From Ylistrum balloti (Eukaryota): a DNA stretch of 64,000 bases. Under the pieces are notes generated by a model, which was not told where the DNA came from, did not search any database, and saw only the letters and a program-made list of their open reading frames with translations. Both the position numbers and the translations under genes were made by a program. The first letter of the stretch is position 1, and every line of letters begins with the position of its first letter. The DNA is taken from contig NW_026782437.1 of assembly GCF_031769215.1 (NCBI RefSeq), forward strand, positions 620,001 through 684,000, read 5' to 3'. Of the stretch, positions 1 to 64,000 are shown in pieces.

Positions 1-109
1 ACATCAATATCTTCCATAATTATCACGTCATTGTTCATCATTTATGTTGAATTTTCATGTGCTTAAATGTCGGGAATTTTCCTCTTCTTCCTAGAGCACT
101 CGGGTCGAA

Positions 110-435
110 AGATCCAGGGCATATTGTTTGTGTGCTGTCTGTTTGTCAACTTTAACGTAGCCCTTAACTATTGCACCGTAAGAGGTAGGACTTTCATATT
201 TGGCATGTGCATTCCTTGTGACTTTCTGGTGATACTAAAATTTTTGACCATGTGACCTTGACCGTGACTTTGACCTACATTTGAAAGTGAAAAAAAAATA
301 TAATTACCACAATGAAGACATAAGTGTTTCACAAAGTGTGCATGCCATTAGCACATGCCTATTACAGTACAGTTTTAATGTTCAGAATTTTGTTACAACC
401 GGGAGCATCGTATTTCATTACCGCATCTTGTTTTC
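110..435 (+). mobile_element. Fragment of a non-autonomous Helentron-associated (HINE/CvA-like) element
   Basis: gggcatattgttt...ctgtctgtttgtc head, tgaccttgaccgtgactttgacc core, and a cgggagcatc subterminal motif followed by a T-tract; same architecture as the elements at 12876 and 24679. Boundaries approximate. Confidence 0.45.
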
Positions 436-2029
436 TTTGGAGACGACATATTTCATTTCTTTCATTTCGCATCCAGAATATAGAATAGTCCTGAAAACTC
501 AGCATCCTTAATGAACAAATAAATTATTGCATAATAATAATAAGTTTATGCACAGTGTTTGGTCCATATTCTTCGCCATTTTTATTTTTAACTCTATAAT
601 ATACTTTAGTAGCTAAGGGCTTCTTTCAAAGTAGAAAGGGAAAATATTATCCTCCCAAAGTACGTCCTGGATCATGTTGTTGATATCACGCTGACATTGA
701 CGGTGTTTCGGCCAGTTTTCTAAAACCCTTTTAGCTGTTTGTATTTTGACACAGTCACGTCTCTCGCGCATTTTTAGAGTCATTCTCACTGAGATTTCGC
801 TGCATTTCTCAATAAGAATAGTTTAAAAATTATTCCTTTCTGAGAATGAAATCCATCATTGGTATACTTCCCTATTCCTTCAGTGGTAAACAACAACGTA
901 AAACGCCACCCATGCCACTGGGATGACTTGGTTGATAAAATGCAGACTGGGTTATTAATGTTCCTATGTCACTGTATTATCTAAATGTTGTTAATAAATG
1001 AATTAAGTTGAATAATAGAAATTGAATTGAATATGTCGACGATGAAAAACATTCATTTCTGAAGTAATCTAATCTTTAGATATATGTAAACTATATACAA
1101 TAAAAAATATTCATAGTATGGTAATTATTTATAATAAATATGCCTTTAGCATACTAATGTTCTGATATAGAGCTGTACATGACGCAGGCAAAAGCCGGAA
1201 CGAGCAGGTGTCCCGCCATTGGAGACCAACTCTCGAACTCTGCTCTCTCCTTCCCTGATCTTTCCCAACCTAATGGACCAATAGATGTCTGTTTACACTT
1301 TCTGACACATAGATAACACGTGACAATCTATGTTGTAATCTGGCAGGAAGTTGACAAAAATATTTCACTTTGATTGATCTTATATGACCACCCTGACCGT
1401 CGACCAGACTTGCCTCAAGGCATATGACAGTCGCATGTATTGGATTGCTTAAAATGTCCTAACTAAAATAAAAGAAATGACCATATATGTAATTATAGTT
1501 CAACTGTCGGAGTACATGGAGGAAATTAATTCACAGATGTCGAACGTACACCCCATTTTGGGCATTACGTCGTATTCAGCTAACGTATGACACAGCCAGA
1601 GGTAACTGCATGTCTGATGATATATATTTATGTTTATTACCTGCCCAATGGTCATAAAAAACTCAAACATCAGTCTTGTTGTAAGAGTTTAGAGATAAGC
1701 CTCGAACTGGTCAACATTAGTAGCAGACAGATATTGGCCCGAACGGGGCATCTATCGACCCTCTGTCAAATTTATTCTTCAGTTTATTAACATAATTACG
1801 GTTACAGAGTTAAATGAAAGTGATTAAAATCTAATTTTATTATATCAAATTTGAATCATACCATTTTGACATGAAATGTTTTGGCCTTTTTGCCTTCGCT
1901 TAGTTCTTTCAGATCAAAATTTAGGAGAGGAGGTTTCAGGTCCAATCAATAATTTCGAAAGGAAAGTTTTTTAATTATAGGTAGGATAAGGATGGTAATT
2001 TTATAGCACGAGATATACTGATAGCTGAC

Positions 2030-4990
2030 AAAAAACATTGATAACCTTGTAGGTCAAATTTAGATACACCGACTCGGCTTCTATCAGCAAAAATAGATTT
2101 AGTATATGTAGTATGGTAATGCGTTTTGTATCGTATGTGACAAGTTAAACTTAGTGTTGAATACTGAAATAGAATATGAAAAATTTTAAAGAAATAAAAA
2201 TAATTCAAATGCAATTGTCAAAGTGATAGAATTGATTGAAAATTCAAATTTAGTTGATATATATAGAGAACAACACCCACAGTGTAGGCGATATACATGG
2301 AGAATGTGTCCCTCCATTAAACAAGCTCGCCTAGACTTTTTTTCATTAGACCTTGCTATTTCAAATAAGAGAAAACACTATTTCATTTTCATTTCAGAAC
2401 TAACTAAACAAGAAAATATTCTTATAGAATCTATAGCAAAGCTTGAATGTGAGGTTGACTTACAGATTGAAATCTAGAAAATCAGGCAATCCAAATTGAT
2501 AGGTATTATGATAAGGTCAAAAGCGAATTGGGTTGAAGAAGGAGAAAAACCTCAAAACTGATTCCAATGTAGAAAATGGGGAAGTCGTAAGAAACAAGAG
2601 GACATTCTTACTTAAATTAAATCATTTTATGGACGACTGTTTTCTAGTGACTCTGATATTGAAGATGTGAACCTTGATCAGCTTTTGTTCTTTATAAAGT
2701 AAAATCATACAGAAGTCTTTATCACTGGTAGGAAATATTACGTATAGCGAATTTTTTAAAACAAATGAAAAATGATGAAATCCTGGTTCAGCTGGATTTA
2801 CATCAGAATTTGTTAAGCATATTTTTGGAAACAATTAGTAAAATTTGTAGTAAGATCTATTAATTATGGATATGAACATGGAAAATTATAAGTAACACAA
2901 AGACAGAAAAGTATTACATGCTTACCAAAGGGAGATAAGCCAAGACAAGTTCTGAAAAATTGGAGACCAATTTGCCTTCTTAATATTATATATAAAATTG
3001 CATACAAATCAATTAATTCAGATCAGTCAGAAATCATCTCGTGCAGATTTATAGGGAAAAAGTCAAGATTAGTATATGATGTTATGCATTATGCCGAGGA
3101 ACATTATAGGCAGGTGAGCTTTTGATTGTTGATTTTGAAGAGGCATTTGATTCTGTCATCTGGGGTTTTATTGATAAGGTATTACATTTTTAAACTTTGT
3201 GTTACAATATTAAGAGTTGGATAAAAATCTTTCATAATAACTCAATGTCTGCCATAAATTAAGGTGGTAATCCCTCAGTTTTTCCGATATTAAGAGGGGT
3301 AGATGTCAAGGTGTCCCAATTGCTCCATATATCTTTTTTATATAATGTGCGGAAACTCTTGCTATTAAACTAAGAAATAATAAGTGCATTCATGGTATAG
3401 AAATAACTAATTGTCAACTGCTAATTCCTCAATATGCAGATGATACACTTTTATTTTAGATGGAACAAAGAAATCTGGAAATTTGCAAAAATATCTGGTC
3501 TGAAAATTATTACAAGTAATATGGATAAGAGATAAAAAGTATAGTGATGAAATCTATTACCCATACCTACACATGCAATAAGGACACATTTCTACTGCTA
3601 GGCTTAGAATTTCATGTTGATTTACATCAGATACCTAAACTTAATGTGTATGATGGTAAAAGTGTGATTGTCTTATTAACTGTTATTTATCCAATAAGTT
3701 GTATAACTTACGGAAATAAATTGAATTCAATCCATCAGATGGTAAATGAAAAGTAGTAGTTAGCTTTGTGCCTATAAAGGTATACTTATCAGTTCTCGAC
3801 TTGATTCTCTTGGTTTAAACATATTTTATTGCCAAAATATATTTGAACAAGGGAATTGGGCACAAGTCATAACAACTTAATGGAGTCCTCTTCCATCATA
3901 CATTTTCAAATACATGCTTATAAAGATATAGGCTTAAACATAAATTATACATATTTAGCATTCACACACAGATATAAATACATGTATAAGAATCGTTTAA
4001 AACCTTTCCGAATCTATCCAATATTCAACAGAAAATTTGTGTTGGAAAGATGCATAGAAGAATTTGGCGACCAGAGAAAGTATTTTGAGGAACAAACACT
4101 TAGACATGTTGAAAAAACTTATTTTGGATAACAGACTTTTAAAGACAGGAGACAAAAGAATTTATTTTTTATAAGGAATGGTTCAATAAAGGTGTTAGGT
4201 TTATTCACGACATAATAAAATATTGTAATACCAGTATATTTTACACCTTGGATGAATTTATATAAAGAATTCACATAAACACAGATTTCCTCACAAATCA
4301 AGGAATTACCTGTAATATAAGGAGTATCTGGGTAGGAATATCTCAAATTGTGGCAACACACTATCCATACATACCTAAATATTTTAAAATACTTTTGAAA
4401 CATAAAATGGGGACAAAAGACTTTAATAACATACTGTATATAAACGTTACTATACCTACAAGGAAAAGCAAACGGAATGCAATGTTTAAATTTGACAAGG
4501 AAACCTTGAAACTAATATATATTACTACTTTTCGGGTGACTAACAATTCAAAATTACACTGGCTACACAGCATAGAATTAACATCAGATTTTAACATCTG
4601 ACCATTTTTAACTAAGATTGGTCTTGTGATTAGTGCATATTGCTCTCACGGTAAGACAGAAATGAAAACAACAATTCATATACTATGGTAATGTATCAAG
4701 GTCCAACATTGTATTCAAAATTTTGAACTACTTCTTGAAGTCCTTTCAATTCCATTTGCTTTTTATAAAGAAAATTCCAGTTCTGGGTTGTTGACAGTGT
4801 TTATAATAGAGTTGATAATATGATTATTTTAAATATAAAACAGCATCTTTATAGGACAAGAAGATTACTATTAATTTATCGGTGCAGACATTGGTTAAAT
4901 TTATGAGGCATACAACATGGATATACAGCTGTCAGCAAAGATGGGACATTTATTAGGAAGTTAGATAATGAATGAAATACATGGACACAA
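2030..4990 (+). mobile_element. Degenerate L1/Tx1-clade non-LTR retrotransposon ORF2 (APE C-terminus, RT, C-terminal region), many stops and frameshifts
   Basis: Fragments translate to LVDIYREQHP..YTW..KQARLDFF (end of endonuclease), IMIRSKANWVEEGEKP, LPKGDKP..KNWRPICLLNIIYK, DFEEAFDS, QYADDT (~3431) and a C-terminal region. Ends approximate. Confidence 0.85.
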
Positions 4991-5081
4991 CTGCTTGATA
5001 CCTAAATCCAGTTTTTGCCAAAATGGAATTATAAAAAATATATGATCAGCCATTTTTTATAAGTTTTTATTCGTTTTTATA

Positions 5082-5153
5082 TGATGATGATGCTGTACTG
5101 ATCATGAACATGATGAAGTTGTACTGGGCATAAGGATGATGATGTTCTACTGA

Positions 5154-5187
<34 letters not shown>

Positions 5188-5320
5188 GGTGGTGGTGGTG
5201 GTGAGGAGGAGGAGGAGGAGGTGGAGGAGGAGGATGTACTGGTCATGATGTAGAAGATTACCGTCTAGATGACGATGATGAAGATGATAATTTTGTAGTG
5301 ATGATAATGATGATGTGCAC
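5082..5320 (+). repeat. Compound trinucleotide microsatellite (GAT)n/(GGT)n/(GGA)n with TGTAC interruptions
   Basis: Directly visible; produces the spurious poly-T/I/L ORF 5077..5382(-). Confidence 0.9.
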
Positions 5321-5521
5321 ATGGTGAAATGGATCAAAACCGATAATAATTGACAATAGCTTAACATGCACCATTTTCCCAACTATTTCCCGATAACACG
5401 TATGCAACGAACTGGATAGATAAATTTGGCTTCAATTAAAAATAATTCATATTTAAAAAATTGAAAATCGCCAAACTAGTTTCAATCGTAGCCCAACAAC
5501 TGCACATCAGAAATAGTAAGC

Positions 5522-5554
5522 GGCCGGTTAGCTCAGTCGGTTAGAGCGTCGTGC

Positions 5555-5588
<34 letters not shown>

Positions 5589-5639
5589 AGCGTCGTGCTA
5601 ATAACGCGAATGTCGTGGGTTCGACCCCCACACTGGCCA
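5522..5639 (+). tRNA. tRNA-Ile(AAT) gene interrupted in the anticodon loop by a 44-nt insert (T-run, A-run and 13-bp duplication); probably non-functional as a tRNA
   Basis: Removing the insert gives a 74-nt cloverleaf: acceptor GGCCGGT/ACTGGCC, D-arm GCTC..GAGC, anticodon arm TCGTG-CTAATAA-CGCGA, T-arm GTGGG-TTCGACC-CCCAC, discriminator A, TTTTT terminator at 5645-5649. AGAGCGTCGTGCT occurs at 5543-5555 and 5587-5599. Confidence 0.93.
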
Positions 5640-6559
5640 TATAGTTTTTGCTCTTTTTATTTTTTGTTTCTTTTATTGACGTCAAAAACCACAAACTACA
5701 ATTACAATTAGAGATCTCAATATTGGTCAACTGTATTTCATTCGGAACTATATTTGTTGAAGGCAATGAAAAAAAACAACTCCGTTTGTCTTCCATATTG
5801 GCTACAATTTTACTATCATCATTAACATGATTTATTTTAATAAAAATGACAGAATAAAAAAAATATTTTTTTTTTTACGTTGAAACTATATTGACAATGC
5901 TCCTAAAACAGAAACAATACTATTCTTAATTACTTTAAACTCTTTCGTGTGTTTGGAAATGTTTGTTTGTCCTGTTTATCGCCACGCCCATGGAGGTTTT
6001 CTTTGCTTTCCTCTAACCGGAGATTTACACGTTTTTTTCAGTCGGTACGTCCAGACACCCGTCCCATGTGGTCATGACTGTTGGTGTCCCCTTTAACACC
6101 CGTCCCCATGTGACCCTGGTTGTTGGTGCCTTCGTCCTCACATGACTGCAGCTGTTGGTATCTTCCTAGACTCTCGTCTTCGTGTGACCATGATTAAACC
6201 TTCAACAAATAAACAAAATATTTACATATTCATGCACGGTAATGACAAAACAAACCAATGTTGTTGTATTTTTTAAACTTAGATGTATACAATTGTATGT
6301 CAATGTAAACTTGTGTTCATGTTTGACACATCAGGGTAATGCAGTATGATGACTATGTTCTCGAGAAAAGTTCAGAAAAGTTGGGAAAATGCTCAAAGTC
6401 ATTTATAATTTACAATCATTACTGAGCTTGTGTTAACGATGGAAATGACGTATCTAAAATGTCCAATTGTAATGTCGGGGAAAAACAAGGGGAACATCTA
6501 TCGCCATTTTAATTTGCTATTCATCTTAATGATACCGAGGATTTTCTTGCATAACAAAG

Positions 6560-6902
6560 TGTTATTTGTCTAAAAACAATAAAAAAAGTTGGATGAAAAC
6601 ATAGAAACATACATGAGACTGCTTATATTATTATATGCAGACTATACTATCACCATTTCTGAATCAGCTGTTGGGCTGCTTTCGATACGTTTGAATTATA
6701 TTGTCACACTTGGAATCCTGAGATGAATATCAACAAAGAGAAAAATACAGAACATGGTTACATTTCATTGTATGTAATGAAGAACTTGATACTCTGGAAT
6801 TATTTCCTTATTTGGGTGTCTTAATATGTTCTATTGGAAGTTTCTATAAAGCAAAAATGAAATTATTGGAACGGTCCAAAAAAGATATGTTTGCAATCTG
6901 AA

Positions 6903-6961
<59 letters not shown>

Positions 6962-7637
6962 ATAGATGTAAGAATTAATTTCCGACCTGTAGGCCTTCAT
7001 TTGTATTACCAATTCTTCACTGTTCAGTAGATGTATGGGGTTTTGAGAATGTAAATTCTATTGAAAAACTAAATTTTAATTCTTCAAGTGTATATAAGAT
7101 ATTAATTGAAGTACATATGTACACCAAACTTCATTTTTAATGGAGAAATTGGGAGAAACATCTTTATATCTTAAAGTTAAAAGCAGAGTAACGTTGTGTT
7201 TTGGTTTAAATTGATAACAAGTAATTATCTGTTTAACATTATGTATCACTTATCGTTTAATATAAACCAATTGTACTATGGACTTTTAATAGTTCTAGAA
7301 TGTTCATGATAAATTTAGAGAAACTGGTTTAGATTTAATCTGGGAATACCAGGAAACATGTATGTTTAGAAGAGATTAGTTAAATCTGGTTGTAATACAA
7401 AGATTATAAGATCAGTTTATGCATTAGTAGTATAACGATACAGTGAACTCTTCAACAGGCTTACTTATTCTATATTGAAAACATATCTTGTGAAACTTTA
7501 GTCAAACAAAAGACAAATTGTTGTTAAGTTTAGAACTTCAAGCATATATTTTCCTACTAAGACTGGAAGATGGATTGGAATTCCGAAAGAAAACATAACT
7601 TGTAATCTGTGTTTTAATTGAATTGGTGATGAATATC

Positions 7638-7650
<13 letters not shown>
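6560..7650 (+). mobile_element. Degenerate 3' part of a CR1/L2-group LINE ORF2
   Basis: VWGFENVNSIEKL (~7034) and KFRTSSIYFPTKTGRWIGIPKENITCNLCFN*IGDEYHYLF (~7526-7650), the usual C-terminal signature of such RT ORFs; interrupted by (AAAT)n at 6901-6963. Confidence 0.65.
6901..6963 (+). repeat. (AAAT)n microsatellite
   Basis: Directly visible. Confidence 0.95.
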
Positions 7651-7669
<19 letters not shown>

Positions 7670-8091
7670 TATTTACATGTGTTAAATATATCTCGTAACA
7701 TCTTGTTTGTTACATTTGCTAATTTGTGTAAAGTACTAGCCGGGTAGAGAAATTTAAAGTGAATTTCATGAAAAGTGAAAACTTCAACCTCTGTTATCTA
7801 GCTTGAATACTGGTTAAGATGGCTCAATTTGTAGGCCGATCATAAAGTTACCTACAAATTGTCAGTTGCCTAATACTTGATTCACTCATGACTCATGAAA
7901 TAAAATGTGAGATTGATTCTTACAGAGACCATTTATGACCGTTAAGTCACAATTTTATTTCAGATGGATGGTCAGAATATATTCGTTTTATATTTGAAAT
8001 AATTGATTTTTTTTTCACTTATAATTCAATGTAATAATTGGAAAACTTCCAGGAAATAAAATTTTAAAAATATAAATGACCCCCGATCCTA

Positions 8092-8155
<64 letters not shown>

Positions 8156-8156
8156 A
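8092..8156 (+). repeat. (AAAG)n microsatellite
   Basis: Directly visible. Confidence 0.95.
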
Positions 8157-8399
8157 TTACCTTTGTCGTTTCAGTACAGAATACGAATGCAGGTAAATGA
8201 TTTACTGTCAAACGCGTAATGTTTCACTATTCGTGGTGAACTAATTAATTTTAGATTAATTTTTTTTTCATTTAAATAGGTTAATAAATGCAACGAAAAA
8301 AAATAATGTTTTCTTGTTTTTATTGTAATGAAATATTCACCTGATAAGTTGAAATGATATTGAATAATGAAGATAATAAAATAATAAAATAAAATAAAA

Positions 8400-8438
<39 letters not shown>

Positions 8439-8689
8439 AATAAAAATCAATTAAAATAAAATCAATCAAGCAATCATGGCCCATGGATCAATAAATCCCA
8501 TACCCGAATTTTATAAATCTTAGCTATATAGTAGAATCTGTAAAGGCAATCTGAATTCTATTCGTTGTCCTTCAATGTTGCAATTGGACTTCATTCTAGT
8601 TTATATTAAATCGTACTGGTTATATGCCTATATCTGGTTAAACTGTCTGATGTATGCAAAGATTATTAACATGCTATGACATCTTCGTC

Positions 8690-9460
8690 GACGTGAACAT
8701 TCGTAGTCATCAGTGTGACGACATACCTAACTAACGGCAGCAAAACAAACGTGACGTCACAAAACACGCACTCACTGGGCACCACAACACGGAAAATACT
8801 CATCCGCCATATTGGAATAAACAAGCTGTGCTCGCTTGTCAAATAAACACTGTTTTCGTCAAGATTAGACTCAATTTAAAGCCATGGTGTTGCATTCGTG
8901 ATGGATATTTATTAAGGATCATTATGAGGTAAGCACACAACTGACAACCCGTTATTTCTTTCGCAGTCGATCTATTTTTGTTTGGAAGCGCGAACGGCGG
9001 CCATTTCTAATTTCAAATTTCTTTGTGCGAACACATCACCCAAGCAGTCAATCATGATCCTTTGTAGTATTGTTGATTTGTACAACAACGTGACTGAATT
9101 CACACATTTTCAGATTATAAGTGATCTTGTAATAGGGTATGTCCATAGATAGGTATGAAAGGTTATATAATTACAACCGGAAACAATTGCTCGACGGCGT
9201 GCGACGCGTGGTCCGTCGATTTCGGCGTCGTATTTTTTTTCTATTTGGCTGATCGTTTCCAACTATCCATGGCTTCACTCAGCTTTTTGTCATGTTGGAA
9301 TGCATTTGTATATAAATAGCGTTATGTTAGTTTAGCGTTTCACTTCGTCAAATTTGCCACATTTGAATGGATATTACGGTTCGATCATCGTGACAATGAC
9401 GTTAGTGTATGACGTCATATTTATCTACATTTTTGGTCCGCTAAACGACACGATTACCAA
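8690..9460 (+). promoter_or_regulatory. CpG-rich promoter and non-coding first exon (donor AG|GTAAG at 8928/8929), probably of the NRF-1-like gene
   Basis: Local CpG enrichment against a CpG-poor gene body; CRE palindromes GTGACGTCAC (8751-8760) and TGACGTCA (9410-9417); YY1-type CCGCCATATT (8804-8813) and GGCGGCCATTT (~8996); strong 5' splice site. Link to the downstream exons is inferred. Confidence 0.6.
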
Positions 9461-9745
9461 CAGTTTCTTTGCCTAGCAATGGCCATCCCAATTTCCCACA
9501 TACCTATGAGGTGATCATTATAAACAAGTGTACAGATGTAGGTCAGTCAACATTTCTTGTCCTATTTCTTCGTAGTGGGTCCGGGGATAATACATTGCGA
9601 GTGTTTGAAAATATAAGATAGAGTTTTGTTAGGATAAAGTAGGATAGGAGTGTTAGGCCAAGATACAGTGTATATTTTAATGCACTGGTAATGTAATTTC
9701 TTAATCTTGCAACATCTCATTCATTGGTGCCAGTCATTCCATAAC

Positions 9746-10390
9746 AGGACAGGTTCATACCAGTTGTTCATATCACAACAGACTCATACCAGATGTTCCA
9801 TACAAAAGTTTGGTGATTTTGTATCAAATACAAAAGCCTTTTCGTACTAGTATTTTGATTGTTACGTACTACGAAAGAACAAATTTTGTACCATATGATA
9901 TATTTTCAGATTCAAGTTTTGGACATGAATAAGATGGGTGTTTTTAGAACATTTATTTATGTGTACTCTATACTGATATTTGATGATATAAGTCATATCT
10001 ACTGACTTCCCCTCGTTATTCTTATACATGATGTGTTATCCTAGTGCCTTTGAGGAAAAAAACCCTTCGGTAGAAATGTCAGTAATATTGTTATGCCTTC
10101 CTGACATTTTCAATATAGTTCTCTTAAATGGTAAATACTAAAGCTGACTAACACCTTCTTCAACCTTCTGCAATAATGCTGCTGTGGTCAACATTACGCC
10201 ATTGGCGAACAAAGTTGCACCGAAAAGTTTGGATACAAGTCAGCCTTACTGTTTGGTACATAATGACTCCAGCATTTATTTTGGTACAAATATATTGTGG
10301 TACATATTGACTTGGCTTTGGTATGAACTGATCAAACATTTTTGTAAATAACAACCAAATGCTTGGTACGAAACATCTGGTAGAGTGTCC
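9746..10390. mobile_element. Putative MITE with repeated inverted termini (ggaca..cataccag..gtt / aac..ctggta..tgtcc)
   Basis: actcataccagatgttcc (~9782) is the approximate reverse complement of gaaacatctggtagagt (~10370); no clear TSD. Confidence 0.4.
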
Positions 10391-10967
10391 AGCTGTTAGC
10401 TAGAGAAAAAATAGATGACAATGACAGCTCCAGTGGAAGGATGAAAACGAACTAGGGCCTGTTGAAAAAGTGAATTTCAGATTATATCCCGAGGGGTGTG
10501 GGGTGGGGAATCTAATATAGGGGTGTAATGATACAACTGAAGAATGTTATAATACATTCTGTTGACTGCATCAGAATATGTATTGTAATGTATCACCAAT
10601 CACATTTTGACATTATTTGTGTCTTTCTGTTCTACATGGAACAATTTCTCTATGAATAAAAGACAAGTCCAAACGCTTTTATAACTGATAACAGGGTCTC
10701 GCAAATGTTTCATTTTTGCAAATGTCCAAGTTGCCAAAAAATCGGCAGAGTGATTTCAAGTTAAAAACCCTTAACAAATTACTATAAAACATCGAAATTT
10801 TAATATATTGCTATATCATATACACAGGTATGCGTAGTTTTTTACAGCTATACAATACATAATTTTTGTGTATTACAGCATACAGATCTAACAATACTGT
10901 ATATCATTACACCCCTATTCTGTAGAAAGTTATCAAAATACAGAGATTTGATGTTACCCAACCAATT

Positions 10968-11345
10968 CAGGGGTCCGGAAAAGCACTCGTCCGATCGTCA
11001 TGGACGAGTGAAAATTGTCTCGGGCAACCAGATTTATCTTTGTGAGTTGTCCGTCGCACGAGTACTTCTTAACTATGATATTAATGTTACAACTTCAATT
11101 TCAATAAGAATGTAAAGAAAATTTAAAACAAACAAAAGTGTTTACGATACTTCGGAAACAAAATATTCCAGTCTACACTCTAACTTTTGATTACACAGGA
11201 ACTCCCATGACGTCAAATATAGCATTCGGAATACCTTAGTCATTTCCCGCGGTCATACTGATGTCAGGAGCTCTCGGGTGGTACCAACATGTACCAGCCC
11301 ACTAGTCCTGTGCCTAGTGGTTTAATATATTTTTCCAGACCCTTG
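10968..11345. mobile_element. MITE with CAGGGG terminus and 5-bp TSD CAATT
   Basis: TIR caggggtccggaaaa / ttttccagacccttg (13/15 match); caatt at 10963-10967 and 11346-11350. Confidence 0.65.
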
Positions 11346-12875
11346 CAATTATTTGGTTTTGGCCACAATTTTTTGTAATGGTATATTTTAGCCTAAAATA
11401 ATGTAAGAATGTTTGTAGTCTGTAGCATCCCTCCTCTCTCGGCACACAGATGTCTGCAAAAGCTGGTCTTGTCCCCTTTAACTTAGTCTGGTGAATATGC
11501 ATAATTTGGGTGCGAAATGAGGTGTGAAGTCAAAGTGTTACTTCAGCGATAGTGATACTCTATTTACCTAATAAGGGTTTTACAGTTGAAACTTATATTT
11601 GTATAATGATTGTTTACAACTTGATGTACAACAACAAAAAATGAAGTGTTTTAAAAGTTTTAAAGGAACGGAATTTCAACACTCAGTTCTTCCAAGTCAT
11701 TTAACTTAAATGCTTTTGCTGCTTAATTGTTTTCTGAGATTCATATATATTTGTTTTAATTAGTCCTGCATATCTGCACAATTCTCATGTTTACGTTACG
11801 ATTGTTGACACACATACACATGTATGGAACATAAACTGAGTATACGTCTGTCACAAAACAATGTTATACCTCTGAAACTGACAATCCTAAATCATGAGAA
11901 ATCTTGAACATTAGTATAATCATATTCCATGTTACATAATGTTATGTCATAACAGTATAATAATAGCTGTTCTTACCTCGATCACGTATTCGGATATGTA
12001 CATATGTATAGTCAAATATTGCCAATTCACAACCGCTCGATGTGGATTTTCTGCTTATATGAGTGTTTGTTTAAGTTTTTACATAATAATATAGTGTTTA
12101 GTCAAAGTAGAATATTTCACTTTCAATCAATTAGGGTATCAAGATAAAACAGATCATATGAGGAGTGTCTGCCTTCTTACTGCTATTTACATATTACACA
12201 TGGTCAGTCGAAACAACACTTTAAATTTGATGTCACATGTACCTCATGATCACTCATTAAATTTCTCTCTCATGGGTAATGAGTAATTTCAACTGCCTAA
12301 AAACAGGTACCGGGATATGTATTTGAGCGGCATGATGTTGGTGGTAGTGCTTTTAAGCTTATGAACGAATGAATTTTTTCCAACGATAACTAACATCCTC
12401 TCATTGATCTCTCCTAGAACTCGACCAGCAATCACTTCAATATTACGTAAGGATGTTGGAAAAATGCACTGTATAATAATTTACCTTTCTCAAGCAGTTT
12501 TTATCCATGAAACAAGTTTAAATATTCTTCGCAAGTTGTGATTGGTTATATATGAATATCAAAATCAAGGTCATTATTATTTGGTTGAACGACAGTAAAT
12601 ATTATATCACCAACATCTAAGCATCTTAATGAATGCACATAAACACTGGTATCTTGCTGCGGTATTTATGAGGGAAAAAAAAATTAGATAATAGATAATG
12701 ATACCAAGACATGTCAATGGACATCAGGTGATATTTTATAGGTATGCACATAGGTTTTATTACATGCAATATAATTAAAACAGTATGATCTGGTTGCCTG
12801 TGGTCTGATCTCTATTCAAGCCTCCATGGCATTGTCTGTGTTACATGAACTTACTTGATGATTTACATTCTAGCA

Positions 12876-13120
12876 TTTTTACCCCACAGTCCGAAAGGGT
12901 GTGGGGTATTGCGATCTTGCACAGCGTCCGTCCGTCCACAATTGCATACCGCTTATTATCTCAAAAACTACATCACCGGTCATCACCATTTTCAGTGGGG
13001 ATGTTGGGCCTATGGACCTACACAACCCATTCTTGCGATAACTTTCCACTCACCCCAACCACACATTTCCAACTTTATGATAAGGCTGTGGGGTATTGCC
13101 AGCGTTTGCAGAGCTATTTT
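12876..13120 (+). mobile_element. Non-autonomous Helentron-associated (HINE/CvA-like) element
   Basis: T-tract + taccccacag 5' subTIR, nearby inverted tgtggggta, (GTCC)n microsatellite, 3' subTIR ctgtggggta (13086-13095), terminal T-tract. Confidence 0.6.
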
Positions 13121-14860
13121 GAAAGATACAAATGCTGTGCTTGTTCTGGAAACGAGAATTCTCATCATATAAAACATCTAATTCCTGAAAAATATTAATC
13201 TATTCAATGATATAAACTGCCCAAGAAAGACCACTCCCATCAAGTATAAATCCCATGGGTTGTTGGATGGTTCTTGAGGGAGGAACCAGTTAATGACTGC
13301 TGTACAGTACACCTATGCACCAATTTATGTTTCAAGTTGAAATTGGCTGTCATATAAAAAATATTGTATGGTTAACCTGTACATTGTGTTTTACTGGAGA
13401 AAAGTAGCCAGTCTTCAGTCATTAGACTTTGTCCTTGAAGTTAAAAGGGCATTCTTCGTTTGAACAACAGAAATCAGTCTTGTCATCAGTTTTCAAATTT
13501 ATGCCTTAAAGAGGATGATGAAATAAATACAGGAATTATGTATTGTGTGTATAATTATTTGTCAGTACTTGAACATTTTAAGTATCATTTGATATAACAG
13601 GAATTCCAACCATGCATGCCATAAAGGCAATACATTGTCGTAGTGATCAAGAGGTCCACATCAGACACATGTCTGTCAAAATGTGCAAATGTGTGATGTG
13701 TAGGACTGTAGGAAGGAGAAATTCAAGCTAGGCAAGGGAGAATTTCTCTTTAGCACTATTTACATGTTTTAGTGTCTTGTACTCTATCATTAACAGAAGC
13801 ATTGAAAAAATTATCACTTTGAGCTGTTAAATTTCGAATCAGTGCCAATGTAGAAACTTGGGAGTTGATAAAACTATCTTAGTGTTACAAACTTTAACAA
13901 ACATCAATGTACAGTTTACCACCACTGAAAAAACTGTGAATCAAGTTTTGCTTTCTACAAACTCTGCAAGGGAAATTATATCTTTCGCTGAATTGATAGA
14001 GCAGCAATGAATTTTGGGACTCAGATAATTGAATCTTGGACTTGTGCCTTTTATTTGGGACTCACCCAGATTTTGAAAATCTGCTATATATCTTAGTAAT
14101 AGGACTTATCAAAAGTTTGGAAATAGTAGCTTGGACTTGCCTAAAAAAAAACCTGCAAAAATTATTATAGAGAATAAGATTGTTAAACCAGAGAACCTGG
14201 AGTGATCGATGTCTAGGGCTAAATGGACTAGGAGATCTAGTGGTATATATTTATTAAACAATGTCACATGAAAGTGTCGGTCAATACACACAGAATGTAC
14301 TATACATTGACATGATATTGGGGTTAACAGAGTGTTGATTTATAGTTTATTCAGTGTAATTATTTCCTGAATCCTTCGATTCTGACGATCAAATTCTGGT
14401 TGATTGGAGTTTGGTGGTATCTGACTATTTGCATGTTGTGACATTCACATTGTCAATGTGTTTAACCTGCCTCAGTGTTTAATCTTTAATACATGGACAA
14501 TTTCCAGTGTTTGTTGCACTGATGGTATCAAAATAATTTCTTTACTTTTTTGAAATTGGAATAACCAGTAGTCAGTCAAGATCAGCAGCTTGATTTTGTT
14601 TCTTTTCAACTTGCTTTTATCTTAATATTGGGTACATGAGAGTAGTTCTGATTGTTAAAATTTCAGATGTATCACTGCCCAGGTTAAGTTTCCAATCAAA
14701 ATATCAGTTAGATTTTTACTTGAATTAAAAACAGTTATTCTATAAAGTATTAAATACCACTGGTCAATATTAGTAAGAATTTAGATGTAAATATTTATCC
14801 ATTTTGCAAAGTGACTCATAAATGTGTGTCAGCCGTTTAGGATTTTAAAGCATATTACAT

Positions 14861-15335
14861 ATGTGCATCGGCAAAAACTTCAGATTTCTTTATACACTGT
14901 TACGTGGAATATGTATCGGCAAAAACTTCAGACTTCTTTATACACTGTTACGTGGAATATGTATCGGCAAAAACTTCAGACTTCTTTATACACTGTTACA
15001 TGGAATATGTATCAGCAAAAACTTCAGACTTCTTTATACACTGTTACATGGAATATGTATCGGCAAAAACTTCAGACTTCTTTATACACTGTTACATGGA
15101 ATATGTATTGGCAAAAACTTCAGACTTCTTTATACACTGTTACGTGGAATATGTATTGGCAAAAACTTCAGACTTCTTTATACACTGTTACATGGAATAT
15201 GTATTGGCAAAAACTTCAGACTTCTTTATACACTGTTACGTGGAATATGTATTGGCAAAAACTTCAGACTTCTTTATACACTGTTACGTGGAATATGTAT
15301 CGGCAAAAACTTCAGACTTCTTTATACACTGTTAA
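14861..15335. repeat. 48-bp minisatellite, ~10 copies, intronic
   Basis: Unit atatgtatcggcaaaaacttcagacttctttatacactgttacgtgga; gives 16-aa periodic ORFs in all three + frames. Confidence 0.95.
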
Positions 15336-15683
15336 AAGAATTAAGCAGTTAGAGTTCCTTCTCCCTATCCATGAAAGATTTCAGTGTAACCATAAGTTGC
15401 ATGATATTTGTACCACGTAGTGTTTTAGAATTTTCACATTTTAAATTTAAAGACTGATTGGTTCACATACCTTTATTTTTTCATAGGCTGAGCAAAAGTG
15501 AAAACGAAGAAAAAACTAAAACAATGATAATTGGGCTGTGAAGGATATTCCTAATGGATAATTATTATCAAATTCTTATAATGATTAATGGTACAGTAAT
15601 TATGTACTTCATTAATTTTTCAGGGAAACTATACTGGTTAGATAATGGGGATCAAATGATGTACAGAACTTCATACCACAGGG

Positions 15684-18600
15684 ATGATAGTGGACAACAG
15701 GGCTCTGCCTACAGATCCTGTCATGTTGTCACAATTACCTCCCCTGGCTGTGGATTCCATGACACAGGTAAATAGATATACTGAACCTTGCTATTGTGAC
15801 AAGTGAAATTCACTTTTCTGTTTTATTGCTGTTTAGAATATGGTTTGGTGTGCAAGTTATACTTGATATCAAAATACTACAAAGTAGCAATGGCTTTGTA
15901 AATTGATATTACTGTCAATATTTACACAAAATCTTCTAATTGTTAAGATAGAGAAAATAAATACTTGTTTGATTTTAGAATATCACATGATACCTAGAGT
16001 AGAATTTATAGTTTCAAAGGCACAACACATCTTAACATCTTAAGTTTTATTGAAGCTAATTATATAGGCTAAATTTTAGAGGTAACAGAATTGCAAGTAA
16101 CCAAAGTTAGACGGCTGATGTAGATCTGTGTTCCAATTGCATTCATCTCAGCTAATCAAGAACTCTCAATACCATTATGTTTCAGATACAATTAACAGAA
16201 TTTATCCCACAGCTGGTCACTTTAGTGACAGGTAGACAGCACCCTTTATTTGGCAAGAGTCAGTATCGACCAGACTGGTGGCCTCAGGATGTTTCTTGGT
16301 CCTGGCCAGAATCTGAAGACATCAAGGAAAGTGATGATCTCAAACACAGCAACGACCTCAAAAAGGATGAGGTGAAAATTGAAATATATTGTAGCTATGT
16401 ATTGATAGCACAAAATTTAACCTATCTTGTCAAACAAGGTGGGCTGTGATCTGATCCCTTTTTGTTTGTAGTCCATTGTCCATAAATAATTCTATATAAA
16501 TCACAACTCCTCTTAAACCGTCCTTGGGATCTCAGTAAATATGTCACTTCATTCCTTATTGGTCCAGACTGATTTTCAGATTTTATTTATTTTCAAAATG
16601 GCAGCCAGTTGCCATACTGTTTTTTTGACAGGAAATGCTGTTGAAATCTTTCATAAAAAATTTTATAATAATTGAGAATAAGCCATTGAATATCAAATTT
16701 TGGGAATGTTAATACTAGGTTGGGAGTGAGGGAAATTTTTTTATCATTTTGAAGAAAATTGCTGTTGTATTGAAATTAAAGATCATGAAAGACTATATTG
16801 AAAAAAAAACTGAGCCAGAAACACTAATTGCTGAATTTAGTTTAGAAAGTTGTAACTCTCTTCAGGGTTAAAATTTCTGTTGTATAAAGAAAAGAATCGT
16901 CTTCCGAAGTCAAATTGCATCCTTTTATTCAATTGAAAACTTGTGTGTGTAACATCTTTAAATCATGAGTATCCGTATAGAAAGACTATAGAAAATGTGT
17001 TAATTTGATTCAATTTCTCTACTTTTAGTTAAGAATAGAAATGCTACGGAAAATAGTAACAAGTTGTTACAAGCATCTGGACCAGGAAAATTTACTCAGA
17101 GCTGCAAGTCTTCCGCAGGAAAACAAGGGCCAGAAACCTCCTGTTACCCGAGTGCTGGTGAGTATGAAACAAGAATAGAAAAAGTTCAAACTGTCACTCT
17201 CTTTAGTGTGTCGAGTTTTTGTCTAGAATCTATAATGCCCTGTCATTCAAGTGCCATTTGGTAAGTTCAGAATCTTAAATCCTGTCACCAAAGATGGTAC
17301 TGTTAAGTATGCTTGGTCAGAAACCTCTGTTACCTAAATATTAATTAGTAATTTTGATCCAGTGTCAAAGACTCCTTTTTCAAGCGTTTGTTTAGTCAGA
17401 AACTCCCTTTCAACTGATAGTTGGGTGGTATTTTCGTTGTCAGAAACCCCAACCAGTCATCTGAATGTTAATGAAAGTATTATAAGATTTACATACTCAA
17501 GGGACCAAGACATTGTTGAGAGATAATGATAGATATCTTGTGTAGTTAATACAGTGTTGTTTTTGTTTCAGTTTGAGCATGATGGAAACCAGAATGCTGT
17601 TTGTTCTCAGGAAAATTCTAAAAGCACGGTCTCACAAGGTAACATTGACGCTTATGATATTGTTCCTTAACAATGTAACTATGATGTTTTTTAATTCTTG
17701 GTAAAAAAAATAGCAGCTTTATTATGTATACAGAATTTTAAATAATTCTATTATTTAAGCTGTAAATATTAGCATATTTACAATGTAGCTTGTTTGTACC
17801 TGTGTTAACAGATTACAGTTCTTGCCTTTATTCTCATATAATCTACTGAACCCACAGTCATCAACCCAGGAACGTTTTTATTTAAATATCAGTAGATGTA
17901 TGCACTGAAATATCTGTAACTAATTCTTTTGTATTTTTAGAAATTGTCTGAAGTCATTCTCAAAATAGATATAAAAATCAGTTTGTTATTCTGTTCACAA
18001 ATGAAGTGAAGATATGTTTCTCTTCTGTGTTTCAGTTCCGGCACAAGAGGAAAATTCCACACAGACTAACAACCCGATCTGGGTGTGTTTCCTTTGTGCC
18101 AAGCAATTCAGCAATCAGGAAGACCTAATGGTCCACCAAGACAAATGTGAGAATGAGGAGGAAGAGGAGACAGAGAGGGCAAGACTGTCGAATGTGTTAC
18201 CGGTGCAAGGTGTCCAAAGAACTCCGCCCTCTCAGACACCTCCCTCTAATTTGCCTCCGCAGATCTTTCCAATATCCCAGCCTACCCATAAGGTCTCCAC
18301 ACATGTGAACCAATCCCGTGTGATTCCCACTCATTTGGTCCGGAGGCGAAGGAGACGTTTTAAGCCTGAGATATATATTCCTCCTCCCAAGGATGTTTTT
18401 ATTAAACAATTGTACTTAAGGGAGAAACCACGAGATGATAGTTCACCAGTTGTCAAGCAGGAACATGTGGACAGTGACTGTGAAATCATTGATGTAGAGA
18501 TGGTCACTACACCGGTAACACCTCGTACCCCAAAATCTCTAATGTCACAGCTGAGCCGTGACACAGAGGGTAGTCACAGAAAACGCCAGCTCAGCTTCTC

Positions 18601-20098
18601 TGCTCAGCTGGATCAGAGTGATTCTGACAGTGGTGGAGAGTCAACAACGAAGGAAACTAAACCTGCTCCCGCCATCTGCTCTCTACTTCTAAATATTGAT
18701 CTCTCATCTCCTCTTGGACACAGAGTGAAAAAACAACTCAAAATTGATAACACTATTCCCATCATCACTAAAGCTGACATTTACTGTAGGGGATATGAGA
18801 AAAATAACTTTTTTGAAAAATTAAGACAGAGGGAAGTTGCATATCCATGTACATTTAAAAAGAAAAGGAAACATGCAGAGTTTTATCATAAAATGAATTT
18901 CTCAAAAGCACAAAGACGTGAGTTTATGATTACACAAATGACTGGTCTAAGTAGAAGGAGTCGTAAACTCCTCAGTCAAATGGATCCTTGTAAGGTGGAG
19001 TTGGAACACATGGATCCAGCTGAAGTTAAGGAGTGGCTGAGGCGTAAACCTAAGCCACTCATGCCTAATCATTACCAGCAGGCGCGGTATGCTCAGGCCA
19101 TGTTTTCAAGGAATTCTGCCAATGCCAGACACTTCAGCAATGAGGTTATACAAAGGGCCATTTCAAAGCCTCTGTGTGGACCCCTTTCAGCCAAGATCCG
19201 TCATATGAACCAAAGTTTAGCCTCACTTTCAAAGATGGGCCCTATTCCAAGGTCATATATGATCACCCAGGTTGTGAAGAATCCTGACGGTTCAGAGACC
19301 ATGAGGATGGTACATGACCAGAACTCAGTTTATCGCCCAGTCTATAGGTCCCAAGCTGCTGCTGCTAGTCGCAGAAAGCAGAATTTTGTGAGTGAGAGAC
19401 TTGAGCGATCAAATAATGAAATAGAGATCATAGACTTGTCTTCATCAGACGAGGAAAAAGAACCTGTGAAACAAGATGTCCGAAAACCTGTCAAAGCAAT
19501 CCATAGAACCAATATACTATCTAAAGTATTCAAACCGTCTGGGTCATTCCAGCCTCGTCCCTCTAGTAGTGGATTACAGAATAACCTGGCACTAAACAGA
19601 CCACATCCATATGTTCATATCCCAGTATCTAATCCAAAGGGATTTAGTATTCATTCCTCACCTCCAGGAGGTCGCACATGTAAAGAGCTTCAGCAAAGAC
19701 CTATGGCAGTTGGGGGGACTCATGTAGCAGAGTTTGGTGAGGCGGGACAGGGATTAGTGATGAAGTCACCCAGTCCTGGTCTAAAAATAAGCTCTGTATA
19801 CAGCCTTCAGGACCCCCAGTCAGAACAAGTCATGGACAATGCAAACTTTACTACCATCAGATACCAGGCTGGCCTACTGGCTCCTGCTGGGCCTAGACCA
19901 CCTCTCTCTAGGCCTCAGGGGATCAGACCACAGATAAATAACCCAAATGTGAGACAAGGACTCCAGGGACCTCCCAGGATGGTGAGGGGACCCAGGCCAG
20001 AGCCTGTTAAAACCTCCGTCCAAAAAATGGAGGTGACCGGTAAAAACAATGATACAGAGATGGTGGATGTCATCTGTATTGATGACGATGATGATTAG
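15684..20098 (+). CDS. Spliced gene, ~842 aa: NRF-1/erect-wing-like DNA-binding domain, one C2H2/C2HC-like zinc finger and a low-complexity SIM-bearing C-terminus
   Basis: GT-AG exons with consistent phase: 15684-15767 (exon starts 15624), 16186-16371, 17029-17157, 17572-17638, 18036-20098 (2529 nt including stop). LPPLAVDSMTQIQLTEFIPQLVTLVTGRQHPLFGKSQYRPDWWPQDVSW...MLRKIVTSCYKHLDQENLL parallels the NRF-1 motif LPPL..D...KMTQAQLRAFIPEMLKYSTGRGKPGWGKESCKPIWWPEDIPW...ALRTIVKNCYKQHGREDLL (from memory). Finger WVCFLCAKQFSNQEDLMVHQDKC. In-frame stop at 15657 precedes the ATG. Not called NRF1 itself. Confidence 0.8.
18036..20098 (+). CDS. Large terminal coding exon of the NRF-1-like zinc-finger gene
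   Basis: 694-codon ORF in the track; acceptor tttcag at 18030-18035 with phase-1 continuity from exon 17572-17638. The track ATG at 18014 is intronic. Confidence 0.88.
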
Positions 20099-21649
20099 AT
20101 GGCAAGAAATGGTCAGTGACCAGTTAAGTGTGCATGATTGTATAGCAGAATTGTGTACATGTGGTTTCAACTAGATTTCATGTCCATGTGTGGAGAATAA
20201 TGCTGTGTAATTAATATATCTTGTGTGGTAAATTGCCCTACATGAGAAGTTAGATTTTTGTCATTCATGAAAGTTTTGTTTCAGAATTCCTATTCCAGAT
20301 GTACTAGTCACTATAAAAACTATTTTAACTGGTATTTCTTCTAAGATTTCTGTATCAGGCAATTGGTAAAGCATATTGATAGGACATTTTTCTTGAGTTA
20401 TGTTTAAAAAATTACAATCCATTATGTATTTCCCTATTCAGTTTTTAGCTGGTAATATGTATCAGTATTACATTACTGTATAGTGGGAAATGTTGGCCTC
20501 TACATTAACTTTTCAATTTGCCTAGTGTTGAATTTGCACTAGAAAAATATTTTTCAATAACTTCATATTTTGGCTAATCTTTATATTCACTGTTAGAAGG
20601 GTAAAAACGACACCAGTGAAAGTTTCTCTGTAAACAGTGACAAATTGATCAAGCACTAAGCTCAATCATATGACATTGCAATTTATACCAAAATCGCACA
20701 ATGTATAATTACAAGGCATAATGTCATAAAAATAAAGGGTATGCAGATTAAAACTACATCAACATCAGTCCTATTACATATGTAACATTTCACTAGATTT
20801 CAGATTCAACAGTCCAGGTTTATGAAGCTCAGCATACTTCTCCTTCACTACCAAAGGCTCCGTGCACTGATATATTTATTTTTTAACCTTGCAATAATCT
20901 TAAGATTGGGATTAATTTTTTCAAGTAAATTGTACAAAGATCAATACCAATCAATTCAATGCAAGTTCTTTCACAAAGAAAAGAATCTAGTGTTTGATCA
21001 TGATCCATTAATTGTTTATAAGACAATAATTAATATGCAAATAATGCAAAAGTCGATATGATACATGAATTTAATCATTTTAAAACTATGTTTATCACAA
21101 ATTATTTTGATTTATACCTCATCTTACAACTGTATTCCTACATGTACCTATTCTAGTTGGGAGATTTACGTACCTCCATAACATCTTTTTAGAAGGGACA
21201 TATTTTGTGTACTTTTTGTTATGATCAGTATAATTATGTAATTTTCATTATTATGTGCCAATTTGGAGTGTAAGTGTGTATGTCTTTAAATAAGTCACAG
21301 CACAATAATGCTAAAATTGGCTTTAGATGAAAATGAAATAGAAATGTCAAATTTAATCTTTCTGTTTTTTATACAAATATAGAATGCTTTGAATATGTTA
21401 AATGTACAGTAATTGTTTTGATGGAGGCAACTTGTTCCCTGATCACAATATTACCTAGATGTAGTAGAACGTGCTAAAAGTAAAGAATATGAAGTGTTCT
21501 CTGATCATAAAATCTCCTGCCCTGTTGATTAACATTTAATTACTCCACTTATCATGTTGATAACAAGTTGTTTTCCTTCTTTTATTGTATTTCCTTTACA
21601 AGATATGTTTTAAGTCAGTCCTTTGACCCTAGCTAGTAGGACCTGTTGC

Positions 21650-22530
21650 TCCTGTCACATTAAAGGATGTGTCACCTGTCATTATAATGGGATGTGTCAC
21701 TTATGTCATAGTAACAGGATGTATCACTACTGTCATCATAAGAGGATGTGTCTCCTGTCGTTCTAACAGGCTGTGTCACTACTGTCATCCAAACAGGATG
21801 TGTCAACTGTCATAGTATCAGGATGTGTCACTCCTGTCATCATAAGAGGATTTGACACCTGTCGTTCTAACAGGCCGTGTCACTACTGTCATCCTATCAG
21901 GATGTGTCACTCCTGTCATCATAAGAGGATGTGTCACCTGTCGTTCTAACAGGCCGTGTCACTACTGTAATCCTATCAGGATGTGTCACTCCTGTCATCC
22001 AAACAGGTTGTGTCATCTGTCATTATAATGGGATGCGTCACTTCTGTCATAGTAACAGGATGTGTCACTCCTGTCATCATAAGAGGATGTGTCACGTATT
22101 GTTCTAACAGGCTGTGTCACTACCGTCATCCTAGCAGGATGTGTAACTCCTGTAAACCTAGCACGATGTGTAACTCCTGTCATCCTAGCAGGATGTGTCA
22201 CTCCTGTCATCCTCTCAGGATGTGTAACTCCTGTCATCCTAGCAGGATGTGTCACTACTGTCATCCTAGCAGATGTCACTATTGTCATCCTAACAGGATG
22301 TGTCACTCCTGTCATCCAAACAGGATGTGCCATCTGTCATTGTAACAGGGTGTGTCACTCCTTATATCATAAGAGGAGGTTCCATTTGTCATTCTAACAG
22401 GATGTGTCACTACTGTCTTTCTGTGGGGATGTGTCACTACTGTCATCATAACAGTATGTCACTCCCGTCATAGTAAGAGGGTGCGTTACACAAGTCATCA
22501 AAACAGTAGGTGTTAATTCTGTCAAAGTAA
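21650..22530. repeat. Degenerate ~21-bp minisatellite (aggatgtgtcactcctgtcatcct..) with higher-order variants
   Basis: Recurrent ggatgtgtcact/ctgtcatc motifs; 7-aa periodic ORFs on both strands. Confidence 0.85.
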
Positions 22531-23264
22531 CAGGTAGCATTTTCCTTAAATGTTTTAATATCTGCAGATCTGCCTAGATTAATCCCATGAATTTTACCTT
22601 TAAGTGCAGATGCTTGCTAGCTTAAACAAAAAGACTCCTGCTTGTTTTAACTTACTTTATCATTGATTTCCTCCTCATCAATGTTTATAAGTTGTATTTG
22701 AAATATTTTGCCAAATCTATGTACTAAGCAACCAAATTTAGTGTTTAAGTTAATTGTAGTGTGTTCAAATTGAATCCTGACAAAATTAGATATTTGCAAA
22801 GACGAATTTAGAAACTGAGCAATAATTAATGGTTTGACTATAAATTTTGTATATATCTATAACTTGTCCAGTATATGTTAAAGTTGATGTGAAGATTTCT
22901 TGAGGCCATCCTAATGTTTTTGTAAAAGATTTTGTTATTGTATTTGAGCGGGTTTCCACATAATGAAAATAGCTAAAAATAATGGATGATCTGACAACAT
23001 CACAATCACAGTCTTTGGAAATGTCATTAGTATCAGTAGCGCAGCATTCCAATATCAACAGCATCTGACTAAGGAAATACCTAGATGTTGTATGGCAGAA
23101 GAATTTATCTGTTTACCGGTATTTATCCTCTGTATATATGTAGCTAGATAGTGGTATATCTTGTGCAAGTAGAATTATGTTTGTCAAATGAAGTGTACTG
23201 TACATTAATAGTAATTACATTTAAATCATCTTTACCTAAATGGTAATGAATTGTCGTGCCAGAC

Positions 23265-24440
23265 TAGTATACTGATAATGGTATAATAAAATCACCCTGT
23301 ACCTAAATGGTGATATATGGTCGTACATGACCAGTATACTGATCGTGGTATAATATAATCACCCTGTACCTAAATGGTGATATATGGTCGTACATGACCA
23401 GTATACTGATCGTGGTATAATAAAATCACCCTGTACCTAAATGGTGATATATGGTCATACATGACTTGTATACTGATCGTGGTATAATAAAATCACCCTG
23501 TACCTAAATGGTGATATATGGTCGTACATGACTTGTATACCGATAATGGTGTAATAAAATCACCCTGTATCTAAATGGTGATATATGGTCGTACATGACT
23601 AGTATACTGATCGTGGTAAAATAAAATCACCCTGTACCTAAATGGTGATATATGGTCGTACATGACTAGTATACTGATCGTGGTATAATATAATCACCCT
23701 GTACCTAAATGGTTATATATGGTCGTACATGACTAGTATACTGATCGTGGTATAATATAATCACCCTGTACCTAAATGGTGATATATGGTCGTACATGAC
23801 TAGTATACTGATCGTGGTATAATAAAATCACCCTGTACCTAAATGGTTATATATGGTCGTACATGACTAGTATACTGATCGTGGTATAATAAAATCACCC
23901 TGTACCTAAATGGTGATATATGGTCGTACATGACTAGTATACTGATCGTGGTATAATAAAATCACCCTGTACCTAAATGGTTATATATGGTCGTACATGA
24001 CTAGTATACTGATCGTGGTATAATAAAATCACCCTGTACCTAAATGGTGATATATGGTCGTACATGACTAGTATACTGATCGTGGTATAATAAAATCACC
24101 CTGTACCTAAATGGTGATATATGGTCGTACATGACTAGTATACTGATCGTGGTATAATAAAATCACCCTGTACCTAAATGGTGATATATGGTCGTACATG
24201 ACTAGTATACTGATCGTGGTATAATAAAATCACCCGGTACCTAAATGGTGATATATGGTCGTATATGACTAGTATACTGATCGTGGTATAATATAATCAC
24301 CCTGTACCTAAATGGTGATATATGGTCGTACATGACTAGTATACTGATCGTGGTATAATATAATCACCCTGTACCTAAATGGTGATATATGGTCGTACAT
24401 GACTAGTATACTGATAATGGTTTATTAAAATCACCCACCC
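23265..24440. repeat. 67-bp tandem satellite, ~17 near-identical copies
   Basis: atcaccc at 23291, 23358, 23425 and onward (period 67); no variable spacers. Confidence 0.95.
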
Positions 24441-24678
24441 TGTACAGAAATGGTGATGTTTGGTAGTGTTGGGCTGATATACTGATTATGTCTGGATTAC
24501 AGATTTTCTAATAACTGTCATGAGAAAAAGCAACAAAAACAATAAAAATATTGAATTTGCTTAAGGCATAAGAATTCGTTTTTATTTTGTCTATTAGTTG
24601 TCTTTGCTAGCAAAGTTTGTTATCTTGTGCTATCTTGCCTTGCAGAAAAATAGCTATCGATGTTAATCTGATCAGATA

Positions 24679-24999
24679 TTATTATGCTTCCCGAAAATTT
24701 TAGGGGGAGAATTATTGCCCTTTCTTTTAAATTCTTGTCGGGAGCCTCACTTGGGCCACAGTTGAGCAAAGATCATAGAACTTGGTGTAAACTTTGATCA
24801 TATTAAACTAGAATTTTGAAACATGATTATACGTCAGTCATGCAAAAGCATGGTGATGTGTCATATAAAGAGAATGTGCAGTATACCAAATTCAGGGCCT
24901 GCAACCCTTAATTACAGAATTATTGCCCTTTGTTTAAATTTTTGTCCAAAAAATAGTTTTCAGGGAGCATTTATCAGTTTCACTGATACTCTGTTTTTT
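24679..24999 (+). mobile_element. Non-autonomous Helentron-associated (HINE/CvA-like) element
   Basis: 5' atgcttcccg with nearby inverted gggggagaat; 3' subTIR cagggagcat (24961-24970); 3' hairpin atcagtttcactgat (24973-24987); T-tract. Confidence 0.6.
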
Positions 25000-25299
25000 A
25001 ATTGTGATAACCTTGATGGGGCTTGAAAGACTTAGAGATCTGTGCAATTTTAAAACTCGCAACACAAGTCACATAATTTTGTCTACATATTCTAATGCTT
25101 TGATTTTGAAAAGTTTCCAGTTCTCATGAAAATATGGCAATAGCACCTTGATGAACATTTTAATTTGCTTTTTTTTTATTCTGGAGCACATTTTGAAAAA
25201 AAAAAAATTTATATTTATTTTATTTTTCAAAGCATTTTCCACATACAGATAAACAACCTTGCACACCTCACACACCATAGCAATTGTACACCTCATGCA

Positions 25300-25315
25300 T
25301 CTTATCATTGTATAG

Positions 25316-25372
<57 letters not shown>

Positions 25373-25565
25373 CTTATACAATCAACATCATCATCCCTTG
25401 TACAATCATTATCATTGTCATCATCATCTCCTATACAAACATCATCATCATCCATTGTACAATCATCATCATGCCATGTACAATCATCATCATACCATAT
25501 ACAATCAGTATCATCCATGTACAATCATTTTCACTCACTCTGTCATCATCATCATCATCATCATT
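25300..25565. repeat. Compound (CAT)n microsatellite with GTACA interruptions
   Basis: Directly visible; source of the poly-His, poly-Ile and poly-Asp ORFs in the track. Confidence 0.92.
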
Positions 25566-26049
25566 ATTACTAAATATACAAGTACACAAACTTTCACACC
25601 CACACATACCACAAAATGAGAGAAGAAAAAAAAAGTATGAAAATGTATTGAAATGGACAGAGTAAATAATATGGGAGAGAGAGAGGGGGCAGGGGAGGGG
25701 GGAGAGAAAGAGAAAGTATTTACTGGGCTAGAGGTGAGATCTGATTTAATCATCAAAAAATCAAAACAAAAAATTAGCGTCTGGTGGGATAAATAAATTT
25801 CTTGGAAGAAGTAAAACTAAATGTAAATGAACAACCAAGAGAAATAAGAATTATTTTATAAATATATACCTGTATTAAATGAAAAGATATCAAAGCTCTT
25901 AAAATGTACCCTTGAAGTTCACAAATATATTAACAGATGAATTAGTCTGAGATTTCTAACAGTTTGTCCCATTTCATCCATTCAGCCCTAAACTTCTGTC
26001 AGGAAAGTTCCCCTTCACTATAAGCAGTACTTTTTTGACACATACAATA

Positions 26050-39112: not shown

Positions 39113-41080
39113 CAATGATAATGCCACTAACCTCCTGTTTTCATCTTTACATTACAGATGTACTTTACCAATCCTTCTGCACATTACACAAATGCAGTAT
39201 CAAGGTCAAATACTTTCTCTGCATTCCTAATACATGTGATTTAATACATTTCTAGAAGTACTAATATTATTCCAAGATCAGAGTAATTAGTAAGTTACCG
39301 GAAAAAAAACTGTAGGAAATTATTGTAAAAAATAATTTAGTGAACAAAATCTATGATATGTTGATAAAACATTAAAAATGGCACGAGAAGGAATTTTCCA
39401 CTATTTCAGCTGTGATTAGTGTTAGAACATTACAAATGCAAATTGCTTCCTTACCATTTCAGCTGTGAGAAGCTTTTCAAGTTCATCTTTATGTTGTGTA
39501 CAAAGCTCTGCCCATTTTCTGAGAATACTACTTCTTTCCTAGAAACAGAATAATACATGTGTTGAGCGTTCTCCATCCAAAGTACATGGTTCAATGCCCC
39601 CTCCCTACCCCACTCCTGTGGCAGGTTGAATTTCTAAGGCAGTAAAGAAACAGATCAGTTTATGCCTTAAGAGGTGGTGTTCTAGAGAAAGACACTGTAT
39701 CCCATTTACTCTGTTATTCAGTAACATAACTTCCATCCACTCCAAGGAGGCCATGCCTCTAAATGACACTGGCTATTGGTGGGGAAATAAAACATGCAAA
39801 TACAAATACTCACTACATTCTTACTAAAATCTAAAATGATACAATATTTTACTAATTACATATCACTATATCTAGATACTAACCCTGGCTGTGGTTTCCT
39901 TCCACGTCTGAAACGCCTTGTAAGCCACCTTTATTGCTTCCTCTGTGTCCTGGGCATCCATGTCAGGGACGCTCCCTATCACTCCACCTGTCGATGGATT
40001 GACCACTACAAACAAGGTATTTAAAAAATTACATAACATCATTGGTCTTTCTTAGTTGACAAGGAAAACGTGACTTAAATCTTTGTTATGTATATCTTGA
40101 TTATGATATAAAGATCAATCGATTTTGGAAATAAATGGAAAACAAAGATGTCTGACTGGCTTCTCAGCATTCTTGGTACTTTGAGGTTACAATCACTTCC
40201 ATTCACTGCACCCCTGGAATAGATCCTGGCAAAACTGAAGGCTCAGGAGAGCTAATTTCATTGGTCTAGAGCAAGTTTCAAGAGAAAAAACTGACCAAGC
40301 ACAGTCTGATATGCTTTTTTGAAGATTACAAAAGACCAACACCCAACTTTAAAGTGAGCACACCATACCATTATATAATCTCGATTAAAGGATTAAACTA
40401 GTCTTCTCGTCTTATCCATAATGTGTCACTTCTTAAAAGATTGAAAATGTATTCTTATTTCTCATATCTTAATGGCTATTTTCTTCAATTAAGCTTGGTG
40501 AAAAAAATGTATTAATTATGAATTGATGCAAGATATCTCATATGTAAAACATCTCCAAAAAGTCTAATGCATCTCATTATCATTATACTGACTTACAAGT
40601 AAGGAAGATAACAGTATGATACCTGATGTAACATACAAGACATTTCAGTTCTATATTTTTCCATTTATAGAAGTACAATATATTTAATGTGTCATGTTGA
40701 ATTATAAACAGGCTGCGTACCTTGAAAAGTTTTCCCACTGGCAGCAGGAATCCATTTCCCATCAATGAATGCATTTTCATGCATGAATGAACTAGCATTC
40801 CTTGTAACCCCAGCTGTTGCAGCTGGTACTCTGTCCATCCTTAGTTGGTGGAGCGTTAAGGCTACAGAATGAAATTTCCTAAACAAAAAAGGCTGTAAAG
40901 GAGAAGTGAAAACATTTACATCAAATGCAACCTAAATTAGTAAATAAATGAAATGAAGACAAAACAAATACAATTGAAGAACCTTATACTATTTCTACCA
41001 AGTTTGACAGATATAAGAAACATGTCTATTAATGAAAGGATGATGGTCCGATATAATCGATTATCTAATAGTTGATTGAT

Positions 41081-44000
41081 CAGTTGTACCTTAATATTTT
41101 AGCAAAAACCAAAATTGTAACTTGGCATAATAAAGATGTCAATTGCCAATAATATTCATTCTTATACAAATTCTTGGTAAGCGAGATATTTCGTTTAAAG
41201 GTTCAAGAAATGAAATATTAATTCCATGCAGAATGCATTCATTTTCTATGAAAATTAACACACAGTCAGGTGAATAATTATGTGATCGATTAAATACATA
41301 AAAAGATCTATCCAATTTCAACAGATAATTGATTATTGATTTTAACCAATACCCCATCTCCAACATCGTATTCTTCCTTCAGTCCTGCATGTTGGTAAAC
41401 ATTGCCCAAAATGGAAGAGTATGTCTCACTCTGTTGTATATTCGTGGTGAAGAAAGTATGCTAATATTCAAATTTGTTATATGTATATTTGAATCTATCA
41501 GACTTTCAATCGATACTGATTTATTGCCAAATCCTAAGCAGTTCTAAGGACATGTAATAGCAATTCTTTTTCCTATTATTCGTTTTTCAAATATTGAGCT
41601 TTTGAATTGTATACATGTCAATCTACTTGTAATATTTACGATGGAATGTATATTAAAGTACATTTTACATGTATCCTTGTGTTTCCAAGTGACCAATGTT
41701 TTATGCACAACACTTTGATAGCCGATCCATTACATTACAGATAACGTTAGCCTGCATACCGAAGAAATCTGCAGTCTTAATTGTTTTGATCAATATCACT
41801 GATAAATTATGCTGAATTCGCTCATACTATAAGTGATAATTCCGCATTTCGCCTCATTTACTAACTAAACTACTATAGCAGACTTTTTCTTCTTTACGTA
41901 CAGGTCACTAACTATCTTCCAAAAGATTGATACAAACCATGATGTGAAAACTGATCCCTACATGTCCACGCTGCGATACTGGGGAACATATCTCATGATA
42001 TAATCTAATATGGAAGCCTCTTATCAGTATACGTGTAACAGGATATTAAAAAACTAAAAAACTGAAAAAGTTAGAGTAGTTTCCCTTATACCAGACCGAG
42101 CCCATCCTAGAGGGTTTGTCATGAGCTGCGTACTTGCCTGTCGATCAAAAGGGGATATTACTGAATCCATGAATACAAAAAAATATTTTGGAATAAATGT
42201 CACCTCGGATGAAATTTGACAGTAAAATGGTACTACTTACTGGTATACATTCAGCATTTCAGATTTAAGATTTATTTGCAAAATATTTTTGAACTTTCTT
42301 TAATTTCGTTTCCATTATCAAATTGTGTTGTTTTCACTTCAACAAAAACAAGATACTGACTACATCTTGTTTGTGATTAGGAGAGTTGGACAAAACACAA
42401 CATAAAGCAGATTTCTGATATTGTCGCTTTTTATTGTTGGATCAGAAATATAAATATTTCTGTAATAGATGAAGATATCATAGTATACATTCTCTACGTG
42501 TTTATTTTATTGGCTTCAGCTAAGATATGTCATTGGTCTCTACATCTAATGTAATACTTACAAATCTAAATCTTCATATATATATGGTGCTTGATATAAT
42601 GATAGTGGATTACCATACAACCATCAATTGCACAGTCATTTTGAGACTAGAAATAATATCTGGCTAATAAACTACATCTGTTTACACATGGTTTATAAAA
42701 TGGATACAAATTCTATATGACTTTCGTAACCTCTCATTACTTATATTAAAAAGCATGGTTCTACATGTATGTGTTTAAGATGACAATTCTGTATTTGTTT
42801 TTTTTAGACTGCTTATGCTACATAACTAATGTCCACTTTCAATCTAACTGGCTCTTGACACTTCTATAAAAAGACGAGGCACAAAGCAGATTACTAATTA
42901 TTTTTCTGATATTTTACATATAGGAATTTATATATAGCATATTTCACATAGACCTCATTCACAAATTACATTCAGCAATTAAGATATAATCAATTACCCT
43001 TTCCCAATATAAGAATATTTTACATAATCATCATCTTTGCATGAAAAATTTGGCGTGCAACAGCAATTGCCATTTTGAAATAAAAGTACACATTCAGCAA
43101 CTCGCAACAAGCACTTGACTTCTATAAACACCAACTTTACTAAAAATATGGAAATGGTTTCATTTTGATTAATGAATACTTCTTCATTAGGTACATTGTA
43201 TAACACAAACAACTCTTGCATCTACTCACATACACAACTATTTGATTTAGAGGTACTCATTGATTCAGTACTGCTGTCTCTACCAGGTTGTAGTTAATTT
43301 AAAAATATATATCTAAGCAGAGATGTATAATTCACAGTCTATATTCCACCCAGCTGTACCTTAATATTTTCTTGTGTTTTAGCAAAAACAAAATTGTTAT
43401 TAAGCATAATAGAGATGTCAATTGCCAATAATATTCATTCTTATGCAAATTCTTGGAAAACGACATATTTGGCGTTAAAGGTACAAGAAATAAAATATTA
43501 ATTCCATGCAGAATGCATTCACTTTCTATGAAAATTAACACACAGTCAGGTGAATAATTACATGTATGTGATCGATTAAATACACCAGAAAACCTATTCA
43601 ATTTCAACAGATAATTGATTATTGATTTTAACCAATACCCCATCTCCAACATCCGTATTGTTCCTTCAGTCCTGCATGTTGGTAAACATTGCCCAAAATG
43701 GAAGAGTGTGTCTCAATCTGTTGTATATTCGTGGTGAAGAAAGTATGCTAACATTCAAATTTGTTATATGTAAATTTGAATCTATCAGACTTTCAATCGA
43801 TACTGATTTATTGCCAAATCCTAAGCAGTTCTAAGGACATGTAATAGCAATTCTTTTTCCTATTATTCGTTTTTCAAATATTGAGCTTTTGAATTGTATA
43901 CATGTCGATCTACTTGTAATATTTAAGATGGAATGTATATTAAAGTACATTTTACATGTATCCTTGTGTTTCCAATTGACCAATGTTTTATGCACAACAC

Positions 44001-47000
44001 TTTGATAGCCGATCCATTACAGATAACGTTAGCCTGCATACTGAAGAAATCTGCAGTCTTAATTGTTTTGATCAATATCACTGATAAATTATGCTGAATT
44101 CGCTCATACTATAAGTGATAATTCCGCATTTCGCCTCATTTACTAACTAAACTACTATAGCAGACTTTTTCTACTTTACGTACAGGTCACTAACTATCTT
44201 CCAAAAGATTGATACCAACCATGATGTGAAAACTGATCCCTACACGTCCAAGCTGCGATACTGGGGAAAATATCTCATAATATAATCTAATATGGAAGCC
44301 TGTTATCAGTACACGTGTAACAGGATATTAAAAAATTAAAAAACTGAAAAAGTTAGAGTAGTTTCCCTTTAAACCAGACCGAGCCCATCCTAGAGGGTAT
44401 GTCATGAGCTGCGTACTTGCCTGTCGATCAAAAGGGGATATTACTGAATCCATGAATACAAAAAAATATTTTGGAATAAATGTCACCTCGGATGAAATTT
44501 GACAGTAAAATGATACTACTTACTGGTATACATTCAGCATTTCAGATTTAAGATTTATTTGCAAAATATTTTTGAACTTTCTTTAATTTCGTTTCCATTA
44601 TCAAATTGTGTTGTTTTCACTTCAACAAAAACAAGATACTGACTACATCTTGTTTGTGATTAGGAGAGTTGGACAAAACACAACATAAAGCAGATTTCTG
44701 ATATTGTCGCTTTTTATTGTTGGATCAGAAATATAAATATTTCTGTAATAGATGAAGACATCATAGTATACATTCACCACATGTTTATTTTATTGGCTTC
44801 AGCTAAGATAAGCCCTTGGTTTCTATATCTAATGTAATACTTACAAATCTAAAAATTCATCTATATATGGTGCTTGATATAATGATAGTGGATTACCATA
44901 CAACCATCAATTGCACAGTCATTTTGAGACTAGAAATAATATCTGGCTAATAAACTACATCTGTTTACACATGGTTTATAAAATGGATACAAATTCTATA
45001 TGACTTTCGTAACCTCTCATTACTTATATTAAAAAGCATGGTTCTACATGTATGTGTTTAAGATGACAATTCTGTATTTGTTTTTTTTAGACTGCTTATG
45101 CTACATAACTAATGTCCACTTTCAATCTAACTGGCTCTTGACACTTCTATAAAAAGACGAGGCACAAAGCAGATTACTAATTATTTTTCTGATATTTTAC
45201 ATATAGGAATTTATATATAGCATATTTCACATAGACCTCATTCACAAATTACATTCAGCAATTAAGATATAATCAATTACCCTTTCCCAATATAAGAATA
45301 TTTTACATAATCATCATCTTTGCATGAAAAATTTGGCGTGCAACAGCAATTGCCATTTTGAAATAAAAGTTCACATTCAGCAACTCGCAACAAGCACTTG
45401 ACTTCTATAAACACCAACTTTACTAAAAATATGGAAATGGTTTCATTTTGATTAATGAATACTTCTTCATTAGGTACATTGTATAACACAAACAACTCTT
45501 GCATCTACTCACATACACAACTATTTGATTTAGAGGTACTCATTGATTCAGTACTGCTGTCTCTACCAGGTTGTAGTTAATTTAAAAAATATATATCTAA
45601 GCAGAGATGTATAATTCACAGTCTATATTCCACCCAGCTGTACCTTAATATTTTCTTGTGTTTTAGCAAAAACAAAATTGTTATTAAGCATAATAGAGAT
45701 GTCAATTGCCAATAATATTCATTCTTATGCAAATTCTTGGTAAACGACATATTTGGCGTTAAAGGTACAAGAAATAAAATATTAATTCCATGCAGAATGC
45801 ATTCACTTTCTATGAAAATTAACACACAGTCAGGTGAATAATTACATGTATGTGATCGATTAAATACACCAGAAAACCTATTCAATTTCAACAGATAATT
45901 GATTATTGATTTTAACCAATACCCCATCTCCAACATCCGTATTGTTCCTTCAGTCCTGCATGTTGGTAAACATTGCCCAAAATGGAAGAGTGTGTCTCAA
46001 TCTGTTGTATATTCGTGGTGAAGAAAGTATGCTAACATTCAAATTTGTTATATGTAAATTTGAATCTATCAGACTTTCAATCGATACTGATTTATTGCCA
46101 AATCCTAAGCAGTTCTAAGGACATGTAATAGCAATTCTTTTTCCTATTATTCGTTTTTCAAATATTGAGCTTTTGAATTGTATACATGTCGATCTACTTG
46201 TAATATTTAAGATGGAATGTATATTAAAGTACATTTTACATGTATCCTTGTGTTTCCAATTGACCAATGTTTTATGCACAACACTTTGATAGCCGATCCA
46301 TTACAGATAACGTTAGCCTGCATACTGAAGAAATCTGCAGTCTTAATTGTTTTGATCAATATCACTGATAAATTATGCTGAATTCGCTCATACTATAAGT
46401 GATAATTCCGCATTTCGCCTCATTTACTAACTAAACTACTATAGCAGACTTTTTCTACTTTACGTACAGGTCACTAACTATCTTCCAAAAGATTGATACC
46501 AACCATGATGTGAAAACTGATCCCTACACGTCCAAGCTGCGATACTGGGGAAAATATCTCATAATATAATCTAATATGGAAGCCTCTTATCAGTACACGT
46601 GTAACAGGATATTAAAAAATTAAAAAACTGAAAAAGTTAGAGTAGTTTCCCTTTAAACCAGACCGAGCCCATCCTAGAGGGTATGTCATGAGCTGCGTAC
46701 TTGCCTGTCGATCAAAAGGGGATATTACTGAATCCATGAATACAAAAAAATATTTTGGAATAAATGTCACCTCGGATGAAATTTGACAGTAAAATGATAC
46801 TACTTACTGGTATACATTCAGCATTTCAGATTTAAGATTTATTTGCAAAATATTTTTGAACTTTCTTTAATTTCGTTTCCATTATCAAATTGTGTTGTTT
46901 TCACTTCAACAAAAACAAGATACTGACTACATCTTGTTTGTGATTAGGAGAGTTGGACAAAACACAACATAAAGCAGATTTCTGATATTGTCGCTTTTTA

Positions 47001-50000
47001 TTGTTGGATCAGAAATATAAATATTTCTGTAATAGATGAAGACATCATAGTATACATTCACCACATGTTTATTTTATTGGCTTCAGCTAAGATAAGCCCT
47101 TGGTTTCTATATCTAATGTAATACTTACAAATCTAAAAATTCATCTATATATGGTGCTTGATATAATGATAGTGGATTACCATACAACCATCAATTGCAC
47201 AGTCATTTTGAGACTAGAAATAATATCTGGCTAATAAACTACATCTGTTTACACATGGTTTATAAAATGGATACAAATTCTATATGACTTTCGTAACCTC
47301 TCATTACTTATATTAAAAAGCATGGTTCTACATGTATGTGTTTAAGATGACAATTCTGTATTTGTTTTTTTTAGACTGCTTATGCTACATAACTAATGTC
47401 CACTTTCAATCTAACTGGCTCTTGACACTTCTATAAAAAGACGAGGCACAAAGCAGATTACTAATTATTTTTCTGATATTTTACATATAGGAATTTATAT
47501 ATAGCATATTTCACATAGACCTCATTCACAAATTACATTCAGCAATTAAGATATAATCAATTACCCTTTCCCAATATAAGAATATTTTACATAATCATCA
47601 TCTTTGCATGAAAAATTTGGCGTGCAACAGCAATTGCCATTTTGAAATAAAAGTTCACATTCAGCAACTCGCAACAAGCACTTGACTTCTATAAACACCA
47701 ACTTTACTAAAAATATGGAAATGGTTTCATTTTGATTAATGAATACTTCTTCATTAGGTACATTGTATAACACAAACAACTCTTGCATCTACTCACATAC
47801 ACAACTATTTGATTTAGAGGTACTCATTGATTCAGTACTGCTGTCTCTACCAGGTTGTAGTTAATTTAAAAAATATATATCTAAGCAGAGATGTATAATT
47901 CACAGTCTATATTCCACCCAGCTGTACCTTAATATTTTCTTGTGTTTTAGCAAAAACAAAATTGTTATTAAGCATAATAGAGATGTCAATTGCCAATAAT
48001 ATTCATTCTTATGCAAATTCTTGGTAAACGACATATTTGGCGTTAAAGGTACAAGAAATAAAATATTAATTCCATGCAGAATGCATTCACTTTCTATGAA
48101 AATTAACACACAGTCAGGTGAATAATTACATGTATGTGATCGATTAAATACACCAGAAAACCTATTCAATTTCAACAGATAATTGATTATTGATTTTAAC
48201 CAATACCCCATCTCCAACATCCGTATTGTTCCTTCAGTCCTGCATGTTGGTAAACATTGCCCAAAATGGAAGAGTGTGTCTCAATCTGTTGTATATTCGT
48301 GGTGAAGAAAGTATGCTAACATTCAAATTTGTTATATGTAAATTTGAATCTATCAGACTTTCAATCGATACTGATTTATTGCCAAATCCTAAGCAGTTCT
48401 AAGGACATGTAATAGCAATTCTTTTTCCTATTATTCGTTTTTCAAATATTGAGCTTTTGAATTGTATACATGTCGATCTACTTGTAATATTTAAGATGGA
48501 ATGTATATTAAAGTACATTTTACATGTATCCTTGTGTTTCCAATTGACCAATGTTTTATGCACAACACTTTGATAGCCGATCCATTACAGATAACGTTAG
48601 CCTGCATACTGAAGAAATCTGCAGTCTTAATTGTTTTGATCAATATCACTGATAAATTATGCTGAATTCGCTCATACTATAAGTGATAATTCCGCATTTC
48701 GCCTCATTTACTAACTAAACTACTATAGCAGACTTTTTCTACTTTACGTACAGGTCACTAACTATCTTCCAAAAGATTGATACCAACCATGATGTGAAAA
48801 CTGATCCCTACGTCCAAGCTGCGATACTGGGGAAAATATCTCATAATATAATCTAATATGGAAGCCTCTTATCAGTACACGTGTAACAGGATATTAAAAA
48901 ATTAAAAAACTGAAAAAGTTAGAGTAGTTTCCCTTTAAACCAGACCGAGCCCATCCTAGAGGGTATGTCATGAGCTGCGTACTTGCCTGTCGATCAAAAG
49001 GGGATATTACTGAATCCATGAATACAAAAAAATATTTTGGAATAAATGTCACCTCGGATGAAATTTGACAGTAAAATGGTACTACTTACTGGTATACATT
49101 CAGCATTTCAGATTTAAGATTTATTTGCAAAATATTTTTGAACTTTCTTTAATTTCGTTTCCATTATCAAATTGTGTTGTTTTCACTTCAACAAAAACAA
49201 GATACTGACTACATCTTGTTTGTGATTAGGAGAGTTGGACAAAACACAACATAAAGCAGATTTCTGATATTGTCGCTTTTTATTGTTGGATCAGAAATAT
49301 AAATATTTCTGTAATAGATGAAGACATCATAGTATACATTCACCACATGTTTATTTTATTGGCTTCAGCTAAGATAAGCCCTTGGTTTCTATATCTAATG
49401 TAATACTTACAAATCTAAAAATTCATCTATATATGGTGCTTGATATAATGATAGTGGATTACCATACAACCATCAATTGCACAGTCATTTTGAGACTAGA
49501 AATAATATCTGGCTAGTAAACTACATCTGTTTACACATGGTTTATAAAATGGATACAAATTCTATATGACTTTCGTAACCTCTCATTACTTATATTAAAA
49601 AGCATGGTTCTACATGTATGTGTTTAAGATGACAATTCTGTATTTGTTTTTTTTAGACTGCTTATGCTACATAACTAATGTCCACTTTCAATCTAACTGG
49701 CTCTTGACACTTCTATAAAAAGACGAGGCACAAAGCAGATTACTAATTATTTTTCTGATATTTTACATATAGGAATTTATATATAGCATATTTCACATAG
49801 ACCTCATTCACAAATTACATTCAGCAATTAAGATATAATCAATTACCCTTTCCCAATATAAGAATATTTTACATAATCATCATCTTTGCATGAAAAATTT
49901 GGCGTGCAACAGCAATTGCCATTTTGAAATAAAAGTTCACATTCAGCAACTCGCAACAAGCACTTGACTTCTATAAACACCAACTTTACTAAAAATATGG

Positions 50001-52460
50001 AAATGGTTTCATTTTGATTAATGAATACTTCTTCATTAGGTACATTGTATAACACAAACAACTCTTGCATCTACTCACATACACAACTATTTGATTTAGA
50101 GGTACTCATTGATTCAGTACTGCTGTCTCTACCAGGTTGTAGTTAATTTAAAAAATATATATCTAAGCAGAGATGTATAATTCACAGTCTATATTCCACC
50201 CAGCTGTACCTTAATATTTTCTTGTGTTTTAGCAAAAACAAAATTGTTATTAAGCATAATAGAGATGTCAATTGCCAATAATATTCATTCTTATGCAAAT
50301 TCTTGGTAAACGACATATTTGGCGTTAAAGGTACAAGAAATAAAATATCAATTCCATGCAGAATGCATTCACTTTCTATGAAAATTAACACACAGTCAGG
50401 TGAATAATTACATGTATGTGATCGATTAAATACACCAGAAAACCTATTCAATTTCAACAGATAATTGATTATTGATTTTAACCAATACCCCATCTCCAAC
50501 ATCCGTATTGTTCCTTCAGTCCTGCATGTTGGTAAACATTGCCCAAAATGGAAGAGTGTGTCTCAGTCTGTTGTATATTCGTGGTGAAGAAAGTATGCTA
50601 ACATTCAAATTTGTTATATGTATATTTGAATCTATCAGACTTTCAATCGATACTGATTTATTGCCAAATCCTAAGCAGTTCTAAGGACATGTAATAGCAA
50701 TTCTTTTTCCTATTATTCGTTTTTCAAATATTGAGCTTTTGAATTGTATACATGTAGATCTACTTGTAATATTTAAGATGGATTGTATATTAAAGTACAT
50801 TTTACATGTATCCTTGTGTTTCCAAGTGACCAATGTTTATGCACAACACTTTGATAGCCGACCCGTTACAGATAACGTTAGCCTGCATACTGAAGAAATC
50901 TGCAGTCTTAATTGTTTTGATCAATATCACTGATAAATTATGCTGAATTCGCTCATACTATAAGTGATAATTCCGCATTTCGCCTCATTTACTAAGTAAA
51001 CTACTATAGCAGACTTTTTCTACTTTACGTACAGGTCACTTACTATCTTCCAAAAGATTGATACCAACCATGATGTGAAAACTGATCCCTACACGTCCAA
51101 GCTGCGATACTGGGGAAAATATCTCATAATATAATCTAATATGGAAGCCTCTTATCAGTATACGTGTAACAGGATATTAAAAAATTAAAAAACTGAAAAA
51201 GTTAGAGTAGTTTCCCTTAAAACCAGACCGAGCCCATCCTAGAGGGTATGTCATGAGCTGCGTACTTGCCTGTCGATCAAAAGGGGATATTACTGAATCC
51301 ATGAATACAAAAAAATATTTTGGAAAAAATGTCACCTCGGATGAAATTTGACAGTAAAATGGTACTACTTACTGGTATACATTCAGCATTTCAGATTTAA
51401 GATTTATTTGCAAAATATTTTTGAACTTTCTTTAATTTCGTTTCCATTATCAAATTGTGTTGTTTTCACTTCAACAAAAACAAGATACTGACTACATCTT
51501 GTTTGTGATTAGGAGAGTTGGACAAAACACAACATAAAGCAGATTTCTGATATTGTCGCTTTTTATTGTTGGATCAGAAATATAAATATTTCTGTAATAG
51601 ATGAAGACATAATAGTATACATTCACCACATGTTTATTTTATTGGCTTCAGCTAAGATATGTCATTGGTCTCCATATCTAATGTAATACTTACAAATCTA
51701 AATCTTCATCTATATATGGTGCTTGATATAATGATAGTGGATTACCATACAACCATCAATTGCAAAGTCATTTTGAGACTAGAAATAATATCTGGCTAAT
51801 AAACTACATCTGTTTACACATGGTTTATAAAATGGATACAAATTCTATATGACTTTCGTAACCTCTCATTACTTATATTAAAAAGCATGGTTCTACATTG
51901 TATGTATGTATTTAAGATGACAATTCTGTATTTGTTTTTTAGACTGCTTATGCTACATAACTAATGTCCAATTTCAATCTAACTGGCTCTTGACACTTCT
52001 ATAAAAAGATGAGGCACAAATCAGATTACTAATTCTTTTCCTGATATTTTACATATAGGAATTTATATATAGCATATTTCACATAGACCTCATTCACAAA
52101 TTACATTCAGCAATTAAGATATAATCAACTACCCTTTCCCAATATAAGAATTTTTTACATAAGCACCATCTTTGCATGAAAAATTTGGCGTGCAACAGCA
52201 ATTGCCATTTTGAAATAAAAGTTCACATTCAGCAACTCGCAACAAGCACTTGACTTCTATAAACACCAACTTTACTAAAAATATGGAAATGGTTTCATTT
52301 TGATTAATGAATACTTCTTCATTAGGTACATTGTATAACAACTCTTGCATCTACTCACATACACAACTATTTGATTGATTTAGTACTGTTTTCGCTAAAA
52401 TGTTTTAGTTAATCTGAAAATATATATCTAAGTACATATTTATGATTCAGTCTATATTCC
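41081..52460. repeat. Five tandem ~2.28-kb copies of the SSADH inter-copy spacer (5' flank + 3' flank) joined by four gene-deletion junctions
   Basis: Junction tctatattccacc-ca-gctgtacc at 43351, 45635, 47919, 50201 (periods 2284, 2284, 2282); the same short ORFs recur in the track at that period. Confidence 0.95.
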
Positions 52461-55400
52461 ACCCATACACACATATTTGAGGTGGAGGTATTCATCAATG
52501 CCATATTTACTGCCCTCACTCCCGAGACCGGATTCCTTCCAGCCTCCAAATGGAGATTCTGGGACAGACACTAATCCCTCGTTGACTCCTACAATGCCCG
52601 TTTCCAGCTGCTCAGCCACACGCCAGATCTGACTGAGGTTTTGGGAGAAGAAGTACCCTGGAAAGTGGAAAGAAGTTAGTGTTAGTGGAACATTAGGCTA
52701 TCATTTAGACAACTGTACACTTTATAAGTTCATAAATTTTAATCCACTTTCTAAAGTCAAAATTGAAAATTAGGCATGTCACTTTACAGAATGTTAAGTT
52801 TGTTTAAATTTTCACACCACACTTTGATCTGTGCTGTGTTGGGTAAGGAATCCTGTGAATATTGGCATGGTTAAACTGAACACTGGTAATGAATTTCTCC
52901 TATTTGTTGAATTGTTATGAACATTTACATTCAATAATGAGATTATTTTCATTTTGTTTTAAATATCTTTCACAGATCAGCTTGGTTAAGTTACTTCATA
53001 GCTCTTTTCTCAAAACAAATTAACAAAAGTTGAATGGTTCAAGAAATATTAACATTAGCATTCAGATAAAGGACTGGTTTTTGCTACAACTTGACCTTTT
53101 TTGACAATTTTTTATCAAACAAAAATATTTTTTGTTGGTTTCATCTGACTTCGTTTCAATATGCAAAAAATATCATTGCATCATTTTAGATTGATGATAC
53201 GCCTTTAATTAACCTGCCTGATGATTTAAATTGATGAGGGTTTCTGCATTAATGGGCATTACATAGGGCAGGATATTAAATAGATGGAGTAAAAAAGGCT
53301 AAATCATGAAAAAAGTATGTTGTAATAAAATTATCACAAACCTGCCAAACCTGATGATGTAACATTTGCTATCGCAACTGCTTCCTCCTCCGTTTTAAAT
53401 CTGTAAAAAAAAAATTTTCAATCAAACTTATCTTCATTCCTGGTCTACTACCTATCTCTTTTTTTATTATGTTGCTATATTTTCCATATTTTGGTCATTT
53501 AAGCATCAGTGATGAGTTTTAGAAGGACAAAAACAGCTGTATGATGCTGTTTTAATTCATCATTTGACTCTACTTTATCTAAGGCTACATTTGTATTGTG
53601 TTCTTTACTTGTGTCTTTTGTACAATCTTACATTTCCATTCAATCTTTATTATATGATCAAGAGAAATATTGTAGAATTGTAAAATTCAATGGGGATTTT
53701 TATTAATTTAATTTGTGGATCCTTATATCCAAGAATTTACCACAAGCTAATAAATTAGTACAGGTAGATTTATTGAGCTATATTTGTCCATGAAATCAAG
53801 TGTCCAAAATTTTTTTTTCTAAAAAATCACAAAACTATATGATTTTACACTATAACACAATCTACAATTTGAATACCAAGACATATCTGTGGAAGATACC
53901 TGGTATCACAAAAAGCTTTTGAAGTTCAAAAGCTAATTTACAAGGTATAACAGAGTTGTGTAATGATTTATGGCATGTGCGAGATTTAGGTATATGTTAA
54001 GATTCTGTTATATGTGTACTTACTTCAAAATAGGAGCAACAGGTCCAAATGTCTCCTCAGATGAGCACCTCATTTCCTGTGTTACATGTGATAGAAGGGT
54101 GGGAAGGAAGAAGTTTCCGTCCAGCCTCTTACCTCCCCTGACAACAGTAGCCCCTTTAATCACAGCATCATCCACATGGCCCTGGACCTGAGACCATATA
54201 GAAAGCAAAGAATAGCAATATATCATAAGGAACTATTATACCATGAAGGTTAATCAGTTACTCAAAACATTAAATATGATGACTTTTTTGTGAGAACATA
54301 TTAAAAGGTACAGTACTTTTGAATTACTACTATTTACCAAAAATATCTGTAAACAACAGACAGAGTGGTATTGTAGTTTCCAACCTTTCAATAATAAGTT
54401 GTAAAACAAATGCTCAAAAATGACCACAGGGACAGCACAAATTCCCAGCACATAGTCCAGATATATGTATCATAATCACTTTTATACATATAAATGGATT
54501 ATGGGATGAGAAATTGTGCAAAGGAACAAGACATAAGTAAGGACCAAATAGAGTTGATCACCCTTGCAATAGACTACATACCCTTTGGAAAAGTCTAAAT
54601 AAAACTACTACCCAACTCACTAATTGTGGTTTACTTCCAGTAATATTCAAAGCAATACCTTGTCTACTGCTTTACTGTTGATCAATGGGCCTTGTGTGGT
54701 ACCATCCTCAAACCCGTCTCCCACTTTGAGTTCCCGGTCCATGGTTTCCGCTACTTTCTGTACAAACTTATCATAGATCCCCTCCTGAACCAGAATCCGA
54801 TTGGCACACACGCAGGTCTGCACCAAGTACATCATAAATGTCTTAATTAATACACAGTAGAATCATTATTTTTTTTATCAGTTGTAACATTTTTACAAAG
54901 AACAGTATATTTAGTTCAATTACAATTGTCGAGTATTGTCCAAATGAAAGCCATTGCAGCACACAGTGTAAATAACTGACCAATCTATTACCTCAGAAAG
55001 ATGAACTAGCATAATATTTATGAACACCATTTCAATACATAATACAACATAACCCAACATATCTGAATATTATTTGATCCTCCTTCATAAATTTCATAAC
55101 ATAAATCTAACTTCCATACCTGTAATTTGACTTGAAACTTACCTGACCAGAAACCCTAAACTTACAGCCCATCAGTCCCTTGACAGCTGCATCAACATCA
55201 GCACTGTCAAACACAATAAAGGGGGCGTTTCCTCCCAGCTCAAGGGAAACTTTCTTCACAGTGGACGCTGATTGCTCCAACAAAATCTGAATAAAAATCT
55301 CAGTAATTTACGAGAAAGTTTGTACCCATGCAAAATCAAATTGTAATTTGTGAAATATGATTTAAAGAAGTTCTCAAAAATAACGTTCATTATTTGCTGA

Positions 55401-58400
55401 ATTTGACAAAATATTTTCAAATGACTATCTAATTAATGATATAGACTTACCTTGCCAACTTGGGTGGAACCTGTGAATGAGATCTTCATAACCAGCGGAT
55501 GTTTACACAGCATTTTTCCCACCTCAGCAGCATGGTCTCGGGATGAAGTTACTACATTCAGAACACCTGGGGGCATTCCAGCCATAGACGCTAACTAGAG
55601 AAACGTAGAAATAAAATCTTTTCTGCACCACACATCACACAGGTGTGCAATGATCACAAAGTTTTGACACATTTACAATACTCTGAAATTTTCATGGTCT
55701 TACCTATTGCCCAGAAGACATGAAATGGATTATTGTTTCCTAATGGTAAATCTAGTTTCAAAGTGTCTTTATTTACAGTTATATCCAATCCTAAAAATGA
55801 GTGAACAAGAGGTCCATAGGGCAGGTATAACTCACCTGGTTTAGTTTGCTGAAAATGATTAAAATTAAACTTCAAAAGATGTATTTAAATTACCTGGTAC
55901 ATCTATTTCCCCTTTCAGACACCACCCCTCTGCCTCCAGGGGGTTAAATGCAAATTTGGATCAAATTTGGATATCATTGAATCATTTCAACAGAGGGAGG
56001 AATTTAAAGAATTTGCTTTGTCTCCACTATTGGGCCCCGCCCCTACTGCAGCCCCAGGGGGTTAAAACCCACTGTTTATACCTTCGTGCAATCATGCCTC
56101 AGACAAAATCAAGAAGAACAATATCAAGATTTTGCCCTATTTTCCTAATTTGGTGCAGCTCTTCCCATCCAATGGAGCAGAAACAAACTGTTCATGCAAA
56201 ATTGATTTCCCTTCCCCCAATAATGCTTCAGATCAAACCTGGGCAAAATCAGGACATTTCTGCAGGAGGAATAGGATTTCAAAGACTTTGCTCTAATTCC
56301 CCTATTGGCCCTTCTGGCCTGGTGAGCTACAAAGTTCAAGTGTCTCTTTTCACAATATTATCCCATCTTTGAAATAGCGAAATCAAAATCCCCAAAAATA
56401 ACATCCTTGACGTACCTCACACAGGGCAAGGGCTGAGTAAGGGGTGTCCTCAGCAGGCTTCAGTACTACAGTACAGCCTGCTGCAATGGCTGCACAGGCC
56501 TTTCGAGTTATCATAGCATTGGGGAAATTCCACTAAAAGACAAAAACAAATTTTACAAGCAATTTCTCTATAAAATCAGCATCAAACTGTTTACTGGAAA
56601 GTTAAATATTGATATGAACTTATTTAATATTTTTATCAACAACTGATTCGATGAGATACTACTGTAATGATATAATAAATCTTGTTTTATAAAGTTATTG
56701 GAAAATCATATTCATAGCAACAAATGCATTTTACCGGAGTGATCATGCCAGCAACACCCAATGGTTGTTTGAGGACAAGCATGCGACGTGTATTGGTTGT
56801 AGTTGGGATAATGTCTCCATACACTCTCCGGGCTTCCTCAGCAAACCATTCTATGAATGCTGTGCCATAAGCCACTTCTCCCGCTGCCTCTGCAAGAGGC
56901 TTGCCCTAGATTATACAAAAAACAAGGTCAAGGTCAGGGACTTCAATAAATTACACAAGTACAATGTAAAAATACCAAGGGATTCCCCAAGATAGCATAA
57001 AATGAAAAAAGAAACAATCCCAAAATTTCAAAAAAAATTTACAGAAATATCTCATGAAGACATAAAGCTCAATGTAAGAGTCAGAGGCTTACCCTAGATT
57101 CTAAAGTGTCAAGGTCATGGTCCGGTCTAGATTACTTAAATACAATGCCAAGGTCACTAACCTCCTATAGCTTATCTGTGTCACCATTTCAGCTGTGTCA
57201 GAACACTACAACTGCAAATTTTATCATTTTGACCTATTCTGATTATCTATACTAACATTATTTTCTTACCATTTCAGCTGTGAGAAGCTTTGCTAGTTCA
57301 TCTTTATGTTGTGTACAAAGCTCTGCCCATTTTCTGAGAACACCACTTCTTTCCTAGAAACAGAATAATACATGTGTTGAGCGTTCACCTATGTAACCTC
57401 AGGTGACCTTCCAAAGTGTATGGTTCAATGGTTCCATCTTCCCATGGCAGTTTGTATATCTCAGAATGCTAAGAAACAGATCGGTGTATACCGGTGAGGT
57501 AGTGTTTTTGAGCAAGAGATTGTATCTCATTCACTCTTTGACTAGCCTTTCGTAAGTTGTTCAGTAACATAACCTCCAACCACACCAAGGAGGCCCTGCC
57601 TTAAAATGACACTGGCTATTGGTGAGGTAATAAAACCAGCAAACAAATTCTCACTACATTGAACTCTTTTAACAATATATATATATATATATCATTTCTT
57701 ATTGAATAATCATCTCCACTTGCCAGAAAATCTTCTTACTAAAATGATACAATATATGACTATTTACATACATATCACAATATCATGATACTAACCCTGG
57801 CTGTGGTTTCCTTCCACGTCTGAAACGCTTTGTAAGCCACCTTTATTGCTTCCTCTGTGTCCTGGGCATCCATGTCAGGGACACTTCCTATCACTCCACC
57901 TGTTGACGGATTGATCACTACAAACAAAGATATTAAAAAAAATTATTTAAAACATGATTTAAATCTTTGTTATGTATATCTTGATAATGATAGGAAGATC
58001 AATCGATTTTGCAAATAAATGAAAAACAAAGATGTCTGACTGGTTTCTCAGCATTCTTGGTACATTGAGGTTACAATCAATTCCATTCTCTGTACTCCTT
58101 GAGCATTTCCTGGCAAAACTAAAGTGCAGGAGAATTAATTTCATAGGTCTATCACAAGTTTTAGGAGAAAAAAATTGACCAATCACAGACTAATATGCTC
58201 CTTTGAAGATTTCAAAAGACCAACACACAACTTCAAAGTCAGCACACCATATCATTATGCAACCTTGATTAAAGAATTAAACTAGTCTTCTTGTCTTATC
58301 CATAAGGTGTCACTCCTCAAAAAATTGAAAATGTATTCTTATTTCTCAAATCTTAATGGCCATTTTCTTCAATAAAGGTTGGTTAAATGGAGAATGTTGT

Positions 58401-59055
58401 AATTATGAGCTTTTTGGAATATTTCAAGTTTGTTTGTCAAAGACTACTTACAATGCAATCTACCACAAACTTACTTGCATGATACTGCATGAACGAAATA
58501 TGCTATGTACCCAAGACAGTACCTATTTAGAACATTTCAAATATTTATAACAAATTTTTTTTCAACAATTTTGATAAACTCAGTCTATCTATATCAAGAA
58601 AAAGCATATAAAATTTTCATAACTATAGGTAAAATTTATCCTGCTTAGGAACAAGATTCATAATCTTTGCTCTGGGATGCAATGAAAGTTCAGGGTAAAT
58701 TTCTCTTAATACAGCAGTTAACAATCTTATTAAATGTTGTCATTCATGCGAGTCATGTCGATTATCCCACTTGGTATATATCACTTTACATTTTTGATGT
58801 GTATTAATTTATATTGTTGCACTGACTAATGTGTCATGTTGAATTATAAACGGGCTGCATACCTTGAAAAGTTTTCCCACTGGCAGCAGGAACCCATTTC
58901 CCATCAATGAATGCATTTTCATGCTTGAATGAACTGGCATTCCTGGTAACCCCAGCTGTTGCAGCTGGTACTCTGTCCATCCTTAGTTGGTGGAGTGTAA
59001 AGACTGTGATTCTCTTGTGATGTTGACCGATTACAGAATGAAATTTCCTAAACAT
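52452..59055 (-). CDS. ALDH5A1: Succinate-semialdehyde dehydrogenase (mitochondrial-type) copy 2, intact, ~520 aa
   Basis: Exons (-): 59055-58863, 57917-57796, 57353-57270, 56905-56735, 56532-56416, 55594-55451, 55286-55143, 54817-54659, 54187-54024, 53400-53342, 52657-52452 (1563 nt), all GT-AG. Basic leader [25 protein letters not shown]; catalytic Glu (LELGG) and Cys (GQTCVC). An acceptor lies 6 nt before the ATG, so an upstream exon exists that I could not place. Confidence 0.92.
53502..53548 (+). pseudogene. Degenerate hammerhead ribozyme, paralogue of 35100-35145
   Basis: Same stems, but the core reads GTGATGA and GAAA is replaced by AAAAA. Confidence 0.7.
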
Positions 59056-60798
59056 AAAAGACTGAAAAAGAGAAGAGAAAACATTTACATCAAATACAGT
59101 AAATAAACTATCAAATAAATTAAATGAAGACAAAACAAATACGATTGAAGAACCTTATACTATTTCTACCAAGTTTGACAGATATAAGAAACATGTCCAT
59201 TAATGATAGTTTAACCTCATGTGATATAAAGATCAAGTATAATTTTTCATGATTTGTCAGCAGTACCTGAATATTTCCTTGTGTTTTAGCAAAAACAAAA
59301 TTGATATTTAGCATAAAAAAGATGTCAATTGCCAATGATATTTATTCTGATGTGAATTCTTGGTAAGCGAGATATTTCGTGTTAAAGTTGCAAGAAATGA
59401 GATATTACTTCCATGTAGAATGCATTCACTTTCTATGAAAATTAACACACAGTCAGGTGAATAATTATGTGATCGATTAACTACATCAAAAAATCTATCC
59501 AACTTCAACAGATTATTGATTATTGATTTTAACCAATACCCCATCTCCAACATCCATATTCTTCCTTCAGTTTTGTATGTTGGTAAACATTGCCCGAAAT
59601 GTAAGAGTATGCCTCATTCTGTTGTACATTCAAATTTGTTATATATTTGAATCTATCAAACTTTCAATCGATACCGATTTATTGCCAAATCCCAAGCAGT
59701 TCTAAGTACATGTAATAGCAATTCTTTTCCCTATCATTCGTTTTTTAAATATTGAGCTTTTGAATTGTATACATGTCAATCTACTTGTAATATTTACGAC
59801 GGAATGTACGTGAAAGTACATTGTACATGTATCCTTGTGAGACAAACTGACCATGCTTTATGCTCAACACTTTAATAGCCGATCCATTACAGATAACGTT
59901 AGCCTACAGGCTACATACTGAAGAAATCTGTAATCTAAAATGTCTTGATCAATAGCCTTTTGATAAATTATGCTTATTTCGCTAAGACTATACATGATAA
60001 TTCCGCAGTTCGCCTCATTTACTAACTCAATATCATAGAAGACTATTTTCTACTTTCATTTTCATTACGTACAGATCACTGACTATCTTCTAAAAGGTCG
60101 ATACAAACCATGTTGTGAAAACTGGTGTCTACGAGACCTCGATGTCACACTTCTGAAATTTCCCTTGCGATAGTCACGCTTGACATGTCATCTCATTACA
60201 TATTGACAAAATCTAATATTAAAGCCGCTTGTCGGCATACATGTGACAGGATATTAAAAAACTTAAATGTTAGAGTAGTTTCCCTTGAAACCGGAAATGA
60301 GCCCATTCTACTGGGTTTGATCTATCCATTGATTCCACGCTCAGAAGGGACACAACACATTTTTTAAAATTTCGTTTTGTTTGTTTTTATTATTATTTAT
60401 TTTTTTCTCAGCCTAAATATCTAAAATTTGAACTTCCTACTATCACTTGTTCCGTGCAAGTGTGTGGTTATTCAAAACCAGAAAAAGTACATAATATTAC
60501 AAACGTATATATGTCTATATAAGCTTCAACTGCCCTTGCGATCAAATTTAGATTGAAGTGTGATTGGAACTTCACTATCCACAATACACTTACCGCAACA
60601 CAATGAGAACTGTCGACCCCTTATTGGATTACAAAAATGATTTTGATCGAAAAATATCTTTTTAGTCTTTCATGTGGAAATAAAATCATATTTAAAATCT
60701 TGAAGAGTACAGATACATTTTACAAACATAAACGTTTGTAAAACAAGACTAGTACATAGTGTTAAAATACAGTATATGTAACTCTGATAACGGAGCAT

Positions 60799-60871
60799 GC
60801 TTCTTTGGTTCAGGTGTTAGAACCGGTCGATTATCACGCAGGAGACCCAGGGTCGATTCTTGATCGAGGCA
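60799..60871 (+). pseudogene. Degenerate tRNA-Asp-like pseudogene or tRNA-derived SINE head
   Basis: 73 nt; D-stem GTTC/GAAC, loop TTATCAC (cf. CTGTCAC), TCACGCAGGAGACC, T-loop GTCGATT; acceptor and anticodon stems mismatched. Confidence 0.5.
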
Positions 60872-61641
60872 TTCGACAGGAACGTGTGTTTTCCATGTGC
60901 TTTCACATGTTAATGGTTTGAAACATACGTAACCAAAAGCTTTTTTATCATTCAAGATAAGAGCTCGCTTGTTTGTACTTGATTTCTAGTGTAAGATTCG
61001 AAACTCTCGTCCGTGACATTGTTTATGGGAAAGTAATGGAACAATCACATCAGGGTCCAATCCAATAATGAAATCTAGCGAATTAAATTTCATTGCGATA
61101 TGATGGGTGTGAAAAACGACAAAGAAGCTCTAGAAGGTGTATTTATTTAAGAACAAATAACATCAGTGGAACTATGGAACGGTTGATATAAACTTTATTT
61201 CATTCATAATTACATACATATACATATAACATAGCATTATGAACCACATTTGAATTGAATTCAGAAACAAGTTTTGCAATATATAAATCTGTCTACGTTT
61301 GGAATGGTTGAGAAAACAAACTACAAGGACATAAAAATATCATATGACTTCATCCATGGGTCTTTTGAAATAGTATTCATGTTAACAAGGACGGAAACGA
61401 AAAAAATGTACTTATCAAGATAATGACTGGTGCACATATGACACAAATACACGGCCCAGCCAACATGCGAAGATAAAATGCAAGATCTACTACATGTAGT
61501 ATTATATACTACAACACCAAATCTGAATGAGGGCTTCTACAGTATACTAGGGATATCAGATTACGAATTACATGATAGTTACCAACATTAAAACAAAATG
61601 GCATAATCGCAGAGCATAACAGCTAAACTAATGAAACAAAA

Positions 61642-61822
61642 TGACGCAAGTGTTTAGACTTACGGAGAACATTTTAAAAAGACGCAAGTGTTTAGACTTA
61701 CGGAGAACATTCAGAAAGACGCAAGTGTTTAGACTTACGGAGAACATTCAGAAAGACGCAAGTGTTCAGACTTACGGAGAACATTCAGAAAGACGCAAAT
61801 GTGTAGACCTACGGAGAAAATT
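61642..61822. repeat. 37-bp minisatellite, ~5 copies
   Basis: gacgcaagtgtttagacttacggagaacattcagaaa at 61643, 61681, 61718, 61755, 61792. Confidence 0.9.
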
Positions 61823-63049
61823 CAAAATAGAATTTTGTAATATAACAGAGAACAAACATAGATTAGTATTTCGGATGGGGACCTGAGTGGAAAAAAATGG
61901 CTTAGCCAGCAGGTTATTGTATGAAGTTTGGAAGCCACCAGAGGCAGTAATGAAAATCTTAGAAAAGAGGAGGAGTCTATTGCAGATCAGCAGCAGCATC
62001 CCAAAAGGTCTCAATCAAGTCTCCGAAATACAGGACTCAATAGTACAGAAACCATCATCGACAGCAGTAGGCAAGACAACAAGTTTATACTGACAGCTAT
62101 TCCGCATCCGATCGAACGACAAACGATGTCTCACACCGACTTCAGATGTCGAACAGAACCCAAAACCAAATTCTCAGAGGACGTGTTAAAAAGGGACCCG
62201 AAAATCGTACCAAATATTACTGTCTGTGGAATTACTCCAACCGTTTCTGGTGTAATTTAAAAGGAATATAACATACTATCATGTCATAAATTACAGCCTG
62301 TATGCGAAAGCATCTTACTATTAGAGGAACGTTCGGTTCAGTTAGATTTCAAACTAGGAACATAGTTCATCTGCAATACTTTAATAGGAAAAATATCTAA
62401 ATACAAACATAAGCAGCTGACTAAATGTCAGGATACTATTAAAGTCGTCGGTAGGACGTTTTGTCTTAGAAAAAGTCAAACATTTAAACTCAGTCAATCT
62501 AGCAAAAATGAAGAAATCAACTATGTAAGTGTCTATGTTTAACGGTTTTGTCAGATCAGACCTGCTCAAATTATGAAACATGCTAAAATCACGTAATCTT
62601 TCTTATCATTTGGTTAATGTTTGAAAATTTAAAAATACGGATCTAATAAAGTCGAAAGAATGTTCAAATACAACATAGAACCTCACTTAAATACATACAA
62701 ATGTGATAACGATATAATTGATCAGATGACTATTTTTCTTTATGAACTTTTCATGCGTAAATGAGTGGATTTAGGTTTGTCTTGGTGCGGGGACAGATTC
62801 CACAATCTCAACACAGTGATAAAAAAAGATATTTTATTCAGTAGGGAAAGGAAAAGCTTTATTCATTTATCTATTTATTTAAAACCTACAGTATGTCATC
62901 TATTTTCATCATATAGTGATAACACACGTCTTACACCCTACTTACAAGGCGTGGAAATATACTGCATTGGATTGGGACCAGCAGGACTATAGTATAGTGA
63001 GCACAGGGAGGGTAAATGCCTAGCAAAGATATGATCTCCAAAGGGACGA

Positions 63050-63680
63050 ACATCTTAAGACAAAAACCAGATTTTCCCTCCTCCCGTATCCTGTAAGACA
63101 AGTACCAGATTTGCCCTCCTTCCGTTTCCTGTAAGACAAATACCAGATTTTCTCTCCTTCCGTATACTGTAAGACAAGTACCAGACTTTCTCTCCTTTCG
63201 TATCCTGTAAGACAAATGCCAGAGTTTCCTTCTTTCCGTTTCCTGTAAGACAAATACCAGATTTCCCCTCCTTCCGTATCCTGTAATCAAGAACCATATT
63301 TCCCCTCCTTCCGTATCTTGTAAGACAAGTACCATATTTCCCCTCCTTCCGTCTACTGCAAGACAAATGCCAGACTTTCTCTCATCGTATCCTGTAAGAC
63401 AAATACCAGACTTTCTCTCCTTCCGTTTCCTGTAAGACAAGTACCAGATTTCCCCTCCTTCCGTATCCTGTAATCAAGTACCATATTTCCCCTCCTTCCG
63501 TCTACTGCAAGACAAATGGCAGACTTTCTCTCATCGTATCCTGTAAGACAAGTACCATATTTCCCCTCCTTCCGTCTACTGCAAGACAAATACCAGACTT
63601 TCTCTCATCGTATCCTGTAAGACAAGTACCAGATTTTCCCTCCTTCCGTATCCTGCAAGGTAAGTTTCAGATATCTTTCC
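63050..63680. repeat. ~38-bp minisatellite with variant units, ~16 copies
   Basis: cctgtaagacaagtaccagatttcccctccttccgtat recurs (63090, 63128 and onward); periodic ORFs on the minus strand. Confidence 0.9.
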
Positions 63681-64000
63681 CTCTATATCTGGCAAGACGA
63701 GTACCATCCATATTTCTTCCCGCCCGTATCATGTAATGTAAGCACTAGGTTCCTCTTCCGCCGTACCTGGCAATGTAAGTTCTCGATTTCCCCCTCCTTC
63801 TGTACCATTCCTTTTACGGTAGCTATCCGTCATACACACCAGACATGAGACTGATGCGTAACGCAGTATGTCCAAAACTAGTGGGGTCGGGTGGGCGCCA
63901 TGATGAAGAAGCTTGATGAGAAACATCCGGTTTCCGGAAGGACTAGCAAAATGGTATTGTCACATAAATAGCTTGTCTTGTCATGTCATACGACCATGTT

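What the first reader, a model, noticed from the sequence alone, without database searches (positions are those of the whole stretch)
5522..5649. tRNA-Ile gene split at the anticodon by a head-to-head oligo(T)/oligo(A) insert with a 13-bp TSD; could encode a 5' tRNA half
Seen: an otherwise perfect tRNA-Ile(AAT) carries a T18 run then an A15 run between two copies of AGAGCGTCGTGCT. Both duplication edges are TT|AG sites on opposite strands (GGTT|AGAGC on +, TATT|AGCAC on -). Known: L1-type endonucleases nick TT|purine-rich sites, twin priming inverts 5' sequence, and some Tx1-clade LINEs target tRNA arrays or snRNA genes. Inference: this is a minimal twin-primed retrotransposition scar containing only poly(A). 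The A box (5529-5540) and B box (~5618-5628) remain, and the T-run is a Pol III terminator right after U33. The locus could therefore directly transcribe a ~34-38-nt 5' tRNA half instead of a tRNA.
Basis: partly seen in the sequence, partly recalled or inferred. Interest (0 to 1): 0.75.

Follow-up and report, generated by a model that had tools for sequence, protein, structure and literature searches.

The report
Poly(A)-only LINE scar splitting tRNA-Ile
A young isoleucine tRNA gene was broken by a jumping gene (LINE) that aims at one spot in tRNA genes and here left only a back-to-back T-run and A-run; the mishap is a known kind, in an unusually bare form.

Summary
Window 5522-5639 is a tRNA-Ile(AAT) gene. 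Its two parts, joined without the insert, equal the 74-nt intact copies of this genome exactly. It is interrupted by T17A14 (5556-5586) between two perfect copies of a 13-bp target duplication (5543-5555 and 5587-5599).

The decisive evidence lies just upstream of the window. This gene is the last of about 13 tRNA-Ile units in an array. Two other units are split at exactly the same site, with the same 13-bp duplication, by 5'-truncated poly(A)-tailed LINE copies (283 bp; 489 bp plus a 22-bp mini-insert). A fourth, decayed unit looks the same.

The two LINE families are young, with 9-13 other copies at about 100% identity. Both encode ORF2s of about 1300 aa; the 1305-aa one has an APE endonuclease and a reverse transcriptase. 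They share a 3' hairpin supported by covariation. A relative on a marine metagenome scaffold sits at the same D-loop spot of a tRNA-Gln.

The T/A insert is therefore best read as an abortive integration by this tRNA-targeting LINE machinery, with both nicked strands priming on poly(A) (twin or dual priming).

Earlier notes of this scan already record such tRNA-targeting Tx1-like LINEs on other DNA of this genome.

The parts
5522..5555 (+). 5' part of tRNA-Ile(AAT), nt 1-33 (34 letters with 20a), including the A box at 5529-5540
   Evidence: identical to the first 34 nt of the intact 74-nt copies
5543..5555 (+). Target-site duplication, copy 1 (13 bp, tRNA positions 21-33)
   Evidence: the same 13-mer flanks the LINE inserts in two neighbouring array copies
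5556..5572 (+). T17 run. Inferred to be cDNA of a poly(A) tail primed from the top-strand nick (..GCT-3' | AATAA). It also acts as a strong Pol III terminator signal right after U33
   Evidence: sequence; mechanism inferred by analogy with Meyer et al. 2010, PMC2837659
5573..5586 (+). A14 run: the ordinary poly(A) end of a target-primed insertion, primed from the bottom-strand nick at GGTT|AGAGC
   Evidence: same orientation as the poly(A) of the LINE inserts in the neighbouring copies
5587..5599 (+). Target-site duplication, copy 2 (13 bp)
5600..5639 (+). 3' part of tRNA-Ile(AAT), from anticodon AAT (5600-5602) to the discriminator base, including the B box at 5618-5628
5645..5649 (+). T5, the gene's original Pol III terminator
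   Evidence: function inferred from general knowledge of Pol III termination

Best explanation
A recently active, target-specific non-LTR retrotransposon group (ORF2 of about 1300 aa, poly(A) tail, conserved 3' hairpin; APE endonuclease plus reverse transcriptase shown for the 1305-aa family) cuts tRNA genes at a fixed spot. In tRNA-Ile(AAT) it nicks the bottom strand between D-loop position 20a and 21 (GGTT|AGAGC). It nicks the top strand 13 bp downstream, between U33 and A34 (GTGCT|AATAA). On the nicked strands both sites read ..CT|AA, and the 13-bp interval is a partial palindrome. At this locus integration aborted. The 3'-OH of the bottom-strand nick primed reverse transcription on a poly(A) tail, giving A14 next to the right-hand TSD. 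The 3'-OH of the top-strand nick also primed on poly(A), from the same RNA (twin priming) or a second one (dual priming), giving T17 next to the left-hand TSD. Neither cDNA left the tail. The two were then joined and filled in, duplicating the 13 bp between the nicks. The result is a LINE-free 44-bp scar that kills the tRNA gene. What is shown: the structure, the repeated use of the same site and TSD by bona fide LINE copies, and the enzymes encoded by those LINEs. What is inferred: the order of the nicks, priming on poly(A) at both ends, and which LINE family was responsible.
For: Structure and exact identity of the halves to intact genes. The gene is the last unit of a tRNA-Ile array at C580:599-626 kb. 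Array copy #7 (L047:2082-2451) carries a 283-bp insert ending in A13 between the same two 13-mers. Copy #10 (L047:6461-7071) carries a 489-bp insert ending in A19, then the 13-mer, then a 22-bp mini-insert (9 nt + A13), then a third 13-mer. A decayed unit at L047:~4890-5190 has a degenerate 5' tRNA part followed by an element with the same tail motif. All of these have their poly(A) toward the tRNA 3' half. The 489-bp insert is 97-100% identical (all but one at 99-100%) to 13 other genomic copies, and the 283-bp insert is about 100% identical to 9 others. RVT_1 lies 1410 bp upstream of those 3' ends, and Exo_endo_phos lies in the same open frames of up to 1305 aa. The C-terminal region is 59% identical (ins10a family, 1305 aa) or 33% identical (ins7 family, 1301 aa) to P0002, which carries zf-RVT. 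The shared 3' hairpin has compensatory changes in 3 of 12 pairs across 4 tails. A relative on a TARA scaffold has its poly(A) directly followed by a tRNA-Gln resumed at GGTT|AGCAC. L1 insertions with a 5' poly(T) that is an inverted poly(A) tail, made by twin or dual priming, are documented in primates (PMC2837659).
Against: No unique LINE sequence lies in the insert, so attribution to a LINE rests on context (same site, same TSD). No minus-oriented LINE insertion at this site was seen, so priming from the top-strand nick is otherwise undocumented for these elements. The two oligo(dT) 3' ends share no homology, so joining them needs template jumping or end joining, which is inferred. Raw reads were not examined. 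No orthologous or allelic empty site was examined; only paralogous intact genes were. T>=10/A>=10 sites are barely commoner than A>=10/T>=10 genome-wide (25 versus 19), so this is a rare accident and not a frequent product.
Confidence: 0.8

Rival explanations
1. Assembly or sequencing artefact: the real locus is an intact tRNA-Ile gene, or carries a different insert, and the T/A palindrome plus duplication arose from read or consensus errors.
For: Homopolymers and perfect palindromes are error-prone. The runs found hold only about half of the sampled words.
Against: An artefact would not reproduce the very 13-bp duplication that real LINE insertions make in two neighbouring copies. The flanks are unique and continuous.
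Confidence: 0.05
2. The scar was made by the same LINE machinery through a different path. One path is two separate poly(A)-only insertions in opposite orientations. Another is a larger twin-primed or head-to-head insertion later trimmed by deletion. A third is non-templated T-addition by the RT.
For: Repeated hits at one target do occur (triple TSD in copy #10). Near-poly(A)-only insertions occur (the 22-bp mini-insert).
Against: Two separate events should leave three TSD copies, as in copy #10, yet only two are present. A later deletion ending exactly at the T/A boundary with both runs pure is unparsimonious. Both TSDs and both tRNA halves are unmutated, so there has been little time for secondary events.
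Confidence: 0.1
3. The scar is not retrotransposon-related: a DNA-transposon excision footprint or MITE remnant with T/A termini, a polymerase-theta type templated repair scar, or an unusual tRNA intron.
For: T17A14 is a perfect inverted repeat, like minimal TIRs or hairpin-derived palindromic fill-in. Dada DNA transposons are known to target tRNA genes (PMC3706591).
Against: Dada TSDs are short: the tRNA-targeting families in that paper have a 6-bp TSD, TAGCTC, in the A box, at a different site from this one. The same site and 13-bp TSD here carry poly(A)-tailed LINE 3' ends. No other TSD-flanked T/A unit exists in the genome. By general knowledge, eukaryotic tRNA introns sit at 37/38 without duplication; this insert is at 33/34 with a 13-bp repeat.
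Confidence: 0.03

Closest known systems
L1 insertions with a 5' poly(T) stretch (inverted poly(A) tail) made by twin or dual priming (Meyer et al. 2010, Mob DNA, PMC2837659; twin priming as first described for human L1)
   Same: TSD-flanked. A poly(T) lies next to the 5' TSD and a poly(A) next to the 3' TSD. Both nicks are used as primers on poly(A). [quoted passage not shown]
   Different: Here no LINE body is left at all: both cDNAs stopped inside the tail. The enzyme comes from a target-specific invertebrate LINE, not from mammalian L1. The site is a defined position in a tRNA gene, not a loose TTTT/AA site.
Target-specific APE-type LINEs of the L1/Tx1 group (Tx1L, Keno for U2, Mutsu for 5S; Dewa, described as targeting the spacer of tRNA-Leu arrays, PMC3706591)
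   Same: APE endonuclease plus RT in one ORF2 of about 1300 aa, a poly(A) tail, and a fixed insertion site in a multicopy small-RNA gene cluster. Tandem re-insertion at one site is shown in array copy #10, and same-strand, head-to-tail-like spacing of copies occurs elsewhere in the genome.
   Different: The target is inside the tRNA coding sequence (D-loop to anticodon loop), not a spacer. Several tRNA species are hit (Ile here, Gln in a relative).
Stringent-type LINEs whose RT recognises a 3' stem-loop (e.g. zebrafish L2-type elements, PMC4176376, seen in the search listing only)
   Same: A conserved 3'-terminal hairpin maintained by compensatory changes across divergent families.
   Different: These elements also carry a poly(A) tail, and the scar shows that reverse transcription can start and end within that tail.
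Dada DNA transposons that target tRNA and snRNA genes (PMC3706591, PMC8869645)
   Same: Same strategy of hiding in multicopy small-RNA genes; tRNA-Ile is among the known targets.
   Different: Dada are DNA transposons with short (6-bp) TSDs at other positions and no poly(A). They are not involved here.

Membership tests
Twin/dual-primed LINE insertion | Perfect target-site duplication flanking the insert | tested here: met
   13/13 identical copies at 5543-5555 and 5587-5599
Twin/dual-primed LINE insertion | Poly(A) abutting the 3' TSD, with an inverted segment abutting the 5' TSD | tested here: met
   A14 next to TSD2 and T17 next to TSD1. The inverted segment consists only of tail sequence.
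Twin/dual-primed LINE insertion | LINE-derived unique sequence inside the insert | tested here: not met
   The insert is pure T17A14. Attribution rests on identical site and TSD use by LINE copies in neighbouring genes.
Twin/dual-primed LINE insertion | Empty (pre-insertion) site known | tested here: inconclusive
   Paralogous intact genes give the exact pre-insertion tRNA sequence. The flanks are unique, and no allelic or orthologous empty site could be examined.
Target-specific APE-type LINE (L1/Tx1 group) | APE endonuclease and reverse transcriptase in one ORF2 | tested here: met
   PF03372 and PF00078 hits lie in the same 1305-aa open frames, at fixed distance from the 3' ends that match the 489-bp insert
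Target-specific APE-type LINE (L1/Tx1 group) | C-terminal zinc-knuckle region (zf-RVT) | tested here: inconclusive
   zf-RVT was found in relatives P0002 and P0004. The element's C-terminal region aligns to P0002 residues 1-357 at 59% identity, but its own letters could not be fetched.
Target-specific APE-type LINE (L1/Tx1 group) | Repeated insertion at one defined sequence position | tested here: met
   Five events in three or four tRNA-Ile copies at one site with one TSD. A relative sits at the homologous D-loop position of tRNA-Gln.
Target-specific APE-type LINE (L1/Tx1 group) | Phylogenetic placement of the RT within the Tx1 clade | not tested
Functional tRNA gene | Uninterrupted cloverleaf, or a canonical intron at 37/38 | tested here: not met
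   A 44-bp interruption at 33/34 with duplication of positions 21-33. ARAGORN in default mode finds no gene.
Pol III unit encoding a 5' tRNA half | A box and B box intact and within working distance, with a T-run terminator after about nt 34 | tested here: met
   A box 5529-5540, B box 5618-5628 (77 bp apart), T18 from 5555. That this spacing is tolerated by TFIIIC is general knowledge, not tested here.
Pol III unit encoding a 5' tRNA half | The RNA is actually made and accumulates | not testable with these tools

The most novel reading that the evidence does not exclude
The scar has turned a tRNA gene into a self-contained Pol III unit. TFIIIC still binds the A and B boxes, Pol III starts at the normal site and stops in the T18 run. 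The locus would then directly encode a roughly 35-40-nt, oligo(U)-tailed 5' half of tRNA-Ile that accumulates (for example bound by La) and acts like a stress-type tRNA half. That would be a genomically encoded tRNA fragment created by a LINE accident.
Probability: 0.08. Interest if true: 0.6.

Novelty: new variant of a known kind. Interest (0 to 1): 0.45.

Why it matters
The locus is a natural snapshot of a failed LINE integration. It records both nick positions of a tRNA-targeting endonuclease and shows that both ends can prime on poly(A). It also shows that such elements can inactivate genes without leaving any recognisable transposon sequence, so repeat annotation would miss the scar. The neighbouring copies make the attribution unusually secure. 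Together they document that LINEs in this genome colonise the coding body of tRNA genes: 3 of the 15 tRNA-Ile(AAT) copies carrying the canonical anticodon-region sequence are hit. For annotation, split tRNAs of this kind are either missed or miscalled; ARAGORN called the neighbours tRNA-Asp and tRNA-Leu with giant introns. The mechanism itself (twin or dual priming) is already known, and earlier notes of this scan already describe the tRNA-targeting LINE group on other DNA of this genome. The finding is therefore a neat extreme case and not a new principle.

Tried and rejected
After that I worked beside those places.

2. One slip. The query (L047:6475-6965) started 20 nt too early. It therefore held 20 letters of a paralogous tRNA copy that are identical to window 5536-5555. 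This was unintended. Later queries used exact insert bounds.

3. Genome-wide search for sister scars. T12A12 gives 6 sites against 2 for the control. T10A10 gives 25 sites against 19. None of the others has a clean TSD or lies in a tRNA, so there is no recurrent class at this length. One site (C211:92773) has an imperfect 13-bp flanking repeat.

4. Paralogous empty site with shared flanks. None was found; the flanks match only themselves plus satellite-like repeats.

5. Fetching full-length LINE copies.

6. PF14529 does not hit these elements; PF03372 does.

7. Hits P0001, P0003 and P0005 from the representative search are low-complexity noise.

8. Intron reading, rejected: wrong position, plus a duplication.

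9. Dada or MITE reading, rejected: see the rival explanations.

10. Literature. I found no paper describing LINEs inside the tRNA coding body in bivalves. This was a limited search, so absence is not shown.

Full report
**What is there**

- A tRNA-Ile(AAT) gene runs from 5522 to 5639.
- Its first 34 letters (5522-5555) and last 40 letters (5600-5639) are separated by T17 (5556-5572) and A14 (5573-5586).
- A second copy of the 13 letters at 5543-5555 follows at 5587-5599.

Rfam's tRNA model spans 5522-5639 at 53.4 bits. ARAGORN misses the gene by default. With introns allowed it reports tRNA-Ile(aat) with a 44-nt 'intron' at position 33.

In tRNA numbering the duplicated segment is positions 21-33. 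The left edge falls at the end of the D-loop (GGTT|AGAGC). The right edge falls between U33 and the first anticodon base (GTGCT|AATAA). The joined halves are identical over all 74 nt to intact copies in the same genome. Both duplication copies and both homopolymers are unblemished, so the event is young.

**Is it more than chance?**

A perfect 13-bp direct repeat abutting a T-run/A-run cannot be chance. In the whole 648.5-Mb assembly there are only 6 T12A12 sites (2 for the reversed control) and 25 T10A10 sites (19 for the control). Among the 25, only this one has a clean flanking duplication, and only this one lies in a tRNA. The structure is real in the assembly, but it is not one of many.

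**The decisive context**

The window is C580:620001-684000. Twelve of them lie at C580:599-626 kb, so this gene is the last unit of a tRNA-Ile array.

I fetched the 30 kb upstream and annotated it locally. The array holds nine intact tRNA-Ile(AAT) genes, our split gene, and two odd calls: 'tRNA-Asp with a 296-nt intron' and 'tRNA-Leu with a 537-nt intron'. Reading these shows both are tRNA-Ile(AAT) genes split at exactly the same site, with exactly the same 13-bp duplication.

- Copy #7 (L047:2082-2451) holds a 283-bp insert ending in A13.
- Copy #10 (L047:6461-7071) holds a 489-bp insert ending in A19, then the 13-mer again, then a 22-bp mini-insert (9 nt plus A13), then a third 13-mer.
- A further, decayed unit (L047:~4890-5190) has a degenerate tRNA 5' part followed by an element with the same tail motif.

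All inserts have their poly(A) toward the tRNA 3' half. The site in tRNA-Ile has therefore been hit at least five times. Insert lengths range from 489 bp down to 22 bp, and to our 31 bp of pure tail sequence.

**What the inserts are**

The 489-bp insert is 97-100% identical (all but one at 99-100%) over its whole length to 13 other genomic copies. See the slip noted under Limits. The 283-bp insert is about 100% identical to 9 others.

Family searches of the genome place an RVT_1 domain exactly 1410 bp upstream of each of those 3' ends. They place an Exo_endo_phos (APE) domain further upstream, in the same open frames of up to 1305 aa. PF14529 does not hit them.

The first 67 codons of the 489-bp insert are open and form the C-terminal tail of ORF2. 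Searching that tail against 1.8 billion representatives found two fragments carrying the zf-RVT zinc-knuckle domain, P0002 and P0004. P0002 aligns at 59% identity with the C-terminal 357 residues of the 1305-aa frames. It aligns at only 33% with the 1301-aa frames that end in the 283-bp insert's family.

So two clearly different LINE families use the same site with the same duplication. Spacings of 5406 and 5409 bp between same-strand copies suggest a full length of about 5.4 kb and head-to-tail re-insertion.

The families share only about 60 nt before the poly(A). This stretch folds into a hairpin kept by compensatory changes (3 of 12 pairs across four tails).

**Relatives elsewhere**

P0004 lies on a TARA marine metagenome scaffold (L069). 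There the element's poly(A) is followed directly by a tRNA-Gln resumed at GGTT|AGCAC, with intact tRNA-Gln copies nearby. That is the same D-loop position in a different tRNA and a different organism.

This explains why the other genomic copies of the two families are not next to tRNA-Ile (compare): the group targets tRNA genes generally.

Earlier notes of this scan describe the following on other DNA of this genome. They call the genome a scallop; I did not verify that.

- Tx1-like LINEs inserted at a fixed D-loop spot of many tRNA genes.
- A covarying 3' hairpin.
- A classical twin-primed copy.

I treated these as leads. The hairpin and the multi-tRNA targeting were partly re-tested here, as described above.

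**Mechanism**

On the nicked strands the two edges read GCTCT|AACC (bottom strand) and GTGCT|AATA (top strand). Both are ..CT|AA, and the 13 bp between them match their own reverse complement at 8 of 13 positions. This is read directly.

In ordinary target-primed reverse transcription, the bottom-strand 3'-OH primes on the poly(A) tail. That explains A14 next to the right-hand duplication, as in the neighbouring LINE copies. T17 next to the left-hand duplication requires the top-strand 3'-OH also to have primed on poly(A).

This is the 'twin priming' variant, or 'dual priming' with a second RNA, that Meyer et al. documented for 39 primate L1 loci carrying a 5' poly(T) (PMC2837659). Here both cDNAs ended inside the tail, so no LINE body remains. 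Joining two oligo(dT) ends needs template jumping or end joining. Meyer et al. likewise saw no microhomology at that junction.

These steps are inferred. What is shown is the repeated site, the TSD, and the enzymes.

**Rivals**

- *Assembly artefact.* An artefact would not recreate the very duplication that real LINE insertions make next door. I put it at about 5%, pending reads.
- *Two separate opposite insertions.* These should leave three TSD copies, as copy #10 does.
- *Later trimming of a larger insert.* This is unparsimonious given the pristine state of the locus.
- *DNA-transposon footprints.* Dada elements target tRNAs but make short (6-bp) TSDs at other positions (PMC3706591).
- *A tRNA intron.* The position is wrong (33/34, not 37/38) and there is a duplication.

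None of the last two fits the shared LINE context.

**The 5' tRNA-half idea**

The A box (5529-5540) and B box (5618-5628) are intact and now 77 bp apart. From general knowledge of TFIIIC, that spacing should still work. T18 is a very strong Pol III stop immediately after U33. Transcription of a short, U-tailed 5' fragment is therefore mechanistically plausible, more so than for the neighbours, whose B boxes are 300-540 bp away.

Nothing here shows that it happens. No RNA runs were listed. Such an RNA could not fold as a tRNA for processing, and no conservation can be assessed. I rate stable accumulation with a role at under 10%.

**Known or new**

Target-specific APE LINEs of the L1/Tx1 group are well known. 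'tRNA genes' are listed among LINE targets in reviews, although the named case, Dewa, is described as targeting the spacer of tRNA-Leu arrays. Twin and dual priming with inverted poly(A) is also known.

What is unusual here is the bare T(n)A(n) product and its secure attribution to a tRNA-body-targeting LINE group. I class it as a new variant of a known kind, of moderate interest.

**Limits**

From then on I sent no letters of the window's tRNA to search tools, with one unintended exception: the query began 20 nt too early and included 20 letters of a paralogous copy.
Full-length elements, their 5' ends and their other targets were therefore judged from hit tables only.
- No RT phylogeny was made.

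Noticed in passing
L047:2082-2451 and L047:6461-7071 (C580:612082-612451 and 616461-617071, upstream of the window): Two further tRNA-Ile(AAT) genes are split at the same site by 5'-truncated LINE copies. One has a double hit with three copies of the 13-bp TSD. ARAGORN miscalls them as tRNA-Asp and tRNA-Leu with 296- and 537-nt introns.
   Followed up: yes
L047:~4890-5190 (C580:614890-615190): An old, decayed tRNA-Ile-like 5' part is followed by an element with the same 3' hairpin motif and a decayed poly(A). It is probably an ancient hit at the same site.
   Followed up: partly
G000 C149:738-790 kb, C1113:0-64 kb, C30:81-120 kb (hit tables only): Same-strand nests of at least four related LINE families (ORF2 of 1298-1312 aa, plus the 1301-aa family) lie here. 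Copy spacings include 5406 and 5409 bp, which looks like repeated head-to-tail insertion at regenerated targets. What the underlying target is there could not be read.
   Followed up: partly
L016 / L023 (C211:92773-92796): T18A13 is flanked by an imperfect 13-bp direct repeat (12/13, offset by 3 nt) at a non-tRNA site. It may be a second poly(A)-only double-primed scar, or chance.
   Followed up: partly
L069:1300-1480, 2057-2130, 2505-2553 (TARA metagenome scaffold): A related LINE 3' end with poly(A) is inserted at GGTT|AGCAC of a tRNA-Gln, within a small tRNA-Gln cluster of an unidentified marine eukaryote.
   Followed up: partly
window 5081-5316 and 6054-6193: The flanks of the split tRNA contain stretches 70-85% identical to tandem (satellite-like) repeats on many other contigs.
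   Followed up: no
G000 C1188:5.4-37 kb, C872, C1023 (hit tables only): Another LINE family with identical 1263-aa frames (APE hit by PF14529 and PF03372, plus RT) recurs on the same strand. Spacing is about 14.6 kb on C1188, and about 13 and 25 kb on C872 and C1023. It may be a different site-specific element in a tandem gene array.
   Followed up: no
array copy at C580:614092-614165 (L047:4092-4165): One otherwise intact tRNA-Ile(AAT) copy differs by a single D-loop substitution (C17 to T) from the other eight intact array copies.
   Followed up: no

What the first reader, a model, noticed from the sequence alone, without database searches (positions are those of the whole stretch)
41081..52460. 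Array of gene-less SSADH units: a whole-gene deletion scar amplified four times between two paralogues
Each 2.28-kb unit is 5' flank plus 3' flank. At each junction the last codons (minus strand GGT GGA ATA TAG) are fused through a CA microhomology to sequence ~200 bp upstream of the first coding exon, removing ~7 kb (equivalent to 34117-41082). The 5' halves of the units carry indels distinct from both surviving genes, so a third gene copy existed. Inner units are almost identical while outer ones diverge, as expected from unequal crossover. The original duplication join is near 42120. If the promoter lies in the spacer, copy 1 now has five stacked promoter/3'-UTR/polyA cassettes upstream. 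These could yield short non-coding RNAs or alter expression (inference).
Basis: partly seen in the sequence, partly recalled or inferred. Interest (0 to 1): 0.7.

Follow-up and report, generated by a model that had tools for sequence, protein, structure and literature searches.

The report
Amplified gene-less spacer between SSADH paralogues
Between two intact scallop genes for succinate-semialdehyde dehydrogenase, the 2.3-kb spacer (one gene's tail flank joined to the other's upstream flank) is repeated five times; this looks like an ordinary product of one odd DNA join followed by unequal crossing-over, with no shown function.

Summary
Window 41081-52465 is five head-to-tail units of 2265-2284 bp between two intact minus-strand SSADH (ALDH5A1-type) genes. 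Each unit is 5' flank, a 9-bp filler, then 3' flank. All four gene-less junctions are identical: the last four codons plus stop, a CA overlap, then sequence 195 bp upstream of the first coding exon. The three inner units are 99.8-99.9% identical. The outer units differ only on the side facing their gene, in a gradient, which is the edge effect of unequal crossing-over. Next to the junction, the inner-unit sequence is about as far from gene A's and gene B's flanks as those are from each other. So the junction is nearly as old as the gene duplication, while the last amplification is very recent.

The claim of a lost third gene is not established. A single tandem duplication of the spacer gives the same map. 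Six of seven indels cited for a third copy are changes in gene A's own flank.

The units lack the proximal 194 bp, which holds a conserved TATA-like block. They do carry conserved poly(A) signals and part of a MITE.

No read data could be obtained, so copy number and transcription are untested. Earlier scan notes report similar unequal-crossover arrays elsewhere in this genome.

The parts
32829..34102 (-). 3' flank (probable 3' UTR and poly(A) region) of gene A. It is the left end of the original 9.29-kb duplicated segment and the homologue of the 3' half of every unit.
   Evidence: 93-94% identity to the units' 3' halves, with homology starting at 32829; on the gene strand there is no AATAAA in the first 820 nt after the stop. 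AATAAA then occurs at 823, 828, 899 and 1122 nt and ATTAAA at 1030 nt, conserved in all six copies.
34103..40886 (-). Gene A, an SSADH (ALDH5A1-type) gene with 11 coding exons. The stop codon is at 34103-34105. The first coding exon reaches 40886, where gene A has TTG at the position of gene B's ATG; the first in-frame ATG is at 40838.
   Evidence: Pfam Aldedh on 8 exon ORFs; the best PDB hits are human mitochondrial SSADH (2w8n/2w8p), and the C-terminus aligns to its last residue; all exons are open; start-codon positions.
40887..41080 (-). Proximal upstream 194 bp of gene A, which is absent from the gene-less units. It includes a block about 95% conserved between A and B (41004-40941) with a TATA-like TATAAG at 40988-40983, and a conserved acceptor-like pyrimidine tract plus CAG near 40893.
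41037..41362 (.). Old MITE-like dispersed repeat upstream of gene A, also present upstream of gene B at about 59196-59549. Other copies carry terminal inverted repeats AGTGATGGGA...TCCCATCACT. The junction breakpoint at 41081 lies about 45 bp inside the element, just past its left terminal repeat.
   Evidence: 213 first-look candidates in the genome at 70-79% identity; alignment of seven copies showing boundaries and inverted ends; remnant inverted arms 41053-41066 / 41323-41336.
41081..43350 (-). Unit U1 (2270 bp). It consists of gene A's own distal 5' flank, the old join and an inner-type 3' flank copy.
   Evidence: 45 of its 52 private changes lie in the left half (binomial p = 7e-8), densest in the first 250 bp.
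42119..42127 (.). J0, the join of the original 9.29-kb gene duplication. It is a 9-bp filler (TCATGAGCT) between the end of the 5' flank (equivalent to 60319) and the start of the 3' flank (equivalent to 32829). The same filler is repeated at 44402-44410, 46686-46694, 48968-48976 and 51251-51259.
43339..43352 (-). J1, the gene-less junction: stop codon plus the last four codons (43339-43350) and the CA microhomology (43351-43352), followed by upstream sequence. Identical copies end at 45636, 47920 and 50202.
   Evidence: 80-bp contexts are identical at all four junctions.
43351..50200 (-). Inner units U2 (43351-45634), U3 (45635-47918) and U4 (47919-50200). They differ from each other by 2-4 substitutions, plus a 2-bp deletion private to U4.
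   Evidence: Ten columns are shared by U2-U4 against U1 = U5. The private variants are not homopolymer-type.
50201..52465 (-). Unit U5 (2265 bp). It consists of an inner-type 5' flank copy, the old join and gene B's own 3' flank.
   Evidence: 34 of its 43 private changes lie in the right half (p = 2e-4), densest next to gene B.
52452..59055 (-). Gene B, the second intact SSADH paralogue. The stop codon is at 52452-52454 and the ATG at 59055-59053.
59056..60319 (-). 5' flank of gene B, forming the right end of the original duplicated segment. It served as the outgroup for the units' 5' halves.

Best explanation
This is a low-copy tandem array of an intergenic spacer, made and maintained by ordinary recombination.

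Proposed history:
1. A 9.29-kb segment (3' flank, SSADH gene, 5' flank) duplicated in tandem through a non-homologous join with a 9-bp filler (J0).
2. Not long afterwards, a second non-homologous join with 2 bp of microhomology (J1) linked the last codons of an SSADH copy to a point 195 bp upstream of an SSADH copy. That point lies inside an old MITE. The result was a second spacer with no gene in it. The simplest route is a 2.28-kb tandem duplication of the spacer itself. A 7-kb deletion of a third gene copy gives the same product.
3. [quoted passage not shown] The edges that abut the genes were left diverged.
4. Very recently this process raised the number of units to five.

Each extra unit adds a copy of the probable 3' UTR with its poly(A) signals and about 1 kb of distal upstream DNA. 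It does not add the proximal 194 bp. The most likely effect is none or slight: more distance and more terminators between gene B and gene A.

What is shown: the map, the single origin of J1, the gradients and the relative ages. What is inferred: the mechanisms, the neutrality and the true copy number in the animal.
For: Map and identities.

Junctions: the four J1 junctions and the five J0 joins are identical.

Edge gradients: U1-private events fall 45 left and 7 right of the unit midpoint; U5-private events fall 9 left and 34 right.

Relative ages at the 5' side:
- First 300 columns: U1-inner 26/284 (9.2%), against U1-B flank 31/284 and inner-B flank 30/294.
- Columns 451-900: U1-inner 6/425, against about 50/423 to the B flank.

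Relative ages at the 3' side:
- Last 150 columns: inner-U5 15/127, inner-A flank 10/143, U5-A flank 14/129.
- Three sampled interior windows (columns 301-450, 601-750, 1051-1200): inner-U5 about 2/447, inner-A flank 23/446.

The inner units differ by only 2-4 substitutions, plus a 2-bp deletion private to U4. Apart from the MITE part, the unit is unique to this locus in the 648.5-Mb assembly, and only two SSADH C-terminal exons exist in the genome. Centre-homogenised, edge-diverged arrays are the known signature of unequal exchange (PMC5411766, citing McAllister & Werren 1999).
Against: No reads could be examined, so the number of near-identical inner units could be inflated or haplotype-specific. 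The long survival of a 2-5-copy array, with a junction nearly as old as the paralogues, is not what a fast neutral gain-and-loss walk most readily predicts, and might hint at selection. Two bases of microhomology are weak evidence for any particular joining mechanism; roughly 1 random join in 6 would show 2 bp or more (my estimate). The edge distances rest on 10-30 differences each.
Confidence: 0.72

Rival explanations
1. A three-gene array (A, C, B) once existed. A 7-kb microhomology deletion removed the body of gene C, from -195 to its fifth-last codon, and the scar-bearing spacer was later amplified.
For: The junction edges form a third lineage about as old as the A/B split, as expected if C arose early. 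Unequal crossover between tandem paralogues readily makes triplications. One 6-bp insertion (TACATG) is private to the inner units.
Against: It needs one more event than a spacer-only duplication and predicts the same map and the same affinities (5' edge from the A side, 3' edge from the B side). No interior gene remnant survives; only 14 nt of the last exon remain. Six of the seven indels invoked are derived in gene A's flank, while the inner units keep the state shared with B. No third SSADH copy exists elsewhere in the genome.
Confidence: 0.3
2. Assembly over-expansion. The animal carries fewer units, for example U1, one inner unit and U5, and the three 99.9%-identical inner units are an assembler or haplotype-merging artefact.
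For: Inner units 99.8-99.9% identical over 6.85 kb are the kind of repeat that assemblers miscount. Bivalve genomes are highly heterozygous. An earlier scan note on another locus of this genome (s1-232075) raised the same doubt.
Against: The inner units carry distinct non-homopolymer variants, including one shared by the adjacent units U2 and U3 only. Ten columns separate all inner units from both U1 and U5, so at least one inner unit, and hence two J1 junctions, must be real. There are no gaps in the window, and an 11.4-kb array is within long-read length.
Confidence: 0.18
3. A functional regulatory array. The units act as stacked upstream enhancers or alternative promoters for gene A, as extra terminators insulating gene A from read-through out of gene B, or they yield short non-coding RNAs or a junction-spanning 106-aa ORF product.
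For: The junction has persisted for about as long as the paralogues. A 167-bp block about 94-95% conserved between A and B (41653-41487) lies inside every unit. Poly(A) signals are conserved in all six 3' flanks. An ATG-initiated 106-aa ORF crosses each junction. rDNA spacers give a precedent for duplicated promoters in spacers (PMC1215480).
Against: There is no expression data. The proximal 194 bp with the TATA-like block is missing from the units. No Rfam family matches in 32-61 kb. The ORF starts in MITE-derived sequence, has no exact match in the protein collection, and is only 75 aa upstream of gene A.
Confidence: 0.1

Closest known systems
Low-copy tandem segmental duplications and macrosatellite-like arrays evolving by unequal crossing-over (Smith 1976 model; edge effect of McAllister & Werren 1999, as cited in PMC5411766)
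   Same: The units are kilobase-sized and head-to-tail, and all share one junction. The centre is homogenised and the edge copies diverged. Expansion is recent.
   Different: There are only five copies. The unit is not a gene or a satellite but the spacer between two paralogues, with a join that exactly skips the gene. Copy-number polymorphism was not tested.
rDNA intergenic-spacer repeats carrying duplicated promoters and terminators (e.g. Drosophila IGS, PMC1215480)
   Same: Upstream-flank and terminator-side sequence of a tandemly repeated gene is itself repeated inside the spacer, upstream of the next gene.
   Different: These are Pol II protein-coding genes. The units here lack the proximal 194 bp where the core promoter probably lies, and no spacer transcription is shown. 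This is a functional analogy only.
Reciprocal products of unequal crossover in tandem paralogues (globin and opsin-type deletions and triplications; other arrays noted in this same scallop genome, s1-262850 and s1-258859)
   Same: The same genomic setting of tandem paralogues, with repeated non-allelic exchange.
   Different: Those events recombine within homologous gene sequence and give hybrid or extra genes. Here the founding join is non-homologous (2-bp overlap) and the amplified piece has no gene.
Microhomology-mediated tandem duplication or deletion (NHEJ/MMEJ or replication template switching such as FoSTeS/MMBIR)
   Same: J1 has 2 bp of microhomology and J0 has a 9-bp filler. Both are typical of end joining or template switching.
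   Different: The mechanism cannot be identified from the sequence alone. The MITE hairpin idea for the breakpoint was not supported (z = -0.73).

Membership tests
Tandem array evolving by unequal crossover | Head-to-tail copies of constant period sharing one junction (single origin) | tested here: met
   Five units of 2265-2284 bp. The four J1 junctions are identical over 80 bp and the five J0 fillers are identical.
Tandem array evolving by unequal crossover | Interior copies homogenised, edge copies diverged on their outer side | tested here: met
   U2-U4 are 99.8-99.9% identical. U1-private events fall 45 left and 7 right; U5-private events fall 9 left and 34 right. Divergence drops from about 9-14% at the edges to about 1% inside.
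Tandem array evolving by unequal crossover | Copy number varies between haplotypes or individuals | not testable with these tools
Whole-gene deletion scar of a third paralogue | The junction joins a gene's 3' end to its own upstream region in the same orientation | tested here: met
   The last four codons plus stop are fused to -195. A spacer-only duplication produces the same junction.
Whole-gene deletion scar of a third paralogue | Evidence for a third gene that a spacer-only duplication cannot explain (interior remnants, or a 3' edge derived from A rather than B) | tested here: inconclusive
   No interior remnant exists. The edge sequences give a star-like three-lineage pattern. The apparent excess on U5's branch is one cluster of 8 substitutions in about 20 bp plus a 14-bp deletion. 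Indel polarity mostly points to changes in gene A's flank.
Spacer-promoter or terminator repeats (rDNA-IGS-like) | Each repeat contains a copy of the gene's core promoter | tested here: inconclusive
   The promoter is not mapped. The proximal 194 bp with the conserved TATA-like block is absent from the units, while a distal conserved block (41653-41487) is present.
Spacer-promoter or terminator repeats (rDNA-IGS-like) | Transcripts start or end in the repeats | not testable with these tools
   No RNA runs could be reached.
SSADH / ALDH5A1 (flanking genes) | Aldedh domain along the whole gene, closest to SSADH among the ALDHs, with the catalytic Cys and Glu motifs present | tested here: met
   Pfam PF00171 matched 8 exon ORFs covering profile positions 9-461. 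The best PDB matches are human SSADH 2w8n/2w8p. ELGGNAP and TCVCANR are present in both genes with no in-frame stops.
MITE (dispersed repeat at the J1 breakpoint) | Short non-coding element, many copies, terminal inverted repeats | tested here: met
   213 candidates in the genome. The element is about 330-400 bp, with ends AGTGATGGGA... / ...TCCCATCACT in aligned copies. The target-site duplication was not determined.

The most novel reading that the evidence does not exclude
The gene-less spacers are kept by selection as a tunable buffer between two same-strand paralogues. Each unit would add a full 3' UTR and poly(A) terminator plus distal upstream elements. Unit number would then set how much read-through from gene B reaches gene A, or how strongly gene A is driven. 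Alternatively, each unit would produce a short polyadenylated RNA. This would explain why a junction as old as the paralogues survives in an array that is still turning over.
Probability: 0.08. Interest if true: 0.55.

Novelty: new member of a known kind. Interest (0 to 1): 0.27.

Why it matters
This is a clean, fully dissectable example of how a tandem gene pair can grow a repeated spacer. It shows two datable non-homologous joins, a textbook edge-to-centre homogenisation gradient, and a very recent expansion. It also shows that a map resembling a deleted third gene can arise from a simple spacer duplication. That is a useful caution when copy histories are read from assemblies. If the units proved to be transcribed, or to modulate the two SSADH genes, the array would be a Pol II analogue of rDNA spacer repeats. 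Nothing here shows that.

Tried and rejected
- An exact look-up of the three junction-spanning ORF variants, gene A's 75-aa ORF and the last-exon ORF found none of them in the protein collection. There is therefore no independent confirmation of J1 from other data sets.
- TRF misses the array because its maximum period is 500.
- The idea that J1 sits at a transposon boundary was rejected. The first search suggested this only because the query began at the junction. Re-alignment shows that the MITE extends about 45-60 bp beyond the breakpoint.
- A MITE hairpin as the cause of the breakpoint was not supported. The DNA fold is no more stable than shuffled sequence (z = -0.73), and only short remnant arms remain.
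- The idea that the inner 3' edge derives from gene A's flank, which would have required a third gene, was rejected as unsupported. The signal is one mutation cluster on U5's branch.
- The idea that only the missing proximal block is highly conserved was rejected. Several blocks of 95% identity or more exist, some inside the units.
- A and B as mis-assembled alleles was rejected. They show 5-16% substitution divergence with many indels and a distinct filler join.
- No Rfam family matches in 32-61 kb.
- The large protein searches were not used.
Full report
**Structure.** A self-comparison of the window and a multiple alignment show five head-to-tail units:
- U1 41081-43350
- U2 43351-45634
- U3 45635-47918
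- U4 47919-50200
- U5 50201-52465

They lie between two larger diverged repeats, 32829-42118 and about 51260-60319. Each larger repeat holds a minus-strand gene. The window has no N. TRF does not report the array because its period limit is 500. Unit positions 1-1038 are homologous to the 5' flank of the right-hand gene (59258-60319). Positions from about 1048 to the end are homologous to the 3' flank of the left-hand gene (32829-34116). The array ends at 52465 rather than 52460.

**The genes.** Eight exon-sized ORFs of the left gene match Pfam Aldedh in collinear order, covering profile positions 9-461. The two exons I tested against solved structures hit human mitochondrial SSADH (2w8n/2w8p) best, and the last exon aligns to the very last residue of that protein. 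Exon-by-exon comparison shows 11 coding exons in both genes. All are open, and both genes keep the ELGGNAP and TCVCANR catalytic motifs. The whole 648.5-Mb assembly contains only these two SSADH C-terminal exons. I searched exons one at a time by reference. Earlier notes of this scan call the genome a scallop; I did not verify that.

**The two joins.**
- J1, the gene-less junction, reads on the plus strand CTATATTCCACC, then CA, then GCTGTACC. The first part is the stop codon and the last four codons. CA is shared by both parents. The rest is the sequence that begins 195 bp upstream of gene A's first coding exon. The 80-bp context is identical at all four junctions, so J1 arose once. The skipped stretch corresponds to 34117-41080 (6,964 bp).
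- J0, the older join that created the gene pair, is a 9-bp filler (TCATGAGCT, 42119-42127). It lies between the end of the 5' flank homology (equivalent to 60319) and the start of the 3' flank homology (equivalent to 32829). It is the same in all five units.

**Divergence pattern and ages.** U2-U4 differ by 2-4 substitutions, and U4 alone has a 2-bp deletion. U1 and U5 each differ from the inner units by about 2.2-2.6%. The differences are strongly polarised. U1's private changes fall 45 to the left and 7 to the right of the unit midpoint, with 28 in the first 250 columns. U5's fall 9 left and 34 right. So U1 is gene A's own flank followed by inner-type sequence, and U5 is inner-type sequence followed by gene B's own flank.

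Distances on the 5' side:
- First 300 columns: U1-inner 26/284 (9.2%), U1-B flank 31/284, inner-B flank 30/294.
- Columns 451-900: U1-inner 6/425, against about 50/423 to the B flank.

Distances on the 3' side:
- Last 150 columns: inner-U5 15/127, inner-A flank 10/143, U5-A flank 14/129.
- Three sampled interior windows: inner-U5 about 0.4%, against about 5% to the A flank.

At the bases next to J1, the inner type is thus a third lineage nearly as old as the A/B split. Further in, the spacers have been homogenised. An exchange between misaligned units can replace everything on the inner side of the crossover point but never the outermost bases. A gradient of this shape is what unequal crossing-over predicts, and centre-homogenised arrays are well documented (PMC5411766). 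The near-identity of U2-U4 shows a very recent rise in copy number.

**Was there a third gene?** The map does not require one. If gene B's last codons on one chromatid are joined to -195 of gene A on the other, the result is gene A, spacer, J1, spacer, gene B in a single step. If the third copy arose by exchange between A and B, it predicts the same origins for both edges. The indel argument does not help. With gene B's flank as outgroup, six of the seven indels separating U1 from the inner units are changes in U1, including the 10-bp gap next to the junction. Only a 6-bp TACATG insertion is private to the inner type. I looked for a signal that the inner 3' edge derives from gene A's flank, which only a third gene could explain. 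The apparent excess of changes on U5's branch is one cluster of eight substitutions in about 20 bp next to a 14-bp deletion. That is not informative. I rate the spacer-only duplication as somewhat more likely on parsimony, but the two histories cannot be separated with this sequence.

**What a unit contains.**
- The first 280-300 bp of each unit is part of an old MITE-like element. It has more than 200 candidates in the genome and inverted ends AGTGATGGGA / TCCCATCACT. It was already present upstream of the gene before J0. The J1 breakpoint lies about 45 bp inside it.
- The rest of the unit occurs nowhere else in the assembly.
- On the gene strand, the 3' flank has no AATAAA for 820 nt after the stop. 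It then has a cluster at 823-899 nt, with further signals at 1030 and 1122 nt, all conserved in the six copies. Most of the 3' half is therefore probably 3' UTR plus the poly(A) site.
- The units lack the proximal 194 bp (40887-41080). This stretch holds a block about 95% identical between A and B with a TATAAG motif at 40988-40983, and a conserved acceptor-like site near 40893.
- Another conserved block (41653-41487) is inside every unit.

Whether a unit has promoter activity is therefore open. The phrase 'five stacked promoter cassettes' goes beyond the data. What is stacked for certain is four extra copies of the 3' UTR and poly(A) region and of the distal upstream kilobase. No Rfam family matches. 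The only sizeable ORF is a 106-aa frame that starts in the MITE and crosses J1. It has no exact match in the protein collection and is probably fortuitous.

**Is the array real?** I could not examine reads. From the sequence alone, U1, the inner type and U5 differ by about 7-14% in the edge windows next to the junction. Ten columns separate all inner units from both outer ones. So at least three units and two J1 junctions must exist. The inner units carry distinct, non-homopolymer variants, one of them shared only by the neighbouring U2 and U3. That speaks for separate copies. The exact number, five, remains an assembly statement.

**Comparison and verdict.** This is a small tandem array founded by a non-homologous join and run by unequal exchange. 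Its unusual feature is that the repeated piece is the spacer between two paralogues. It works like other low-copy tandem duplications. Its layout recalls the duplicated promoter and terminator repeats of rDNA spacers (PMC1215480), but I make no claim of membership there. Similar unequal-crossover products were already noted elsewhere in this genome by this scan. The third-gene and regulatory readings are unproven. Interest is modest.

Noticed in passing
window 40884-40886 (gene A) vs 59053-59055 (gene B); 40838: Gene A has TTG where gene B has the ATG that opens MFRKFHSV.... Gene A also lacks 9 codons that are present in B's N-terminal leader. Gene A's first in-frame ATG (MDRV...) leaves only about 17 residues before the mature-looking part. 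Gene A may therefore have a shortened or lost mitochondrial presequence, unless an upstream exon supplies a start.
   Followed up: partly
window 41037-41362 and 59196-59549; loci L004-L010: A MITE-like family of about 330-400 bp with roughly 40-bp terminal inverted repeats (AGTGATGGGA...) and more than 200 candidate copies at 70-79% identity in the genome. The family was not classified and the target-site duplication was not determined.
   Followed up: partly
window 36300-36906 vs 54650-55310: Exons 7 and 8 of the two SSADH genes are 100% identical at protein level. The surrounding intron DNA is 96-99% identical, against 84-90% elsewhere, which suggests a recent gene-conversion tract between the paralogues.
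   Followed up: no
window 52455-52676 (gene B, last exon): Gene B's last exon has about 10 amino-acid changes relative to gene A, including Ser for the Arg of the conserved [10 protein letters not shown] motif.
   Followed up: no
window 38603-39400: About 800 bp present in an intron of gene A has no counterpart in gene B. This is either an insertion in A or a deletion in B. I did not check it for transposon identity.
   Followed up: no
window 42494-42596 and the same place in every unit; 33262-33365 in gene A's flank: A roughly 100-bp patch around the conserved AATAAAATAAA poly(A) signals is a mosaic. U1 and U5 share one version, the inner units have another, and gene A's flank has a third. 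This suggests short conversion tracts among the six 3' flank copies.
   Followed up: partly
window 43332-43652, 45616-45936, 47900-48220, 50182-50502 (minus strand): An ATG-initiated 106-aa ORF crosses each gene-less junction. The corresponding ORF upstream of gene A is only 75 aa. There is no exact match in the protein collection, and the ORF is probably fortuitous.
   Followed up: partly
window 14859-15334, 21633-22535, 23223-24490, 61643-61824, 63056-63803: Several unrelated minisatellite arrays occur in the window: one of about 67-bp period over 1.27 kb at 23.2-24.5 kb, a 37-bp repeat of 4.9 copies at 61.6 kb, and a 38-bp repeat of about 16 copies at 63.1 kb.
   Followed up: no
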